DNA of 64,000 nt from Rhizophagus irregularis. Its lineage: Eukaryota. Below are positions 1 through 64,000 of the stretch, one piece after another. Position 1 is the stretch's first letter. Every line of letters starts with the position of its first letter. Below the pieces are notes generated by a model. That model ran no database searches, was not told where the DNA came from, and saw nothing but the letters and a program-made list of their open reading frames with translations. The stretch lies in contig NC_089435.1 in the NCBI RefSeq assembly GCF_026210795.1, forward strand, positions 4,898,001 to 4,962,000, in the 5' to 3' direction. The position numbers and the translations under genes were made by a program.

Positions 1-460
1 TGAACTTAAAGGAAGGCCTGCAAATTGATTACCCTTTAAAATATTGTATTTCTTCAAGATTTTTGATAATCTTTGATTTAATATTGCTACCATGAGTTTT
101 CGTACTGTTTCAAGCAAAGTTATTGGTCTGGTATTAACTAAATCACATCCCCACGGTTTCGGCTTTGGTATGGGATATACATTAGCTAATCTCCAATCTT
201 TAGGTATTTGTCCATGTTTAAAGATTCCTGATATCATTTCTTTAATTAAATTCAAATATTCTGGTGATGCATGTTTAATCATTTCATAAGTAATGGTTGA
301 TGGACCAGATGCTTTATTATTTGGTAAATTATGTATAAAAAATTGCCATTCTTCATCAGTGATCGGTTCTAATATATTTTTATATATTTCTGGATTTATT
401 TCATCTATAGGTTGATATTGATATTTCCAATTTTCTGGAATTTCTTTTTCTCTGTTAAAC
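1..460 (-). mobile_element. Non-LTR (LINE) retrotransposon reverse-transcriptase fragment, 5'-truncated, running off the left edge
   Basis: Manual minus-strand translation is open: ...EPITDEEWQFFIHNLPNNKASGPSTITYEMIKH...IPKDWRLANVYPIPKPKPWGCDLVNTRPITLLETVRKLMVAILNQRL...NQFAGLP. These match the LINE RT N-terminal motifs (KAxGP, W+xAxVxxIPK, RPIxLL, QxG). Confidence 0.85.
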
Positions 461-1175
461 GTTAGCTTCGCTATACTAACATATATATAAAATTATGTGA
501 GACTTTTTTATCCAAATTTGGACTTATGGTTAGATCAAATGCAACATCTAATCCATAAAAATGCACTAACTAATCCATAAAACCGCACAATTTTTCATAA
601 TTTTTCATTTTAAGATATGATTGTCAATGATCTAATGCATTCCAGGATATGATCATCATTTTGGCACATCGAATTATTTGATATGAGGGTTAACAATTTA
701 TTAAAATAAAATCATCAGCAATTTGCACTTGTATAGATCATTATATAGTAATTAATAGTAAATTTATATATGACTTCAGTTCAAATTATGATCCATTAGT
801 TTGTGTAACTTAAGTTGGCTCTGTATATTTATCTATCCCTAGGTAATCCTGCCTGAGTTTACTATTTTTAGTCACGTGTTTTGTTACCTCAAAATTAAGC
901 CGTACCAGGTTGTTTATTTTTCTTTTTTTTTGTACGACAAAGACGTAAAAAAAAATTTTCAAAGTTCAACTCAAACTTATATAAATACTTTTGCTTTTTT
1001 TTACTTATTACAAGTTTGAAAAGTAATACTATGTTTTGTATTTTAAATGTTTTAATAATAACTATAATTCTTTTTTACTAATAAAATCTTTTTTTTATTT
1101 ATATATTATTTTAAAGACAATACAATTCTTTTTTTTTTGAAAAGCAGAGTTTTATAGTTTTTTAATTTTAAAAAG

Positions 1176-2341
1176 ATGTCAAATAAAATTGAAAAACATC
1201 TTTTATTAAATAAAACTCAAAAGCAAAAATTAACCTTACTATTAGAAAACAATTGATTAGTTGAAATGTATTGAAAAAAAAGCAACAAAATGAGGCTAAG
1301 GCATCTTTAAAGCAATATAATCTCTTACCAGATCAAATTAAGAGTGGTCTAACAAAATGGAAAATACATCAAAAAAGGAATGATTTAAAAACAATGAATA
1401 AAATATTATACCAATGTACTACAGGAAGTTTTATAAAAATACCAAAGGTACTGGGAAAAATCAACACTACTAATAAAGCAACTGGTTTTTATATAAGAGC
1501 AATGGGTTACTTGGAACATTCAGAATCTTGTAAAAGAGCAATAAGGGTATTACCACCTGTACTTAATTTACATCCTTGTGTTAAAGAAATGGCTTTAAAT
1601 TTATTAAAATTAATGCTCAAATTTATTGAACAGAAATGTAATAGTAAAGTGATTATTGGAAATCATAGGCTTTTATTAAAAGCATCTGATCTATCAAATA
1701 TTATGAGAAATTTTAGAAAAACTCATCTTAATATAAATACAAGAGTAACAAGTAGAATATAATTTAGATCAAATATTTGGTAATGATGGAAATTTGGTAT
1801 TAAAAGAAGCATACTTTCATTATCAACCTGAAACAATTAATAATAGATTAGAGATAGGTATTTCAACAAAAGCTCAAAGAAATCTTGCTTGGTCATTTGG
1901 TCATAAAAATATTTTATTACTAGGAAACAGGAACCGTTAGAGCGTCTGAAGTATTCAGTATAATTAATAATTGTACATTTAATACTAAAAAAAATTGTCA
2001 GCGTTCTGTGCATGTCCAAATTCTTGTGTAATATTTGTCTAAGATATCTCACTAAATACTTTCGTTCTAAGTCACAATATAATCAGTTTTCACCCTTAAC
2101 ATAATATTTTCAATATTATTTCTTCTATCAAAATAAGTAAAAGTTTAGCCCGCTTAAAGTTTTCTTATTTATTAAAATTTTATTGATATCACGAGATCTG
2201 TAACACATGGCTAAATTTGTATATATGTAACACAAAATTTCATTTGTCGATCAGGCTATAGTACAGAACGACATTGCATTTGAAATGTGTAGAAGTAGTA
2301 TGTCCTCATACTTCGGACAATTAGATGGAACATTTGGAGTA
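1176..2341 (+). pseudogene. Degraded Mutator (MULE)-like DDE transposase, frameshifted and interrupted
   Basis: ATG at 1176 and ORF 1271-1762, then in another frame ...AYFHYQPETINNRLEIGISTKAQRNLAWSFGHKNILLL (ends ~1923), resuming as DGTFGV at ~2324 after a ~400-bp insert. DGTF resembles the first catalytic Asp motif of MULE transposases. Confidence 0.55.
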
Positions 2342-2351
2342 GTGCTTCGAT

Positions 2352-2540
2352 CTGGATTATACATGCCACCCAAATTATTTTGGACTGCCGTAATTATAAG
2401 TAAAATCCCAAATTCAATTATGGCATCCCAAATTATTTTGGCATTTTACATAGTAAATTATATATAAACCGAATGAATTATAGCATCTCAAATTATAATT
2501 ATGACATCCCAAAATAATTTGGGCAGCATGTATAATCTGG
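2352..2540. repeat. Degenerate inverted repeat (~48-bp arms), probable old MITE
   Basis: ctggattatacatgccacccaaattattttggactgccgtaattataa (2352-2399) versus the reverse complement of 2493-2540, ccagattatacatgctgcccaaattattttgggatgtcataattataa. No TSD found. Confidence 0.55.
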
Positions 2541-3021
2541 GTGAAAACCGTCATCTGGATTACACAAAAAAAGGATCTGGATTTTATCTGGATCAATCCG
2601 GATTCTTATCCAGGTCAAATAATCTAGATTCCGGATTGGATTTACAACTGATCGGCAATAATCCTGGCCAGAATTACAAATTTGTGTAACATTAAAATTT
2701 TTGTGCCACTATGCTTAGCCAATAAAAAAAGTTTTACACAGTGGCTAAACTATTTTCCCCGGTATCACATGATATTAATTTCAGCCAGAATTACAAATTT
2801 GGCCAAAATTATCTAAGACCACGAAATTTTCATAATCCAATTTTATTCAATACTTTTTTTAAACCAATTATGGTACGATCACTGTAGTAAAATCATTTTT
2901 ATAAAGTATCAATTCGTTAGTAGCGACTCTTTACTACTAGTAGTTAGATTTGGAGTGGGATTCGGATTATTATAGCCATTTTTCTAAATTCGAAAATACA
3001 TTTTATTAACCAGGTAAGTAA

Positions 3022-3204
3022 CTATTTCCAAGTATTTATACAGTATATATTATTTATTTCGGATTTATAATTTAATGATTTTTGCAAGTTTTCTATTGCT
3101 TTACCATAGTTACTTTGCCAATAAGATATTTCTCTACAAATTAAATAGTTATAGAATATAGAACCACTTTCTTGATTCATTTTCATGAAAAAATTTTTTT
3201 CCAT
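3022..3204 (-). pseudogene. Possible TPR-like gene relic, duplicated at ~20200-20375
   Basis: YGKAIENLQKSLNY resembles a TPR helix B. The paralogous copy carries indels. Confidence 0.25.
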
Positions 3205-3490
3205 ATTCTGTATTAGATTTGGTATTATTTGTTAGTTTGAGTTGACACAAACTTGTTAAACTATAACGTTAAAATTAGGAATCATTAATTTGGCCTAAGT
3301 TATATAAAATTTTCCAATAAAAAAAAAATCTTTTTTATATAAATAATTTAAAAAAGAATTGAGTGAATGTATGGTAGGAACGAGATAAAGCATGAGTACT
3401 GTGTTGTTCAGTTACTACATAATAATCGAATACCTTATATATATAGAACTTTTTTTCATTTTTATCATAAGTTAATAATTGATTATTATT

Positions 3491-5679
3491 TTAATCTTGT
3501 TTTGTATTGTTTCTTGTGATGTTAAGATTATCCTCTCTAACAGCTTGAAGAAGTTCATTTTTTAAATTTTGGCCAATTTCATTTTTAACAGCTTGAAGGA
3601 ATTCATTTTTCAAATTTTGGCCAATTTCATTTTTAACAGCTTGAAGAATTTCATCTTTAAAAATTTGTGATGATGCCCTATTATTATTATAACTATTAGT
3701 ATTAACTACTGCAGGAGCTGGAATTGTTGGTTCGTGATCATTATTATTTTCATTTTGGAGCGTTTGCATAATTTCTTGCCCATGATGATCATTGGCTGGA
3801 ATTATTATTGGTTCATGGTTGGTTGTATTTTCATTTTCGGGTGTTAGAATAATTTCTTGCTTACGATAGTTATTCTTATTAATTATTGGAGGTGGAATTA
3901 TTATTGGTTCATAATTGGACGTACTTTCATTTCTAGGTATTTGATCAATTTGAATAGTTTCTTGCTAATTATTATTGATATCTTGTTCATAATTATGAAT
4001 ATCTCTTACGATAGGAAGCTCCTTTTCTTCTTGACTGTAATCATTATTTTTATCATTTTTATGAATAGTTTTTAGTTTATTTTTATTCCATTTATATATC
4101 AAGAAACTTCCAACTGTTAATAAAATACCACTCAATAAAGATCCCACAACTATACCAGCTATATTACCTGAATTATTTGGTGGTGATGAAGAAGATAGTG
4201 AAGGCGAAGGTGGTGGCGAAGGTAGTGGTAATGGTGGTAGTGTTGATGGTGGTGGTGATGGCATTTTTGGATCAAATATTGTTGTCCATATATATTCTTC
4301 ATTATTACTAATATCAAGCAATAATATATCACCGACTTTCAACTGTTTTATCATAACTATATCCTATCAATAAATCAAAATTTGTTAAAAATAATTATCA
4401 ATCAAATTAAATAGAAGAGTATCATAAAATATTATATTTACCAAATGATATGACCATATATTTTCCAATTACATTTGCTTTATGAAAAACCCTAGGCTTC
4501 AGGATTTTTCCAGAAATTTTTGGAATGTACCAATTATAATTAGCTAAATCTAATACGTAAAGTGTGGTATCTAAATATCCAGGATTTATAAAAAATCCTC
4601 CATAAATTATAATGGAAATTTACTATTACTGACTAATATTAATCTTTTAATAATAATCATAGTGTTCTCATTTGATTACATACCAAGAATAGCAGAAAAA
4701 CCAGCTCTATTAGAAGGAATTTTTCCTGATGTTGCCTAAATTCAATAATTGAAATTAATTCACAACTGAATATAAAAAATTTCATCATAATAATTTGCAT
4801 TACTTACTTTTGTATCCCAATTGTCATTAATTATATCATACTATATATAAATCTACAAATAATTTATCATAATTAATTAGATTTATTTTTTTTAAAAAAA
4901 ATTTATATATTTACAAAATATACCTCACTTAATATTAAACCAGTTCCTTTATCAATATTCAAAGTATTAGCATTATAAGTAATAGCATAATCCTAAACAA
5001 TAAGTGTTCATTAATAAAATAACAAGTATATTTAAATAAATATAATATGTCGCTTACCTATGTAAATAATCTTATTGTTAGGTAATAAATGGTACCATAA
5101 TTAATTCTTGGATTTGGAGCGTTAATTATACTACCTTTACTCCAATTAAGATTTATTGTATCTAAAATAAGCATTTCATTTACATAATCAGTATTTGTTT
5201 CCCCACTCCATAAATACATCCTTCCGTCTTTATTAATAATGCTTGTTAAATCCCATTTTCTAAATGTAACTCCAGCTATTTTTGGAATACTCCATATAAT
5301 ACTTCGTGAATCAAATGTATAAACCAATGCCATCGTTTGATCAACTGTAAATCCTCCGAATAAAAATAGAGTATCATTATTTGGACCACCTTTAACTGCC
5401 GTTGCAGAAGAATGAGGTGGAACCATATTAATATTTGATATCTTGCCATGATAATTCTTAATTATTAAATGGTGCAGAAACATCAAGATAAAAAAATTCT
5501 TTTATTTGGTTATTATTTAAATCATATCCACCCAAAATATATAATTTATTATCAATGAGTGTAGCAGTATGGCGATGATATACAGTTGGCTTAAAAGGCG
5601 TCATTTGACAATTTACTTTAACTACTAATGCTTGAAGTAGTATCCATAATATGAAATAAACTGAAGGATTTCTTAACAT
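3491..5679 (-). pseudogene. Kelch-repeat type I membrane protein, copy 1 (pseudogene)
   Basis: Colinear with intact copies 2 and 4. It has a TAA at 5458, a 2-bp deletion at ~5440, a deletion removing the exon-5 acceptor (~4612) and an in-frame TAG at 3965. Confidence 0.9.
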
Positions 5680-7879
5680 AACTGTAATTTATTTAATAGG
5701 AAATAAATATTTGAGAAAAAAAATATTTATTTACTTTTTTTAAAAAAAAAATTTTTACCGTATTTAATTAAATTTTTAGTGTTACACTTAGCATTAAAAA
5801 CATGATGGTTGCATACTTTACAGAAACATGTCAAACCAAGACGAAGTCGTGACTAAACCATGGCCAACTTGTAAACAATCAGGAAAAGAGTTAATCACAT
5901 GTTAGTCATGAGTTAGTCATGAGTTAGTTACGGCTTCGTCATAGGTTTAGTACTTTAGTTACTGGATATTAAGGCGATATTCACAGATCGTCAATAAATC
6001 GCAATATCATCGATAGCAACTTATATAATATATCGTAGCGTCATCATAACTAATTATGTAAATAAAATTCAATAAATTGTTGATTGGCATAACAAATTAT
6101 GTAATAAAACTTTAATAAATCATTAATAAATTACAGTGTCTTCTTAAAAACGTTATAACTACATTGTAGGCATATATAGAATAAATCTTAATTACACTAT
6201 AACAGCTTTTATAATAAATCTTAATCACATTGTGGCCACGTATATGATAAATCATATCGAAACATTATTCATGTATAAACTGAGTATAGATAACTCAAAT
6301 TACTTGTAATAATTAATTGTAAATGTAAAATCAAAATAAACCATATAAAATACATATTTAAGCATCTTTAAAGAAATAAAGATTTCTTTCGTTTTCTAGA
6401 TTGTAACCATCAATGCATTCATTCTCATTACAATAGTGAATAAAATGCATAGTACTTGTACGAATCATGCTCATAGGAAAGACACGTTGTTATCTATTCA
6501 CAGACTGGAGCTTGAACACAGGGCATTCCAGCACAGTTTGATTGGTAATTTCGAATCCATTAACGGAAACAAAGGCAAACTGTTGGTTGTTGTATGGATG
6601 ACTAAAAATTGACCGTATAGTTTTAAAAGCTTCTATCATTAGTGACTACAGTAAACAACTTTGATTCTTTAATAGAAAAAATTAAAATTTCAAAGTTAGT
6701 TTTGAAACTTACCGCCAATCTAATAAAGTCCAAAGGGAAACCTACAAAAAAAATAAAGAAATAGTTGTTCCATAATCCAAAAATCGGGTAAGATACCTAA
6801 AAAAAGTTAGAAACGTTAAATAACATTTTTTAAAGTTTTTGAAACAAATTCATAAACTTACCAACCGGGTCTCTAAAAAAAAGAAAATTAAACATTAGCA
6901 AATGTTTTATTGAAGAAATAATATAAATCGCACGTCCAACTGTCTAAAAAAATGAAAGAATTCATTAAAAAAATAGTGTTAAAAAAAAACCTACCGAAAT
7001 CCACATCCGTCCAAAGCTGTCTAAGCTACAAAATGCAAAACACGAAATGTTAGTTGATGTTTTGTTACATAAAAATCAAAAATAAATTTTGATATTACCT
7101 TCGATATATGAAAAAAATAACAAAATGTTAGCAAAACGTTTCATTAAGATAAGTTTGAAAAACTTCACTAAAGTTCACACGCGTCCATGAGCTGAAGAAC
7201 AAACCACCTAAAAAAAGAAAAAAAGATTTAGTAGCTGTTTTTAAAAGATAGAGCGTAATTTTTCTTTTTTTGCATGAATGAAATAAAAAAAAAATATTGT
7301 AATTTAGAATAATGCAACAAAATAATAAAGAAAATAAAAAAATTACAAAACTTACCAGAATACCACATCCAAAGAACTGAGAAGTCGTCTAAAAAAGAGA
7401 GAAGAGGAAAAATATTGGGAAAGGGGAAGACGAAAGTGTGAAAATGGAAGTGTGGGAAACAGGAAAAGAGTAGAGTTAAAAAAAGTTTAATTAATCGTTC
7501 AGACGTTCAATTATTATTAATATAATATCACGTGATTTACTTGATGAATTGAATTTTACTGAAAAGTTATATGACGTCATCTGCTTAGTAATTCTTTCAT
7601 TCGATATATGATAGGATTATATGTATTATAGCGATTTCTTACAATGGTTAAGAGGAGCATAACGATTTTGAAACATTTGTAATTTTGTTCTAATTTGTGC
7701 TTATTTTTATAATTTTTATAGGAATAATTTTCGTATTATATTAGTTAGGTGTGGAAAATAAAAATTTATTTAAAATAAATTAGGAATTTAGGAAATAAAC
7801 TTTATGATCTTGTACTTTTATATTTAAAAAAATTACAATTAATACATATATACTGTATACATATATAATTTTCTTTTGA

Positions 7880-8080
7880 CTTAAATACTTAAATACGCGT
7901 CTAATTTAATACATAAAATAGTTTAAATTAATAGCTTTTTAAAAATTAAATAGCTAAATTTAATACTTGAATTAAATTAAATAGCTTAAATTAAATACGC
8001 GTTTAATTAAACAAAATAGCTTAAATTTAAATTTAAATACACATCTAACTTGATACTTAAATTAAATTAAATTAATTAAT
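7880..8080. repeat. Degenerate AT-rich tandem repeat (aaatagcttaaattt / aaatacgcgt units)
   Basis: Recurring aatagct and aaatacgcgt motifs. Confidence 0.5.
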
Positions 8081-8179
8081 TGTAAAATTTTATTAATTTT
8101 TATCGCTTACAATTTATTATTATAATTTTATTGCTTATGATTTTGCTGGTACTAAAATTTACTATTAATTTATCATATA

Positions 8180-9086
8180 CAGATGGTGGCCTAAATGATC
8201 CGGCCACTTTTTAATGCAAAAAGATTTACATACATATTATATATTAAAAATAAAATTTTAAGTTAAATATAATCATTACGTTTTTATTTATTAATTTAAA
8301 TAAAAAATTTAATAATAAATTCTATCTCTATTTGCAATAATGGCATCAATACTGAGATAGTATGCTATTAATGGATTTTTAATAATATTCTAGAAAATTT
8401 TTTTTTCCATGTGATTTCAATATTCTTCCTAAGTACTCTTAACATAAAATTTAATAAGTTATAGTAAGTATAATATTGTATAAGTCTTACATAACAATAT
8501 TTTTTATAATTATAGGTTCTATGCAAATATAATTATTATGCAAGTTTTTGAAGCTTTGTAAGTTCATATAATTTAAATTTAAAAATGATCTAGTGATTGG
8601 ATTTTCATGATTTTAGATTTATTATATTTGTCTCATTAAGAGGATTATAATAATTATAATGATTTTGCAGTTGTAGAATTCAATCTTTGGCATGTAATTA
8701 CACTTTAAAAGTCTAAACATTAAATTTAAACATTTTCTACAATATCTTTTGTTTTTGATAATTGGATTTTCATAATTTTTGGCTCATTAGATTCGCTCGT
8801 TGAGACGATTCAGATGGTGGTAAATTCATGATTATCTGATCGATATTGACTGAATTACAATATTTTTAATCTTATAAATTTTTGTTGTGTAATTGTAAAA
8901 ATTCATGCAGTAAATGGTTCCATATTTTCAAAAAAATTCTGAAATGATATGAAAGAATTGAAGTATGGAAATTTATTTTTTGTCATTATTAATACAAAAT
9001 TATAAGTATTTTATATCATATCAACATGTAATGATCTGTGTAATTTTGGCAAAATAAACTGGCCGGATCATTTAGGCCACCATCTG
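8180..9086. mobile_element. Tc1/mariner-type non-autonomous element (907 bp), nested
   Basis: TA[cagatggtggcctaaatgatccggcca...tggccggatcatttaggccaccatctg]TA: perfect 27-bp TIRs and TA TSD. Confidence 0.9.
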
Positions 9087-10214
9087 TACTTTATTAATTT
9101 TTATTATAAAAAAAAATAATTAAAAGGGTATTTGTACATCACATGTGTTATGACGAGTGGATTTAGCCTTTTAGTAAGTTTCAAACTAAAACTCTTTTAA
9201 AGGTTTTGATCAAAGTCGAAACTTTTTAACTATTTTTTTATAATTTTCTTTTAAAAGTTTCGATCAAACTATCAAACCTTCTTTTTTTTAATTTTTTTTT
9301 TTTGAAAGTTTTGAGCTTTTGAAATTTTTTAATTTTTCTTAATCGAACTATCTAATTTTTTTTTCTTTTTAAGCTTTTGAGAAACTTTTTTTTTGAGAAG
9401 TTTAAACTTTTGAGTAATTTTTTTTTTAAAAAAAAGTTTCTATCGAACTATCAGTGCTTTTTTTAATTATTATTTTTTTTCTATCAAACTGTCAAACTTC
9501 TTTTTTAAAAGTTTAATCAAGCTGTTTCATTTTTGACTTTTTTGAAAAATTTCGAGTTTTTAACTTTTTTTAGTTTCAAAATTTCAAAAAATTTTTTTGA
9601 CACAAGATTTCGGTATGTGCAATTTTTTTTTATTTTATCCTTCTTTAAACAAACATTATTATTAACATTTTACATTTTTTTAGGCGGCTCTTTAGGTTTC
9701 CTTGGACGTGAAATTTTGGTAAGCGCAAATTTTCTACTCTGTCTTCTAGTGAACATTTACTGACAGTTTGTTCTCTTTCTTTTTATTAGATAGTTGGTTC
9801 TTTGGCTCTTTGTACATGAATTTCGGTAAGTTTTTCTTTGTTTTTCTTTAAAATACTTTTAACAAAACGATTATTAATATTTCATTTTTTTTTAGGTGGG
9901 TCTATAATTTCTATGAGAGGGTTGATTTAAGCTAAGTCAAACTGTTAATTGGATTAAAGACGAGCGCCCTGTATACAGTACCTTTGTACTATTATTCAAG
10001 ATCAAATCTATTTTTTGATTAATTTATTTCTCTTAACAAAATTTTTCCTAATGTTTCATTTATCCTTTTTTTGGATGGTTGTTCTTCGGATTTCTTTAGA
10101 TGCATGAGAATTTGGCGAGTGGGTTTTTCTTTAAGTCAACTTATTATTTTAACCCTTTAAAAAACGGCTTTTAACACTTTTTTTTTGTAGGAAGAATTGC
10201 TCCAGGTGAGTACG

Positions 10215-10453
10215 AACTACCCCAACGGCACCCAGAAAAATTCTTCGAACTCGGCCGGCGTTATGCACTGACACGTGATCGAAGAATTTAGGATGTGATG
10301 AATAAAACGTGACAAATAGAATTTCATCTACTTGAAAAAATCTAAGTCCCTCGGATAAATATAAACAGTGAAACTCGGACAGGGTGTGACGATGTGATAA
10401 ATAAAAACAGATCACGTGATCGAAGAATTTTTCTGGGTGCCGTTGGGTTATAT
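10215..10453. mobile_element. MITE (239 bp) with 10-bp TSD, Mutator-like; same family as 39804-39971
   Basis: TIR core cccaacggcacccagaaaaattcttcga / tcgaagaatttttctgggtgccgttggg. Direct repeat ggtgagtacg at 10205-10214 and 10454-10463. Confidence 0.85.
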
Positions 10454-13400
10454 GGTGAGTACGGATCAATCAGGTGATACTATTGACCAAATCAGGTTCC
10501 CACCTTATTATAGTTGTGTCACCAGGGGCGCTATGTCAACGGAAATTTTTAGTACGTTGATCGCTTAAAAATCCGCGGCTATCCAATTATAATAAGAACA
10601 ACATTGGAACATTAGATAATGTATTTGCAATGTACTGTATTTTATAAATAAATTTATATTATATTTTACGGTTAAATTTTACAATTGTACATGTTAATAA
10701 ATTAATATTAGTTACAATTAATGTATTGTATGTATTTTATGATATCCTACAAGACCAAATACATTTAGAAAATTTAAAGTATTTTAACACTTCGAAAAAA
10801 AAAAATAAAATAAAATAAAATAAATAAAAAATTATAAATACAAAACAAAAAAAAAAAATATTTTTAACATCTTTGACTCATCGTTGTATACTCGCAGATA
10901 CGTCACACAAATGTCTTGATTAATATATTCTGACTGATGTTCGATGTTATTTGCTATCTTTTAAAGATTATTATTCGAGCTCGCCACTATTTCAAGACTA
11001 GTTTTTGTCAAAACTTTATCGGAATGTTATCGAAAACTTAGCAAAATATGTCATCGAAAGATAGATACGAATTCGAAAATATTGGGTGACGAACTCATGA
11101 CTGCTAAGTCGCAAAACACCAGGTTTCTGTAAAGTAGAACGGATTATAATATTCAAGTATTTATTTTTCACAATAATAATTAATGCACACCCACATACCC
11201 TATGCAAATTTATTAGCACAATTTCCACATGTATTGCATAAAATCATAAGATAATAATAGCAAATTCAATAATGTTAAAACGTTACCCAAATAATTAAAT
11301 TAATTTTTTGGCTTGAAAATACGCTGTGTAAAAAAAGATGATCCAATAAGAAATAAATTGTTACGAATTCTTTCGATGTTTGTGATCAACAAGAATGATC
11401 TTAATTCCTCAAACCTAAATAAATATGCAGTGTATTATCGTGTTAAATTGCATTTGAAAAATTCAAAAGTATGACAAATGCGTTAAGAATTTATCTTTCA
11501 CGAAAAAAAATTTCTTGAAACTATGAATTATCCTTTCCGATGAAAGTCTTGCTATTACATAAGCTTCATGATGAATATTTTGAATTTATAAATAAAAAAC
11601 AAATACTAGTATAACAATTGAATTAACTTTCACTTTTTGCATAAAATTGGTAAAATATATAATGTGGACCGCGAGGACGATTATCGAAGTTGCATAAAAA
11701 ACAAGATCCTTAACAATAACAAGAGAATGGTTAAAATAATAGTTTCTATTTTAAATTTCTATATTAAGTAATATTATAATGAATTGGCTTCTGCATGTAT
11801 TTATAATTTATATCACAGGACCAAATAATTGGATCAACGTAATGGCCATTTTACGCTAATTGTGACTGATATACACATCCAATAAAAGTGATGCATTAAT
11901 TATAACATCATATGCTATTTTAATCGACTTTATAGCTTTATTTAAATTTTTCCTATAAAAATTTTCATTTACACTATTTTCGTTTACTCCACCTTGTTAC
12001 ATAAACTTACTAGGTATAATCATTATTGTTATGCTTAATAGAAATATCGGTCTGGGCTAGTATTGGACTCATTATTTATCGTAGAGTAAAAATAGTCTCT
12101 AATTTTCTTGTCTAAAAATTTTTTTCTAGTTAGTGATCATCTAACTAGCTAATGATTTTTTACTGTAAGTGATCGTACTATGATGAAATTTTATTTTATG
12201 TAAAAAAAAATGTTTATTACGTTTCGTTCAATCATTCAAATCACGCCACTTACATGGTTCATTTTCATAAAAAAAAAGTCGAAAAATTTTTTTTTTCTAA
12301 AATAAGCTTCCTAATCCACATTGCTCCTTAAGTACTATGAAAAAAAAAGATAAAAAAAAATTTTCATATTTTTATTAAACATTTATTTTAGTATTCTAGT
12401 TATTTGGTAGTTTGGTACAAATAGTGATGAAGGATAAATTATTTGAATAATTTCAAACGGCTGCAATGAATATTCCGAATATATGTAACATGACATTCCA
12501 CATAATGGGGTGGGGTAGCGCTAGATATTAATTCGCAGTAATACTTATGTATTTTTAAATATGAAGGCGTATAAAGAATGAATTTCATCTTTGTTGACTT
12601 CGCGATTCTTTAGTTATTAATACAATGCTTTGAATTATTAACCACCTCCAAAATGCTTGTAGAACATGGAAGGTAATTAATTACCTTGTAAATTTTCAAA
12701 ATAGAATTTTTACCTTCTAGCAAAAAAAAAATCCTATTATTATCAATTTAAAAATTAAAATTGTCATATGAAGTAACTGCAAAATAAATAACCACGCTGA
12801 TAGATGAAAATATTACCAAAGATATTAATATTTATATTATTTTAATTGAGCCTCTTATAAATATACTGTTATAGTTAATATTGGTAACCCCAATTAATAA
12901 TTTATCGTATTTTAAAATTTGTAAGATTAAAACCTGTTATCGTTCGGAGAGAAGCGTAGGTCTATAGAATTATTTCCTTCCTTCCGCCTATGCACTTTCT
13001 TTTTATGTTTGCTAAATATATCGTTGTGGTTATCAAAATTGATACCTCGAATTTAGTTCCTGACTTTTAAATTAATGACCTGTGATCCGCATGACCTGAC
13101 CCGATATTTTTAATTCTGGCCAAATTATAATATCGGCCGAAATTAAGCTAATAGTTAGAATTATGTTGTTAACGCCTAAATCTTTGACTTCTATTATATT
13201 AAACTAGTCAGTAGTTTCAGAACTTATAATAATAAATTTTATTTTGTATTACATGTCTTGCATGACCACGCACTCATCATTAGTGGCAAATTACTAAGCC
13301 ACTTTTTCTTTAACCGATAAATGAAACTCATGTAGTACTTATATGGAGAATATTTTCAATAGGATCGAGTCAAGGTTCGGTTACGAAAATATGAGACTCG

Positions 13401-14085
13401 AATAAATTACGGGTCTTACCATTTTTCATTCAGATCGGGCCGAATATATTCTCAAAACCCAACCCGATTTGACCCGGCAGGAGAACTATAAATATAATAA
13501 AATATCTTTTTTTCCGGTTACCACGAGTTCAGGTAAATTAATCTCTGATAATAACGTGCATACTGCCTTAAATTAAATGTGCTCAACAAAAGAAAATTAA
13601 TTTAATAATACATTATAAATGATAATTTTAGATTGAGGAAGTCACAAGGCAACGTCAAATGACTACCCAATTGTAAAATATTATTTTTTTATTACTAAAC
13701 TAAAAAAAAAAAAATATCTGTCAAAATAAATTTTATTCGATAAATAAATATATTGGTCAAATTCTGCATGCAAACTTTAATTTAAACCAAGGGAAACCTA
13801 TTGTCTTGTTACGCCCTAAATTTTTTAAAATTTTTCGAAAATTCTTTTTAATCAATGAACCAAATATAAAGTTCCTATTTAAGCAATTCTTTTATTCCCA
13901 CATTAAAGAACAATGGTTTTTTGAATAATATTCAAACATTTCGACAACAATATAAAAAAAAGGGTTATACAAATTCCCTTATATATTTCATTTACTTTCA
14001 AAATTACATTATCAAGAAAAGCTTAATAAATGTTTTTTACATAAAATTAAATAAATAAATAAACAATAACCAAATAATAAATAAA

Positions 14086-15692
14086 GGAAAAGTCTCTATA
14101 CCACCCGGGTGGTACATGATTTTTTACCACCCTATCACGTGACGATTATTTTTTTAACGTTTATTTGTTTATCAAATAAAAATTTTTTTAACGCGTTGCG
14201 GTTTTTCTTCGAAACTTCTTGCAAGTTTCTAATATTATATATATATATTTTGTTAATTAGCGTTAAGTACCTCTTTTTTCTTCATAGATAGTTTTTTTCC
14301 AGCTTAGGGGGCTTTCAGTAAGTCTTTTATGCCACCATATATGTTTCTTTTTGTTAATTAACGTTACCTGATCTTTTTTTTGTAGGTACTTCTTTTCTTA
14401 GCTTCAGAGCTTTCAGTAAGTTTTTTTTTAATATTGTTCCTATTTCTATTTATCAATTAATGTTGACTGTCCTCTTTTTTTTAGGTAGTTCTCTCTAGCT
14501 TTCAACTTGGCCTTGAATTTTAGCATTGGTGTTCTAGTAAATAGTTTCAGCCTTTCAAGTATTTCAGGCATTCGGTCTTTAGGAATTTATTTTCTTTAAC
14601 TTACCAGTCTCTTTTTTCTTTTTTTTTTGGTCAGGTTTTTTATTTTATTTTGTTTGACTTGCTTCTTTTTTTGTCTTGGGTTTTGTGACAATTTTATTTC
14701 TTCTGATGCTTTGGGCTTACATCATATCTTTTAATATTTGGATTTTCGTTTCTTTTGATACCTTGATTTTAAATTGTTTCATTTGATACCTTTATCTTCA
14801 TTCCTTCTTCATTACTCTCCTTTTTTTGTTTCTTTTCACCCTTTATTCTCATTCCTTTATCGTCTCCTTCCTTTTTTTTGTTTCCTTTTCATCCTCTTTT
14901 CTTTTTTTTTCATTTCTCTTCATTCCTATTTCATCTTCATTCTCTTTCTTTTTTTTCGTTCCTCTTCGTCTCCCTTTTTTATTTTTCTTTATCATTTTCT
15001 TTCTTTCTGTTCTTTCTTTATTTTCGTTTCCTCTTGTTCCTCTTCTTCTTTTTCATTTCTTCATCTCCTCCTTTCAATCTGTTTCTTCTTATTCTCTTTT
15101 CTTTTTTTTCATTTCATCTTCTTCACCTCCGTTTTGTTCATTTCTTTCATCTCTCTTTTTTTTCATTTATCCCTTTATTTTTTTTTATTCTCTTTGTTCC
15201 TTTTCATTTCCTTTTATTCTCCTTATTCCTTTTTATTCCACTTACTTTGGAATTCCGTAATGAAAAACTATATGATGTTTTAAGTTAAACAAAGACGAGA
15301 TAAATGACATTAATAAAGATGCTAACGAAGAATCAAATGATGCTAGTGGTAAACTAAATAATAAATATGTTTCTTTTGGTTTTCATTTCTTTTATATTTT
15401 GCTTTTTCCGATATTTACTATTTCATTTTTTCTGATGCTACGTCTATAATTCTTTGACTTCAATTTTAGTTGATCAAATAAAATAGTCAACAATGGCTAA
15501 ATAAAATTTATAAGTGCTTTTTTTTAATTTTTTTTTATTAAGAGAAGTGTGATAAAAAAACCCCCATAATAAAGCGAAAAAAATGTTTTATAAGTGCTAC
15601 AAGTGGTTTTAACCAATCAAATTTTATAAATCAATCACGTGACTAGGGTAGTAAAAACATGATACCACCCTGGGTGGTGGCTAGACAACTCC
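14086..15692. mobile_element. 1.6-kb Mutator-like non-autonomous element with micro-exon array and a pyrimidine-rich interior
   Basis: Imperfect ~55-bp TIRs (gg...gtct...accacc(c/a)gggtggta...catg...tttac.accct...tcacgtga). 9-bp flanking repeat ataaataaa at 14077 and 15693, but it is low-complexity. Confidence 0.75.
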
Positions 15693-16031
15693 ATAAATAA
15701 ATAAACTAAAAATAAATTAAATTTTGTGCAACGAAAAAAAAAATAAATATCATTTTTTTTCTGTTCTGCCGAATATTGTATGGTAAAAGTTTTTATACTT
15801 ATTTATTTATTTATTTACTTTATTTCTAAAAGAGTAGTAAATCTAAGACTATTACAAATAAAAGCAGATGGCATTTTCATGCGAAATAACTAATATGCGT
15901 GTATAGATCTCAAACTATTATCCCATATGAGACCTCACTCTTCAGTCGAAACTATTTGAAAAAATAGGACTACGCTAATTAATCAAATGGTAAAAGTTTT
16001 TATACTTCTCTCTTTTAAATTTTAAAGACTA

Positions 16032-19000
16032 CATTGCAGAAACCCGTGATTTGTTATAAGTCAATTTGGTAACCAACACGTGATGATGTGATTTCAGACG
16101 TTCATCGTGAAATTATTGATAGATGGTAAATATCATCGAAGAAATTAATTCAAGATATTTTTTCGATGTATTAGATATTATTTAACGATGAATCTACCGA
16201 TTTCTTAAGTTTTTTGTTTTGTTTTTTTATATATATTTTTTTGTTTTTTGTCATCTCTTTTATTAAATAAAAGTTAATTAATATGAAATTATAATAAAAT
16301 TTCATTGTAATAAAAAAACGATTTATATAAATTTCATTGTAAAAAATTATAAAATTGTAAATAAAAAACGCTGTTTTAATATTAATAAAAAATGCTGTTA
16401 TGAAAAAAAAGTCATAATAAAATACAATAGAATTATTGAAGAAAAAAGTGTCATCATATAATAAAATAATTATCTATCATAATAAAATGCCTATTGTGAA
16501 GATTTTATTATACAATAAAATACTGTATTATATGTTAACTAAATAGCTTATTGACTTATTATGCAGACGTCCAAGATCATGCTTTCATATAAATAAACTC
16601 ACTTTGATCGTATTTTATGAACATAAACCAATATTGGTAGCGATAATTCCTATTGGCGCCGTGAAAATCATGATACTCCAGTGACTCTCTCACGATATCC
16701 GTACCATAAAGCCCTTTAAACTTTAATATAGTACTTATTTTGACTAATAATGATAGACTTTTTATTCCAATTTTAATAGACTTTTTACCCATCTTTTTAA
16801 CTAGTAAATAAAACACCACCCGTGAGAATATCAAGAAAAAAATCACAAATTTTAACTAATAAAATTCAATTCAGCTTGAAATATCATATGTTGCTATATT
16901 TTATTTAACACAAGTACATAACATTATACTACAAGTTTAAAAATAAACAAAATAAATATGGTGATATGACATATCACAATTTACAATTCCAATATTCTTT
17001 TACTCAAACAAAAGGTAAATAAACAATTTGTACGTCAAATAATATTATGTACTGTATGATTAAGATTAGTAAAAATATGAAAAGACAAGTTGAACTCCAC
17101 ACAAAAATGTATTATATAGATTAAATAATAATGATGCGGTGAGAATTACTATGAGAATAAGAATGCATACATTACAAAAAAAAATAGTTGCTTAGCAGAA
17201 AATGGTGATATTATAACAAAAGAAATGTACAAATGTTACATGCATTAATATCGAGTTGGAAGGATAAAAGCATCAATGGTGTAGACCAATAGGGGATGTA
17301 ATAGAAAGGGCTATGTCGATAGGGTATTAGCCAATAATTAATAATAATAGATTTGTAATGAAATAATAAAAGTTCCGTATGAATGAAATAGTAATTTAGA
17401 AGTGATAACGCTATGAATTACACTAGTCGAAATATGAATATTCGACCTTATAATAATTTGGCCTATCTATATTCGGCCAAAATTAAACTATTCGACCTAA
17501 ATTAATAATGATCTATATAAAAAATTAGTATTTTTTTTTTGTCCTTCTTTTTCCCTTTCCCTTCTTTCCCTTCCCTTCATTCCTTTACTTTCCCTTATTC
17601 TTTTCCCTCTTTTTCTTTGTCCTTTTTTCTTTCCTTTATTTTTTAGAGCTCCTCAGAATTCGACTATCCAATTCTGATACGTGATATGAGAGATAATCTA
17701 AAGAAATCTTTTTTGTAGGACTTCGGCTTCTTTACTATAGCTCCGGAACTTGGTAAGTTTTGTTTTTTAGGTTTTGGTTATATGGAAATTCGAAGGTATA
17801 AGTTCAAAGGTAGTATATACCTTCGAATTTTTTACTTTTTTTTAACGAACCATTTTTACTAACGGTTTCATGTTTTTCTTTTGTAGGTCCAAGACGCGAC
17901 TGGACTCCTGTTTCGAAGGTACAATATATTGTACCTTCAAATTTACTTTTTTTTTATTTTTAACAAAATGTTTTACTAATATTTTTATTTTTTCCTTTGT
18001 AGGTCTTGTACGGCTTGGACGCGGATTTAAAGTAAGTGTTTTTTTATTTTTCTTTTTACTTTCTTCAACGAAATGTTTATTAATTTTTTGTTTTTCATTT
18101 TATTTTCATTTTGTAAGGTACTTCGCTTCAAGTTTGAACTTAAGATTTTTTTTCTTTTTGTGGGTACTTCCGCTTTAACTTGAGAATCTTCTTTTTGTAG
18201 GTACTTCTTAAAGTCTTATCCTGGCGGAAAGCACACATTTGCTTTAACTATTTCGATTCTAGTCTAAGACTTTCAGCCTGGACTCTGGAATTTGTTTCAA
18301 TTCAACTTCGGCTAGGGGTTTCTTTTCTTTTTTAGGTCACTTCGTTCCTGAACTTTAGGAATTTTTCATTTTGTGGGTTCTTCATTTTGAACTTTAACTT
18401 TGGGGGATTCTGACTTCAGATTTTTTTTGAAAGGTTGACTCGACTTTTAATTTGACTTTGACTTCAGATTTGCTTTTTTGTAGGTATTTCAAATTTTCAA
18501 TTTTGATTTCAGCCTGGAATTTTCTCTTTGTAAGTACTTTAAACTTCGACTTTGACCTCTCGTTTGGATTTTGATTTTCTTTTTGTAGGTTGATTCAAAC
18601 TTTGACTTTGACTTTGGCTTTGAATTCAGATTCAGAATTTTCTCTTGTGGATTTATTTCAACTATGGCTTTGGATTCAAATTTTCTTTTTGTAGGTTTCT
18701 TTGATTCAACTGCTGATGTTATTTTTGTAAGTTTTTAAAGATGGATTTGGGCTTTATTTTCTTTAGGTGTGGTGAATTTAGTGCTGACTGACTTGAATTT
18801 TTTTATTTTAGATTTGGACTTGAATTTTCTTTAGGTGCAGCGAATTTGAAACAATTGGACTTTGTTTTTTAGAACGGACTTGAACTTAGTTTCGACTGGA
18901 CCATTTTTCGGGAAGTATGAATTTGGGGTAATTTTTTATTTGAGAAACATTTCATTAATTTTTCTTTCTCTTAATGACATTTTTGCAGGTTCCGGTCAGA

Positions 19001-19419
19001 TTTCTTCTTTTTGAAATATGAGAAGTATGATTGTTAGGGTTTATGATTGTTAGGGTTAATTAGCTTAGAATAGGAACTTTACTATTACTTAATGACTTAT
19101 TTACAACTTCGAAAATAAAATTTTACTATAACTTTAATATAATTGTACTATTTATTTACTATCTACCGGCATAATATAACTTTAATATACATTTAATACA
19201 ATTTGACTATAACTTAAACTTGACTATAACAACATAACTTACGATTTTTACAAGACCCGGTGATGATCTCCTTAATACGCGTAAACTTTATACATACGAT
19301 CAACTTAATCTTATCGTGACTATGTGAAACCATATCGTGACCAAATCTTAGTTATAAGGTCTGCAATAAATTTTCGACTTAGTCACGATATGGTTTCGAT
19401 TATAAAAAGTTCTGCAATG
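16032..19419. mobile_element. 3.4-kb TA-duplicating TIR element related to 5816-11134, in opposite orientation
   Basis: TA[cattgcagaa...ttctgcaatg]TA with 10-bp TIRs. It shares subterminal tcgtgacta/tagtcacga motifs and the internal micro-exon array. No empty site is available. Confidence 0.7.
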
Positions 19420-20695
19420 TAATTTGTTTACATTTTTTTTTTACAAAAACCTAACAAAAACTTTTACTGAGATTCAGGTTATATATACCTTAAAAGCCAA
19501 AAAAATTCCCCTAAATATTTTTCGCTTGTTTAGAAATGTGAGAGAATTAAAAACAAGAACAACCAATAAGTTAAGACAGTCCTGACTTCTAACTATTGAG
19601 GTAGGTCTGTAGGTCTTCCTTTTATTTTTATTTTTTTTTATTTTTATTACTTTTTTACTGTTTTTTAAAGCAATATTAATGTTTCCTTTTCTTTTCCTAT
19701 TGTTACAGCAGCAGTTCTTTCTTATCTTGGTTCTTTCTTATTATTATAGTTTCTTTATTATTGCTAAGATTTTTCCTTATCTTATATTTCCTTTTTATTT
19801 CTTGTTATGGACTTAAGCTGACTTGAGTTTTACCTAAAGAAAAAAAGAGAAAAGAAATGTTAGTGAATGTTAGTGATGTTCCTACAATAAAAAAAAATAT
19901 ATAACCCGAACTCTTTAACTTGCCATTTTCAAATTTCAAGTCAGGAGTACAATTCTAAAGAAAAATAATAAAAAAAATGTTTAATGTAAATGATTGAACG
20001 AATATTTTATTAACATAAATAAACATAATTTTTTTTTTATATAAAATAAAATTTCATCAAGGTACGATCACTGTAGTAAAATTATTTTTATAAGTATCGA
20101 TTCGTTAGTAGCGACTCTTTACTAGTAGTGGGATTCGGATTATTATAGCCATTTTTCTAAATTCGAAAAATCCATTTTATTAACCAGTAGGTAAGTAACT
20201 ATTTCCAAGTATTTAAACAGTATATATTATTTATTTCGGATTTATAATTAATGATTTTTGCAAGTTTTCTATTGCTTCACCATCGTTACTTTGCCAATAA
20301 GATATTTCTCTACAAATTAAATAGTTATAGAACCACTTTCATGATTCATTTTCATGAAAAAATTTTTTTTTCATATTATGTATTTAATTTGGTATTATTT
20401 GTTAGTTTCAGTTGACACCAAATAGTGGTGGAAAATAATTAAAATTTATTAGAAACATAGTCTTATATACTAACGTACTATATAACGTTAAAATTAGGAA
20501 CCATTAATTTGGCCTAAGTTATAATAAAAATTTTCAATAAAAAAAGTTCTTTTTTATATGAAATAATTTAAAAAAGAATGGAGTGAATTTTTTTTTTTTG
20601 GTAGAGGCGAGATAAAGCATAAGTACTGTGTTATTACTACATAATAATCGAAGACCTTATATATATAGAACTTTTTTTCATTTTTATCATGTAAT

Positions 20696-22980
20696 TTAAT
20701 CTTGGTTTGTATTGTTTCTTGTGATGTTAAGATTATCCTCTCTAACAGCTTGAAGAAGTTCATTTTTCAAATTTTGGCCAATTTCATTTTTAACAGCTTG
20801 AAGGAGTTCATTTTTCAAATTTTGACCAATTTCATTTTTAACAGCTTGAAGAATTTCATCTTTAAAAATTTGTGATGATATCCTATTATTATTAGGTGTT
20901 GAAATTACTTCTTGCCCATACTTATAATTATTAGTATTAACTACTGCTGGAGCTGGAATTGTTGGTTCGTGATCGCTAGTATTTTCATTTTGGAGCGTTT
21001 GCATAATTTCTTGCCCATGATGATCATTAACTGGAATTATTATTGGTTCATGGTTGGTTGTATTTTCATTTTCGGGTGTTAGAATAATTTCTTGCTTATG
21101 ATAGTTATTCTTATTAATTATTGGAGGTGGAATTATTATTGGTTCATAATTGGACGTACTTTCATTTCTAGGTATTTGATCAATTTGAATAGTTTCTTGC
21201 TCATTATTATTGATATCTTGTTCATAATTATGAATATCCCTTATGATAGGAAGCTCCTTTTCTTCTTGACTGTAATCATTATTATTATCATTTTCATGAA
21301 TAGTTTTTTGTTTATTTTTATTCCATTTATATATCAAGAAACTTCCAACTGATAATAAAATACCACTCAATAAAGATCCCACAACTATACCAGCTGTATT
21401 GCCTGAATTATTTGGTGGTAATGAAGAAGGTGAAGGCGAAGGTGAAGGCGAAGGTGGTGGTAATGGTGGCAATGTTGATGGTGGTGGTGATGGTGGTAGT
21501 GTTGGTGGTGGTGGCATTTTTGGATCAAATATTGTTGTCCATATATATTCTTCATTATTACTAATATCAAGCAATAATATATCACTTTCAACTGTTTTAT
21601 CATAACCATATCCTATTAATAAATCAAAATTTTTTTTGTTTTGTTAAAATAATTATCAATCAAATTAAATAGAAGAGTATCATAAAATATTATTTTTACC
21701 AAATGATACAACCATATATTTTCCAATTACATTTGCTTTATGAAGAGCTCTAGGATTTGGGATTTTTCCAGAAATTTTTGGAATGTACCAATTATAATTA
21801 GCTAAATCTAATACGTAAAGTGTAGTATCTAAATATCCAGTATTTGTAAAAATTCCTCCAAAAATTATGATTCTTTTACCATCTAAACCTGTTGAAAATA
21901 TAATGAAAATTTACCATTACTGACTAATATTAATCTTCTAATAATAATCATAGCATACTCATTTTGATTACATACCAAGAATAGCGGAAAAATCAGCTCT
22001 ATTAGAAGGGATTTTTCCTGATGTTACCTAAATTTAATAATTGAAATTAATTCACAACTGAATATAAAAATTTTCATCATAATAATTTGTATAACTTACT
22101 TTTGTATCCCAATTGTCATTAATCAAATCATATATATAAATCTACAAATAATTTATCATAATTAATTAGATTTATTTTTTAAAAAAAATTTATATATTTA
22201 CAAAATATACCTCGCTTAATGTTAAAGTAGTTCCTTTGGCAATATTCAAAGTATTAGTATCAAAAGTAGTAGCAACATCATTATCACCACCTAAACAATA
22301 AGCGTTCATTAATAAAATAACAAATATATTTAAATAAATATAATATGTCGCTTACCTATGTAAATAATCTTATTGTTAGGTAATAAAACGGCACCATAAT
22401 TCATTCTTGGAGTTGGGGCGTTAATTATACTTCCTTTACTCCAATTAAGATTTATTGTATCTAAAATAAGCATTTCATTTACATAATCAGTATTTGTTTC
22501 CCCACTCCATAAATACATCCTTCCGTCATTATTAATAATGCCTGTTAAACTCCGTTTTCTAATTGTATTAACTCCAGCTATTTTTGGAACACTCCATACA
22601 ATTCTTTGTGAATCAAATGTATAAACCAATGCCATTGTTTGATCTGTACTAGCTCCTCCGTATAAAAATAGAGTATCATTATTTGGACCACCTTTAACTG
22701 ACGCAGCAGAAGAATGAGGTGGAACCATATTAATATTTGATAAATCTTGCCATGATAATTCTTGAGTATTAAATGGTACAGAAACATCAAGGTAAAAAAA
22801 TTCATTTATGCGTTTTATGTTTAAATCATATCCACCCAAAATATATAATTTATTATCAATGAGTGTAGCAGTATGACGATTATATACACTTGGCTTAAAG
22901 GGCGTCATTTGACAATTTACTCTAACAAATATTTGTATTAGTATCCATAATATGAAGTAAACTGAAGAATTTCTTGACAT
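20696..22980 (-). CDS. Kelch-repeat (galactose-oxidase-like beta-propeller) type I membrane protein, copy 2; 6 exons, 634 aa
   Basis: GT-AG exons 22980-22356, 22290-22211, 22141-22100, 22027-21976, 21888-21700, 21612-20696 join in frame (1905 nt). Signal peptide, Kelch GG...W motifs, Pro/Ser linker, TM (AGIVVGSLLSGILLSVGSFLIY), basic stop-transfer, cytosolic tail. Confidence 0.92.
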
Positions 22981-25900
22981 GATCGTAATTTACTTAATAA
23001 TTGAAATGAATAATATTTAAGGAAAAAAATATTTATTCACTTTTTTAAAAAAGAATTTTACGGTATTTAAATGTTTAACGTTACACTTAGCATTATAACA
23101 TGGTTGCATAGAACGGCGGAATCATAATATTCAAGTATTTATTTTTTCACAATAATATAATTAATGCACACCCACATACTCTATGCAAATTTATTAGCAC
23201 AATTTCCACATGTATTGCATAAAATCATAAGATAAAAATAGCAAATTCAATAATGTTAAAACGTTACCCAAATAATTAAATTAATTTTTTGGCTTGAAAA
23301 TACGCTGTGTAAAATAAGATGATCCAATAAGAAATAAATTGTTACGATGTTTGTGATCAACAAGAATGATCAAACCTAAATAAATATGCAGTGTATTATC
23401 GTGTTAAATTGCATTTGAAAAATTCAAAAGTACTGTAGATGACTTAAATGCTGATTGAAAAGTTAACTATCTCAAAAAAAAAAATTTCTTGAAACTATGA
23501 ATTTTCCTTGCCGATGAAAGTCTTGCGATTACATAACCTTCATGAATGTTTGAATTTATAAATAAAAAAACAAATAGTATAACGATTCACTTTAGGCATA
23601 AAATTGGTTAAATATATAATGTGGACCGCAGGGTCGATTATCCGTAGAAGTTGCATAAAAAACAGAATGGTTAAAATAATAGATTCTATTTTAAATTTCT
23701 ATATCAAGTAATATAATGAATTGGCTTCTGCATGTATTTATAATTTATTAAATATACAGTATATTATTGGTTGGGGAATAGTTATGTCGGTCACAGGACC
23801 AGATATTTGGGCAACGTAATAGTAAATATTTTTTGGATATGACGCAGCATATTTACAGAATTACAGTAGAGTCAGGCTACACTTCAATATAAATGTAATA
23901 AAAACAGTATTTATAGTAAAATATATATATACATTTCACGGTCCTATTTATAGTCTACATACAGTTATGTAATATACTTTATATACATACAGTAATTAAT
24001 AAAAACCTAATTTAGATAATTGAACCGAAGATCTATTCTTTTACTAGACTTTAAATAAACTGCCCAAAAAATAAAGTTTTTTAAGACTAAATAAAAATAA
24101 TAATGAAAATATATATAAAAGTTTCGGCTCTTTGTTTCAGATAATACAAAGATATTTGTTATCAATAAAGCTAAATTCGAAAATGGGATTAGGATTTACA
24201 CAAAGAAACTTTTTGAACTCATTTACAATAACTCTCTTTTGGGAAGTAATGATGACGAACAATTTACTTTTTTTTCTTGGCCATTTTTAGAGAATTATAA
24301 ATTGGCTTTATGTACCTGCTGCTTAAAATGAAAATCTCATCAAGTAACACTAAACTTGATCTTGATTTAGTACTCTTCTTTCTTTTTGGTTTTTATTCCT
24401 TGTTCGCATTGTAGAAACAATAGAAACAATAGAAAAATGTTGAATGTTGTGTATATATGTACATAAAAGGAAGTTCTGTTTAATCGGCTGTTAATTTAAC
24501 CGAAGGGTACAAATTTAAATGTCTCAGGTACAGATAGATCAATCATTTTTTTTTCCGACTTAATAATTATTAATGATACGTTATAGTTTCATTATAATTT
24601 AAGGAAAGGATGTATGATAAGTTATGTCAAATGACCGTCATAATATTAACTTGATTTGCTAAATAGACCAAGAAAAATCTTGTTACGTCACAACTTTTTT
24701 GTCAATTTTTTTTTTTTATACCAACCAAATAACAGAGTAATTAAACCAAAAAATGATACTGTATACACTAGGGCCAGCAAAATCTTATGTGACACAAAAT
24801 TAATATAATATATATTATCAGTTATCCTCATAAGTTCATGCAGATTTTACTTAATTGTTATTTAGGTCGGTTATCTCATATTACTATGTATTAGCATAAT
24901 AATAAAATTATTGGATAGTAACGGAAGTTTATTATAAAAATTGCATGAACGGTCCCGTCAAACCGATAATATATAATAATTGAATATTAAATCTTACCTG
25001 GGGGAGTCTAGTTTCTACTTTTATAAATTAGCTAAAGGATGCACAATATATTAATTTAGCTCATTAATATAAATTTTATGTTATCAAAAAATTAAAAAGC
25101 ACCAGGAATTCTAACGTTAATTGCAAAAGTTCTTAGATTAGTATGTTGCAGTGATTCTAATAAAAAATGTGTAGGTCCATCGGTACGCACGCCTAACAAC
25201 AGTACAATTGTTTAAAATTCGTTTATTTCATATGATGATCAACAAATTTCGCAAGAATTACTCATTATTTACATAGGATCATGTTATTCATGTATAGAAA
25301 AACTTTATAGTTATCCAATAGTATTTTATATTATTATTTATACGCGTAATAAAATAATATTTATATACATTATCAATACTATAAATTAATTAATGTGGAA
25401 AATTAAAAAAGTGCAGTTATTAAATGAAAAATTACCTCCTTAAAGGTGATAAAATTATACTTTGTTAGACTATTTAGACTATTGATAAACTATTTATACA
25501 TGATCATAGAGGCATTATATAATATAAAGCTCATTAATTCTTTCTGGTGCAATTGGTGCAATAGGAATAATTGTTCTGCCATTTTTTGTTTTATAACAAA
25601 ATAGTTTCGCCAATTAAGTATTATAAACTTTTGATATATTACTTAAAAAAACCAATTCCTTCCAAAAAAAAAACCAATTCGAAACCATAAACGGAGTGAT
25701 AAGCCACTAAATTATCATGTGCGTCATGTGCGTCATTGTGCATCCGATATTATCACTTATTTTTTGATCGACATATTGATCAAAATTCGTATTAAAATTC
25801 GTATTTATCACTAAATTTGATTAGTGAGACAAATCGCACACACGTACGCCACAAACAATACGCCCCCCTAAATTGGGACGGGCTTGTAATCCAAATTAAT

Positions 25901-26587
25901 TGAATCTGATCCGAGTATTACCGTTATATTTCTAAAAACTCAGTGAACTCATATGACTCACATGGAATATAAACTAATTTTTATTCCAATTAATCCTTTT
26001 TACACAAATATTAACATTTTATTCAAGATGGTTTCTTTCTTCGGTTTCAAAATATTATCGAACGCACTTTGCCAACCCTAATATAAACTAATTAAAGTAC
26101 AATTTTAACAATTTCATGATTGATAACAAAAAAAATCCAAATAGTACTAGTTTTTTTTTTGGTTTATTTTAGTAAATAGTTGTCAAACAAAGATTCCACG
26201 GAAATTGAGAAAAAATAATGAATACTTTATAAAATTATACAGCATATTGTATATCTTGATTCTAAAAAAAAATTACAATTTTTTTATATTACAATAAATA
26301 ATTTTCTTTCTCTTTTTTATATCACGGAAAGTATTTCCGATTTATTTTGAAATTGATTTTTAATAATTCTGATAATGGGATTATGTGATGAATGGAGATA
26401 TGCATCATCGTTTCAGAAATTTTTGTTCGTGTGACCATGTATAATATAATCTAAGACTCTCGAAATTATATAAACTGCCTTGTTCCTTATCGTTTTCAAA
26501 AGTAACATAGAAATTTTATCATTCTATAGTCTCCTTACAAAGAATTTCTAAATATCAAAAATAAATAAATTAAAAAAAAAAGGGAAA

Positions 26588-26758
26588 ATGAACCAACCAT
26601 CATATATACAGGATCGTATTCATAAGCGTCGAATTCGACGACGACTAAGAATTAGATTAAATCCTATTACTAGACAAATTAGACAATTACCAATACAAAA
26701 CATATACAACGTTTATTCATTCGAAAATCAATTATTTAATGGAACCAATTTCCCTTAA
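26588..26758 (+). CDS. Arg-rich small ORF family, copy 1 (56 aa; below the ORF-track cutoff)
   Basis: MNQPSYIQDRIHKRRIRRRLRIRLNPITRQIRQLPIQNIYNVYSFENQLFNGTNFP. Same start context, frame and stop as the ORFs at 32121 and 50441. Confidence 0.5.
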   Translation: MNQPSYIQDRIHKRRIRRRLRIRLNPITRQIRQLPIQNIYNVYSFENQLFNGTNFP

Positions 26759-26787
26759 AATTGTTCACTTAATAATCACTATACTTA

Positions 26788-27215
26788 GTTCCTTTCTAAT
26801 AGACCTTTCGCGTTTATTCGAATCTTTTTTTTTTAATTTCATGGCCTAATAATTACATTTAATCCCTTCTAATAGACCATTCGCTTACGTTTATTCGAAT
26901 TATTTTAATTTCGTAGCCTAATAATTAAATTTAATCCCTTCTAATAGACCATTCGCTTACGTTTATTCGAATTTTTTTTTTAATTTCGTAACATTTAATT
27001 TCCTTCTAATAGATCCTTCGTTTGCGTTTATTCGACCTTTCGCTTGTTCGTTTGCGTTTATTCGAATCTTTTTTTTTACATAATAATTATATTTAATTCC
27101 AATCTAATAGACTTTTCGCTTACGTTCGCTTGCGTTTATTCGAATCTTTTTTTTTAATTTCGTAGCATTTAACTACCTTCTAATAGATCCTTCGTAGCAT
27201 AATAATTTACATTTA
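26788..27215 (+). repeat. Minisatellite of ~6 degenerate units (ttaatcccttctaatagaccattcgcttacgtttattcgaat...)
   Basis: tctaataga recurs at about 26796, 26868, 26940, 27006, 27103 and 27179. The paralogous regions have no such array. Confidence 0.85.
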
Positions 27216-28686
27216 ATTCTCTTCCTTCACATTCGAAATCCTATTCTAATTTCGCAAATCAAAATCCGTTTAATGATAAAGCTCGAATATCTCAAATACC
27301 ATTAGCATCCTATAAAAGAATACTCGTAGTTAATTCAAATGGCAAATGTACAACTTATTCGAATACAAGATTTTATTTATTACTTACCCTTTTATATTTC
27401 AAAAAAAAAAAATTTCAAGATCTTTTATTTGTAGATTAAAACTAGGAGGTTCACATAATATAAATTATTATTATTATTATTTAATTATAAGTCTCATATA
27501 TGATTAATTATTTGTTGAATTAAGAAAAAAAAAAAGAATCAAAGAAAATTCTTTATTCGTAAAATTTTAAATAAGTTTTAAAAAATATATATGTAAATTT
27601 TTCGGTGAGATTGATTAAAATTATTAAATTAAATAATCCGAATTAATAAAAATAGTATTAAAAAAAACATGAAATAAGCTTCACATAAAAACTCAATGGA
27701 AAAAAGAACTTGAAATTTTTCAATAGGATTTTATACAATATTTACGGTTGAATTTAATAGAATACTTTTAAGGAAATAAAAAATAACGTTGCTATATGCG
27801 TATATGTGATCGTTATATGGCCAGAAGAGATGTTGTACAAGGTCAAGATTGCGTCAAAACCCCTATTATTACCATTATTAATGATAAAAAAGGGAAAAAC
27901 TTAATTTTTTTCTTATTATGAGCGACAGTTTACAACAATAACTTTCTTTTTTCGACAATGGAAAATGAAATGACCCTAGACGACTTTATTGATAAGTATT
28001 ATTGGTGCAAAAATTTTAATATGTAATCCTAAAATCTCAGGTTGTTTAGACTCAAACTCATGGAGAAACTTAACAAGTTTTTCAAATAAATTTACAATAT
28101 ATAATTAATATTAATTTCATAAATACTAAGTATAAAAATTTTCGTAATATTATGTGATATAAAGTTTACTTGTATGATATGCGATACAGGTGACGACTGG
28201 TGACGTGGTCAATCAACACCTGACGCCTGAGGCACAGCATATACATTATACAATATGTTAAAAATTAGGTAAATAGTTTAAAGAAAATAACAATATGAAT
28301 TATGTGAACGCATATCTGTAATGTGTGACAAAGACTCGCTTACGGACCGTTTCCTGACATGCTATGCCGATTATATTGTACTTTTAAATTTTAGGAAATG
28401 GTTGGCACTCTTGGCAGATGATCAGCACATACGCCACGACTGTTTTTACGAAAAAATTTTTACCTTGAAAAAAAAGGGTTAATAAACTTTACTTTTAACT
28501 TCCAAAAATTACGCCTAAGAATGTATTTTCACCCGCTCTGCAAGTTTACTTAGAACGACGAAATAAGTTTTATATGACTTATACGCGTTTCTTTTAAAAA
28601 CATGCGCCACGTACATTAGCGCCACGTACAGTACATTAAATATGCGATTATGAACATCATGGATGATAAGTTACTAATTATAGAAC

Positions 28687-29101
28687 TAGGGATGGGGTCG
28701 GTTCGATTACGTAATTTTGAGCAGTTTTTGGAACCGATCAAAATCTCGTGAGTTTCGAACTTATATGAGCCAAAAATCTTATTGGGAATAGAGAAACACT
28801 AATATTTTTACAATAAATAAAAAAAAAGAAAATTTATAAGTCAAAACAATTTTTAATAGCTTTTAAAAATTGAACCGAACCGGTTCCGAACCGGTTCTAA
28901 AAACCGGTTCAAAATATGATCAACATCAAAATTATGATGATCATGAACCAACTATTGATTGTTAACCAATCAAAATTTTTTTAATTCATAATCAATATAT
29001 GTTCGACTTGTGTCTTTAATTTGACACATGTAGCTCATATTTTTCTTAATGGGAACCGACGTGGAACCGAAATGGAACCGAACGAACCGTCCCCATCCCT
29101 A
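28687..29101. mobile_element. hAT-type MITE (415 bp)
   Basis: 8-bp TSD tatagaac; TIR tagggatgggg(t/a)cggttcg (19 bp, 1 mismatch); internal gaaccg/cggttc repeats. Confidence 0.92.
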
Positions 29102-29512
29102 TATAGAACGGGATTGAGTCAAGACAACAAGTTTATCATTCATAAAAGAAGACTCCTTTAATATAGGTGTTTGTTGTGTAGGATATTTGATATGAAATTT
29201 ATTAAGCAATCCCAAAATTTTTAATAGCCAGCATTAATGGAATTACTTAATATAAAAGTACGCAACACCGATCATTGCTCATTACATAATTAGGATCATA
29301 TGATAACCTTTATACATGCTTTTTTTTCTGCCAGTCAAAATTTGATGCAAGGTAAGCATTGTAAATATAAATATAACGTGTTTATGATTTTATGCGTGAT
29401 AATAATTTGTTTTTAATTCTTGCTGATAAAAAGATTTTTTGAGAAAGTGGGCGTTGATAAATTACCATTATATCAACAGTGGAACTTATATACGAAAACG
29501 TGTTATCATATA

Positions 29513-29692
29513 CAGTCATCCTCCCATATAATCGCACCCTTCGGGACCAAAAAAAAATGGTGTGACTATAAAAATTATATATGATATGATTAAAGGGAAG
29601 GTTTTTTTAATAATAGTAACTTGGGATTAATGTAAATGTGCTTATAAGGGAGTTGTGATTATACAGGGGGTGACTATATGGGGGGACGACTC
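29513..29692. mobile_element. pogo/Tc1-mariner-type MITE (180 bp)
   Basis: TA[cagtcatcctcccatataatcgcaccc...gggtgactatatggggggacgactc]TA with imperfect TIRs. Confidence 0.75.
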
Positions 29693-32120
29693 TATATAAA
29701 TATATTTGTCAATATTTTCTTTCCTTAAATTTCTTAAAAAATAATCACGTTTTTTTACATTTATTGTATTAATTGATTAGAAAAAAATTTTTTCTTTTAG
29801 AAGTTTTGAAAGAGCAAATCTGTTCCAACAAAAACTTAAGATCGAATATTATTGCCAAACCCGTCTTCAAATACTTTTGGATTTTAATGATTCATTCAAT
29901 ATTAATAACTTTTAGTTGAACCTAATTTATAAGTTATTTTATTTCTTATAGTATTCTTTTGAGTATTGTTTATATTTATCTATTTCATAAAATAAATAAC
30001 GTCCTTGTAGTAAAATTTGTTTCCAAACTATAGATACTTTTTCAGTATATCCATTCAATGTACATTCAAATTTTGTCAGATTTTCCGAAATATCTCGGCA
30101 TATTTACAGTAGTAGATTTTATACATGCCAGAAATTTAATAAATTTAATTAATCTTAAATGAATTAATATTTTTAATTCTCTTGAGAATTCTCAAATTTA
30201 TGTTTATACAGTATATAATATTTGTCTAAGATTGGGCATTGTCATAATCGGGTAAAATTTAACGTTTCGTATACACAAACAACTATAATTGCAAAAACAT
30301 GATATCTGATATTCCATTTTGTAAAAATCATACCATATACTGTATGTAAAATTGCATAATTACTATTGTATCTTCCCATAAATAATAATGAATTTTTCTA
30401 AAAATTAGTAATCAGGTTACATCATTTATAAAGTGATGTTTTAAAAATAAGTTGGTTTACACGGTATTTATAGTAAATTAATATATTTACTGTATATATA
30501 TAGTATACGCTGTGTTCTGATTCTGGAGCTTTTATTAGAAGTTGTTGCGATCCTATTTATAGTTAAAGTTCTTTAAAGTTTAAAAAAAAAATATCAATTA
30601 ATAAAAATCTAATTTGGAATTGAAAGGAATACTGTAGCATTTTAAGATAATTTCTTCCCTCGGAATTCAAATTTCTCGTAATGTAAGCCTTTTTTGGAAG
30701 ATCATTTCGGGATTGAACCGAAATCTACGCCATTTTGCTTTTATTGTTGTTAATAAACTGCGGTAAAAGATGCAAATGTTTATGAATTAACCCAAAAAAG
30801 TAATAAAGTTAATACTGCTGTATGATAAAGATTGAGAAGGTAAAGAAAAGAAAGAATGGACAAAAAGAACTTGGTCTCTGCTTTTTGTTTCAGGCTTTCA
30901 GCTGATAATAATTTGCGTAAAAGAAATAACGATATATATCTGATATAGTTATCAATAAGAGCTAAATTCACGAAAATGGGATTTACACAAAGAAACGCAA
31001 TTAATTATTATTACTAATTATTAATAGGTTTCATTTAACTCTCTTTTAGGAAATTATTTAAATAATGATGATGCTTTTAATTTGGAGGATTATAATACAT
31101 ATCTCAAGAAAAGGATGTTGAGATTTTACAATCATCCCGTGATACAAAATTAAGCATTCTTATTGGTCGAAATTAAAAATTGAATATTATTGGTCATCAA
31201 AAAAATCTTATCTGGGGCGCTTCCTTATGAAACTAATACTATAGATAATATATGTCACTGCCATTATTATTTTACATTTATAAATTAGATACATAATATA
31301 TTATTTAAGTTCATTAAGGATATCAATAAATTTGATGTAATCAAAGTACAGGAATTCTAGCAATGATTGCAAATAAGAAAAGTAATGTGTAACGTTTAAT
31401 CGCACGCCACGCACGTCATGTCTCCTTAATATCCAAGTAGGGAAATTAAAATTTATTTCTATAAAATCTCAGAACTCACTCACATGAAATATATACTGAT
31501 TTTTATTCCAATTAATCCTTTTTACACAAATATAACATTTCATTTAAAGGGGAGATTCTTTCATCAATTCATGATTGATTATAAAAAAATCCATCATTAA
31601 CATGTGAAATGATTGTAATTTTAATTATTTCAACCATTTTTACCTGGAAATCGAGAAAAAATAATGAATACTTTACAGTACAGTATAAGTAATAGTATCT
31701 AATCGTGTATAATATAAAAAAGAATCTCTTCATTATATTTTTTAAAGTTATACAGCATACTACTATATTTTTACATTATGATAAATAATTTTATTACAAT
31801 ACCTTTTTCTTTATTAATAATCTGTTATGTATTCTGGAATGTTCTTTGCACAGAAATATTTCCGATTTATGGTCTTTGTGGTTAAATATTCCGATCATTC
31901 TAATAATGGTATGCACAAATCGACCCAGTTCGTGCGACAATAAATAGTTATAAATTGTTATTCATCGAGGAAGTAGGTTGAGATATTCTAAAAGATTTAA
32001 ATGTTCAATAACGAATGTTTTTCTGCTTTGTTATTTATCGTTTTCAAAGTAATATAGAATTTCTATATATCAAAAAAAAAAATAAATCAATAAATAAATA
32101 AAATTATAAAAAAGAAAAAG

Positions 32121-32324
32121 ATGGACCAACCATCAGTCACTTATTCCATTAATGACACCGATAACTCATCATCATATCGTAAACGACGAATCCAACGACA
32201 ACTAAGAAGCAATACATTTAGATTAAATCCTATTATTAGACAAATTAGACAATTACCAACACAAAACATAAATAACATTAATTCATTCGAAAACCAATTC
32301 TTTAATGGAGCTAGTTTTCCTTAA
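32121..32324 (+). CDS. Arg-rich small ORF family, copy 2 (67 aa)
   Basis: ORF track; homologous to 26588 and 50441 with start and stop kept in frame. Confidence 0.55.
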   Translation: MDQPSVTYSINDTDNSSSYRKRRIQRQLRSNTFRLNPIIRQIRQLPTQNINNINSFENQFFNGASFP

Positions 32325-34646
32325 AATTGTTCACTTATTAAATAATTATACTTAGTTCCTACCATTCGCGCGCTTTAGTAGTATTTACATTTCGATATCG
32401 ATATCGTTCCTTCGCATCATTCGAAATCTTATTCAAATTTCGTAAATCCGTATATTTAATTTAGATAGCAAAATCCGTTTAACGACAAAGCTCGGATATT
32501 TCAAATTCATTGGCGTCCTATAAAAAATACTCATGGTTAATTCAAACGGCAAATGTACAACCATCCGAATACAAATTTATCTATTACTTACCCTTTCACA
32601 TCTCAAAAAAAAAAAAATTTAAGATCTTTTATTTTAAGATTAAACCTAACAAACATAAATTATTATTTTTTTTAATTATAAGTCTTATATATCAATTAAT
32701 AATTGTTTTGAATAGAGGAAAAAAAGTAAGAATCAAAGAAAATTTTATGCAAAATTAAATTAAATTTAACTGAATTAATAAAAATACCGTATATCACGGG
32801 CCATAGTACCTGGGTCGGTTGACGCTGTGTACGAAATTTTTTATTTATAAATGAAGGGTTTTAAAAACTTGTAGTATATTAAAAAAATATTTAAATGTGT
32901 CGCCTGGGTAAAATTAGATTGTTTAAATAGTATAATCAAAAGAAATGGAAGAAAAAAAGTGGGGGATACTATACATCAATTGAATTTATACAATTTACGA
33001 TTGAATTTAATAGAATACTTTTAAGGAAATATTCATGTGATGAAAATCGTTGTGTTACATATAGGAGGGGTTAAATCCCCCTATTATCATTGTTGTCGAT
33101 AAAAAAGGGAAAATTTGATTTTTTTTTATTATGAATGATGAAAACAGTTCACACAATGAAAAATGAAATGGACCTGGACGACTTTATTTGAAAAGTATTT
33201 ATTATTATTAGTGCAAAATTTTTTTGGTATCATATATTATACATTAATATTTATTCTAATATATAATATATAAAAATGAAGTTTTAAATGAAGTTTTAAA
33301 TACAAAAATATTTACAATAAATTTACATGGAATCGGTAGAAGAGTTTTCTTTTTCTTGAGTACGCCTCCTGCTTCTTGAGAGAGTCATTCTTTATACACA
33401 AAAAGATGATCAAGGTGACCAGATAATTCTCGCACAGCCACAGGCCCAACTTCATTTTCTAGTTTCCAAGTTTTTTTCTGTAAAATTGAGAAATTTTTAA
33501 TTTGTTTGACAAATTAACGGATATTTTTTTTACGGGAAAAGTAAAACCTTTTTACTTTTTGCAGTATGATTTTATATAAATTACTTAAATTTTAGACTTG
33601 TTATATAACATTAAGATATAATTAAACATTAAAATTTCCAGTCTTAATAAATTTTTTATTGTTTAAATAAATTTATTTATTACATTAAAAAGTATGTAAT
33701 CATAAAATCTCATATTGTTTAGACTCAAACTCATGGAAAAACTTCGAGATAATTTTACAATATATAATTAATTTCACATAAATCAAATAAGTATAAATTT
33801 TCATAATATTTATAATTCATTATACAATATGTTAAAAATTAGGTAAATAGTTTAAAGGAACGAAATCTCAGGAATGATTTATGAGGTTGTATTATATTCG
33901 AGGTTCATCATTAAACAGGTTATAAATTAGGAATTGAAGATAACAATTTCGAATTATGTGAATTGAACGTATATCTGTAATGTGTGACAAAGGCTCGCTG
34001 GTATTACAGAAAGGAGTATGGTCAGGTCGGCGTGGTAAGTAGAGTATGGTGATATTTAGCCGTGTGAAACATAAACGGTGTGAACCATACAATAGCATCT
34101 CGCCCACTCTGAATCACGTGTTTGGCCCGTCGTGTTATTAGTCCGGAGCGTAGCAAAGGACTCTATATGTTCTAGCCGTGGTGGTACAAAATATCCCATT
34201 GTCCGTCCGCTTGTTCTTTGAGTCAACGTTTAATTGGTTCTTATATTACATGAAATTATCTCGATCGGTTAATTGAGCATGTGGTTATCTACCTAAGCTC
34301 CGGACTACGTAATGGTTTACCGTTTCCCTAGTTTATCACTTAACTGATATATATATACTGTATATATATTATACAACGCGTCTTTTGACACTTAAATTGC
34401 ATTATACTTAATGTAAACTTATAAAAAAACTCTTATACAAAAATAAAATGGAATATATAACTAGTGAATTTAACTATTGTAAAGGGTGCCAGAAGCGTTT
34501 GCCTATTAACAATCTTCGATGTGACAAATCGTAACTTAGTATGGTAAGTCTCAAAAAACAGAAGTCTGAAAATAATTGTTACGATTTAATAGTAAAGCTT
34601 GTGATCAACGCTTAAACCCAAATAATAATATGCAGTGTAATATCGT

Positions 34647-34684
34647 CCTATTAAAAAATGTAAATGTATAAAATTTTTACAGGG
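34647..34684. mobile_element. 38-bp minimal remnant of the CCCT(A/G)-ended family
   Basis: tatCGT[cctattaaaaaa...tttttacaggg]CGTgttaa. The empty site tatcgtgttaa occurs at ~11436, ~23397, ~39504 and ~45226. Confidence 0.75.
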
Positions 34685-34821
34685 CGTGTTAACATGCAAT
34701 GAAAAATTCCAATAAATATTTCTTGAAATTATGAATTTTTTCGCCTATGAGAGTCTTGCTTGCAATTACATAAGTTATAATTAATAATAAATTAAATAGT
34801 GTAGGAATCAGTTCTTTTAGG

Positions 34822-35281
34822 GGTCTGGTTCACATTACCGACAATCATATTACCGACAATCATTTTACCGACAAATAATAATATAATTTTTTATTAATTG
34901 AAATAATATACAGTACATTATTATATTCAATTAGTTACAAAAAAAGCAAATTATATAAACTAAATTAAGAAAATTTTTAAGAACAATTCTAAGTACAATA
35001 TATTATGAAGCTGAAATAAATTTTTTAAAAAATAAAATTGATAAAATTCAAGTTATTTTATTATATATGAATATCGTAGTATTTTACATTTGTTATATAT
35101 TAATCAATTTTTTATTTATATATAATATATTATGGTAAATTCTTTTATACTAAATATGTATTATAATTTTCATACTGAAGTGGGTAGTGAAATAGTAATA
35201 AATACTGTAAGTGTTGATGGTAAAATGAGTGTCGGTAAAATGATTGTCAGTAATATGATTGTCGGTAATGTGAACGGGTCC
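34822..35281. mobile_element. Mutator-like MITE (460 bp)
   Basis: 9-bp TSD tcttttagg; ~50-bp TIRs with tandem ttaccgacaatcat subrepeats mirrored as tgtcggtaa. Confidence 0.88.
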
Positions 35282-36565
35282 TCTTTTAGGAGGGTTTTTA
35301 ATGGGTAATACAAAATAATGAAATATCTTTTCGTAGTGCTTTTATTTGTTTTTTAGGGGTAATTGCGAATTACTGTTTTGGGGATTTTTTAAAATCTATA
35401 TCATTTAAGGAAATTTCAGTAAATAAACATTAAAAATAAATTTTTTATTACATAATTAAAATTTGAAGTAGTAGGATTACTAATATCTGGATATTAAGTT
35501 TATCCACTAAACTTTAAAAAAAATTTTTATTAAACTGAAAATTAGGGGTTGCTTTTTTTATTCTCTGCACCATGTGCTACAGATTTTTATATAGGATTCG
35601 GAGTGGCGCATCATTTGCCATTGATTAGCTTAATTCTCAAGATTTGAATTAAAAACATCATAAACCGTTTTATGGAACAAAATGTACTATCGTGATTGAT
35701 GATTCGAGATCCAAATAAAGCATTTTTTCTTTTAATTTCGTGAGTCAATAGAAATAATAGATCGCGGATTTGGATACTAGCTTTGGCTTAAATTTAATTT
35801 GCATATAATATCATACTACTAAAAATGCGATATTATAATAAATTATTGGTTGGAGTGAACCCCAAAAAGAGAGTGTAACTGTATGCGAGATAGAAATCGT
35901 CTTCTACAGATTGACATTAATTCGTGATTTTATAATGAGATTATTTCTGCATACATGTATTTAATATTGCTCGTTAATCTTTCTGTAATTAAATAATGTG
36001 AGACGAAGTTCCTTTTAATACCATGCAACTATGTCAAATTTCCTTAAAGTCGAGTTTCAGATATATTTCATAATTGCTAATATAATTTTTACAAAGTAAA
36101 ATCGAAAGTTAACGTTAAAAGAATTAAGGTCGAAATTTTACCAGTATTTTACCGGTAATTTTAATTTCTATTTGTTTTCTATACAAATAATCAGGCATAT
36201 TCATAGTACATATTATTATTTTCTTTCTAATAATCTCTAACTTATCTTAGCAATTTAACACAAGAATAGATATTATTGATAACGAAACTTTATTTTTTGA
36301 AGAAAATAATTAAAACTATTAGAGACATAGTACATAGCGTTAAAAATTAGGAACTAACCGAACTATCAATTTGTCCTAAGTTATAATAAAATTTTTCAGT
36401 ACAAAAATTCTTTTTTATATAAAATAATTTAAAAAAGAATGGAGTGAATTTCCTTTTTTTGGTAGAGACGAGAAGTACTGTATTGTTATTACATAATAAT
36501 CGAAGACTTTACATATATATAGAACTTTTTTTCATTTTTATCATAAGTTAATAATTGATTATTAA

Positions 36566-39094
36566 TTAATCTTGGTTTGTATTGTTTCTTGTGATGTTAA
36601 GATTATTTAAATTTTGGCCAATTTCATTTTTAACAGCTTGAAGGAGTTCATTTTTTAAATTTTGACCAATTTCATTTTTAACAGCTTGAAGAATTTCATC
36701 TTTTAAAATTTGTGATGATATCCTATTATTATTAGGTGTTGAAATTACTTCTTGCCCATAATTATAATTATTAGTATTAACAATTGCAGGAGCTGGAATT
36801 GTTGGTTCGTGATCACTAGTATTTTCATTTTGAAGCGTTTGCATAATTTCTTGCCCATGATGATCATTGACTGGAATTATTATTAGTTCATGGTTGGTTG
36901 TATTTTCATTTTCGGGTGTTAGAATAATTTCTTGCTTATGATAGTTATTCTTATTAATTATTGGAGGTGGAATTATTATTGGATAATTGGACGTACTTTC
37001 ATTTCTAGGTATTTGATCAATTTGAATAGTTTCTTGCTCATTATTATTGATATCTTGTTCATAATTATGAATATCCCTTACGATAGGAAACTCCTTTTCT
37101 TCTTGACTGTAATCATTATTATTATCGTTTTCATGAATAGTTTTTTGTTTATTTTTTTTCCATTTATATATCAAGAAACTTCCAACTGATAAAAAAACAC
37201 CACCCAATGAAGATCCCACAACTACACAAGCTATATTGTCTGAAATATTATGTGGGTCTGACATATTATGTGGTGATGAAGAAGAATGTGAAGGCGAAGG
37301 TGAATGCGAAGGTGGTAGCGAAGGTGGTGGTAATGGTGGCAGTGTTGATGGTGGTGTTGGTGGTGGTGGCGATGGCATTTTTGGATCAAATTCTGTTGTC
37401 CATATATATTCATCATTATTACTAATATCAAGCAATAATATATCACTTTCATCTGTTTTATCATAACCAATTCCTATTAAATCAAATTGTTTTTGTTAAA
37501 ACTAGTTAACCTGATTAAGTAATAATTTAAGGAATATTATATTTACCAAATGATACAACCATATATTTTCCAATTACATTTGCTTGATGAAGAGCTCTAG
37601 GCTTTGGGATTTTTCCAGAAATTTTTGGAATATACCAATTATTATTAGCTAAATCTAATACGTAAAGTGTAGTATCTAAATATCCAGGATTTATAAAATA
37701 TCCTCCAAAAATTATAATTCTTTTACCATCTAAACCTGTTAAAATATAATGAAAATTTACTATTACTAATATTATTAATCTTTTAAAATAATCATAGCGT
37801 TCTTATTTGATTACATACCAAGAACAGCGGAAAAACCAGCTCTATTAGAAGGGATATTTCCTGATGTTACCTAAATTTAATAATTGAAATTAATTATTCA
37901 AACTGAATATAAAAATTTTCATCATAATAATTTGCATAACTTACCCTGTAAAAAAAAAATGTCCGGAAATTGTAGCTAAAAACATCCGGAAAATGTCCGT
38001 GTGTCCGGAAAACGTCCAGAAAATTGCAATATTCCGGACACTTTCTGGACGCTGGGTCTGAACCCTCCTAGACATTTTCTGGACATTTTCTGGAAAATGG
38101 AAATTTTCCAACGTCCGGAATATTGCAATATTCCGGACATATTCCAGACAAATAAACATTTTCCGGACGTTTTCAGCTACAATTTCCGGACATTCTTTTT
38201 TTATAGGGTTACTTTTGTATCCCAATTGTCATTAATCATATCATATATATAAATCTACAAATAATTTATCATAATTAATAGATTTATCTTTAAAAAAAAA
38301 TTTTATATTTACAAAATATACCTCACTTAATGTTAAAGTAGTTCCTTTAACAATATTCAAAGTATTAGAATTAAAAGAAGTAGTATCATAGTCATTACCG
38401 CCTAAACAATAAGTGTTCATTAATAAAATAACAGATATATTTAAATAAATATAATATGTCGCTTACCCATGTAAATAATTTTATTGTTAGGTAATAAAAT
38501 GGCCCCATAATCAGTTCTTGGAGTTGGAGCATTAATTATACTTCCTTTACTCCAATTAAGATTTATTGTATCTAAAATAAGCATGTCATTTACAAAATCA
38601 GTATTTGTGCACCCACCCCATAAATACATCCTTCCGTCGTTATTAATAATGCCTGTTAAACCCCGTTTTCTAATTGTATTAACTCCAGCTATTTTTGGAA
38701 TACTCCATACAATACTTTGTGAATCAAATGTATAAACCAATGACATTGTTTGATCTGTACTAGTTCCTCCGTATAAAAACAGAGTATAATTATTTGGACC
38801 ACCTTTAACTGATGCTGCAAAACCATGCGGCGGAACCATATTAATATTTGATAAATCTTGCCATGATAATTCTTGAGTATTAAATAGTACAGAAACGTCA
38901 AGATAAAAAAATTCTTTTATTACATTTCTGTTTAAATCCAACCCACCCAAAATATACAATTTATTATCAATAAGTGTAGCAGTATGACGACAATATACAT
39001 TTGGCTTAAAGGGTGTCATTTGACAATTTACTTCAACTAATACTTGTATTAGTATCCATAATATAATGAAGTAAACTGAAGAATTTCTTGACAT
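36566..39094 (-). CDS. Kelch-repeat type I membrane protein, copy 3; 6 exons, 632 aa if intron 3 still splices
   Basis: Exons 39094-38467, 38401-38322, 38254-38213, 37870-37819, 37735-37547, 37473-36566 join in frame. The intron-3 donor is changed from GTAAGT to GTAACC by a MITE. Confidence 0.8.
37944..38208. mobile_element. CACTA/CMC-like MITE (265 bp; CCCTG/CCCTA ends, 3-bp TSD TTA)
   Basis: ~50-bp TIRs and many tccgga subrepeats. The empty site ataacttacttttgtat is in copies 2 and 4. A near-identical copy lies at 58514. Confidence 0.95.
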
Positions 39095-39803
39095 GATCGT
39101 AATTTATTTAATACTAGTAGAAATGAATAATATTTAAAGAAAAAAATATTAATTCACTTTTTAAAAAAAGAATTTTACGGTATTTAAATTTTTAACGTTA
39201 CACTTATTAGCATTAAAAACATGGATGCATAGAACGGCGGGATCATAATATTCAAGTATTTTATTTTTCATTAATGCACACTCACATACCCTATGAAATT
39301 TATTAGCACAATCCACATGTATTGCATAAAATCATAAGAAAATAATAACAAATCCAATAATGTTAAAACGTTACCCAAATAATTATTAATTCTTTGACTT
39401 GAAAATACGCTGTGTAAAAAAAGATGTTCCAATAAAAAATAAATTGTTACAACAAGAATGATTTTAATTCTTTAAATTATACCTAAATAAATGTGCAGTG
39501 TATTATCGTGTTAAATTGCATTTGAAAAATTCAAAAATAGATGACTTAAATGCTGATTGAAAGTTAAGAATTTATCTTTCAAAAGAAAAAAAAAATTTTC
39601 TTGAAACTATGATGAATATTGATAAAAAAACAAATAGTATAATAATATATACATATATATCTTTCACTTTTTGCATAAAATTGGTTAAATATATAGATCC
39701 TTAACGGTAACAAGAGAATGGTTAAAATAATAGTTTCTATATTAAATTTCTATATCAAGTAATATTATAATGAATTGGATTCCGCATGTATTTATAATTA
39801 CAC

Positions 39804-39971
39804 AACTACCCCAGTCGCACCGACAAAAAATTTAGCGCAGGGCCGGCGTTACAGCATTATGCACGAACACGTGAAAATAAACAGTGAAACTCGGACGAGG
39901 GTGTGACGACGTGATAAATTAAAAATATGTCACGTGATCGCTAAATTTTTGTCGGTGTGACTGGACTAGTT
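39804..39971. mobile_element. MITE (168 bp) with 9-bp TSD taattacac
   Basis: aactaccccagtcgcaccgacaaaaaatttagcg / cgctaaatttttgtcggtgtgactggactagtt. Absent from the paralog at ~46355. Confidence 0.9.
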
Positions 39972-42524
39972 TAATTACACCTGATCGTATTAAAATATGC
40001 ATTTACACAATGTACCATTATTTTTAACAATTAATGGACATGATTCGTCAGGTTCTTAAGAACACTATAAATTTTAAGAATTAAAAATTTTGGCTTTATT
40101 CAGTTTAATCTGGCCAAGGAAATGTTGTCTATTATATGACTATTTTGATACAGCAGTAAACTAGTAAAGCAATAAGAAAACTTTTTCAACCATTTTCTTT
40201 TGCTTATTTTTTTCAAATATTTCATAAATATCTTTTATTTTAACGCTATTTTAATTATATAAAAAAAAATATTTTACTTATTTATTTATTACAGTATTTG
40301 TATTTATGACTTATAGTTAACAAGATTTTCTTTATGAATAAATGATTTTTTATTTTATTTTCATGTTAAAGTGTTAAAATGGAGTGTATTTACAAATTAT
40401 TAAAAAGAAAAATAAAAAATTTAAATCTAATTCAGCAAAAGATTTAGTATAGATGGTTTAATTTAAAAACCATTGTGTTTAACCAAATTTTCAATTAAAA
40501 AAAAACAATTTATAATACCAAAAAAGATCTAATAATACTATTTTAATAAATAAAAAAAAGATTTATTAGCGTTCTAATTAAAAAATTTTAACAAAATTTA
40601 TGAATAACAAAAATTCTGGTTGATTAATCAACCTTTTCAAGCTTAATAAAAGTTGTTTATTTCACAAAATTATACCTAAAAATTAAATGTTTACTGGTTA
40701 AAAAAAGCTCCCATTAAAGTATTATTGGAATAAAGAAATTCTTTTTTATTATAAAAATTGTTTGTTTGCAAAAACTACCTAACTAATTAACTTTTTTAAC
40801 TTAAGAGATCTTTTTCCCCTCATAAAATTACATATATTTTTATTATTTAAATTTTAAATTGTATTAAGCACCTACTTTTAAGTTCAATCTGGAGGAAAAT
40901 TACATTTTTGAGACGAGCTTTCTTGTATATGCAAAAAGAAAAAAAAAAATATTGAAATGATGATGACGCTTTTTATTTTTATTAGAAATTTCTCATTTTA
41001 ACCAGGGTAGGTAGCAAGTAAGTAACGGAAATTGGTCAAGTAAGTAACGTAAAGTTACTAATTTAGGTCAATTTCCGTTACTCCTATATATAAGGTACGG
41101 AACGTAAAGTTAATTATAGGCGAATTACTGTTTTGGGGATTTTTTAAAATCTATATCATTTAAGGGGGTCCCCCATTTAAGGAAATTTCAGTAAATAAAC
41201 AATAAAAATAAATTTTTTATTACATAATTAAAAAATTTTATCAGGGTACAATCACGTGTAGAAAAAATTTTATTTATAAGTGGTTAATATTAAATTTGAA
41301 GTAGTAGGATTACTAATATCTGGATATCACTAAACTTTAAAAAAAATTTTATTAAACTGAAAATTAGGGGTTGCTTTTTTTATACTACGATAATAAAAAA
41401 AAGCTTTGTGCGACCGTGACGTTAAGACTACCCTGCATAAAAAGGTGGATTTAAATTAAATCATCCAGCATCATGTGTCTGCGCCATTTGCTACAGATTT
41501 TTATATAAATTATATAGGATTCGGAGTGGCGCATCATTTGCCATTGATTAGCTTAATTCTCGAGATTTGAATTTAAAACATCATAAACCGTTTTACGGAA
41601 CAAAAAGTACTATCGTGATTGAGATCCAAATAAAGCATTTTTTCTTTTAATCTCGTGAGTCAATAGAAATAATAGATCGCGGATTTGGATACTAGCTTTG
41701 GCTTAAATTTAATTTGCATATAATATACTACTAAAATGCGATATTGCTAATAATCGATAATAAATTATTGGTTGGAGTGAACCCAAAAAGAGAGTGTAAC
41801 TGTATGCGAGATAGAAATCGTCTTCTACATATTGACATTAATTCGTGATTATAATGAGATTATTTCTGCATACATGTATTTAATTTTGCTTGTTAATCTT
41901 TCTGTAATTAAATAATGTGAGACGAAGTTTCTTTTAATACCATACAATTATGTTTCAAATTCCCTTAAAGTCGAGTTTCAGATATATTTCATAATTGCTA
42001 ATATAATTTTTATAAAGTAAAATCGAAAGTTAACGTTAAAAGAATTAAGGTCGAAAATCCTATAATTCCGTCGGAATAATCAGATAAAATTTTACCAGTA
42101 TTTTACCGGTAATTTTAATTTCTATTTGTTTATCATGCAAATAACCAGGCATATTCATAGTACGTATTATTATTTTCTTTCTAATAATCTCTAACTTATC
42201 TTAGCATTTTAACACATGAATAGATATTATTGATAACGAAACTTTATTTTTTGAAGAAAATAATTAAAACTATTAGAGACATAGTAGTACATAGCATAAA
42301 AAATTAGGAACTAACCGAACTATCAATTTGGCCTAAGATATAATAAAATTTTTCAGTACAAAAACTCTTTTTTATATAAAATAATTTAAAAAAGAATGGA
42401 GTGAATTTCCTTTTTTTGGTAGAAACGAGAAGTACTGTGTTGTTATTACATAATAATCGAAGACTTTATATACTATATAGAACTCTTTTTTCATTTTTAT
42501 CATAAATTAATAATTGATTATTAA

Positions 42525-44814
42525 TTAATCTTGGTTTGTATTGTTCCTTGTGATGTTAAGATTATTTAAATTTTGGCCAATTTCATTTTTAACAGCTTGA
42601 AGGAGTTCATTTTTCAAGTTTTGACCAATTTCATTTTTAACAGCTTGAAGAATATCATCTTTAAAAATTTGTGATGATATCCTATTATTATTAGGTGTTG
42701 AAATTACTTCTTGCTCATAATTATAATTATTAGTATTAACTATTGCAGGAGCTGGAATTGTTGGTTCGTGATCACTAGTATTTTCATTTTGGAACGTTTG
42801 CATAATTTCTTGCCCATGATGATCATTGAGTGGAATTATTATTGGTTCATGGTTGGTTGTATTTTCATTTTCGGGTGCTAGTATAATTTCTTGCCCATGA
42901 TGATCATTGACTGGAATTATTATTGGTTCATGGTTGGTTGTATTTTCATTTTCGGGTGTTAGAATTATTTCTTGCTTATGATAGTTATTCTTATTAATTA
43001 TTGGAGGTGGAATTATTATTGGTTTATAATTAGACGTACTTTCATTTCTAGGTATTTGATCAATTTGAATAGTTTCTTGCTCATTATTATTGATATCTTT
43101 TTCATTATTATAAATATCCCTTATGATAGGAAGCTCCTTTTCCTCTTGACTGTAATCATCATTTTCATGAATAATTTTTTGTTTATTTTTATTCCATTTA
43201 TATATCAAGAAACTTCCAACTGATAACAAAATACCACTCAATAAAGATCCCACAACTATACCAGCTATATTACCTGAATTATTTGGTGGTGGTGAAGAAG
43301 AAAGTGAAGGCGAAGATGAAGGCGAAGGTGGTGGCGAAGGTGGTGGTAATGGTGGTAGTGTTGATGGTGGTGGCGATGGCATTTTTGGATCAAATATTGT
43401 TGTCCATATATATTCTTCATTATTACTAATATCAAGCAATAATATATCACTTTCAACTGTTTTATCATAACCTTCTCCTGTTAAATCAAATTGTTTTTGT
43501 TAAAACTAGTTATCTGCTTAAGTAATAATTTAAGGAATATTATATTTACCAAATGATACAACCATATATTTTCCAATTACATTTGTTTGATGAAAAGCTC
43601 TAGGCTTTGGGATTTTTCCAGAAATTTTTGGAATGTACCAATTATAATTAGCTAAATCTAATACATAAAGTGAAGTATCTAAATATCCGGGATTTATAAA
43701 ATATCCTCCAAAAATTATGATTCTTTTACCATCTAAACCTGTTAAAAATATATAATGAAAATTTACCATTACTAATATTAAACTTAAATAATAATCATAG
43801 CGTTCTTGTTTGATTACATACCAAGAACAGCGGAAAAACCACCTCTATTAGAAGGGATTTTTCCTAATGCTACCTAAATTTAATAATTGAAATTAATTCA
43901 CAAAAATTTTCATCATAATAATATGCATAACTTACTTTTGTATCCCAATTGTCATTAATCATATCATATACATAAATCTACAAATAATTTATAATTAATT
44001 AGATTATTTTTTTAGAAAAAAAAAATTTATATATTTAGTAAATATACCTCACTTAATGTTAAAGCAGCTCCTTTAACAATATTCAAAGTATTAGTATCAA
44101 AACTAGTAGTAGCATCATTACCGCCTAAACAAAAAGTGTTCATTAATAAAATAACAAATATATTTAAATAAATATAATATGTCGCTTACCCATATAAATA
44201 ATTTTATTGTTAGGTAATAAAATGGCCCCATAATCAGTTCTTGGAGTTGGAGCATTAATTATACTTCCTTTACTCCAATTAAGATTTATTGTATCTAAAA
44301 TAAGCATGTCATTTACAAAATCAGTATTTGTGCACCCACCCCATAAATACATCCTTCCGTCGTTATTAATAATGCCTGTTAAACTCCGTTTTCTAATTGT
44401 ATTAACTCCAGCTATCTTTGGAATACTCCATACAATACTTTGTGAATCAAATGTATAAACCAATGCCATTGTTTGATCAGCTGTTAATCCTCCGTATAAA
44501 AATAGAGTATCATTATTTACACCACCTTTAACTGACATTGCAGAAAAATGAAGTGGAACCATATTAATATTTGATAAATCTTGCCATGATAATTCTTGAG
44601 TACTAAATGGTACAGAAACATCAAGATAAAAAAATTCTTTTAGTCCATTGTTGTTTAAACCCAGTCCACCCAAAATATACAATTTATTATCAATAAGTGT
44701 AGCAGTATGACGACTATATACACTTGGTTTAAAGGGCGTCATTTGACAATTTACTTTAACTAATACTTGTAATAGTATCCATAATATGAAGTAAACTGAA
44801 GAATTTCCTGACAT
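42525..44814 (-). CDS. Kelch-repeat type I membrane protein, copy 4; 6 exons, 645 aa
   Basis: Exons 44814-44190, 44124-44048, 43977-43936, 43873-43822, 43738-43550, 43477-42525 join in frame (1938 nt). The tail has an extra tandem duplication (QEIIL.PENENTTNHEPIIIP.NDHHG). Confidence 0.92.
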
Positions 44815-45385
44815 GATCGTAATTTATATAATAGTAAAAATGAATAATATTTTAATATTTAAAGAAAAAAATATTATTCACTTTTTAAAAAAAGAATTTT
44901 ACGGTATTTAAATTTTTAGTGTTACACTTAGCATTAAAAACATGGTTGCATAGAATGGTGGGATCATAATATTCAAGTATTTATTTTTCACAATAATATA
45001 ATTAATGCACACCCACATACCCTATGCAAATTTATTAGCACAATTTCCACATGTATTGCATTGCATAAAACCATAAGATAATAATAACAAATCTAATAAT
45101 GTTAAAACGTTACCCAAATAATTAAATTAATTTTTTGGCTTGAAAATATGTTGTGTAAAAAAAGATGATCCAATAAGAAATAAATTGTTACAACAAGAAT
45201 GAACCTAAATAAATATGCAGTGTATTATCGTGTTAAATTGCATTTGAAAAATTCAAAAATAAATGACTTAAATGCTGATTGAAAAGTCAAGAATTTATCT
45301 TTCAAAAGAATGAATTTTCCTTGCTGATGAAAGTCTTGCGGGTCATGAATATTGATAAATAAACAAAATAGTATAATAATATATA

Positions 45386-45735
45386 CAGTACATCACACGG
45401 ATCACGTGCTTATCATACTCGGTGATCTGCGTAAATAATTTCCTTTTTTGGAAATTTGTACAACGAATTTTCATTTTTACTGAGAATCAAAACTGCCTTT
45501 TTGGGCTGTGTAACGTTGCGCCTATTTCCATAAATGGAAATTCAAGTAAATTTTGGCTGGAATTTATAAAATTTGGCCGAAATTATAGGGCGCGACATAT
45601 AATATGTGACAAATAAGGCTTCGCTGAAAAATTCGTCCCTAGAATAAATAGTAAAATGGAAAACTAGAGGATGGGTAACAATTTAAAGTCACGTGATCCG
45701 CATTTCGCACACTAGTGTATTTTAAGAAATTTTCA
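45386..45735. mobile_element. ~350-bp insertion with degenerate inverted ends
   Basis: Absent from the paralog at ~39650. cggatcacgtg (45398) is mirrored by cacgtgatccg (45690). Exact ends are uncertain. Confidence 0.6.
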
Positions 45736-45887
45736 TATATATATCTTTCACTTTTTGCATAAAATTGGTTAAATATATAATGTGGACCGCGAGGTCGATT
45801 ATCGAAGTTGCATAAAAAACAAAGATCCTTAACAGTAACAAGAGAATGGTTAAAATAATAGTTTCTATGTTAAATTTCTATATCAGG

Positions 45888-46308
45888 GGGCCCGTTAAAG
45901 CGGGGTAGAATCACGCGATTTAAAATTATTATGATTTGATAAATTTTTTATAAACTAAAATTAAAGTGAACTTGAAAATCATTAGATAAGTGTATTTCGG
46001 CCTGCTCCACAAGTTTACTTAGGGAGAAAAAGTGGAAAAAGAACAATGTTTTTGACTTTACATATGAGCAAACGAATTTTGCTGATCATACCCAAAAAAG
46101 GATAGATCAATTTTAACGAAATTGAAAAAGTTGAATAAATCGAAAACGGTGTTCTAAACCTCATTTTGTGCTCTAAGTAAACTTGCAGAACAGGTCAAAA
46201 TGCACTTAGTATATGTTTATTTGGAAGGTTTTATATATAATAAAGAGTTTTATTTAAAAAAAGAAAAATTTCGAAAGTCACGTGATTCTACCCTGCTTTA
46301 ACGGTCCC
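45888..46308. mobile_element. MITE (~421-423 bp), TSD 8 or 10 bp ((c)tatatcag(g))
   Basis: TIR ggg(c/a)ccgttaaagc(g/a)gggtagaatcacg. The empty site tatatcaagtaatatt is at ~39751. An internal motif (caagtttacttag) is shared with a fragment at ~28520-28555. Confidence 0.9.
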
Positions 46309-46752
46309 CTATATCAGGTAATATTATAATGAATTGGATTCCTCATGTATTTATAATTACACCACTAAGAGATTTGTTTGCTGCTGATCGTATTAAAATA
46401 TGCATTTACACAATGTACCGTAATACAAAAATTGGATTTTCACAATTTTGTTCATTTTTGGTCCAAACGGTACACCGTACTATTTTATTTTTAACAATTA
46501 TGGACATGATTCGTCAGGTTCTTAAGAACACATTTATAAACTTTAAGAATTAAAAATTTGCTTTATTCAGTTCAATCTGGCCAAAGAAATGATGTCTATT
46601 ATATGACTATTTTGATACAGTAAACTAGTAAAGCAATAAGAAAACCTTTTCAACCATTTTCTTTTGCTTATTTTTTTCAAATATTTCATAAATATCTTTT
46701 ATTTTAACGCTATTTTAAAAACATTTTACTTATATATTTTATTTATTTACAG

Positions 46753-46913
46753 CCCAGTAAATAGTTTTTGTATAAATTTATACCAAACGGGCTCATTGGC
46801 TCAAAATTAGCTCAAATTTATGCAAAAATTAATCAAAATTTAAGCCAATCTAGAGCCAATTATATATGGATGAGCCCATTTGGTACAAATTTATACAAAA
46901 ACTATTTACTGGG
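46753..46913. mobile_element. CCC-ended MITE (161 bp) with 3-bp TSD CAG
   Basis: 44-bp TIRs with 2 mismatches. The empty site ttacagtatttg is at ~40289. Confidence 0.93.
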
Positions 46914-47851
46914 CAGTATTTGTATTTATGACTTAGAATTAACAAGATTTTCTTTATGAATAAATAATTTTTTATTTTATTTTCATGTTAAAGTGTTAAA
47001 GTAGAGTGATTGTGTAAATACTTACAAATTATTAAAAAGAAAAATAAAAAATTCTTAAAATCTAATTCAGCAAAAGATTTAGTATAGAAGATTTAATTTA
47101 AATAATAAAAAAAACCATTATGTTTAACCAAATTTTCAATTAAAAAAACAATTTATAATACCAAAAAAGATCTAATAATATTATTTAATTATTTTAATAA
47201 ATAAAAAAAAAAGATTTATTAGCGTTCTAATTAAAAAATTTTAACAAAATTTATGAATAACAAAAAATCTGGTTGATTAATCAACCCTTTTTAAGCTTAA
47301 TAAAAGTTGTTCATTTCACAAAATTATACCTAAAAATTAAATATTTACTGGTTAAAAAAAAATCTCCCATTAAAGTATTATTGGAATAAAGAAATTTCTT
47401 TTTTATTATAAAAATTTGTTTTTTTGCGATTTACACAAAAACTACCTAACTAATTAGCTTTTTTAACTTAAGAGATCTTCTTCCTCTCATAAAATTACAT
47501 ATATTTTTATTATTTAAATTGTATTAAGCACCTACTTTTAAGTTCAATCTGGAAGAAAATTACATTTTTGAGACGAACTTTCTTGTATATGCAAAAAGAA
47601 AAAAAAAAATATTGAAATGATGATGACGAATTTCTCATTTTAGCCATGGGGTGATTCAATAATGATCGGTACACAAAATTATTTTAATTAATGATCGACA
47701 AGTGTTGATGTAAAATTGCATAATTACTATTGTATCTAGATTATCAGAATTGCACAAATATAATGTAATGATTAACTTTTTAAGAAGTTATTTTACATTT
47801 AAGTGATATCAATCAAGTATAAAAAGTATCATTTATAAAGTGATGTTTTAA

Positions 47852-47889
<38 letters not shown>
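47852..47889. repeat. (TA)n microsatellite
   Basis: Read directly from the sequence. Confidence 0.9.
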
Positions 47890-48689
47890 TCTGTGTACAT
47901 CTCGGCTAATATATGCTTTTCTTTGTTAAGTTTGAGATTCTTCTGATTTTTGGAGCTTTTATTAGAAGTTTTCACGATCCTATTTATAGTTTAAAGTTCT
48001 TTATAATAATGTAATATAATTAATTATACTTTATAATACGTATTTTTAAAGGTTAAAAAGAAAAAAATAAATTAATAAAAATTTAATTTGGAATTGAAAG
48101 AAATAGCATTTTAAGATAATTTCTTCCCTCGGAATTCAAATTTCTCGTAATGATAGCTTTTTTTGGAAGATCATTTTGGTTGAACCGAGATCTACGCCAT
48201 TTTGCATAACTGCGGTCAATCGGAAATAATATGAATTGACCTAAAAATTAATAAAGTTTTAAGACTAATAATGAAAATATATAATCATTATACTGTATAA
48301 AGATTGAGAAAGTAAAGGAAAATAAAGAATGGACAAAAAGAATAAAATAAAACAGGTCTCTGCTTTTGTTTCAGGCATTCAGCTGATAATAATTTGCGTA
48401 AAAAAAATAACGATAAAAAAATATATATAGTTATCAATAGAAGAAAAATGGGATTTACACAAAGAAATGCAATTAATTGTGAAATTACTAATTATGAATA
48501 GGCTAATATTGTTAATATGTAACAATTTAATTGTAATTTTTTTATTTACAAAATGAATCTCTTTTGAGAAATAAATGATGATGATGCTTTTATTCGACTA
48601 TTTTTGGAGTAATTATAACACTAATTAAAGATTAGTTCGGATGAAAGGACCATCGTCCGCTGACAAATTTTAAATATCACGTGATAGAA

Positions 48690-48860
48690 CCCGTTACAGT
48701 AACAGCAACAAATTTTCTACCCACGTGACCTAAAATATTCATCACATATTTATCTGAGGGACTTGGGTTTTTTTTTTGCCTCACAAAATTATTTTTTTCA
48801 CATACTTTAAATGTCACCGGTCACGTGGGAGTAGAAATTTTTAATTATAAAATTGTTACG
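48690..48860. repeat. Inverted repeat, probable degenerate MITE
   Basis: aaattttctacccacgtgacc versus ggtcacgtgggagtagaaattt. No clear TSD. Confidence 0.45.
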
Positions 48861-50440
48861 GCAACAGATATAATACCCAAATCCCACCAAGGTGACGTCG
48901 GCTACGTACCGGTTTGGTTTTCAGATTTTAGAATTGCAGACTCAATTGCTTTTCGGGTTTTTTTTATAAAATCTTTGTAATTTGTACTGTTACCACGTTC
49001 ACTTTGTGAAATAAAAATAAAAATATAATACCCAATCAAATCTTTTTTTTCCGAATTAATAATTATTAATGATACTCATTATAAAATTTATAATTAATTA
49101 AATAAAAATATTTGTACTTAAAATTTAGATTTTGTTTGTTTGTTAGACTTATAAGTACAATCTTCGTGATACAAAATTAAACATTTTTATTGGTCAAAAT
49201 TAATAATTGAATATTATTGGTTAAAAATCTTACATGAGGTTGCCTCCTTATGAAACTAATATAGATAATATATGTCACTGCCCTTTATCATTTCTACTTT
49301 TATAAATTAGCCAAAGAATACATAATATATTATTAAGGATATTAATAAATTTTATGTAATCAAAAAAATGAAAAGTAAAGCTCTTAAATTAGTATGTTGT
49401 AGTGATTCTAAGAAAAGAAATGTGTAACATTTAACCGTAATTGATACGCACGCCCAAACACGCCCAATATTATAAATTTAAAAAATTCTTATACGCGCAA
49501 AGCGCATATCATTTGCGCAACCTACTAATTTCATATTCACTTTATATATTAATTAAATTAATGATAAGTGCTACTAAGAAAAATGCCGCCTAATTTTTTC
49601 AACGAAATACGCGGGGAATAAAAGTAATGTACGCTGCACCTACTTACATTAATGCACACGCCACAAAAAATGCGCCTCCCTAATATCCAAGTTGGGAAAT
49701 TAAGTTTATAATTCTTTAGGATCTGACCCGAGATGATTCCGTTATATTTCTATAAAAACTCAGTGAACTCATATACTCACATGAAATGTATACTGATTCT
49801 TATTCCAATTAATCCTTTTTACACAAATACAACACTTATTTAAAAGGTGGTTTCTTTCTTTGGGTAATTCTTTAACTTCCGGTTTAAAAATACTATCGAA
49901 CGCCCTTTGTCAAACCATATTAACTAATTAAAGTACAATTTTGAAAAATTCTTTCATCAATTTCATGATTGATTATAAAAAAAATCCATTAGCATGTGAA
50001 AAAAAAAATGAATAGTACTAGTTTTTTAGTTTATTTTTAGTAAATAGGTGTAATTGGTACCTGGAAATTGAGAAAAAATAATGAATACTTTATAGTATCT
50101 AATCGTATATAATAAATCAAAAGAATCTTTTTCATTATATTTTTAAAGTTATACAACATACTACTGTATATCCTGATTTTATAAATAATTTTCTTATAAT
50201 ACCTTTTTCTTTATTATATTATCTGTTATGTATTCTGGAATGTTCTTTGTGCAGAAATATTTCCGTGTTCGTGCGACCATATATTCAAAATATAGTTATT
50301 CATTTGCTATTCATTGAGGAAATAGGTTAAGATTTAGTTAATATATTCTAAAAGATTCAAATGTTATAAATAACTGCTTTGCTCTTTATTTCAAAGTAAT
50401 AGTATAGAATTTCTATATATCGAAAAAAAAAAAATTAAAG

Positions 50441-50656
50441 ATGAACCAACTATCAGTCACTTATTCTATTAATGACCGGACCGATAACTCATCGTCATAT
50501 CGTATTCGTAAACGCCGAATTCAACGAAAACTAAGAAGCAATATATTTGGATTAAATCTTAATATTAGACAAATTAGAACATTACCAACACAAAACATAA
50601 ATAACACTAATTCATTCGCAAACCATTTCTTTAATGGAATTAGTAGTTTTCCTTAA
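50441..50656 (+). CDS. Arg-rich small ORF family, copy 3 (71 aa)
   Basis: ORF track; homologous to 26588 and 32121. Confidence 0.55.
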   Translation: MNQLSVTYSINDRTDNSSSYRIRKRRIQRKLRSNIFGLNLNIRQIRTLPTQNINNTNSFANHFFNGISSFP

Positions 50657-53222
50657 AGTTATTCACTTATTAAATAATTATACTTAGTTCCTACCGTTTA
50701 TTCGAAATCTCGTAGCTTAGTAATTACATTTCGAGATCGATATCGTTCCTTCGCATTTGAAATCTTATTCAAATTTCGTAAATCCATGTCCTATAAAAAA
50801 CACTCATAGTTAATTCAAACGGCAAACGTACAACCATCCGAATACAAATTTACCTATTACTTACCCTTCCACATTTCAAAAAAAAAAAATATTTTTAAGA
50901 TCTTTTATTTCAAGATTAAACCTAACAAACATAAATTATTATGTTTTTTTTTTAATTATAAGTCTTATATATCAATTAATAATTGTTTTTGAAATAGAGG
51001 AAAAAAGTAAGAAATCAAAGAAAATTTTTTGCAAATTAAATTTTTCAGTGAGGTTGATTAAAATTATTTACTGTTAAATCAAATAATCTGAATTAATAAA
51101 AATACCGTATATCACGGGCAATAGTACCTGGTGTCGGTTGACGCTGTGTACGAAATTTTTTATTTATAAATGAAGGGTTTTAAAAACTTGTAGTATATTA
51201 AAAAAATATTTAAATGTGTCGCCTGGGTAAAATTAGATTGTTTAAATAGTATAATCAAAAGCAATGGAAGAAAAAAAGTGGGGGATACTATTATTTTTCA
51301 ATTGAATTTATACAATTTACGATTGAATTTAATAGAATACTTTTAAGGAAATATTCATGTGATGAAAATCGTTGTGTTACATATAGGAGGGGTTAAATCC
51401 CCCTATTATTATTGTTGTCGATAAAAAAGGGAAAATTTGATTTTTTTTTATTATGAATGATGAAAACAGTTCACACAATGAAAAATGAAATGGACCTGGA
51501 CGACTTTATTTGAAAAGTATTTATTATTATTAGTGCAAAATTTTTTTGGTATCATATATTTTACATTAATATTTTATTCTAATATATAATATATAAAAAT
51601 GAAGTTTTAAATGAAGTTTTAAATACAAAAATATTTACAAATTTCCAGTTTTAATAAATTTTTTATTATTTAAATAAATTTATTTATTACATTAAAAATG
51701 TGTAATCATAAAATCTCATATTGTTTAGACTCAAACTCATGGAAAAAACTTTGAAATCAACAAGTTTTTTCAAGTAAATTTTACAATATCAGATATATAA
51801 TTAATTTTACTTAAATCAAAAATAAGTATAACATTTTCATAGTATTTATAATTTATAAAGTTTACTTATAGAATAATTGCTTTATGCGATACAGGTGACA
51901 ATGGTGAATATGTGACAAGTCAATCAACACCTGACGCCTGAGCCCTGAGGCACAGCATGTTAAAAGGAATGAAACATAGGAATGATTTATGAGGTCGAGG
52001 TTCGTCATATCTAGAAAAGCTAAAAAGGCTTGAATTATTTTATTTAAATGATAAATATCACGAGATAAATAAGCTAAAATTGCATTTATTAATACAAAAG
52101 ATTATAAAAAATTAAACAATTTAAGCAACGCACGATTTAAAAATTCAATGAATTCAAAGAAAAATATTAGAATATTAAATGGAATGTGTTTTTTTTCGCG
52201 CCCGCGATATGCCTTTTTTGGTCGATCATTTTGATCACATGACTTCGTTTAGATTTCCTATTTTTAAAAAATCCTGGCGTGAGACCTTATGCACTTACTA
52301 TGTACTATAAGAAACCTTACACTATGCATATTTAGCCTTTCACGGATCCATTCACGGAAAATGTAAATAATCCGTTAAATTCCGTGATATAAAGTTATTA
52401 ATTCCGGAAATATGAGCCTTTTACGGAAAAAAAAGATGGAATAAAAAAACGGATTGACTTTTTTTACAGGGAACGCAGGTGCGATAAAAAACAAAACCCA
52501 TATTAAATTACATAACAGATAAGTAAAAATTCAACAATATCACGATTAAAAAATTAAGAATTGATCATTAATTTAATAATACAAACGAATAAAAAATACA
52601 CAATTAAATAATATAATTTACGATTTCATTCAAGTTCATCAAATAATTGATAAATATATTTTAATAATACGATAATACAAGCTGTTTTTACAATACATTA
52701 AATAATCACAAATTCACCATAATTGAATTTTAATCATCATCGCCTAATAACCTATTTATCGTAAAAAATAATGACGATGAAAATGGGTATTCTTGCAAAC
52801 AACAAATACGTAAATCACTACCCCCATGTAAATTATTACATAAATTCAAAAATAATCAAGATAATCCAAACAACCTTTACACAGTAGCATCTTTATTGGC
52901 TACTACTCATCTAGTACTTTTAGTAATAAGAAAACAAAGAAATATATAACACGTAAAAATATAGAAAACACGGAACGTGACATTTATATTTTATTTAATT
53001 TTATTACATAATAAAATTTTAGCATTTATTACATAATATTTTAGGGTGAATATAACATAAGATTTATATATTATGTGGGATGGGGGTTAAGACTTATAAC
53101 AAATGGATGTTACGTAATAAATGTCGCCGCACTTACAATAAGTTGCTTAATTTCGTATAATCGACCAATTTCGTAGTTTATTTTATATATTGTCCCCGAG
53201 TCAGATTTCAAATTTGGGAAAG

Positions 53223-55250
53223 TTAGTTAATCTGGTTTATTATTACCCGATTGCGGCCACTTTCTTTGGCCTTTCGACAAGCCTCTTCAGCATGATTCAA
53301 TAAGTCAGTAGAAGTTTCTACCGATGAGTTTATTTCGAAAACACCAATGCTAAGCGTAATAGAAAATTTTTCCTCATTGAAAGTAATTGAGTGTTTTTCA
53401 ACAGAATGTCAAATTTTTTCAGCAATTTCAGAGGCCGATTTTGCATCAGTAGTATTATTAAGAAGAATAGTAAATTCATCTCCACCATATCGTGCAAAAA
53501 TATCCTTAGGACCAATATGTTCATTTTTAATTAACTCGGACAATTCTTTTAAAATGTGGACTCCAGATTCATGGCTATGTTGTTTATTGATTTCTCCGAA
53601 TTTATCCACATCAAAAAACAAAAAACTCAAACTTTGTTTATTTTCTCTAGCATTTTCGAATTCATTTTCCAAGCTTTTCCGCAAATAATCCGTGTTGTAA
53701 ACGGGTAAAAGTTTATCCATACGGTTCTCATATTTTCCAGCGGGAAGGTATTGGAAAACTGCTCTTCCTAATTTAATTAAATCGTCTTTTTCTAAAGTTT
53801 GAGAAGCTCGAAATTCGAGTTTTTTATCATTTACATAAATCCCAGATTTAGATCCCAAATCGAAAATTTCGACTTTTCCTTGAAAACTTTTAATTTTTGC
53901 ATGCTGTTTACCAAGTTCTTGATCTTTTATAATAATATGATTTGATTCAGTTCTTCCAACAAATGTTTCATTTTGGGTAAGGAAGAGATATGGGGTTTCT
54001 TCATATAAACCTTTATTAATAAATAAACAAGCTTCTTTCTTTGACGGAGCATTATTTCTCTTAAGGTAAACATTTGGAATATAATCAGAATCTTGATATA
54101 AATGGTTAATATCAATGTCTCCAAGGCTTCGAGCGATCTCTTCAATTGATGGTCGTTTTTTAGGATCGTTGCTCCATGCACTTTCATAAAGCTCTATGTA
54201 ATCTATTGGAGTTGAATTGACTGGAATTTCCTTATTTTTCTCATGAGGGATTTTGCCACTAGATATTTGCCATAGTATCAATCCAAGGCTGTAAATATCT
54301 GAAGATTTGTCGTATTTATAATCAGCGTTAGAACACATCGGATCCACGTAAATATTATCCCCAGGATCAGATATTTCTTTAAGATCGTCAAGTTCGGAAA
54401 GATGATCAAGAGACACGGATTGATTAAATCCTATAATCACAAATGTGCCATCATGATCTAATATGTATTTTGGACACTATTCATGACATTTATGTATAAA
54501 TTTTAGTAAATAATGCAATAAAAATTAAGAATATGAATTGTTTAGCAGGGTCTAAACTAGTTTGGCTGTTAATAATAAATCGATTATTTTTTGCCAATTT
54601 TAATACTCACCAAAACACGGTGTACAATATTTGCTTTATGGATATATTCTACTAAGCCATTGGAAATATCTGCAGCTATTTTTATTTTAAGAGTCCAATC
54701 CATTTTTTCAATATTATTTTTATTTTCTAAATAATCCTTAAGATTTTCACCATAGCATTGCTGCTGAAACACCATAGAGTAATACTTCTTAGAAGGTTCT
54801 GAAATAATGATGTGATAAAGTGAATTATAGATCGGATTAAATGCGAGAATTTAGATGTTTAAAATAGAAATCATATATGTAACCTTTTGTAACGCCATAA
54901 AATCTCATTACGTTTTTATTTTGGTCAACGTCTTTTAAATTCATTACATACCTATTTGTTTTCATTTAAAAATTAGGTGGAAAATTGAAATATAGAACTT
55001 ATGTACATTAACAATCGATGATTTAGGGCTCGTTATAATGTTAATCACTTCTCTGTGAAGCTTTTTATAATATTTATCTTCGTCACTCTAATCTAGTATA
55101 TATTTGATAATGACTCTGCCTTGAGATTCTATATAGGCTTTTTTGATCTCATGTGGCCCTACGTTTGGAATCGCTTCTACGCATTCAAAATTGTCGTATT
55201 TGAACTCCTTTAAAGCACGATTACTGATAAAGATTTGTAATAATATCCAT
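53223..55250 (-). pseudogene. Spliced degenerate protein kinase-FHA-GGDEF (diguanylate-cyclase-like) fusion, disrupted in this copy
   Basis: Exons ~55250-55049, 54951-54884, 54798-54611, 54476-53223. Kinase motifs MRFYGVTK, WTLKIKIAADISNGL, HRVL, YVDP, SDIYSLGLILWQI, KRPS. FHA motifs VGR...QHAKI...DLGSKSGIYVN. GGDEF motifs FFDVDKF, ARYGGDEF and, beyond a TGA at 53409, TLSIGV...AKESGRNRV. Lesions: TAG at 55088, TGA at 53409, frameshifts near 55243 and 54950. Confidence 0.88.
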
Positions 55251-55628
55251 ATTGTTTAGAGGAGGATCACACCGGGTCTGTGGATCTTGTTGATCAATAG
55301 TTAGAAAATGTGATGGTGGTGACCTAGTGGGATTTTCACGAATTATTACACGAGTGTCGAGGGTTAGAGTTCTTTAAAGGAACGTTATAGTAGATGCGCA
55401 AACTTGATTATCGAAGTAATTTCTTTATTGAATTCTTATTGAACTGGTTAGTGAAGAGGATAAAGACCTTTCTTTTAGATACAATTTAAATTAGGAAAAG
55501 GCCCAAAAATTTTATAGATCTATATACAGAATTTTTATACTTTTTCTTTTAACGTACTGTACATGACAGACCAAAATCACTTTATACGGAATAATGGAGA
55601 TAAGCTGAATTTAGTGGCGGCTTATTTT

Positions 55629-55734
55629 AGAATGAGCATCAGAATGAACATCAGAATGAACATCAGAATGGCATCAGAATATGGACATCAGAATGGAGAA
55701 TGAGCATAGAACGGGCATCAGAATGAGCATCAGA
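55629..55734. repeat. 12-bp tandem repeat (agaatgagcatc), ~9 degenerate units
   Basis: Read directly from the sequence. Confidence 0.85.
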
Positions 55735-56230
55735 TCTATTGTTCTAATCAATAATCAATAATTAGAATACAATAAAAAAATAATATTCTATTAAGTTGTC
55801 AATAAAATATTATATTTGTATTCAATAGAATTAATGGAATAAGATCTATTGTTCCATTCATGAAACTTTAAAACCGGTTTTTATAAATGCTTTTAGATTA
55901 TCTAAATTATCGTTTATACATGTTTTTATTTTGGTATTACATTTTTCTGTGAAACACTTCATATATTGATTTGTGAGTTAATATCATGTCTTAAACTCAA
56001 TTTCATTGATTTCGTTAAACGACCTATATATAGGTTAGTTGTGAAAACAAATATGCATGTACCATGAGGTAATTTCATTGTCGCATTTAGTTTTCGTAAT
56101 GATCAAGCGGTCACACAAATAATTTATGCATGTTAAATTTCAATGATTTTCTGTGATACATATTATCTAGTTTACACTAGGCGACAAATAAAGCCTATCA
56201 CTGAAGGCTTGTTCAAAAATTCTTACATAA

Positions 56231-56325
56231 CCCTATAAAAAAAACTCCGATAAATGATCATTTTCTAATTTGTATTCCAAGATAACCTCGACATGTGATC
56301 AATTTCTAAAAAAATTTTTATAGGG
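56231..56325. mobile_element. 95-bp CCCTA-ended mini-element with TAA TSD
   Basis: TAA[ccctataaaaa...tttttataggg]TAA; same termini as the 37944/58514 family. Confidence 0.75.
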
Positions 56326-58513
56326 TAATAATAAAAATTATGTGAAAATTTAGTAAATTTATTATAAAAATAAATGTCCATCTTTTTAAATTAATTTCTT
56401 TAAAGAATAAATATTATAATTTTAATTGATTTATTGCCGTTTTCAAAATGATGTACGCAGTTAAATTTGAATAAAAGAAAAGAAACCCGAAAACCGGACG
56501 AAAATCGGACGAAATATGGACAAAAAAAGGATGAAAACCGGGCGAATATTGGTATTCGAATATACAATCAATTCATTTATGAAATAAGAATTGTCAATAT
56601 TTTCTGAAGATAATCGTTTAACTTTGATATATAACGATGCAATCTATCTGTTCAGGTATAGATAAAGTAGAACTTTCAGCAGTATGCATAACGATAAAAT
56701 AGTTGTTATTAACAGTATGATTGTCATTCTATTGTTCTAATCAATAATTAGAAAATAATAATAAAATAAAAATTCTATTAAGTTGGCAATAAAATATTCT
56801 ATCGGTATCCAATAGAATCAATGGAATAAGATCTATTGCTCCATTCGTAAAACTTTAAACCGGTTTTTTTGGCCGGAAGCTCCATAAAATTCTTCTTCCT
56901 TAGAACTAACTATTATGGAAGTTTTAGAACTAAGTTTAAATTCTTGTGATGACGAGACAAAAGAACAAAAAGCAAGAATAATGCAGGTAATTAAGAACAA
57001 AGAAGTTGTCATTATCGTTTATCTGAAGAGAAGGATCTCGTAAGAAGTGGAAAAAGAGAAGATTGTTTGCTTTTATATGAAATTATTATAAGTAGAGGCT
57101 TTGTTACCAAGCCTTAATGATAAACAGCTCCACTTAGGGGCTTAATATTTAGAAAATGTTGACTGTTTTTTTTTTTGATGATAAAATTTAAATTTTTAAA
57201 TGACGTGTCCAATAATTCATAGACTACACTCGTTGTATTTAAATAAAATTAACTTTTGACCTCAATCTTGGAAGCAGAACTTACGACAAAGAAATAGATT
57301 TTCGCGCGTTTCTATGAATTTAACAAATTCATCAGGATCGATAATAGGTCCTTGATGCTTATGATGGCAATACGTTGAACTTCGTCATTTAGGAAATCAC
57401 GAAAAATATCAAATTCTATGCATTAAAAATTTTTTGAATAAAACTGATAAATTAAATATTTGGTTTCAAGCGAATTGTGTTCTTCAATTCAGCTTTCAAT
57501 TCATGTATTTATTAGTCACTAGATCCTCAACTGATTTTGCTTCTCGGCTATATGTTTTCATAATTTTTCAATATGTTATAACATTTTGTTCAGCTCATTG
57601 AGCCTTGTCTTAGGCAAGTATAGCAACAAGCAAATAATAATACTGCGCTTTTCTATATCCTTTACATTCTCTTGCATGTTATTGAGCTCAAGTTACTATA
57701 TTTCCCCTAAGTAAGAAAAATAAAACGAGCTATAAATTATTTGTTTCAGAACAACTATGGTTCGATTTCATTCAACAATCTTTAATTATTCATTATTTAA
57801 TGAATGCGTTAGTTAGCTTTATAGGAGTTGTTTTATTCTGCGCAAGATTTATTTTATATTGTTGCTTTTTAACCTCCTTTAAAAATAAATACTTGATTTA
57901 TTGATTTATTGATTAAAGTTCGCCATACTGCTCCAAATAAATACAATGAAAGTTATCATAATATCTCCCCTCTGTTAACATTATTAAATGAAATACAATT
58001 TTCTATTTGAATAACAACATCAGATACGTGATATTTTTATATTACGCCCAAGTTTTCTCAATAAAAATTTCAGCCGATTCAGCCAAAAATACTTATGTAG
58101 GAAACTCAGATTTCGATGGGTTGCACGAATTACGATAATAAAATATAAATAGATTAAAAGATATTGTCACCTAAAATTAGAAAAACTTCTTTACTGCTTG
58201 CGCCATTTAATTTTTACTTCCTTAGTCTAATAGTATATCGATCTAAGCATATCTGATATTTGAACAAAATGTTTTTTTACTGATCAATAATTTATTTATT
58301 GTAAAATTATAGAACATTTAATAATGTTCTCATGTTATAATTATGCAGTGACGTTCAAGACAGTAATATATCTAACCTCAAGTGAAAGTAAGGTACATTA
58401 TCTGTTCATAATCTTACATAAAACGTTATCATTATTTGTATTATAGTATTACATTGTATAAATAAATATAAAGATTGCAAGTGAATTATAGTGTATAGCC
58501 AATAAATGGTCAA

Positions 58514-58777
58514 CCCTATAAAAAAAGAATGTCCGGAAATTGTAGCTGAAAACGTCCGGAAATGTTTATTTGTCTGGAATATGTCCGGAATATTGCAATA
58601 TTCCGGACGTTGGAAAATTTCCATTTTCCGGAAAATGTCCAGAAAATGTCTAGGAGGGTTCAGACCCAGCGTCCAGAAAGTGTCCAGAATATTGCAATTT
58701 TCTGGACGTTTTCCGGACACACGGACATTTTCCGGATGTTTTTAGCTACAATTTCCGGACATTTTTTTTTTACAGGG
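58514..58777. mobile_element. Second copy of the 37944 MITE (264 bp), inverted, TSD CAA
   Basis: CAA[ccctataaaaaaagaatgtccgg...ccggacattttttttttacaggg]CAA; nearly identical to the reverse complement of 37944-38208. Confidence 0.95.
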
Positions 58778-59230
58778 CAAACGTACTAGATAAGATAGTC
58801 TCATTAAACCATTTGATGTGCCAAAAGAAAATTTAGGTTTAAAGTAGATTTATTTCTAAAAGCCATACTACATAATATAAATCGTAATAACAAAAAAAAA
58901 ATAAAAATAAAAAGGAAAAAGGAAAAAAAATTTAAATTTTCTATAACCAAAAGAATTTAAGTTTCGCGCATTTTTAGCTAAAATTATTTACAATTTTTGT
59001 CCAAAACTGCGACATCGGTATGCTTTTCATACAGATTATATTCGCTTTTCTCGACATGGAGATAATTTTTATCCACGAAATATTAAATGATTAGGAGGAT
59101 TCAAATAGAAAGGATGTGAATGTGAAAGTTTTTTTACTGATGTCTGTGTAATAAAAGTGTGTGAGTGTCAGAATAGAGGCAAAAGTATATAAGAAAAAAG
59201 AGTTGTAAAGATTTTTCACTGTCTGGATGT

Positions 59231-60714
59231 TCATTTATTAACAATATCTACAAATTAAAAAAAATGAATGAACGTCAATATAAAGAATAATGAAAAAAAG
59301 CAAAAAACACGTTATATAGAAAATGAGAAAATAAGAAAGGTATATATAAATTTCTTACCAGGAAGTTCACGGCAATCTTGATCAACTTCTGAAAAGGATG
59401 AATGTTAATATAGAGCACGAATAAATAAGATGATGGCTTCAAAATTTACCTGCGGATGGCTCTTGCGATTTAGGAGTTGGATTATACATTCCTGCACGAT
59501 ATCTCCTGTCTTCTTTGCTTTTTTCATCATCAGCTTCCTCAAATTGTTTCGCTTCCTCATCACTGCGGCTCTCCTCAGTAGGGAACCAACCTAGCACGGA
59601 CTGCCATTTCATTATTTTCTCTTTAATGTCTAGAGCAGTTGGACGATTTTGTGGATCACTATCCCAACAATTTCTTATCAAAGTTGCATAGCATTCGGGT
59701 ATTTCTTTGGGAATTTCAGGTCTTAGGCCATTATTCTTGATCCGACATACAAGTTCATTATCATAGGAGAGATCTGCATAAGGTTTTTCCCCAGTTCCCA
59801 CTTCCCATAAGATCATTGCAAAGCTATAAATATCAGATGCCTCAGTGTATGGTTTTTTATTTAATACTTCAGGAGCGATGTAAGGTATGACACCAATAAT
59901 TTTTTCCGTTTTTTCTTCACTGGCTTGTTTAGATAACCCCAAGTCGGTGATACGTGAGGGATACAGAAGATCTTTGAACTGCAAAATGTTTCCAGTATGG
60001 AGATCACGATGTGTCATACCAGTTACATGAATTATTTCCAAGCCCGCGACTATGTTTCGAAGAATATCAAGTTTTCGACGCCAATATAATTTGGCTTTGT
60101 TATTTTGAAGGTATTCTCGTAAATCACCATTTTCCGCGTATTCCATTACTATTGCATAATTTTTCGTATCCGGATTTTGAGTGATGCCAAGATAGCTAAT
60201 AAGATGACGACTAGCACATTGAAAATATGCTTCAAGCTGCAAATTGTTTAATAAGTTAATTAAAAATGTGTGGCATACTAATACAATTAATGACATTATT
60301 AACGTGAAATACATATAATGATAATACCTCAGCGATAAAATCATCACTAATATTGTCCGAATTGTTCATAGTTTTTAAAACAACTTTCATTTTTCCTTGT
60401 CTATGCCATTGATTCATTTTATGATTCCATCGTACAACATAACCATTTATCCAAGTTGCCAGAGATATTGTTCCATAACCACCTTTAGCAAAATCTTTTT
60501 CGTTTATTTCAAGATCTTCATAGGGAATCCATTCAAGAAAAAGAATAGTGTTGATAAGGGATGGTCTAACATATTTAACTAGTTCGTCAATTTTTTTGTT
60601 TCCACTTGACCGATTTTCATATTTTTTTTGATTTTGATATTGCTCTTTAATACATGGTTGACAAGGGAGCTTATCTATTTTACACTGATCACATTCTGAA
60701 CAGTTGTGAGACAT
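59231..60714 (-). CDS. Tyrosine-kinase-like (TKL-type) protein kinase with Cys-rich N-terminus; 4 exons
   Basis: Exons 60714-60328, 60236-59450, 59388-59359, 59247-59231 (last two tentative). Motifs SGNKKIDEL, EWIPY, AKGGYG, VVLK, MEYAENG, HRDLHTGNIL, ITDLG, YIAPE, SDIYSF, CWDSDPQNRP; catalytic residues intact. Confidence 0.92.
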
Positions 60715-61445
60715 TGGCCTAAAGTAAAAAATCAAGATATGTAAAACAAGAACTTCCTTTGACTCCTTTCTTTCTTGTCGTTGTGAAAAATTTTGTAATA
60801 TGTATATTTTTAAAAGTATATGAGACAAGAGGAAAAACAAAGAATTTATTTTCACAAGTTATCCAATTTATAAGATTCATTAACATTCAAGATAACACAA
60901 TTTATTAATATTATTTAAAATATATTTTTTCATTTGGAAGAAATTATTGAATATGTTACAAATAGAATAGGAACAATGAAATTCTTTTCTTTCAAATTTT
61001 CAAATTTGGAAATTTTTATGGTTTGCCCAGAAGGCCAGAACAGATTTTCCATTTCAAATCATAACAAGGTGTGACTTGTGAGCCGTGAACGCCAAGGATT
61101 TCTATAAATGACTAAAATAATCACCTTATCCTAAAAAAAAAATTGTTTATTTATACAATAAAACTTGTTTTGTCTTAATTTTTTTGTTTAAACACACGGG
61201 CTGTGCATTGTGCAGTGATGTACATTGGAAGCTTCTAATGGAATTGGAAGGTTCGGAAGCTTCCAATGAGCATGTGTAACAAGTTTATTTTTTATAATGT
61301 ATGTCGAAATATCATTGATTATCATTTGAATGAAATCAAATAAGTTATAAATGAACTTGTCAGAATTTTTTCTTCTAATTCAATTATATTTTAAATTATT
61401 TTTTCAATTATTTTTTAAAAAAAAATAAATTTCACAAATAAAATC

Positions 61446-63782
61446 ATGAAAGAAACATTTTCAAGTTTTAACGTTGATGTATTAGAAAGTGTTAAAGATC
61501 ATGGAATAAAAGTTATACAAACAACTGCAGATATTATTCAAAATTTAATTCCACATTTTGATATAGCAATTAATATAGCATCATGTATATTAGAGATTTA
61601 TGAAAAAGCGAAAACGAATAAAAAAATTTGTAGAGTATTCGCTGATAGAGTGGAATTAGCTTTAACATCAATAAATTATTTAAAAAGGCATATGGATAAA
61701 AATGTTGAAAAATTTCGAGAAAAAAGTTATTTTAAAAATTTTATGCATTTTATTGAAGTATTAGACAAGATTAAAAATTTTGTTGAAGAAATTTCTGAAA
61801 TTAAAGGTTTTAAAAAATATCTCGTCGCTAATGTAATTAATCAACAACTTAATGAAATTAGGGATGATTTTGATCATTGGTATAAATCATTACAACTTGT
61901 TATTACTATTGGTGATGTCATCAGTCGTGAAATTGAAAATGAAGAGATAAAAAGTGATTTAAGTCAATTAAAAGGTCTTTATGAAGATATTAAACAAAAT
62001 TTTAATATAACTGATCAAAAATTATCTATTATTACTGCAAAAATTGAAATGTTAGAGAAAAATTCTTCAATTTTGGATAAATCCAAACCACCTGAAATTG
62101 GTCCGGAACATCTTACTGTACCAGAAGAACCCATCATAGAACGTAATAGTGTTATATTAAGAAAATATAAAAATTTTGATGTCGCTTGTAAGCCAACTAA
62201 ATATTCACTTAACGATACTAGTCCGGATTCAAAAAAAGCTGGTGCAACTCTAACAATTTGGAATGAATTAAATGAATGTCCTTATATAATTAAATTTTTT
62301 GGAATTTCAAATTTGGATATATACACTGAAAATGTTATGGTTTTAGAATGGGCTGAATTTGGTGATTTAAAAAGTCTTTATGAGAGTAAGAATCTTAATT
62401 GGAAACTTAAATTAAGTATGGCGAGAGATATTTTTCGTGGTCTTTGTTTCTTGAATTATATTCGTAAGTTCTGTTTATTTAGTATTAGTTATTTTTTATT
62501 AATATTTACGTCGTAAACTAAATTTATATCAACCACAGGTGTTTTACATCATGATGTTAGATGTGAAAATATTTTGGTAAGTTCTTTGATTCATCAGTTA
62601 TTAATTAAATATTGACTATATGCTGATTTTATTAATCTGTATAATTTAAAGGTAGCTGAAGGATTTAAATGTAAAATAACCAATTTTACTTTAAGCCGTA
62701 AAACAAAATATGTAACTACCAAAGTACATGATGATGAGAGTTCGAAACAAATGATGCGTTGGATGGCTCCTGAGAAACTTAAATCTTATCAAAAATCAAA
62801 TCAAAATACGAAAATAGAACCATATACTTATGCGTGTGAAATGTTTAGGTATGTAATCAGGTTGGCTAAAGATAAATTATATAAATAAGAAACAACTTTT
62901 TAAATTCTTTTTTTCTTTTATAGTTTTGGAATGCTTCTTTGGGAGCTTTCTTTTAATAGAGTACCATATAAAGACATGGAATATGATGAAATAATTGAAC
63001 ATGTTATGAGTGGAAAACGAGAAACATTAGACTTTGTAAATTGTCCACGTGATATAATTGATGGTTTCACCGAAATTATTACATTGGCATGGCAACATGA
63101 AAATCGCAAGCGTCCGTCAACCCAAAAGGTCTCAAAAATTCTTGAATCATTATATAAATCTTACGAAAATAATTTATTAAATTTAAATGAAGAAACAAAT
63201 TATGAATCTCAAAAATGTTCTTCTACTATCTCTACCACTACCAGTAATAATACTATTGAATTTGTTAATGAGTATGTCCTTGATCTTTTACCATTATCAA
63301 AAGGTATTGAACATCATAATTTAAAAGCTAAGAAAACGAAATCAGAACAAGATTACAAAATTTGTTGGGAATGTTTCAATGCACACGCAAATCTTGGTAA
63401 TAAAACGGCCATGTATTGGAAAGGACTTTATTTATGGAAGGGTTTTGTTGAAGAGAATCAAATTGAAGCAAAAAGATTATTTAAAATTGCAGCTGACTCT
63501 GGAATAGCTGAAGCTCAATTAGAATATGCTTTTGCTTATGATAGTGAGAATCTTGAAAATCCTGATTTACCTTTTAATGAAAAAGAATGTTGGAAATATT
63601 TAAAAATGGCCGCTGAAAATAGTAATCCTACAGCATTATACCACGTAGGTATTACTTATTATAATGGAAATGTGGGAGTGCAACAAGATAAAGAAAGAGG
63701 TATTGAATATCTTAAACTTTCCGCTTTACAAGTTAATCCTAAAGCAATTGAAACATTAAATAAATACGGAGTTAATCTTTAA
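61446..63782 (+). CDS. MLKL-like N-terminal helical bundle + degenerate kinase + Sel1-like repeats; 4 exons, 703 aa
   Basis: Exons 61446-62463, 62539-62576, 62652-62848, 62924-63782 join in frame (2112 nt). The N-terminus (IYEKAKTNKKICRVFADRVE...VLDKIKNFVEEI) resembles the MLKL N-terminal domain. The kinase lacks a Gly loop and has HHDVRCEN, NFT in place of DFG, and WMAPE. C-terminal Sel1 repeats (AKRLFKIAADSG, YLKMAAENSNPTA, YLKLSALQ). Confidence 0.9.
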
Positions 63783-64000
63783 TAGATTCGTTATTGATTT
63801 AAATTTCTTTTATTAAACTATATTAAGTTAATGTGCGGTGACGAAGTCACCGCCGTATAACATTAATTCTGTTACTTTCATTGACTAAACATATAAGTTT
63901 AAATTTATAACTTAGATAGGCTAAAGATAATAAAAATGATACTTTATTGGTCATATGAAATTTATTGTTATTAATGCATTTAAGAAAGAAAATTTTTAAA

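Follow-up and report, generated by a model that had tools for sequence, protein, structure and literature searches.

The closest described system to the locus analyzed here is the diguanylate cyclase DgcB of Bdellovibrio bacteriovorus (Bd0742, PDB 6HBZ), in which, according to excerpts of PMC6733907, a phosphorylated tail threonine docks in the cleft of the FHA domain (R61, S75, R76, S95, T96, N97) and activates the cyclase; the isolated GGDEF domain of DgcB is inactive, tail-FHA docking being needed. Among eukaryotes, Dictyostelium DgcA is presented in excerpts of PMC10559540 and PMC4686194 as a bacterial-type diguanylate cyclase acquired by horizontal transfer, and a 2023 paper names Dictyostelium as the only eukaryote known to make c-di-GMP (PMC10399225, in part). 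Roles of individual residues in the GGDEF domain are taken here from parts of PMC7288161 and PMC12943098, the former of which defines Hypr (cGAMP-making) GGDEF domains by a Ser in place of D344.

We followed up a gene on the minus strand of a 64,000-nucleotide stretch of Rhizophagus irregularis DNA (contig NC_089435.1, positions 4,898,001 to 4,962,000; hereafter the window), which a sequence-only reading had described as a degenerate kinase gene fused to a bacterial-type FHA-GGDEF module (Table 1). Pfam returned a weak kinase match for this gene, with both FHA and GGDEF matched in the last exon, and likeness to intact relatives extends beyond the ATG of exon 1 to 55295. The sequence-only reading had counted three GT-AG introns, and their number and their place in the kinase part are borne out, as are the GT-AG borders of introns 2 and 3, but intron 1 ends in AT; similarly, the last exon, which carries the kinase C-lobe, FHA and GGDEF, is intronless as described, but its frame is broken by a TGA. 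The GGDEF signature is present at the codons where it had been placed. In DgcB numbering, the FHA domain of this copy keeps R61 and H78, while R76 has become Lys, S75 Gly and N97 Ser; in PleD numbering, its GGDEF domain carries K332G/D336K, D344V and R359G.

Table 1. Features of the fusion gene and of its surroundings, in window positions
Feature	Position	Strand	Remarks
Kinase-FHA-GGDEF gene	55250-53223	minus	3 introns, all in kinase part
Exon 1, kinase N-lobe	55049..55250	minus	ATG at 55250; carries frameshift and TAG
Intron 1, 101 nt (length removed from related transcripts)	54948..55048	minus	GT donor, AT end here
Exon 2, kinase alphaC-beta4 region	54884..54947	minus	from spliced contig
Intron 2, 85 nt, GT-AG	54799..54883	minus	spliced out in run X6 contig
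Exon 3, kinase hinge to catalytic loop	54611..54798	minus	HRV for HRD
Intron 3, 134 nt, GT-AG	54477..54610	minus	spliced out in run X6 contig
Exon 4, last exon, intronless	54476-53223	minus	kinase C-lobe, FHA and GGDEF
Exon 4, pseudokinase C-lobe	54123..54476	minus	without catalytic Asn; IGF for DFG
Exon 4, DgcB-like FHA domain	53745..54035	minus	Pfam E 6.9e-13
Exon 4, GGDEF domain	53247..53720	minus	Pfam E 5.5e-33
GGDEF motif codons	53486-53472	minus	read GGDEF
Premature TGA, on codon of I-site Arg390	53411-53409	minus	Arg in intact relatives and run X9
Natural stop codon	53223..53225	minus	
Short repeat just downstream of fusion gene	53087-53125		hundreds of RNA reads, running into other sequence
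12-nt tandem array	55629-55734		adjoins the ~150-nt direct repeat
Direct repeat, ~150 nt, upstream of fusion gene	55735-55882 and 56728-56869		copies 990 nt apart
264-nt element, MITE-like layout	58514-58777		49-nt inverted ends (92% complementary), inner inverted repeats
TKL-like kinase gene	59439-60858	minus	HRD intact, DLG motif; comparator for the degenerate kinase
Gene with MLKL_N domain, kinase, Sel1 repeats	61419-63782	plus	spliced reads in run X21
Four similar Kelch-repeat genes	3491-5501, 20696-22989, 36566-39103, 42525-44823	minus	proline-rich stalk, likely single membrane segment (Pfam on one copy)

Four lesions mark the window copy. Exon 1 is hit twice, by a frameshift of 1 nt near 55229 and by a TAG in frame (55090-55088); at the intron 1 junction (55048-54948), the nearest AG lies 4 nt upstream of the AT end, shifts exon 2 out of its frame and leads to a stop after 8 codons, suggesting that either the acceptor was lost or 4 nt were inserted; and the TGA past the GGDEF motif costs this domain its final third, contrary to the full-length fold claimed for this copy from its letters. 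With R359G and a stop at R390, the I-site is broken, and a complete GGDEF fold in one frame is absent here, although P0004 (model pLDDT 88), P0400 and other intact relatives have one. The window copy thus cannot encode a whole cyclase, and we consider it with high confidence to be a pseudogene, or null allele. The TGA is real rather than an assembly error because protein records from several separate assemblies of Rhizophagus irregularis DAOM 197198 (XP_025188732.2, EXX57724.1, POG81866.1 and GBC15611.2) stop at the same residue; one DAOM 197198 record with this stop sits on a 5.3-Mb contig.

Transcript data came from related alleles. In run X6, one fully spliced contig of 2141 nt (depth 45.6), spanning 55483-53150, joins the kinase to FHA-GGDEF with all three introns out (134, 85 and 101 nt), which upholds the proposed linkage of the GGDEF exon to the intron-bearing kinase exons and places all three junctions in a single contig; its allele is ~97% identical to the window. 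The coding indels listed for this contig are of 3, 3, 6 and 3 nt, plus one of 1 nt that abolishes the frameshift, and we infer an open frame because this indel set is common to the X6 contig and run X9 (the X6 substitutions being partly listed). Contigs of poly(A) RNA from run X9, 95-99% alike, likewise have intron 1 spliced, lack the frameshift and show sense codons at both stop sites; among the 26 codons listed, the window differs from the X9 allele by 17 non-synonymous and 9 synonymous changes. Raw RNA runs X19-X22 gave no reads over the coding region, a result in which an absent and a silent gene are indistinguishable, as reads of the neighbouring genes, covered and spliced in X21 and X22, lie mostly at 90-95% identity. 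The module's GC3 (0.22, vs. 0.47-0.61 in five bacterial relatives) is host-like, and the module is therefore not contamination. Chimeric assembly or contamination is ruled out by the 5.3-Mb contig record, the several assemblies, the spliced contig and the host-like GC3, and the fusion of kinase to FHA-GGDEF is almost certainly real.

Three homology searches and one profile search placed the module, among the matches listed, in R. irregularis, in Rhizophagus-like records and in seven species of Gigasporaceae (Gigaspora rosea, G. margarita, Cetraspora pellucida, Dentiscutata erythropus, D. heterogama, Racocetra persica and R. fulgida), with no other fungi among the best 120-150 matches per search. 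Of 20 matches that we looked up, 17 carry the module, whole or in part (16 from Gigasporaceae, 1 from R. irregularis), the remaining three being two kinase-only Diversispora proteins and one multi-GGDEF protein. Intact relatives in related genomes, as anticipated, include P0400, a full-length member of the Rhizophagus type, alongside the spliced transcripts of X6 and X9. Residues 1-480 of P0400 form a long N-terminal region before the kinase that has no Pfam match and does not lie upstream in the window. Fungal modules from five genera are 53-78% identical to that of the window, and some members bear the automatic NCBI name "GGDEF domain-containing protein". Judging from its records, the gene is often broken in R. 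irregularis, with at least 4 further truncation points beside that of the window when alleles and paralogs are pooled; in some R. irregularis records (P0387, P0375) the GGDEF part is annotated as a separate short ORF behind a truncated kinase-FHA gene. The Rhizophagus modules P0001, P0003, P0004 and P0006 group with the Dentiscutata copy P0011 (72% identity). Rhizophagus copies nest with the Dentiscutata copy at SH-aLRT 92-94, but a single Gigasporaceae clade is not rejected (p-AU 0.072); fungus-to-fungus transfer into Rhizophagus may have occurred. A metagenome scan for fungal loci returned no fungal DNA and 6 weak bacterial FHA matches among 146 candidates.

The source of the module is bacterial, as had been proposed, but its nearest relatives are not the myxobacterial proteins then named: the one myxobacterial relative measured is 32% identical, whereas DgcB-like proteins of Oligoflexia and related Bdellovibrionota, the closest bacterial proteins among the matches listed, reach 39-42%. 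Bdellovibrionota also account for 7 of the 8 organism-named bacterial matches listed in one search. The best solved match is Bdellovibrio DgcB (PDB 6HBZ; sequence E 6e-36, fold E 3.6e-29), and the FHA domain lies directly before GGDEF and is homologous to DgcB across both domains by sequence, Pfam and fold. Against 6HBZ, the predicted model of P0004 (pLDDT 88, pTM 0.78) scores Z 28.4 over 263 aligned residues, with an rmsd of 12.4 across two domains. We built a tree of 88 modules (20 fungal, 20 bacterial and 48 of 80 genome loci, the loci picked by likeness to an Oligoflexia query), in which the 20 fungal rows all group together (SH-aLRT 100), with an Oligoflexia clade as their sister (93) and both nested in Bdellovibrionota (94), values to be read in light of a quick search with SH-aLRT, a long fungal stem, Oligoflexia-centred sampling and five fungal rows of odd composition. 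Myxobacteria fall outside the Bdellovibrionota grouping. A Bdellovibrionota bacterium is therefore named here as the likely donor, a good but not overwhelming case read from this tree and these identities. Together with splicing and GC3, the tree sustains the idea that a bacterial FHA-GGDEF module was gained by horizontal transfer and came to lie in the last exon of a kinase gene that was resident and had introns (three in the kinase part, none in the module), and the simplest reading would be one transfer followed by fusion to that gene.

To follow the fate of the DgcB switch, we counted residues in 59 fungal-type and 105 bacterial rows, skipping gapped rows at each site and including near-duplicates from different assemblies. 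Structural FHA residues are kept at 93-98% in fungal copies, as are R61 (48/49) and a basic residue (R/K) at 76 (47/51), yet S75 occurs in 0/51 and N97 in 0/49 fungal rows, vs. 104/104 bacterial rows, so that the consensus phosphothreonine pocket (R61, S75, R76, S95/T96, N97) is not complete in fungal FHA domains. The N-terminal tail with its phospho-acceptor Thr, present in the 10 bacterial rows compared, is replaced in fungi by a kinase-FHA linker with no conserved Thr. The kinase itself is degenerate, as described from the window: Rhizophagus copies read HRV, lack the catalytic Asn and read IGF, no module-bearing row compared has DFG, and HCD..N and DFS survive in a small number of Gigasporaceae copies (P0010, P0134). 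With S75 and N97 gone, a kinase standing where the tail was and no catalytic motifs in the Rhizophagus kinase, the DgcB phospho-switch is, by its residues, dismantled in the fungal family, and the label "phosphorylation-linked" given to this protein is not supported. The acidic kinase-FHA linker might conceivably mimic the DgcB phospho-tail: the P0004 model has a strand at residues 122-125, but its structural alignment to 6HBZ begins at residue 134.

The GGDEF domain presents a different pattern. Nine of the 38 fungal GGDEF domains that are complete, all nine from Gigasporaceae, retain every one of thirteen canonical catalytic and substrate-binding residues (D327, F331, N335, D344, R366, GG[DE]EF, K442, R446 and K332), vs. 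101/104 bacterial domains; P0404, P0405, P0403 and P0134 are canonical members; at least one site is missing in 29/38 fungal domains vs. 3/104 bacterial ones, and K332 is the only one missing in 7/38, including intact Rhizophagus-type copies. Taken singly in fungal rows, D327 is conserved in 45/49, N335 in 51/52, R366 in 54/54, E370 in 52/55, K442 in 49/51, R446 in 40/50 and K332 in 24/52, while the DxLT activation turn has its Thr in 3/40. Position 344 is D in 42, N in 11 and V in 1 of 54 fungal rows; with no Ser or Thr at this position in these rows, the Hypr mark is absent. Asn at this guanine-reading position (P0006, P0015, P0017, P0258, P0402 and others) could alter nucleotide choice. The I-site triad R359/D362/R390 is whole in 35/51 fungal rows and broken in 16/51, its residues being kept singly in 44/55, 48/55 and 50/53, respectively. 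All 19 copies with Gly332 have Lys336, one helical turn on, vs. 0/24 of those with K332, and when the tree is computed with those columns removed, the G332/K336 state switches 5 times on it. The Rhizophagus-type P0400 is one of the G332/K336 members. The residues flanking the pair are common to these copies, which suggests one origin spread by recombination rather than repeated compensation; because of these shared flanks, we put forward compensation by K336 only as conjecture.

Many family members extend beyond the GGDEF domain. Among 40 module-bearing proteins scanned, which were chosen for length or novelty rather than at random, 28 have a further C-terminal domain (three of these matches being weak): URGCP/VLIG very-large GTPase in 9, fungal MACPF-like in 9, LamG in 5, Sel1 in 2, NACHT/STAND in 2 and another GTPase in 1. 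Such a tail is present on 8 of the 9 canonical cyclase domains, and the fusions, which are gene models rather than cDNAs, recur across species. In other settings, domains of these kinds act in immunity or cell death. R. clarus has a kinase-GTPase-MACPF protein that lacks GGDEF (P0143), so the partner tails may be a product of general shuffling of domains in this group of fungi.

On balance, we lean modestly toward the reading that intact members are horizontally acquired, rewired diguanylate cyclases, predicted to make c-di-GMP. A DgcB-type FHA-GGDEF module would have been acquired once from a Bdellovibrionota bacterium and joined to the end of a fungal kinase domain; dimerising or sensing input could then fall to the pseudokinase and the altered FHA in place of the DgcB phospho-switch, so that two GGDEF domains joined by the pseudokinase-FHA part would form c-di-GMP from GTP, with I-site feedback limiting output, Lys336 perhaps standing in for the lost K332 in Rhizophagus-type copies, and a possible role in sensing bacteria or stress. 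Cyclase activity is a fairly probable prediction for at least the canonical copies and a tentative one, tilted slightly toward doubt, for Rhizophagus-type copies. It is a prediction only. Against it stand the inactivity of the DgcB GGDEF domain alone, whose tail-FHA switch is lost in fungi, the canonical sites missing from most complete fungal domains, the empty coverage in X19-X22, and the differing truncation points of R. irregularis records, which fit a dispensable gene. If the switch had survived, the kinase would phosphorylate a threonine that the FHA domain binds, turning the cyclase on; the retained R61 and basic residue at 76, and the catalytic-loop Asp and DFS of P0010 and P0134, would suit this, but the universal loss of S75 and N97, the missing Thr tail and the HRV and IGF of Rhizophagus kinases make it highly improbable.

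Two further readings dispense with catalysis. The GGDEF domain might be a receptor: bacterial c-di-GMP would occupy its I-site (or GTP its A-site), and the signal would pass on via the pseudokinase or the GTPase, MACPF or NACHT parts, making the protein a fungal sensor of bacteria; the I-site residues are individually well kept, in contrast to the eroding transition-state Lys and DxLT Thr, and GTPase, MACPF, LamG, Sel1 or NACHT/STAND tails are frequent in the selected proteins. In pure GGDEF receptors, however, the GG[DE]EF motif and the ligands of the metal are usually gone, and fungal copies keep both, nine of them being fully canonical; moreover, the I-site triad is broken in nearly a third of copies, and the tails may be general shuffling, given P0143. 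We regard a receptor as the main rival, though rather unlikely. Still less likely is that the module is a passenger, inserted once into a fast-evolving kinase family and duplicated, shuffled and decaying without nucleotide function. The four lesions of the window copy, the other truncations in R. irregularis, the many degenerate paralogs, the patchy distribution and the changes between window and X9 would agree with such decay, but catalytic and I-site residues are kept across the five genera at the module identities given above, intact spliced transcripts exist, and the FHA Ser and Asn are gone from all copies while structural FHA residues persist; it is because this loss is so selective that a passenger appears improbable.

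Beyond the predicted cyclase itself, arbuscular mycorrhizal (AM) fungi might run their own cyclic-dinucleotide signalling, in which a cyclase captured from predatory Bdellovibrionota would form c-di-GMP within the hypha and gate the fused immune-type effectors (MACPF pore domain, very-large GTPase or NACHT) against bacteria. We consider this unlikely; if true, it would be a fungal counterpart of CBASS or cGAS-STING for dealing with bacteria. Full-text literature searches gave no description of fungal GGDEF proteins, though supplements or subscription papers may list the family. GGDEF terms are absent from the text and supplements of the AM- and early-fungal HGT papers PMC11291939 (whose xenolog table probably lies outside this scope) and PMC5982333; in the portions covered, PMC3768803 has a single match, a non-significant BLAST row, and PMC7732545 makes no mention of GGDEF. 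With a conserved, spliced and expanded GGDEF family in the colonisers of most plant roots, whether fungi make or read c-di-GMP becomes directly testable on named proteins, and the natural null alleles, such as that of the window, and intact alleles of closely related strains are useful since these fungi are hard to manipulate genetically. The family also shows clearly how a bacterial phospho-switch, here one from an unusual donor group, can be taken apart and rewired once transferred. Its value lies in the family, the window copy alone being a pseudogene.

Comparison with known systems places the family nearest to DgcB (PMC6733907), with which it shares the order of FHA and GGDEF, the layout of the linker and, in most copies, GG[DE]EF, RxxD and the third I-site Arg. 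Unlike DgcB, which has a phosphothreonine tail and FHA S75 and N97, the fungal family has a kinase in place of the tail and has lost both residues; it also differs in reading G/K for K332/D336 in 19 copies, in the introns of its kinase part and in the extra C-terminal domains of many copies. Dictyostelium DgcA resembles it as a bacterial-type cyclase gained by horizontal transfer (PMC10559540, PMC4686194 and PMC10399225, each in part), but DgcA is encoded by one gene, has demonstrated activity and acts in development, whereas the fungal family is multi-domain and multi-copy, its cyclase predicted from sequence. The two origins appear separate, to judge by the nesting of the fungal clade among FHA-GGDEF proteins in a tree built without DgcA. 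The Bdellovibrio CdgA-type degenerate GGDEF receptors, named in the excerpted PMC6733907, bind c-di-GMP via the GGDEF fold and so exemplify the rival receptor mechanism; they are degenerate, however, while the catalytic motif and the ligands of the metal persist in most fungal copies. Finally, the TKL-like kinase expansions of Glomeromycota (kinase-Sel1, MLKL_N-kinase and kinase-GTPase-MACPF) represent the same pool as the family's kinase, introns and C-terminal partners, the two top kinase-only matches being Diversispora epigaea proteins, one with MLKL_N; these expansions lack FHA-GGDEF, whereas in the fusion family the kinase is degenerate in most copies.

What the first reader, a model, noticed from the sequence alone, without database searches (positions are those of the whole stretch)
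53223..63782. Three-gene cluster: kinase-FHA-GGDEF, active TKL kinase and head-to-head MLKL-like protein
Seen: an intact-looking kinase (ATG 60714, minus) and an MLKL-like bundle-degenerate kinase-Sel1 gene (ATG 61446, plus) diverge from a ~730-bp intergenic region, with the nucleotide-cyclase-like fusion ~4 kb away. Established: RIPK3 activates the pseudokinase MLKL in necroptosis, fungal cell-death genes often occur as adjacent pairs, and cyclic dinucleotides act as immune second messengers. Inference: a possible sensor/activator/executioner module. Kinase families are greatly expanded in these fungi, so chance adjacency is a real alternative.
Basis: inference. Interest (0 to 1): 0.72.

Follow-up and report, generated by a model that had tools for sequence, protein, structure and literature searches.

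The report
Kinase beside MLKL-like gene; dead cyclase
In this mycorrhizal-fungus DNA an expressed working-type kinase and an expressed MLKL-like protein with Sel1 repeats sit head to head, and the nearby cyclase-fusion gene is cut by two stop codons and was not seen in RNA. The proposed three-part death module is therefore unsupported, and the kinase/MLKL-like pairing is most likely inherited neighbourhood, not a proven switch.

Summary
All three genes are real and sit where stated. They are letter for letter three consecutive annotated genes of Rhizophagus irregularis DAOM 197198 (OCT59_027817/18/19).

Gene A (pseudokinase-FHA-GGDEF) is a relic. It has two in-frame stops and has lost a base-binding Asp and the I-site Arg. 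Three poly(A) RNA runs gave no reads over it.

Gene B is a spliced, expressed TKL kinase with every catalytic motif.

Gene C (703 aa) is a true MLKL-like protein. It passes Pfam's MLKL_N cut-off. Full-length mouse MLKL is the best PDB match of its family profile. Its modelled N-domain superposes best on the human MLKL executioner domain. Asn replaces the DFG Asp in 12 of 12 relatives. It ends in Sel1 repeats.

B and C share a 731-bp divergent spacer, and both appear as spliced RNA in 5 of 5 transcript assemblies. A B-clade kinase also neighbours a C-clade gene in R. clarus, but not on the contigs of G. cerebriforme. Kinases are the most inflated gene family here. Only 3 of 70 kinase-bearing MLKL-like gene models carry an extra canonical kinase.

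Verdict: known family members. The three-gene module is not supported. A B-to-C switch is possible (about 0.2).

Side finding: the fungal FHA-GGDEF module nests within Bdellovibrionota sequences.

The parts
53223..55255 (-). Gene A (OCT59_027817): decayed pseudokinase-FHA-GGDEF gene; recognisable coding remnants
   Evidence: ORFs; Pfam; sequence read; 100% identical to public models P0317, P0320, P0321 and P0004. Exon borders of the 5' part are approximate.
55088..55090 (-). In-frame TAG inside the kinase N-lobe exon of A (after ...KYILD)
   Evidence: The 96%-identical homologue P0006 has Glu at this position.
53409..53411 (-). In-frame TGA cutting the GGDEF domain of A after profile position 105 of 161
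   Evidence: Arg stands here in 7 of 7 homologues that cover the column. All 4 of 4 public models of the strain end here.
53766..53963 (-). FHA domain of A
   Evidence: Pfam PF00498, E 5.4e-13, residues 172-237 of the ORF 54476..53412
53226..53720 (-). GGDEF domain of A, split by the TGA (RYGGDEF kept; GD changed to GV; RxxD changed to GPKD)
   Evidence: Pfam PF00990, 9.6e-21 and 6.9e-07 on the two pieces; alignment
58514..58777 (.). MITE-like element (49-nt terminal inverted repeats) in the A-B spacer
   Evidence: Inverted repeat I1, 92% complementary
59231..60714 (-). Gene B (OCT59_027818): TKL kinase. CDS exons 60714-60328, 60236-59450, 59388-59359 and 59247-59231; the 3' UTR runs to about 58862
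   Evidence: The model equals P0265. Spliced joints 60236>60328, 59388>59450 and 59247>59359 are seen in RNA. Pfam kinase E 3.5e-41. GGYG, VVLK, HRDLHTGN, DLG and APE are read.
60715..61445 (.). Divergent 731-bp spacer between the ATGs of B and C (25% G+C). B transcripts reach about 60820.
   Evidence: contig pieces 60328-60819/60820
61446..63782 (+). Gene C (OCT59_027819): MLKL-like protein, 703 aa. Exons 61446-62463, 62539-62576, 62652-62848 and 62924-63782
   Evidence: The model equals P0253 exactly. All three introns are seen as GT..AG joints in RNA.
61569..61910 (+). MLKL_N-type four-helix-bundle domain of C (residues 42-155)
   Evidence: Pfam PF22215 above its cut-off. Model pLDDT 76.5. 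Best structural matches are human MLKL executioner domains: 6zz1_A Z 12.9, rmsd 2.4 A over 119 residues; Foldseek ranks 1-5.
62169..63065 (+). Kinase-like domain of C (residues 242-489, across exons 1-4): no Gly loop, VACK, HHDVRCEN, NFT where DFG is expected, APE
   Evidence: Pfam; sequence read; alignment A2
63200..63779 (+). Sel1-repeat region of C (approximate)
   Evidence: Pfam PF08238, E 2.6e-12; helical repeats 542-698 in the model

Best explanation
The stretch holds three consecutive, separately transcribed members of kinase-fold families that are expanded in Glomeromycotina, and their neighbourhood is most likely inherited gene order rather than a dedicated three-part module.

Shown. 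Gene A is a truncated, RNA-silent relic of a pseudokinase-FHA-GGDEF family. Gene B is an expressed TKL kinase with all catalytic motifs. Gene C is an expressed MLKL-like protein made of a four-helix-bundle head, a brace, a kinase-like domain whose DFG Asp is Asn throughout the family, and Sel1 repeats.

Inferred. C likely works as a single-chain sensor-switch-executioner. The Sel1 repeats would bind a partner or ligand, the nucleotide-binding pseudokinase would toggle, and the released helical bundle would oligomerise and attack membranes, as in animal MLKL. B may phosphorylate C, but nothing here requires that.
For: Identity. A, B and C equal OCT59_027817, OCT59_027818 and OCT59_027819, which are consecutive tags; the EXX577xx and GBC156xx accessions are consecutive too.

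A is dead. It has two in-frame stops. Arg stands at the TGA position in 7 of 7 homologues. All 4 of 4 public models of the strain stop there. Seven depth bins (53268-55955) have zero reads in each of 3 raw poly(A) RNA runs, about a quarter of each run having been read.

B is active-type and expressed. Motifs are read, where D227, G229 and the HRD-type loop are invariant or nearly so in 14 sequences. Its spliced joints appear in RNA.

C is MLKL-like.
- Pfam MLKL_N matches 11 of 12 family members.
- The family profile's best PDB hit is full-length mouse MLKL, 4btf_A, E 3.9e-45, in one stretch (query 36-498 against chain 9-466). That is 157.6 bits against about 116-122 for MLKL kinase-only chains and about 120 for B-Raf.
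- The N-domain model matches MLKL executioner domains best.
- Asn replaces the DFG Asp in 12 of 12.

The family is large and diversified. There are 334 clusters at 50% identity with E<=0.001. All 10 of 10 sampled clusters are Glomeromycotina. The expansion with Sel1 is already reported (PMC8778642, passages read).

Kinases are the most frequent motif of inflated R. irregularis genes, and they cluster with Sel1, Kelch and BTB genes (PMC6123716 and PMC8647823, passages read).

Only 3 of the 70 kinase-bearing proteins, among 149 MLKL_N-like representatives, carry an extra canonical kinase.

In G. cerebriforme the C orthologue lies on contigs of at most 9,677 bp, and the two B-clade kinases lie on contigs of 43,026 and 39,336 bp.
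Against: - The B-C pair is head to head with a short spacer, and both genes are present as spliced RNA in 5 of 5 contig-type transcript runs from 3 studies.
- B has no close paralogue in R. irregularis; the next one is 44% identical. B is only 27% identical to the kinase domain of C. So the pair is not a recent tandem duplicate or part of an array.
- In R. clarus the single B-clade kinase (GES99216, RclHR1_03140012) is numbered next to C-clade genes (GES99217/8, RclHR1_03140010) on one contig. This fits a retained pair, although orientation and exact spacing there were not seen.
- RIPK1 is among the best solved relatives of the B clade (140.6 bits, after a JAK-type kinase and Roco4).
- C keeps the VAIK Lys and the catalytic-loop Asp and Asn, so it may not be fully dead.
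Confidence: 0.6

Rival explanations
1. B and C form a two-gene switch analogous to RIPK3 and MLKL. Transcribed from a shared divergent promoter, the active kinase B would phosphorylate the activation loop of the pseudokinase C and release its four-helix bundle to kill or permeabilise the hypha. The Sel1 repeats would add a second input.
For: - Head-to-head layout with 731 bp between the ATGs.
- Both genes are spliced and detected in 5 of 5 transcript assemblies.
- A B-clade kinase is numbered next to C-clade genes in R. clarus.
- B is single copy and not a duplicate of C.
- The B-clade profile scores RIPK1 among its top solved relatives.
- C is collinear with full-length MLKL and has a Ser/Thr-rich activation segment.
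- RIPK3 activates MLKL through its pseudokinase activation loop (PMC6013482, abstract read).
Against: - Gene order is expected to be shared between congeners by descent alone.
- There is no linkage on the G. cerebriforme contigs.
- The other C-clade and C-like genes of R. irregularis (P0124/P0270, P0127, P0131/2) have no second B-clade kinase to pair with, since B is the only member at 70% identity or more.
- Only 3 of 70 kinase-bearing MLKL_N-like models carry an added canonical kinase, roughly what a kinase-rich genome would give.
- No (I/V)Q(I/V)G tetrad can be read in the tail of B (the RHIM core motif is recalled, not tested by a tool).
- There are no co-expression statistics.
Confidence: 0.2
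2. All three genes form a sensor/activator/executioner module in which the GGDEF fusion makes a cyclic dinucleotide signal that feeds the kinase and the MLKL-like protein.
For: - The three genes are consecutive.
- Intact paralogues of A elsewhere keep GG(D/E)EF and the RxxD site.
- FHA domains read phospho-threonine, which could link a cyclase to kinases (established knowledge).
Against: - In this strain A has two nonsense codons, has lost the base-binding Asp and the I-site Arg, and its kinase part lacks the HRD and DFG Asp residues.
- No reads lay on it in 3 raw RNA runs. Among the contig runs only a 172-nt piece (X7) and one bin (X10) matched.
- About 3.6-4 kb holding a MITE-like element separates A from B.
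- The model of the same gene in another isolate (P0006) also lacks the GGDEF part.
Confidence: 0.03
3. C is not a pseudokinase but an atypical active kinase that signals by phosphorylation. Its helical head would then be a regulatory or localisation domain rather than a membrane-damaging executioner.
For: The VAIK-type Lys, the H(H/R)D catalytic Asp, the catalytic-loop Asn and APE are conserved in the 12 aligned members. Some kinases work without the DFG Asp (recalled: CASK).
Against: No glycine-rich loop is present, and the metal-binding Asp is Asn in 12 of 12. Overall collinearity and best sequence and structure matches are to MLKL.
Confidence: 0.12

Closest known systems
Animal MLKL with its activating kinase RIPK3 (necroptosis)
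   Same: C has the same order of parts: four-helix-bundle head, brace, kinase-like domain without the metal-binding Asp. Full-length mouse MLKL is the best PDB match of the family profile. Human MLKL executioner domains are the best structural matches. An active TKL kinase lies next door.
   Different: C carries C-terminal Sel1 repeats that MLKL lacks, and it keeps the catalytic-loop Asp and Asn and the VAIK Lys. B has no RHIM-like tetrad in its tail (read). No binding, phosphorylation or killing was tested.
Glomeromycotina 'MLKL family' proteins with Sel1 repeats (TCDB 1.A.105 homologues reported in PMC8778642)
   Same: C is a member. The family was reported as found exclusively in Glomeromycotina, expanded there and carrying Sel1 repeats (passages read). 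My searches agree.
   Different: The passages I read do not mention the conserved DFG-to-Asn change, the fold test or a neighbouring kinase. I did not read the whole paper or its supplements.
Plant MLKLs and CC-R/RPW8-type helical bundles (AtMLKL3, NRG1.1)
   Same: Same type of N-terminal bundle: NRG1.1 CC-R Z 10.6 and AtMLKL3 Z 9.8. The nearest language-model clusters include plant MLKL_N/RPW8 sets.
   Different: These matches are weaker than those to animal MLKL. Plant MLKLs have no Sel1 repeats. Z values in this range are common among helical bundles (note).
Bacterial FHA-GGDEF diguanylate cyclases of Bdellovibrionota (Bacteriovoracaceae/Oligoflexia)
   Same: The FHA-GGDEF part of gene A's family is 39-43% identical to these proteins of about 310 aa and nests among them in a tree. 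Intact fungal members keep GG(D/E)EF and RxxD.
   Different: The fungal proteins have a pseudokinase fused in front and have introns. The window's copy is broken. No cyclase activity has been shown in any fungus.
Fungal HeLo/HELL cell-death domains paired with adjacent NLR genes (recalled, not searched here)
   Same: A helical membrane-targeting head in fungi; adjacent-gene logic.
   Different: No NLR, no amyloid motif and no HeLo Pfam match was found here. The head matches MLKL_N instead.

Membership tests
MLKL-like proteins | N-terminal four-helix-bundle executioner domain (Pfam MLKL_N) | tested here: met
   PF22215 scores 31.3 and 30.1 bits against a cut-off of 27 and matches 11 of 12 family members. 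The model's best matches are 6zz1_A and 6zvo_B, Z 12.9 and 12.8, rmsd 2.4 A over 119 residues. Foldseek ranks 1-5 are MLKL, but with E 0.014-0.065. Caveat: Z below about 13 is common for helical bundles.
MLKL-like proteins | Bundle joined through brace helices to a C-terminal kinase-like domain, collinear with MLKL | tested here: met
   The profile of 12 members aligns in a single stretch, 36-498, to residues 9-466 of full-length mouse MLKL 4btf_A, E 3.9e-45. A long helix spans 122-205 in the model.
MLKL-like proteins | Kinase-like domain is catalytically dead | tested here: inconclusive
   There is no Gly-rich loop and the DFG Asp is Asn in 12 of 12. However, the VAIK Lys and the catalytic-loop Asp and Asn are kept. 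Activity was not measured.
MLKL-like proteins | Activated by phosphorylation from an upstream RIPK-type kinase; permeabilises membranes | not testable with these tools
This needs biochemistry.
RIPK3-like activator (for gene B) | Active TKL-group kinase domain | tested here: met
   Pfam kinase E 3.5e-41. GGYG, VVLK, HRDLHTGN, DLG and APE are present. RIPK1 is among the best solved relatives at 140.6 bits.
RIPK3-like activator (for gene B) | RHIM motif with (I/V)Q(I/V)G core for assembly (motif recalled) | tested here: not met
   No such tetrad can be read in the tail of B or its clade in alignment A3. This is by eye only.
GGDEF diguanylate cyclase (for gene A) | Complete GGDEF domain with the GG(D/E)EF site and base- and metal-binding residues | tested here: not met
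   RYGGDEF is present, but the TGA at 53411-53409 cuts the domain at profile position 105 of 161. The Asp of the GD pair is Val, whereas it is Asp in 5 and Asn in 2 of 7 homologues (the role of this Asp is recalled from PleD).
GGDEF diguanylate cyclase (for gene A) | Gene is expressed | tested here: not met
   Zero reads over 53268-55955 in 3 raw poly(A) RNA runs, about 25% of each having been read. Only a 172-nt contig in X7 and one bin in X10 matched.
Conserved functional gene pair (B with C) | Linkage kept across species beyond what gene-order inertia explains | tested here: inconclusive
   Kept in R. irregularis assemblies and, by accession order, in R. clarus. Not seen on G. cerebriforme contigs. 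The metagenome scan gave one usable locus with no upstream DNA. No genome-wide statistics were possible.

The most novel reading that the evidence does not exclude
B and C are a fungal counterpart of the RIPK/MLKL death switch, retained as a divergent pair since before R. irregularis and R. clarus split. The Sel1 repeats make C a self-contained receptor. The hundreds of diversified MLKL-Sel1 genes of arbuscular mycorrhizal fungi would then be an innate-immunity or incompatibility repertoire that uses a pseudokinase instead of an NLR nucleotide switch.
Probability: 0.2. Interest if true: 0.8.

Novelty: new member of a known kind. Interest (0 to 1): 0.42.

Why it matters
If the kinase/MLKL-like pair were a working switch, necroptosis-type killing would reach into an ancient fungal lineage. 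It would also give a handle on how a coenocytic plant symbiont handles non-self, viruses or endobacteria. As the evidence stands, the locus mainly supplies a clean, RNA-verified example of the Glomeromycotina MLKL-Sel1 family. It comes with a fold-level check and a conserved DFG-to-Asn signature, plus one concrete candidate partner kinase to test.

The by-product may matter more. Pseudokinase-FHA-GGDEF proteins occur across Glomeromycotina, and their cyclase module groups with Bdellovibrionota. This hints at bacterial-type cyclic-di-GMP synthesis in a fungus. I found no paper on it in the searches.

Tried and rejected
- Metagenome scan with B: 46 loci, but only L001 (70% identity, 2.5 kb) belongs to the B clade, and it has no upstream DNA. 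No synteny information.
- Sequencing-run search: no RNA holder listed on record. I therefore laid raw RNA runs of the same species label and contig runs instead.
- RNA depth cannot serve as co-expression. Many raw reads over C and B differ consistently from the window (95-99% alike) and probably come from a paralogue or another strain. Contig depth is not quantitative.
- Whole-protein AF2 model of C (pLDDT 74): the N-terminal part was poorly packed, and 4btf ranked only 10th with rmsd 20 A. I rejected this as a fold test and repeated it on the N-domain alone.
- phmmer of the N-domain alone against PDB sequences: only a designed helical protein at E 1.2. Uninformative.
No result of any kind.
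- pdb_via_wide was busy; pdb_via was used instead.
- Earlier-findings look-ups by place and by sequence gave nothing.
- Tandem-duplication origin of the pair: rejected, because the kinase domains of B and C are only 27% identical.
- 'Rosetta-stone' fusions: 3 long gene models (P0325, P0343, P0442) put a canonical kinase in front of an MLKL-like module. That is 3 of 70, and merged neighbouring genes cannot be excluded, so I do not count this as support.
The step was dropped and the borders stay approximate.

Full report
**What is there**

The last 11 kb of the window hold three genes with kinase folds. Models built by hand from the sequence were checked in a script against public proteins.

- Gene C: exons 61446-62463, 62539-62576, 62652-62848 and 62924-63782 give exactly P0253, 703 aa.
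- Gene B: exons 60714-60328 and 60236-59442 give P0133, 394 aa. With two further 3' introns B gives P0265, 406 aa.
- By exact look-up these are OCT59_027819 and OCT59_027818 of Rhizophagus irregularis DAOM 197198. Gene A is OCT59_027817. The EXX and GBC accessions are consecutive as well.

Eight of the 50 ORFs I scanned in the rest of the window carry Kelch repeats, at about 5.1-5.7, 21.7-23.0, 37.5-39.1 and 43.5-44.8 kb, and none of the 50 is a kinase.

**Gene A is a relic**

Pfam finds a weak kinase C-lobe, an FHA domain and a GGDEF domain in the 355-codon ORF. The last third of the GGDEF domain lies in the next ORF, beyond an in-frame TGA.

- The TGA lies at 53411-53409. In 7 of 7 homologues covering that column the residue is Arg.
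- A second in-frame stop, TAG at 55090-55088, interrupts the kinase N-lobe exon. The 96%-identical protein P0006 has Glu there.
- The kinase part reads HRVL..Y where HRD..N is expected and GFN where DFG is expected.
- The GD pair of the cyclase is GV, and the RxxD site reads GPKD.
- All four public gene models of the strain end at the TGA.
- In three raw poly(A) RNA runs, about a quarter of each having been read, no read lay between 53268 and 55955.
- Among five contig-type runs, only a 172-nt piece (X7) and one bin (X10) touched the gene.

The 'sensor' of the proposed module is therefore broken and silent in this strain.

**Gene B is an ordinary-looking active kinase**

- It has GGYG, VVLK, HRDLHTGN, DLG and APE. 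Its clade keeps them.
- Its intron 60327-60237 and two 3' introns are seen as joints in RNA reads and contigs.
- The search with exon 2 found 370 proteins at E<=0.001 among 590 candidates. Only ten rows are 70% identical or more: R. irregularis itself, two from G. cerebriforme, one from R. clarus, and six unnamed. The next R. irregularis paralogue is 44% identical.
- B is 27% identical to the kinase domain of C, so the pair is not a local duplicate.
- The best solved relatives of the clade profile are a JAK-type kinase (146 bits), Roco4 (144) and RIPK1 (140.6).

**Gene C is MLKL-like**

- Pfam MLKL_N passes its curated cut-off and matches 11 of 12 aligned relatives.
- A profile of the 12 relatives has full-length mouse MLKL as its best PDB match. 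The match is one stretch covering head, brace and kinase-like domain, about 35-40 bits above kinase-only chains.
- The first whole-protein model was poor in the head.
- The head folded alone (pLDDT 76.5) matches human MLKL executioner domains best. Foldseek ranks 1-5 have TM 0.60-0.68 and rmsd 2.7-3.7 A, but E is only 0.014-0.065. VIA-align gives Z 12.9 and 12.8, rmsd 2.4 A over 119 residues. Such Z values are not rare for helical bundles.
- In all 12 relatives the Gly-rich loop is missing and the DFG Asp is Asn. The VAIK Lys, the catalytic-loop Asp and Asn, and APE are kept.
- Sel1 repeats close the protein.
- The head domain defines a large family: 334 clusters at 50% identity with E<=0.001, and 183 with E<=1e-10. 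Of the 106 best that I scanned (out of 149 available), 80 match MLKL_N, 51 match a kinase and 28 match Sel1. All 10 of 10 sampled clusters are Glomeromycotina.
- The expansion with Sel1 repeats was already reported as exclusive to Glomeromycotina (PMC8778642, passages read).

**Is the B-C neighbourhood meaningful?**

Points in favour:
- The start codons are 731 bp apart on opposite strands, and B transcripts reach about 60820.
- Both genes are present as spliced RNA in 5 of 5 contig-type runs from three studies.
- In R. clarus the only B-clade kinase (GES99216, RclHR1_03140012) is numbered directly beside two C-clade genes (GES99217/8, RclHR1_03140010). A third C-clade gene (GES99230) sits 13 accession numbers further on the same 1.66-Mb contig. 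Orientation there was not seen.
- Trees show one B-clade gene per Rhizophagus species and a C clade that duplicated locally.

Points against:
- Congeners share gene order by descent.
- In G. cerebriforme the C orthologue sits on contigs of at most 9,677 bp, while both B-clade kinases sit on contigs of 43,026 and 39,336 bp. No long C-family model lies on those two contigs.
- The other C-like genes of R. irregularis have no B-clade partner, because B is unique.
- Kinases are the commonest motif among inflated genes, and they cluster with Sel1, Kelch and BTB genes (PMC6123716 and PMC8647823, passages read).
- Of 149 MLKL_N-like representatives, 70 carry a kinase-like domain, and only 3 of these also carry a canonical kinase in front. 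Those 3 may be merged gene models.

Tests that could not be done:
- The metagenome scan gave no usable synteny.
- No genome is held for a permutation test.

**Mechanism**

Shown: the anatomy, the splicing, transcription of B and C, and the decay of A.

Inferred: C most likely acts as a single-chain device in which the Sel1 repeats bind a partner, the nucleotide-binding pseudokinase toggles, and the bundle is released to oligomerise on membranes. This is by analogy with MLKL, whose pseudokinase is the switch that unmasks the bundle after RIPK3 phosphorylation (PMC6013482, abstract read). B could be that kinase; I put this at about 0.2.

The three-gene reading gets about 0.03. An atypical-kinase reading of C gets about 0.12; it is not exclusive of the others.

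**Side finding**

The search with gene A, read through with X at the stop, listed 120 best hits.
- 27 of them carry Glomeromycotina names.
- 23 of those 27 have a GGDEF domain.
- 14 have both kinase and GGDEF domains. They come from Rhizophagus, Gigaspora, Cetraspora, Dentiscutata and Racocetra.

The next best hits are unnamed FHA-GGDEF proteins of about 310 aa, at 39-43% identity. A genome scan places their relatives in Bacteriovoracaceae, Oligoflexia and Bdellovibrionia MAGs.

In a quick tree of 64 rows the 13 fungal rows form one clade (SH-aLRT 100). That clade sits inside a 31-row group (SH-aLRT 98) whose named members are all Bdellovibrionota. The search was short, the rooting is midpoint only, and four fungal rows have a deviant composition.

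Intact members keep GG(D/E)EF and RxxD. Searches for GGDEF or diguanylate cyclase together with Rhizophagus, Glomeromycot-, horizontal gene transfer or early-diverging fungi found no paper on fungal genes of this kind. Subscription journals and supplements were not covered.

**Verdict**

The B-C pair is a reasonable but unproven candidate. C is a further member of an already reported family. The scan noted MLKL-like/Sel1 proteins before on other DNA; I used those notes only as leads.

Noticed in passing
window 53223-55255, and proteins P0002-P0024, loci L047-L058: Pseudokinase-FHA-GGDEF proteins occur in several Glomeromycotina genera. In a quick tree their FHA-GGDEF module forms one clade nested among Bdellovibrionota (Bacteriovoracaceae/Oligoflexia) sequences. 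This suggests one old bacterial acquisition fused to a kinase fold. Intact members keep GG(D/E)EF and the RxxD site. My five literature searches found no paper on this.
   Followed up: partly
window 56340-56723: A short stretch between A and B is covered by RNA reads on both strands, with 'opposite strands' joints (56459/56462 to 56570) and many consistent differences from the window. It looks like a transcribed hairpin or repeat copy, possibly a small-RNA source.
   Followed up: no
window 58514-58777: MITE-like element with 49-nt terminal inverted repeats (92% complementary) and an inner second inverted pair, lying just downstream of gene B's 3' UTR.
   Followed up: no
window 5061-5688, 21683-22989, 37530-39103, 43533-44823: Kelch-repeat ORFs recur at about 5, 22, 38 and 44 kb. 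Three of the copies sit beside ORFs of about 310 codons without any Pfam match (20699-21643, 36569-37495, 42528-43499). This looks like a tandem array of an expanded Kelch gene family.
   Followed up: no
proteins P0343, P0442, P0325 (Diversispora epigaea and unnamed): Three long gene models place a canonical kinase (HRD plus DLG or DFG) directly in front of an MLKL_N-pseudokinase(-Sel1) module. They are either true fusions or merged neighbouring genes.
   Followed up: partly
window 59231-59450: Gene B ends differently in RNA than in the long ORF. Two small 3' introns (59449-59389, with an alternative acceptor 3 nt away, and 59358-59248) remove the ORF's stop and give the 406-aa form.
   Followed up: yes
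alignment A3 (B clade), residues about 335-375 of P0265: The B clade shares a conserved acidic C-terminal tail after the kinase domain (W-QSVLGW-PT..SR.D.EA.QFE.ADD.K). It has no Pfam match and its role is unknown.
   Followed up: no
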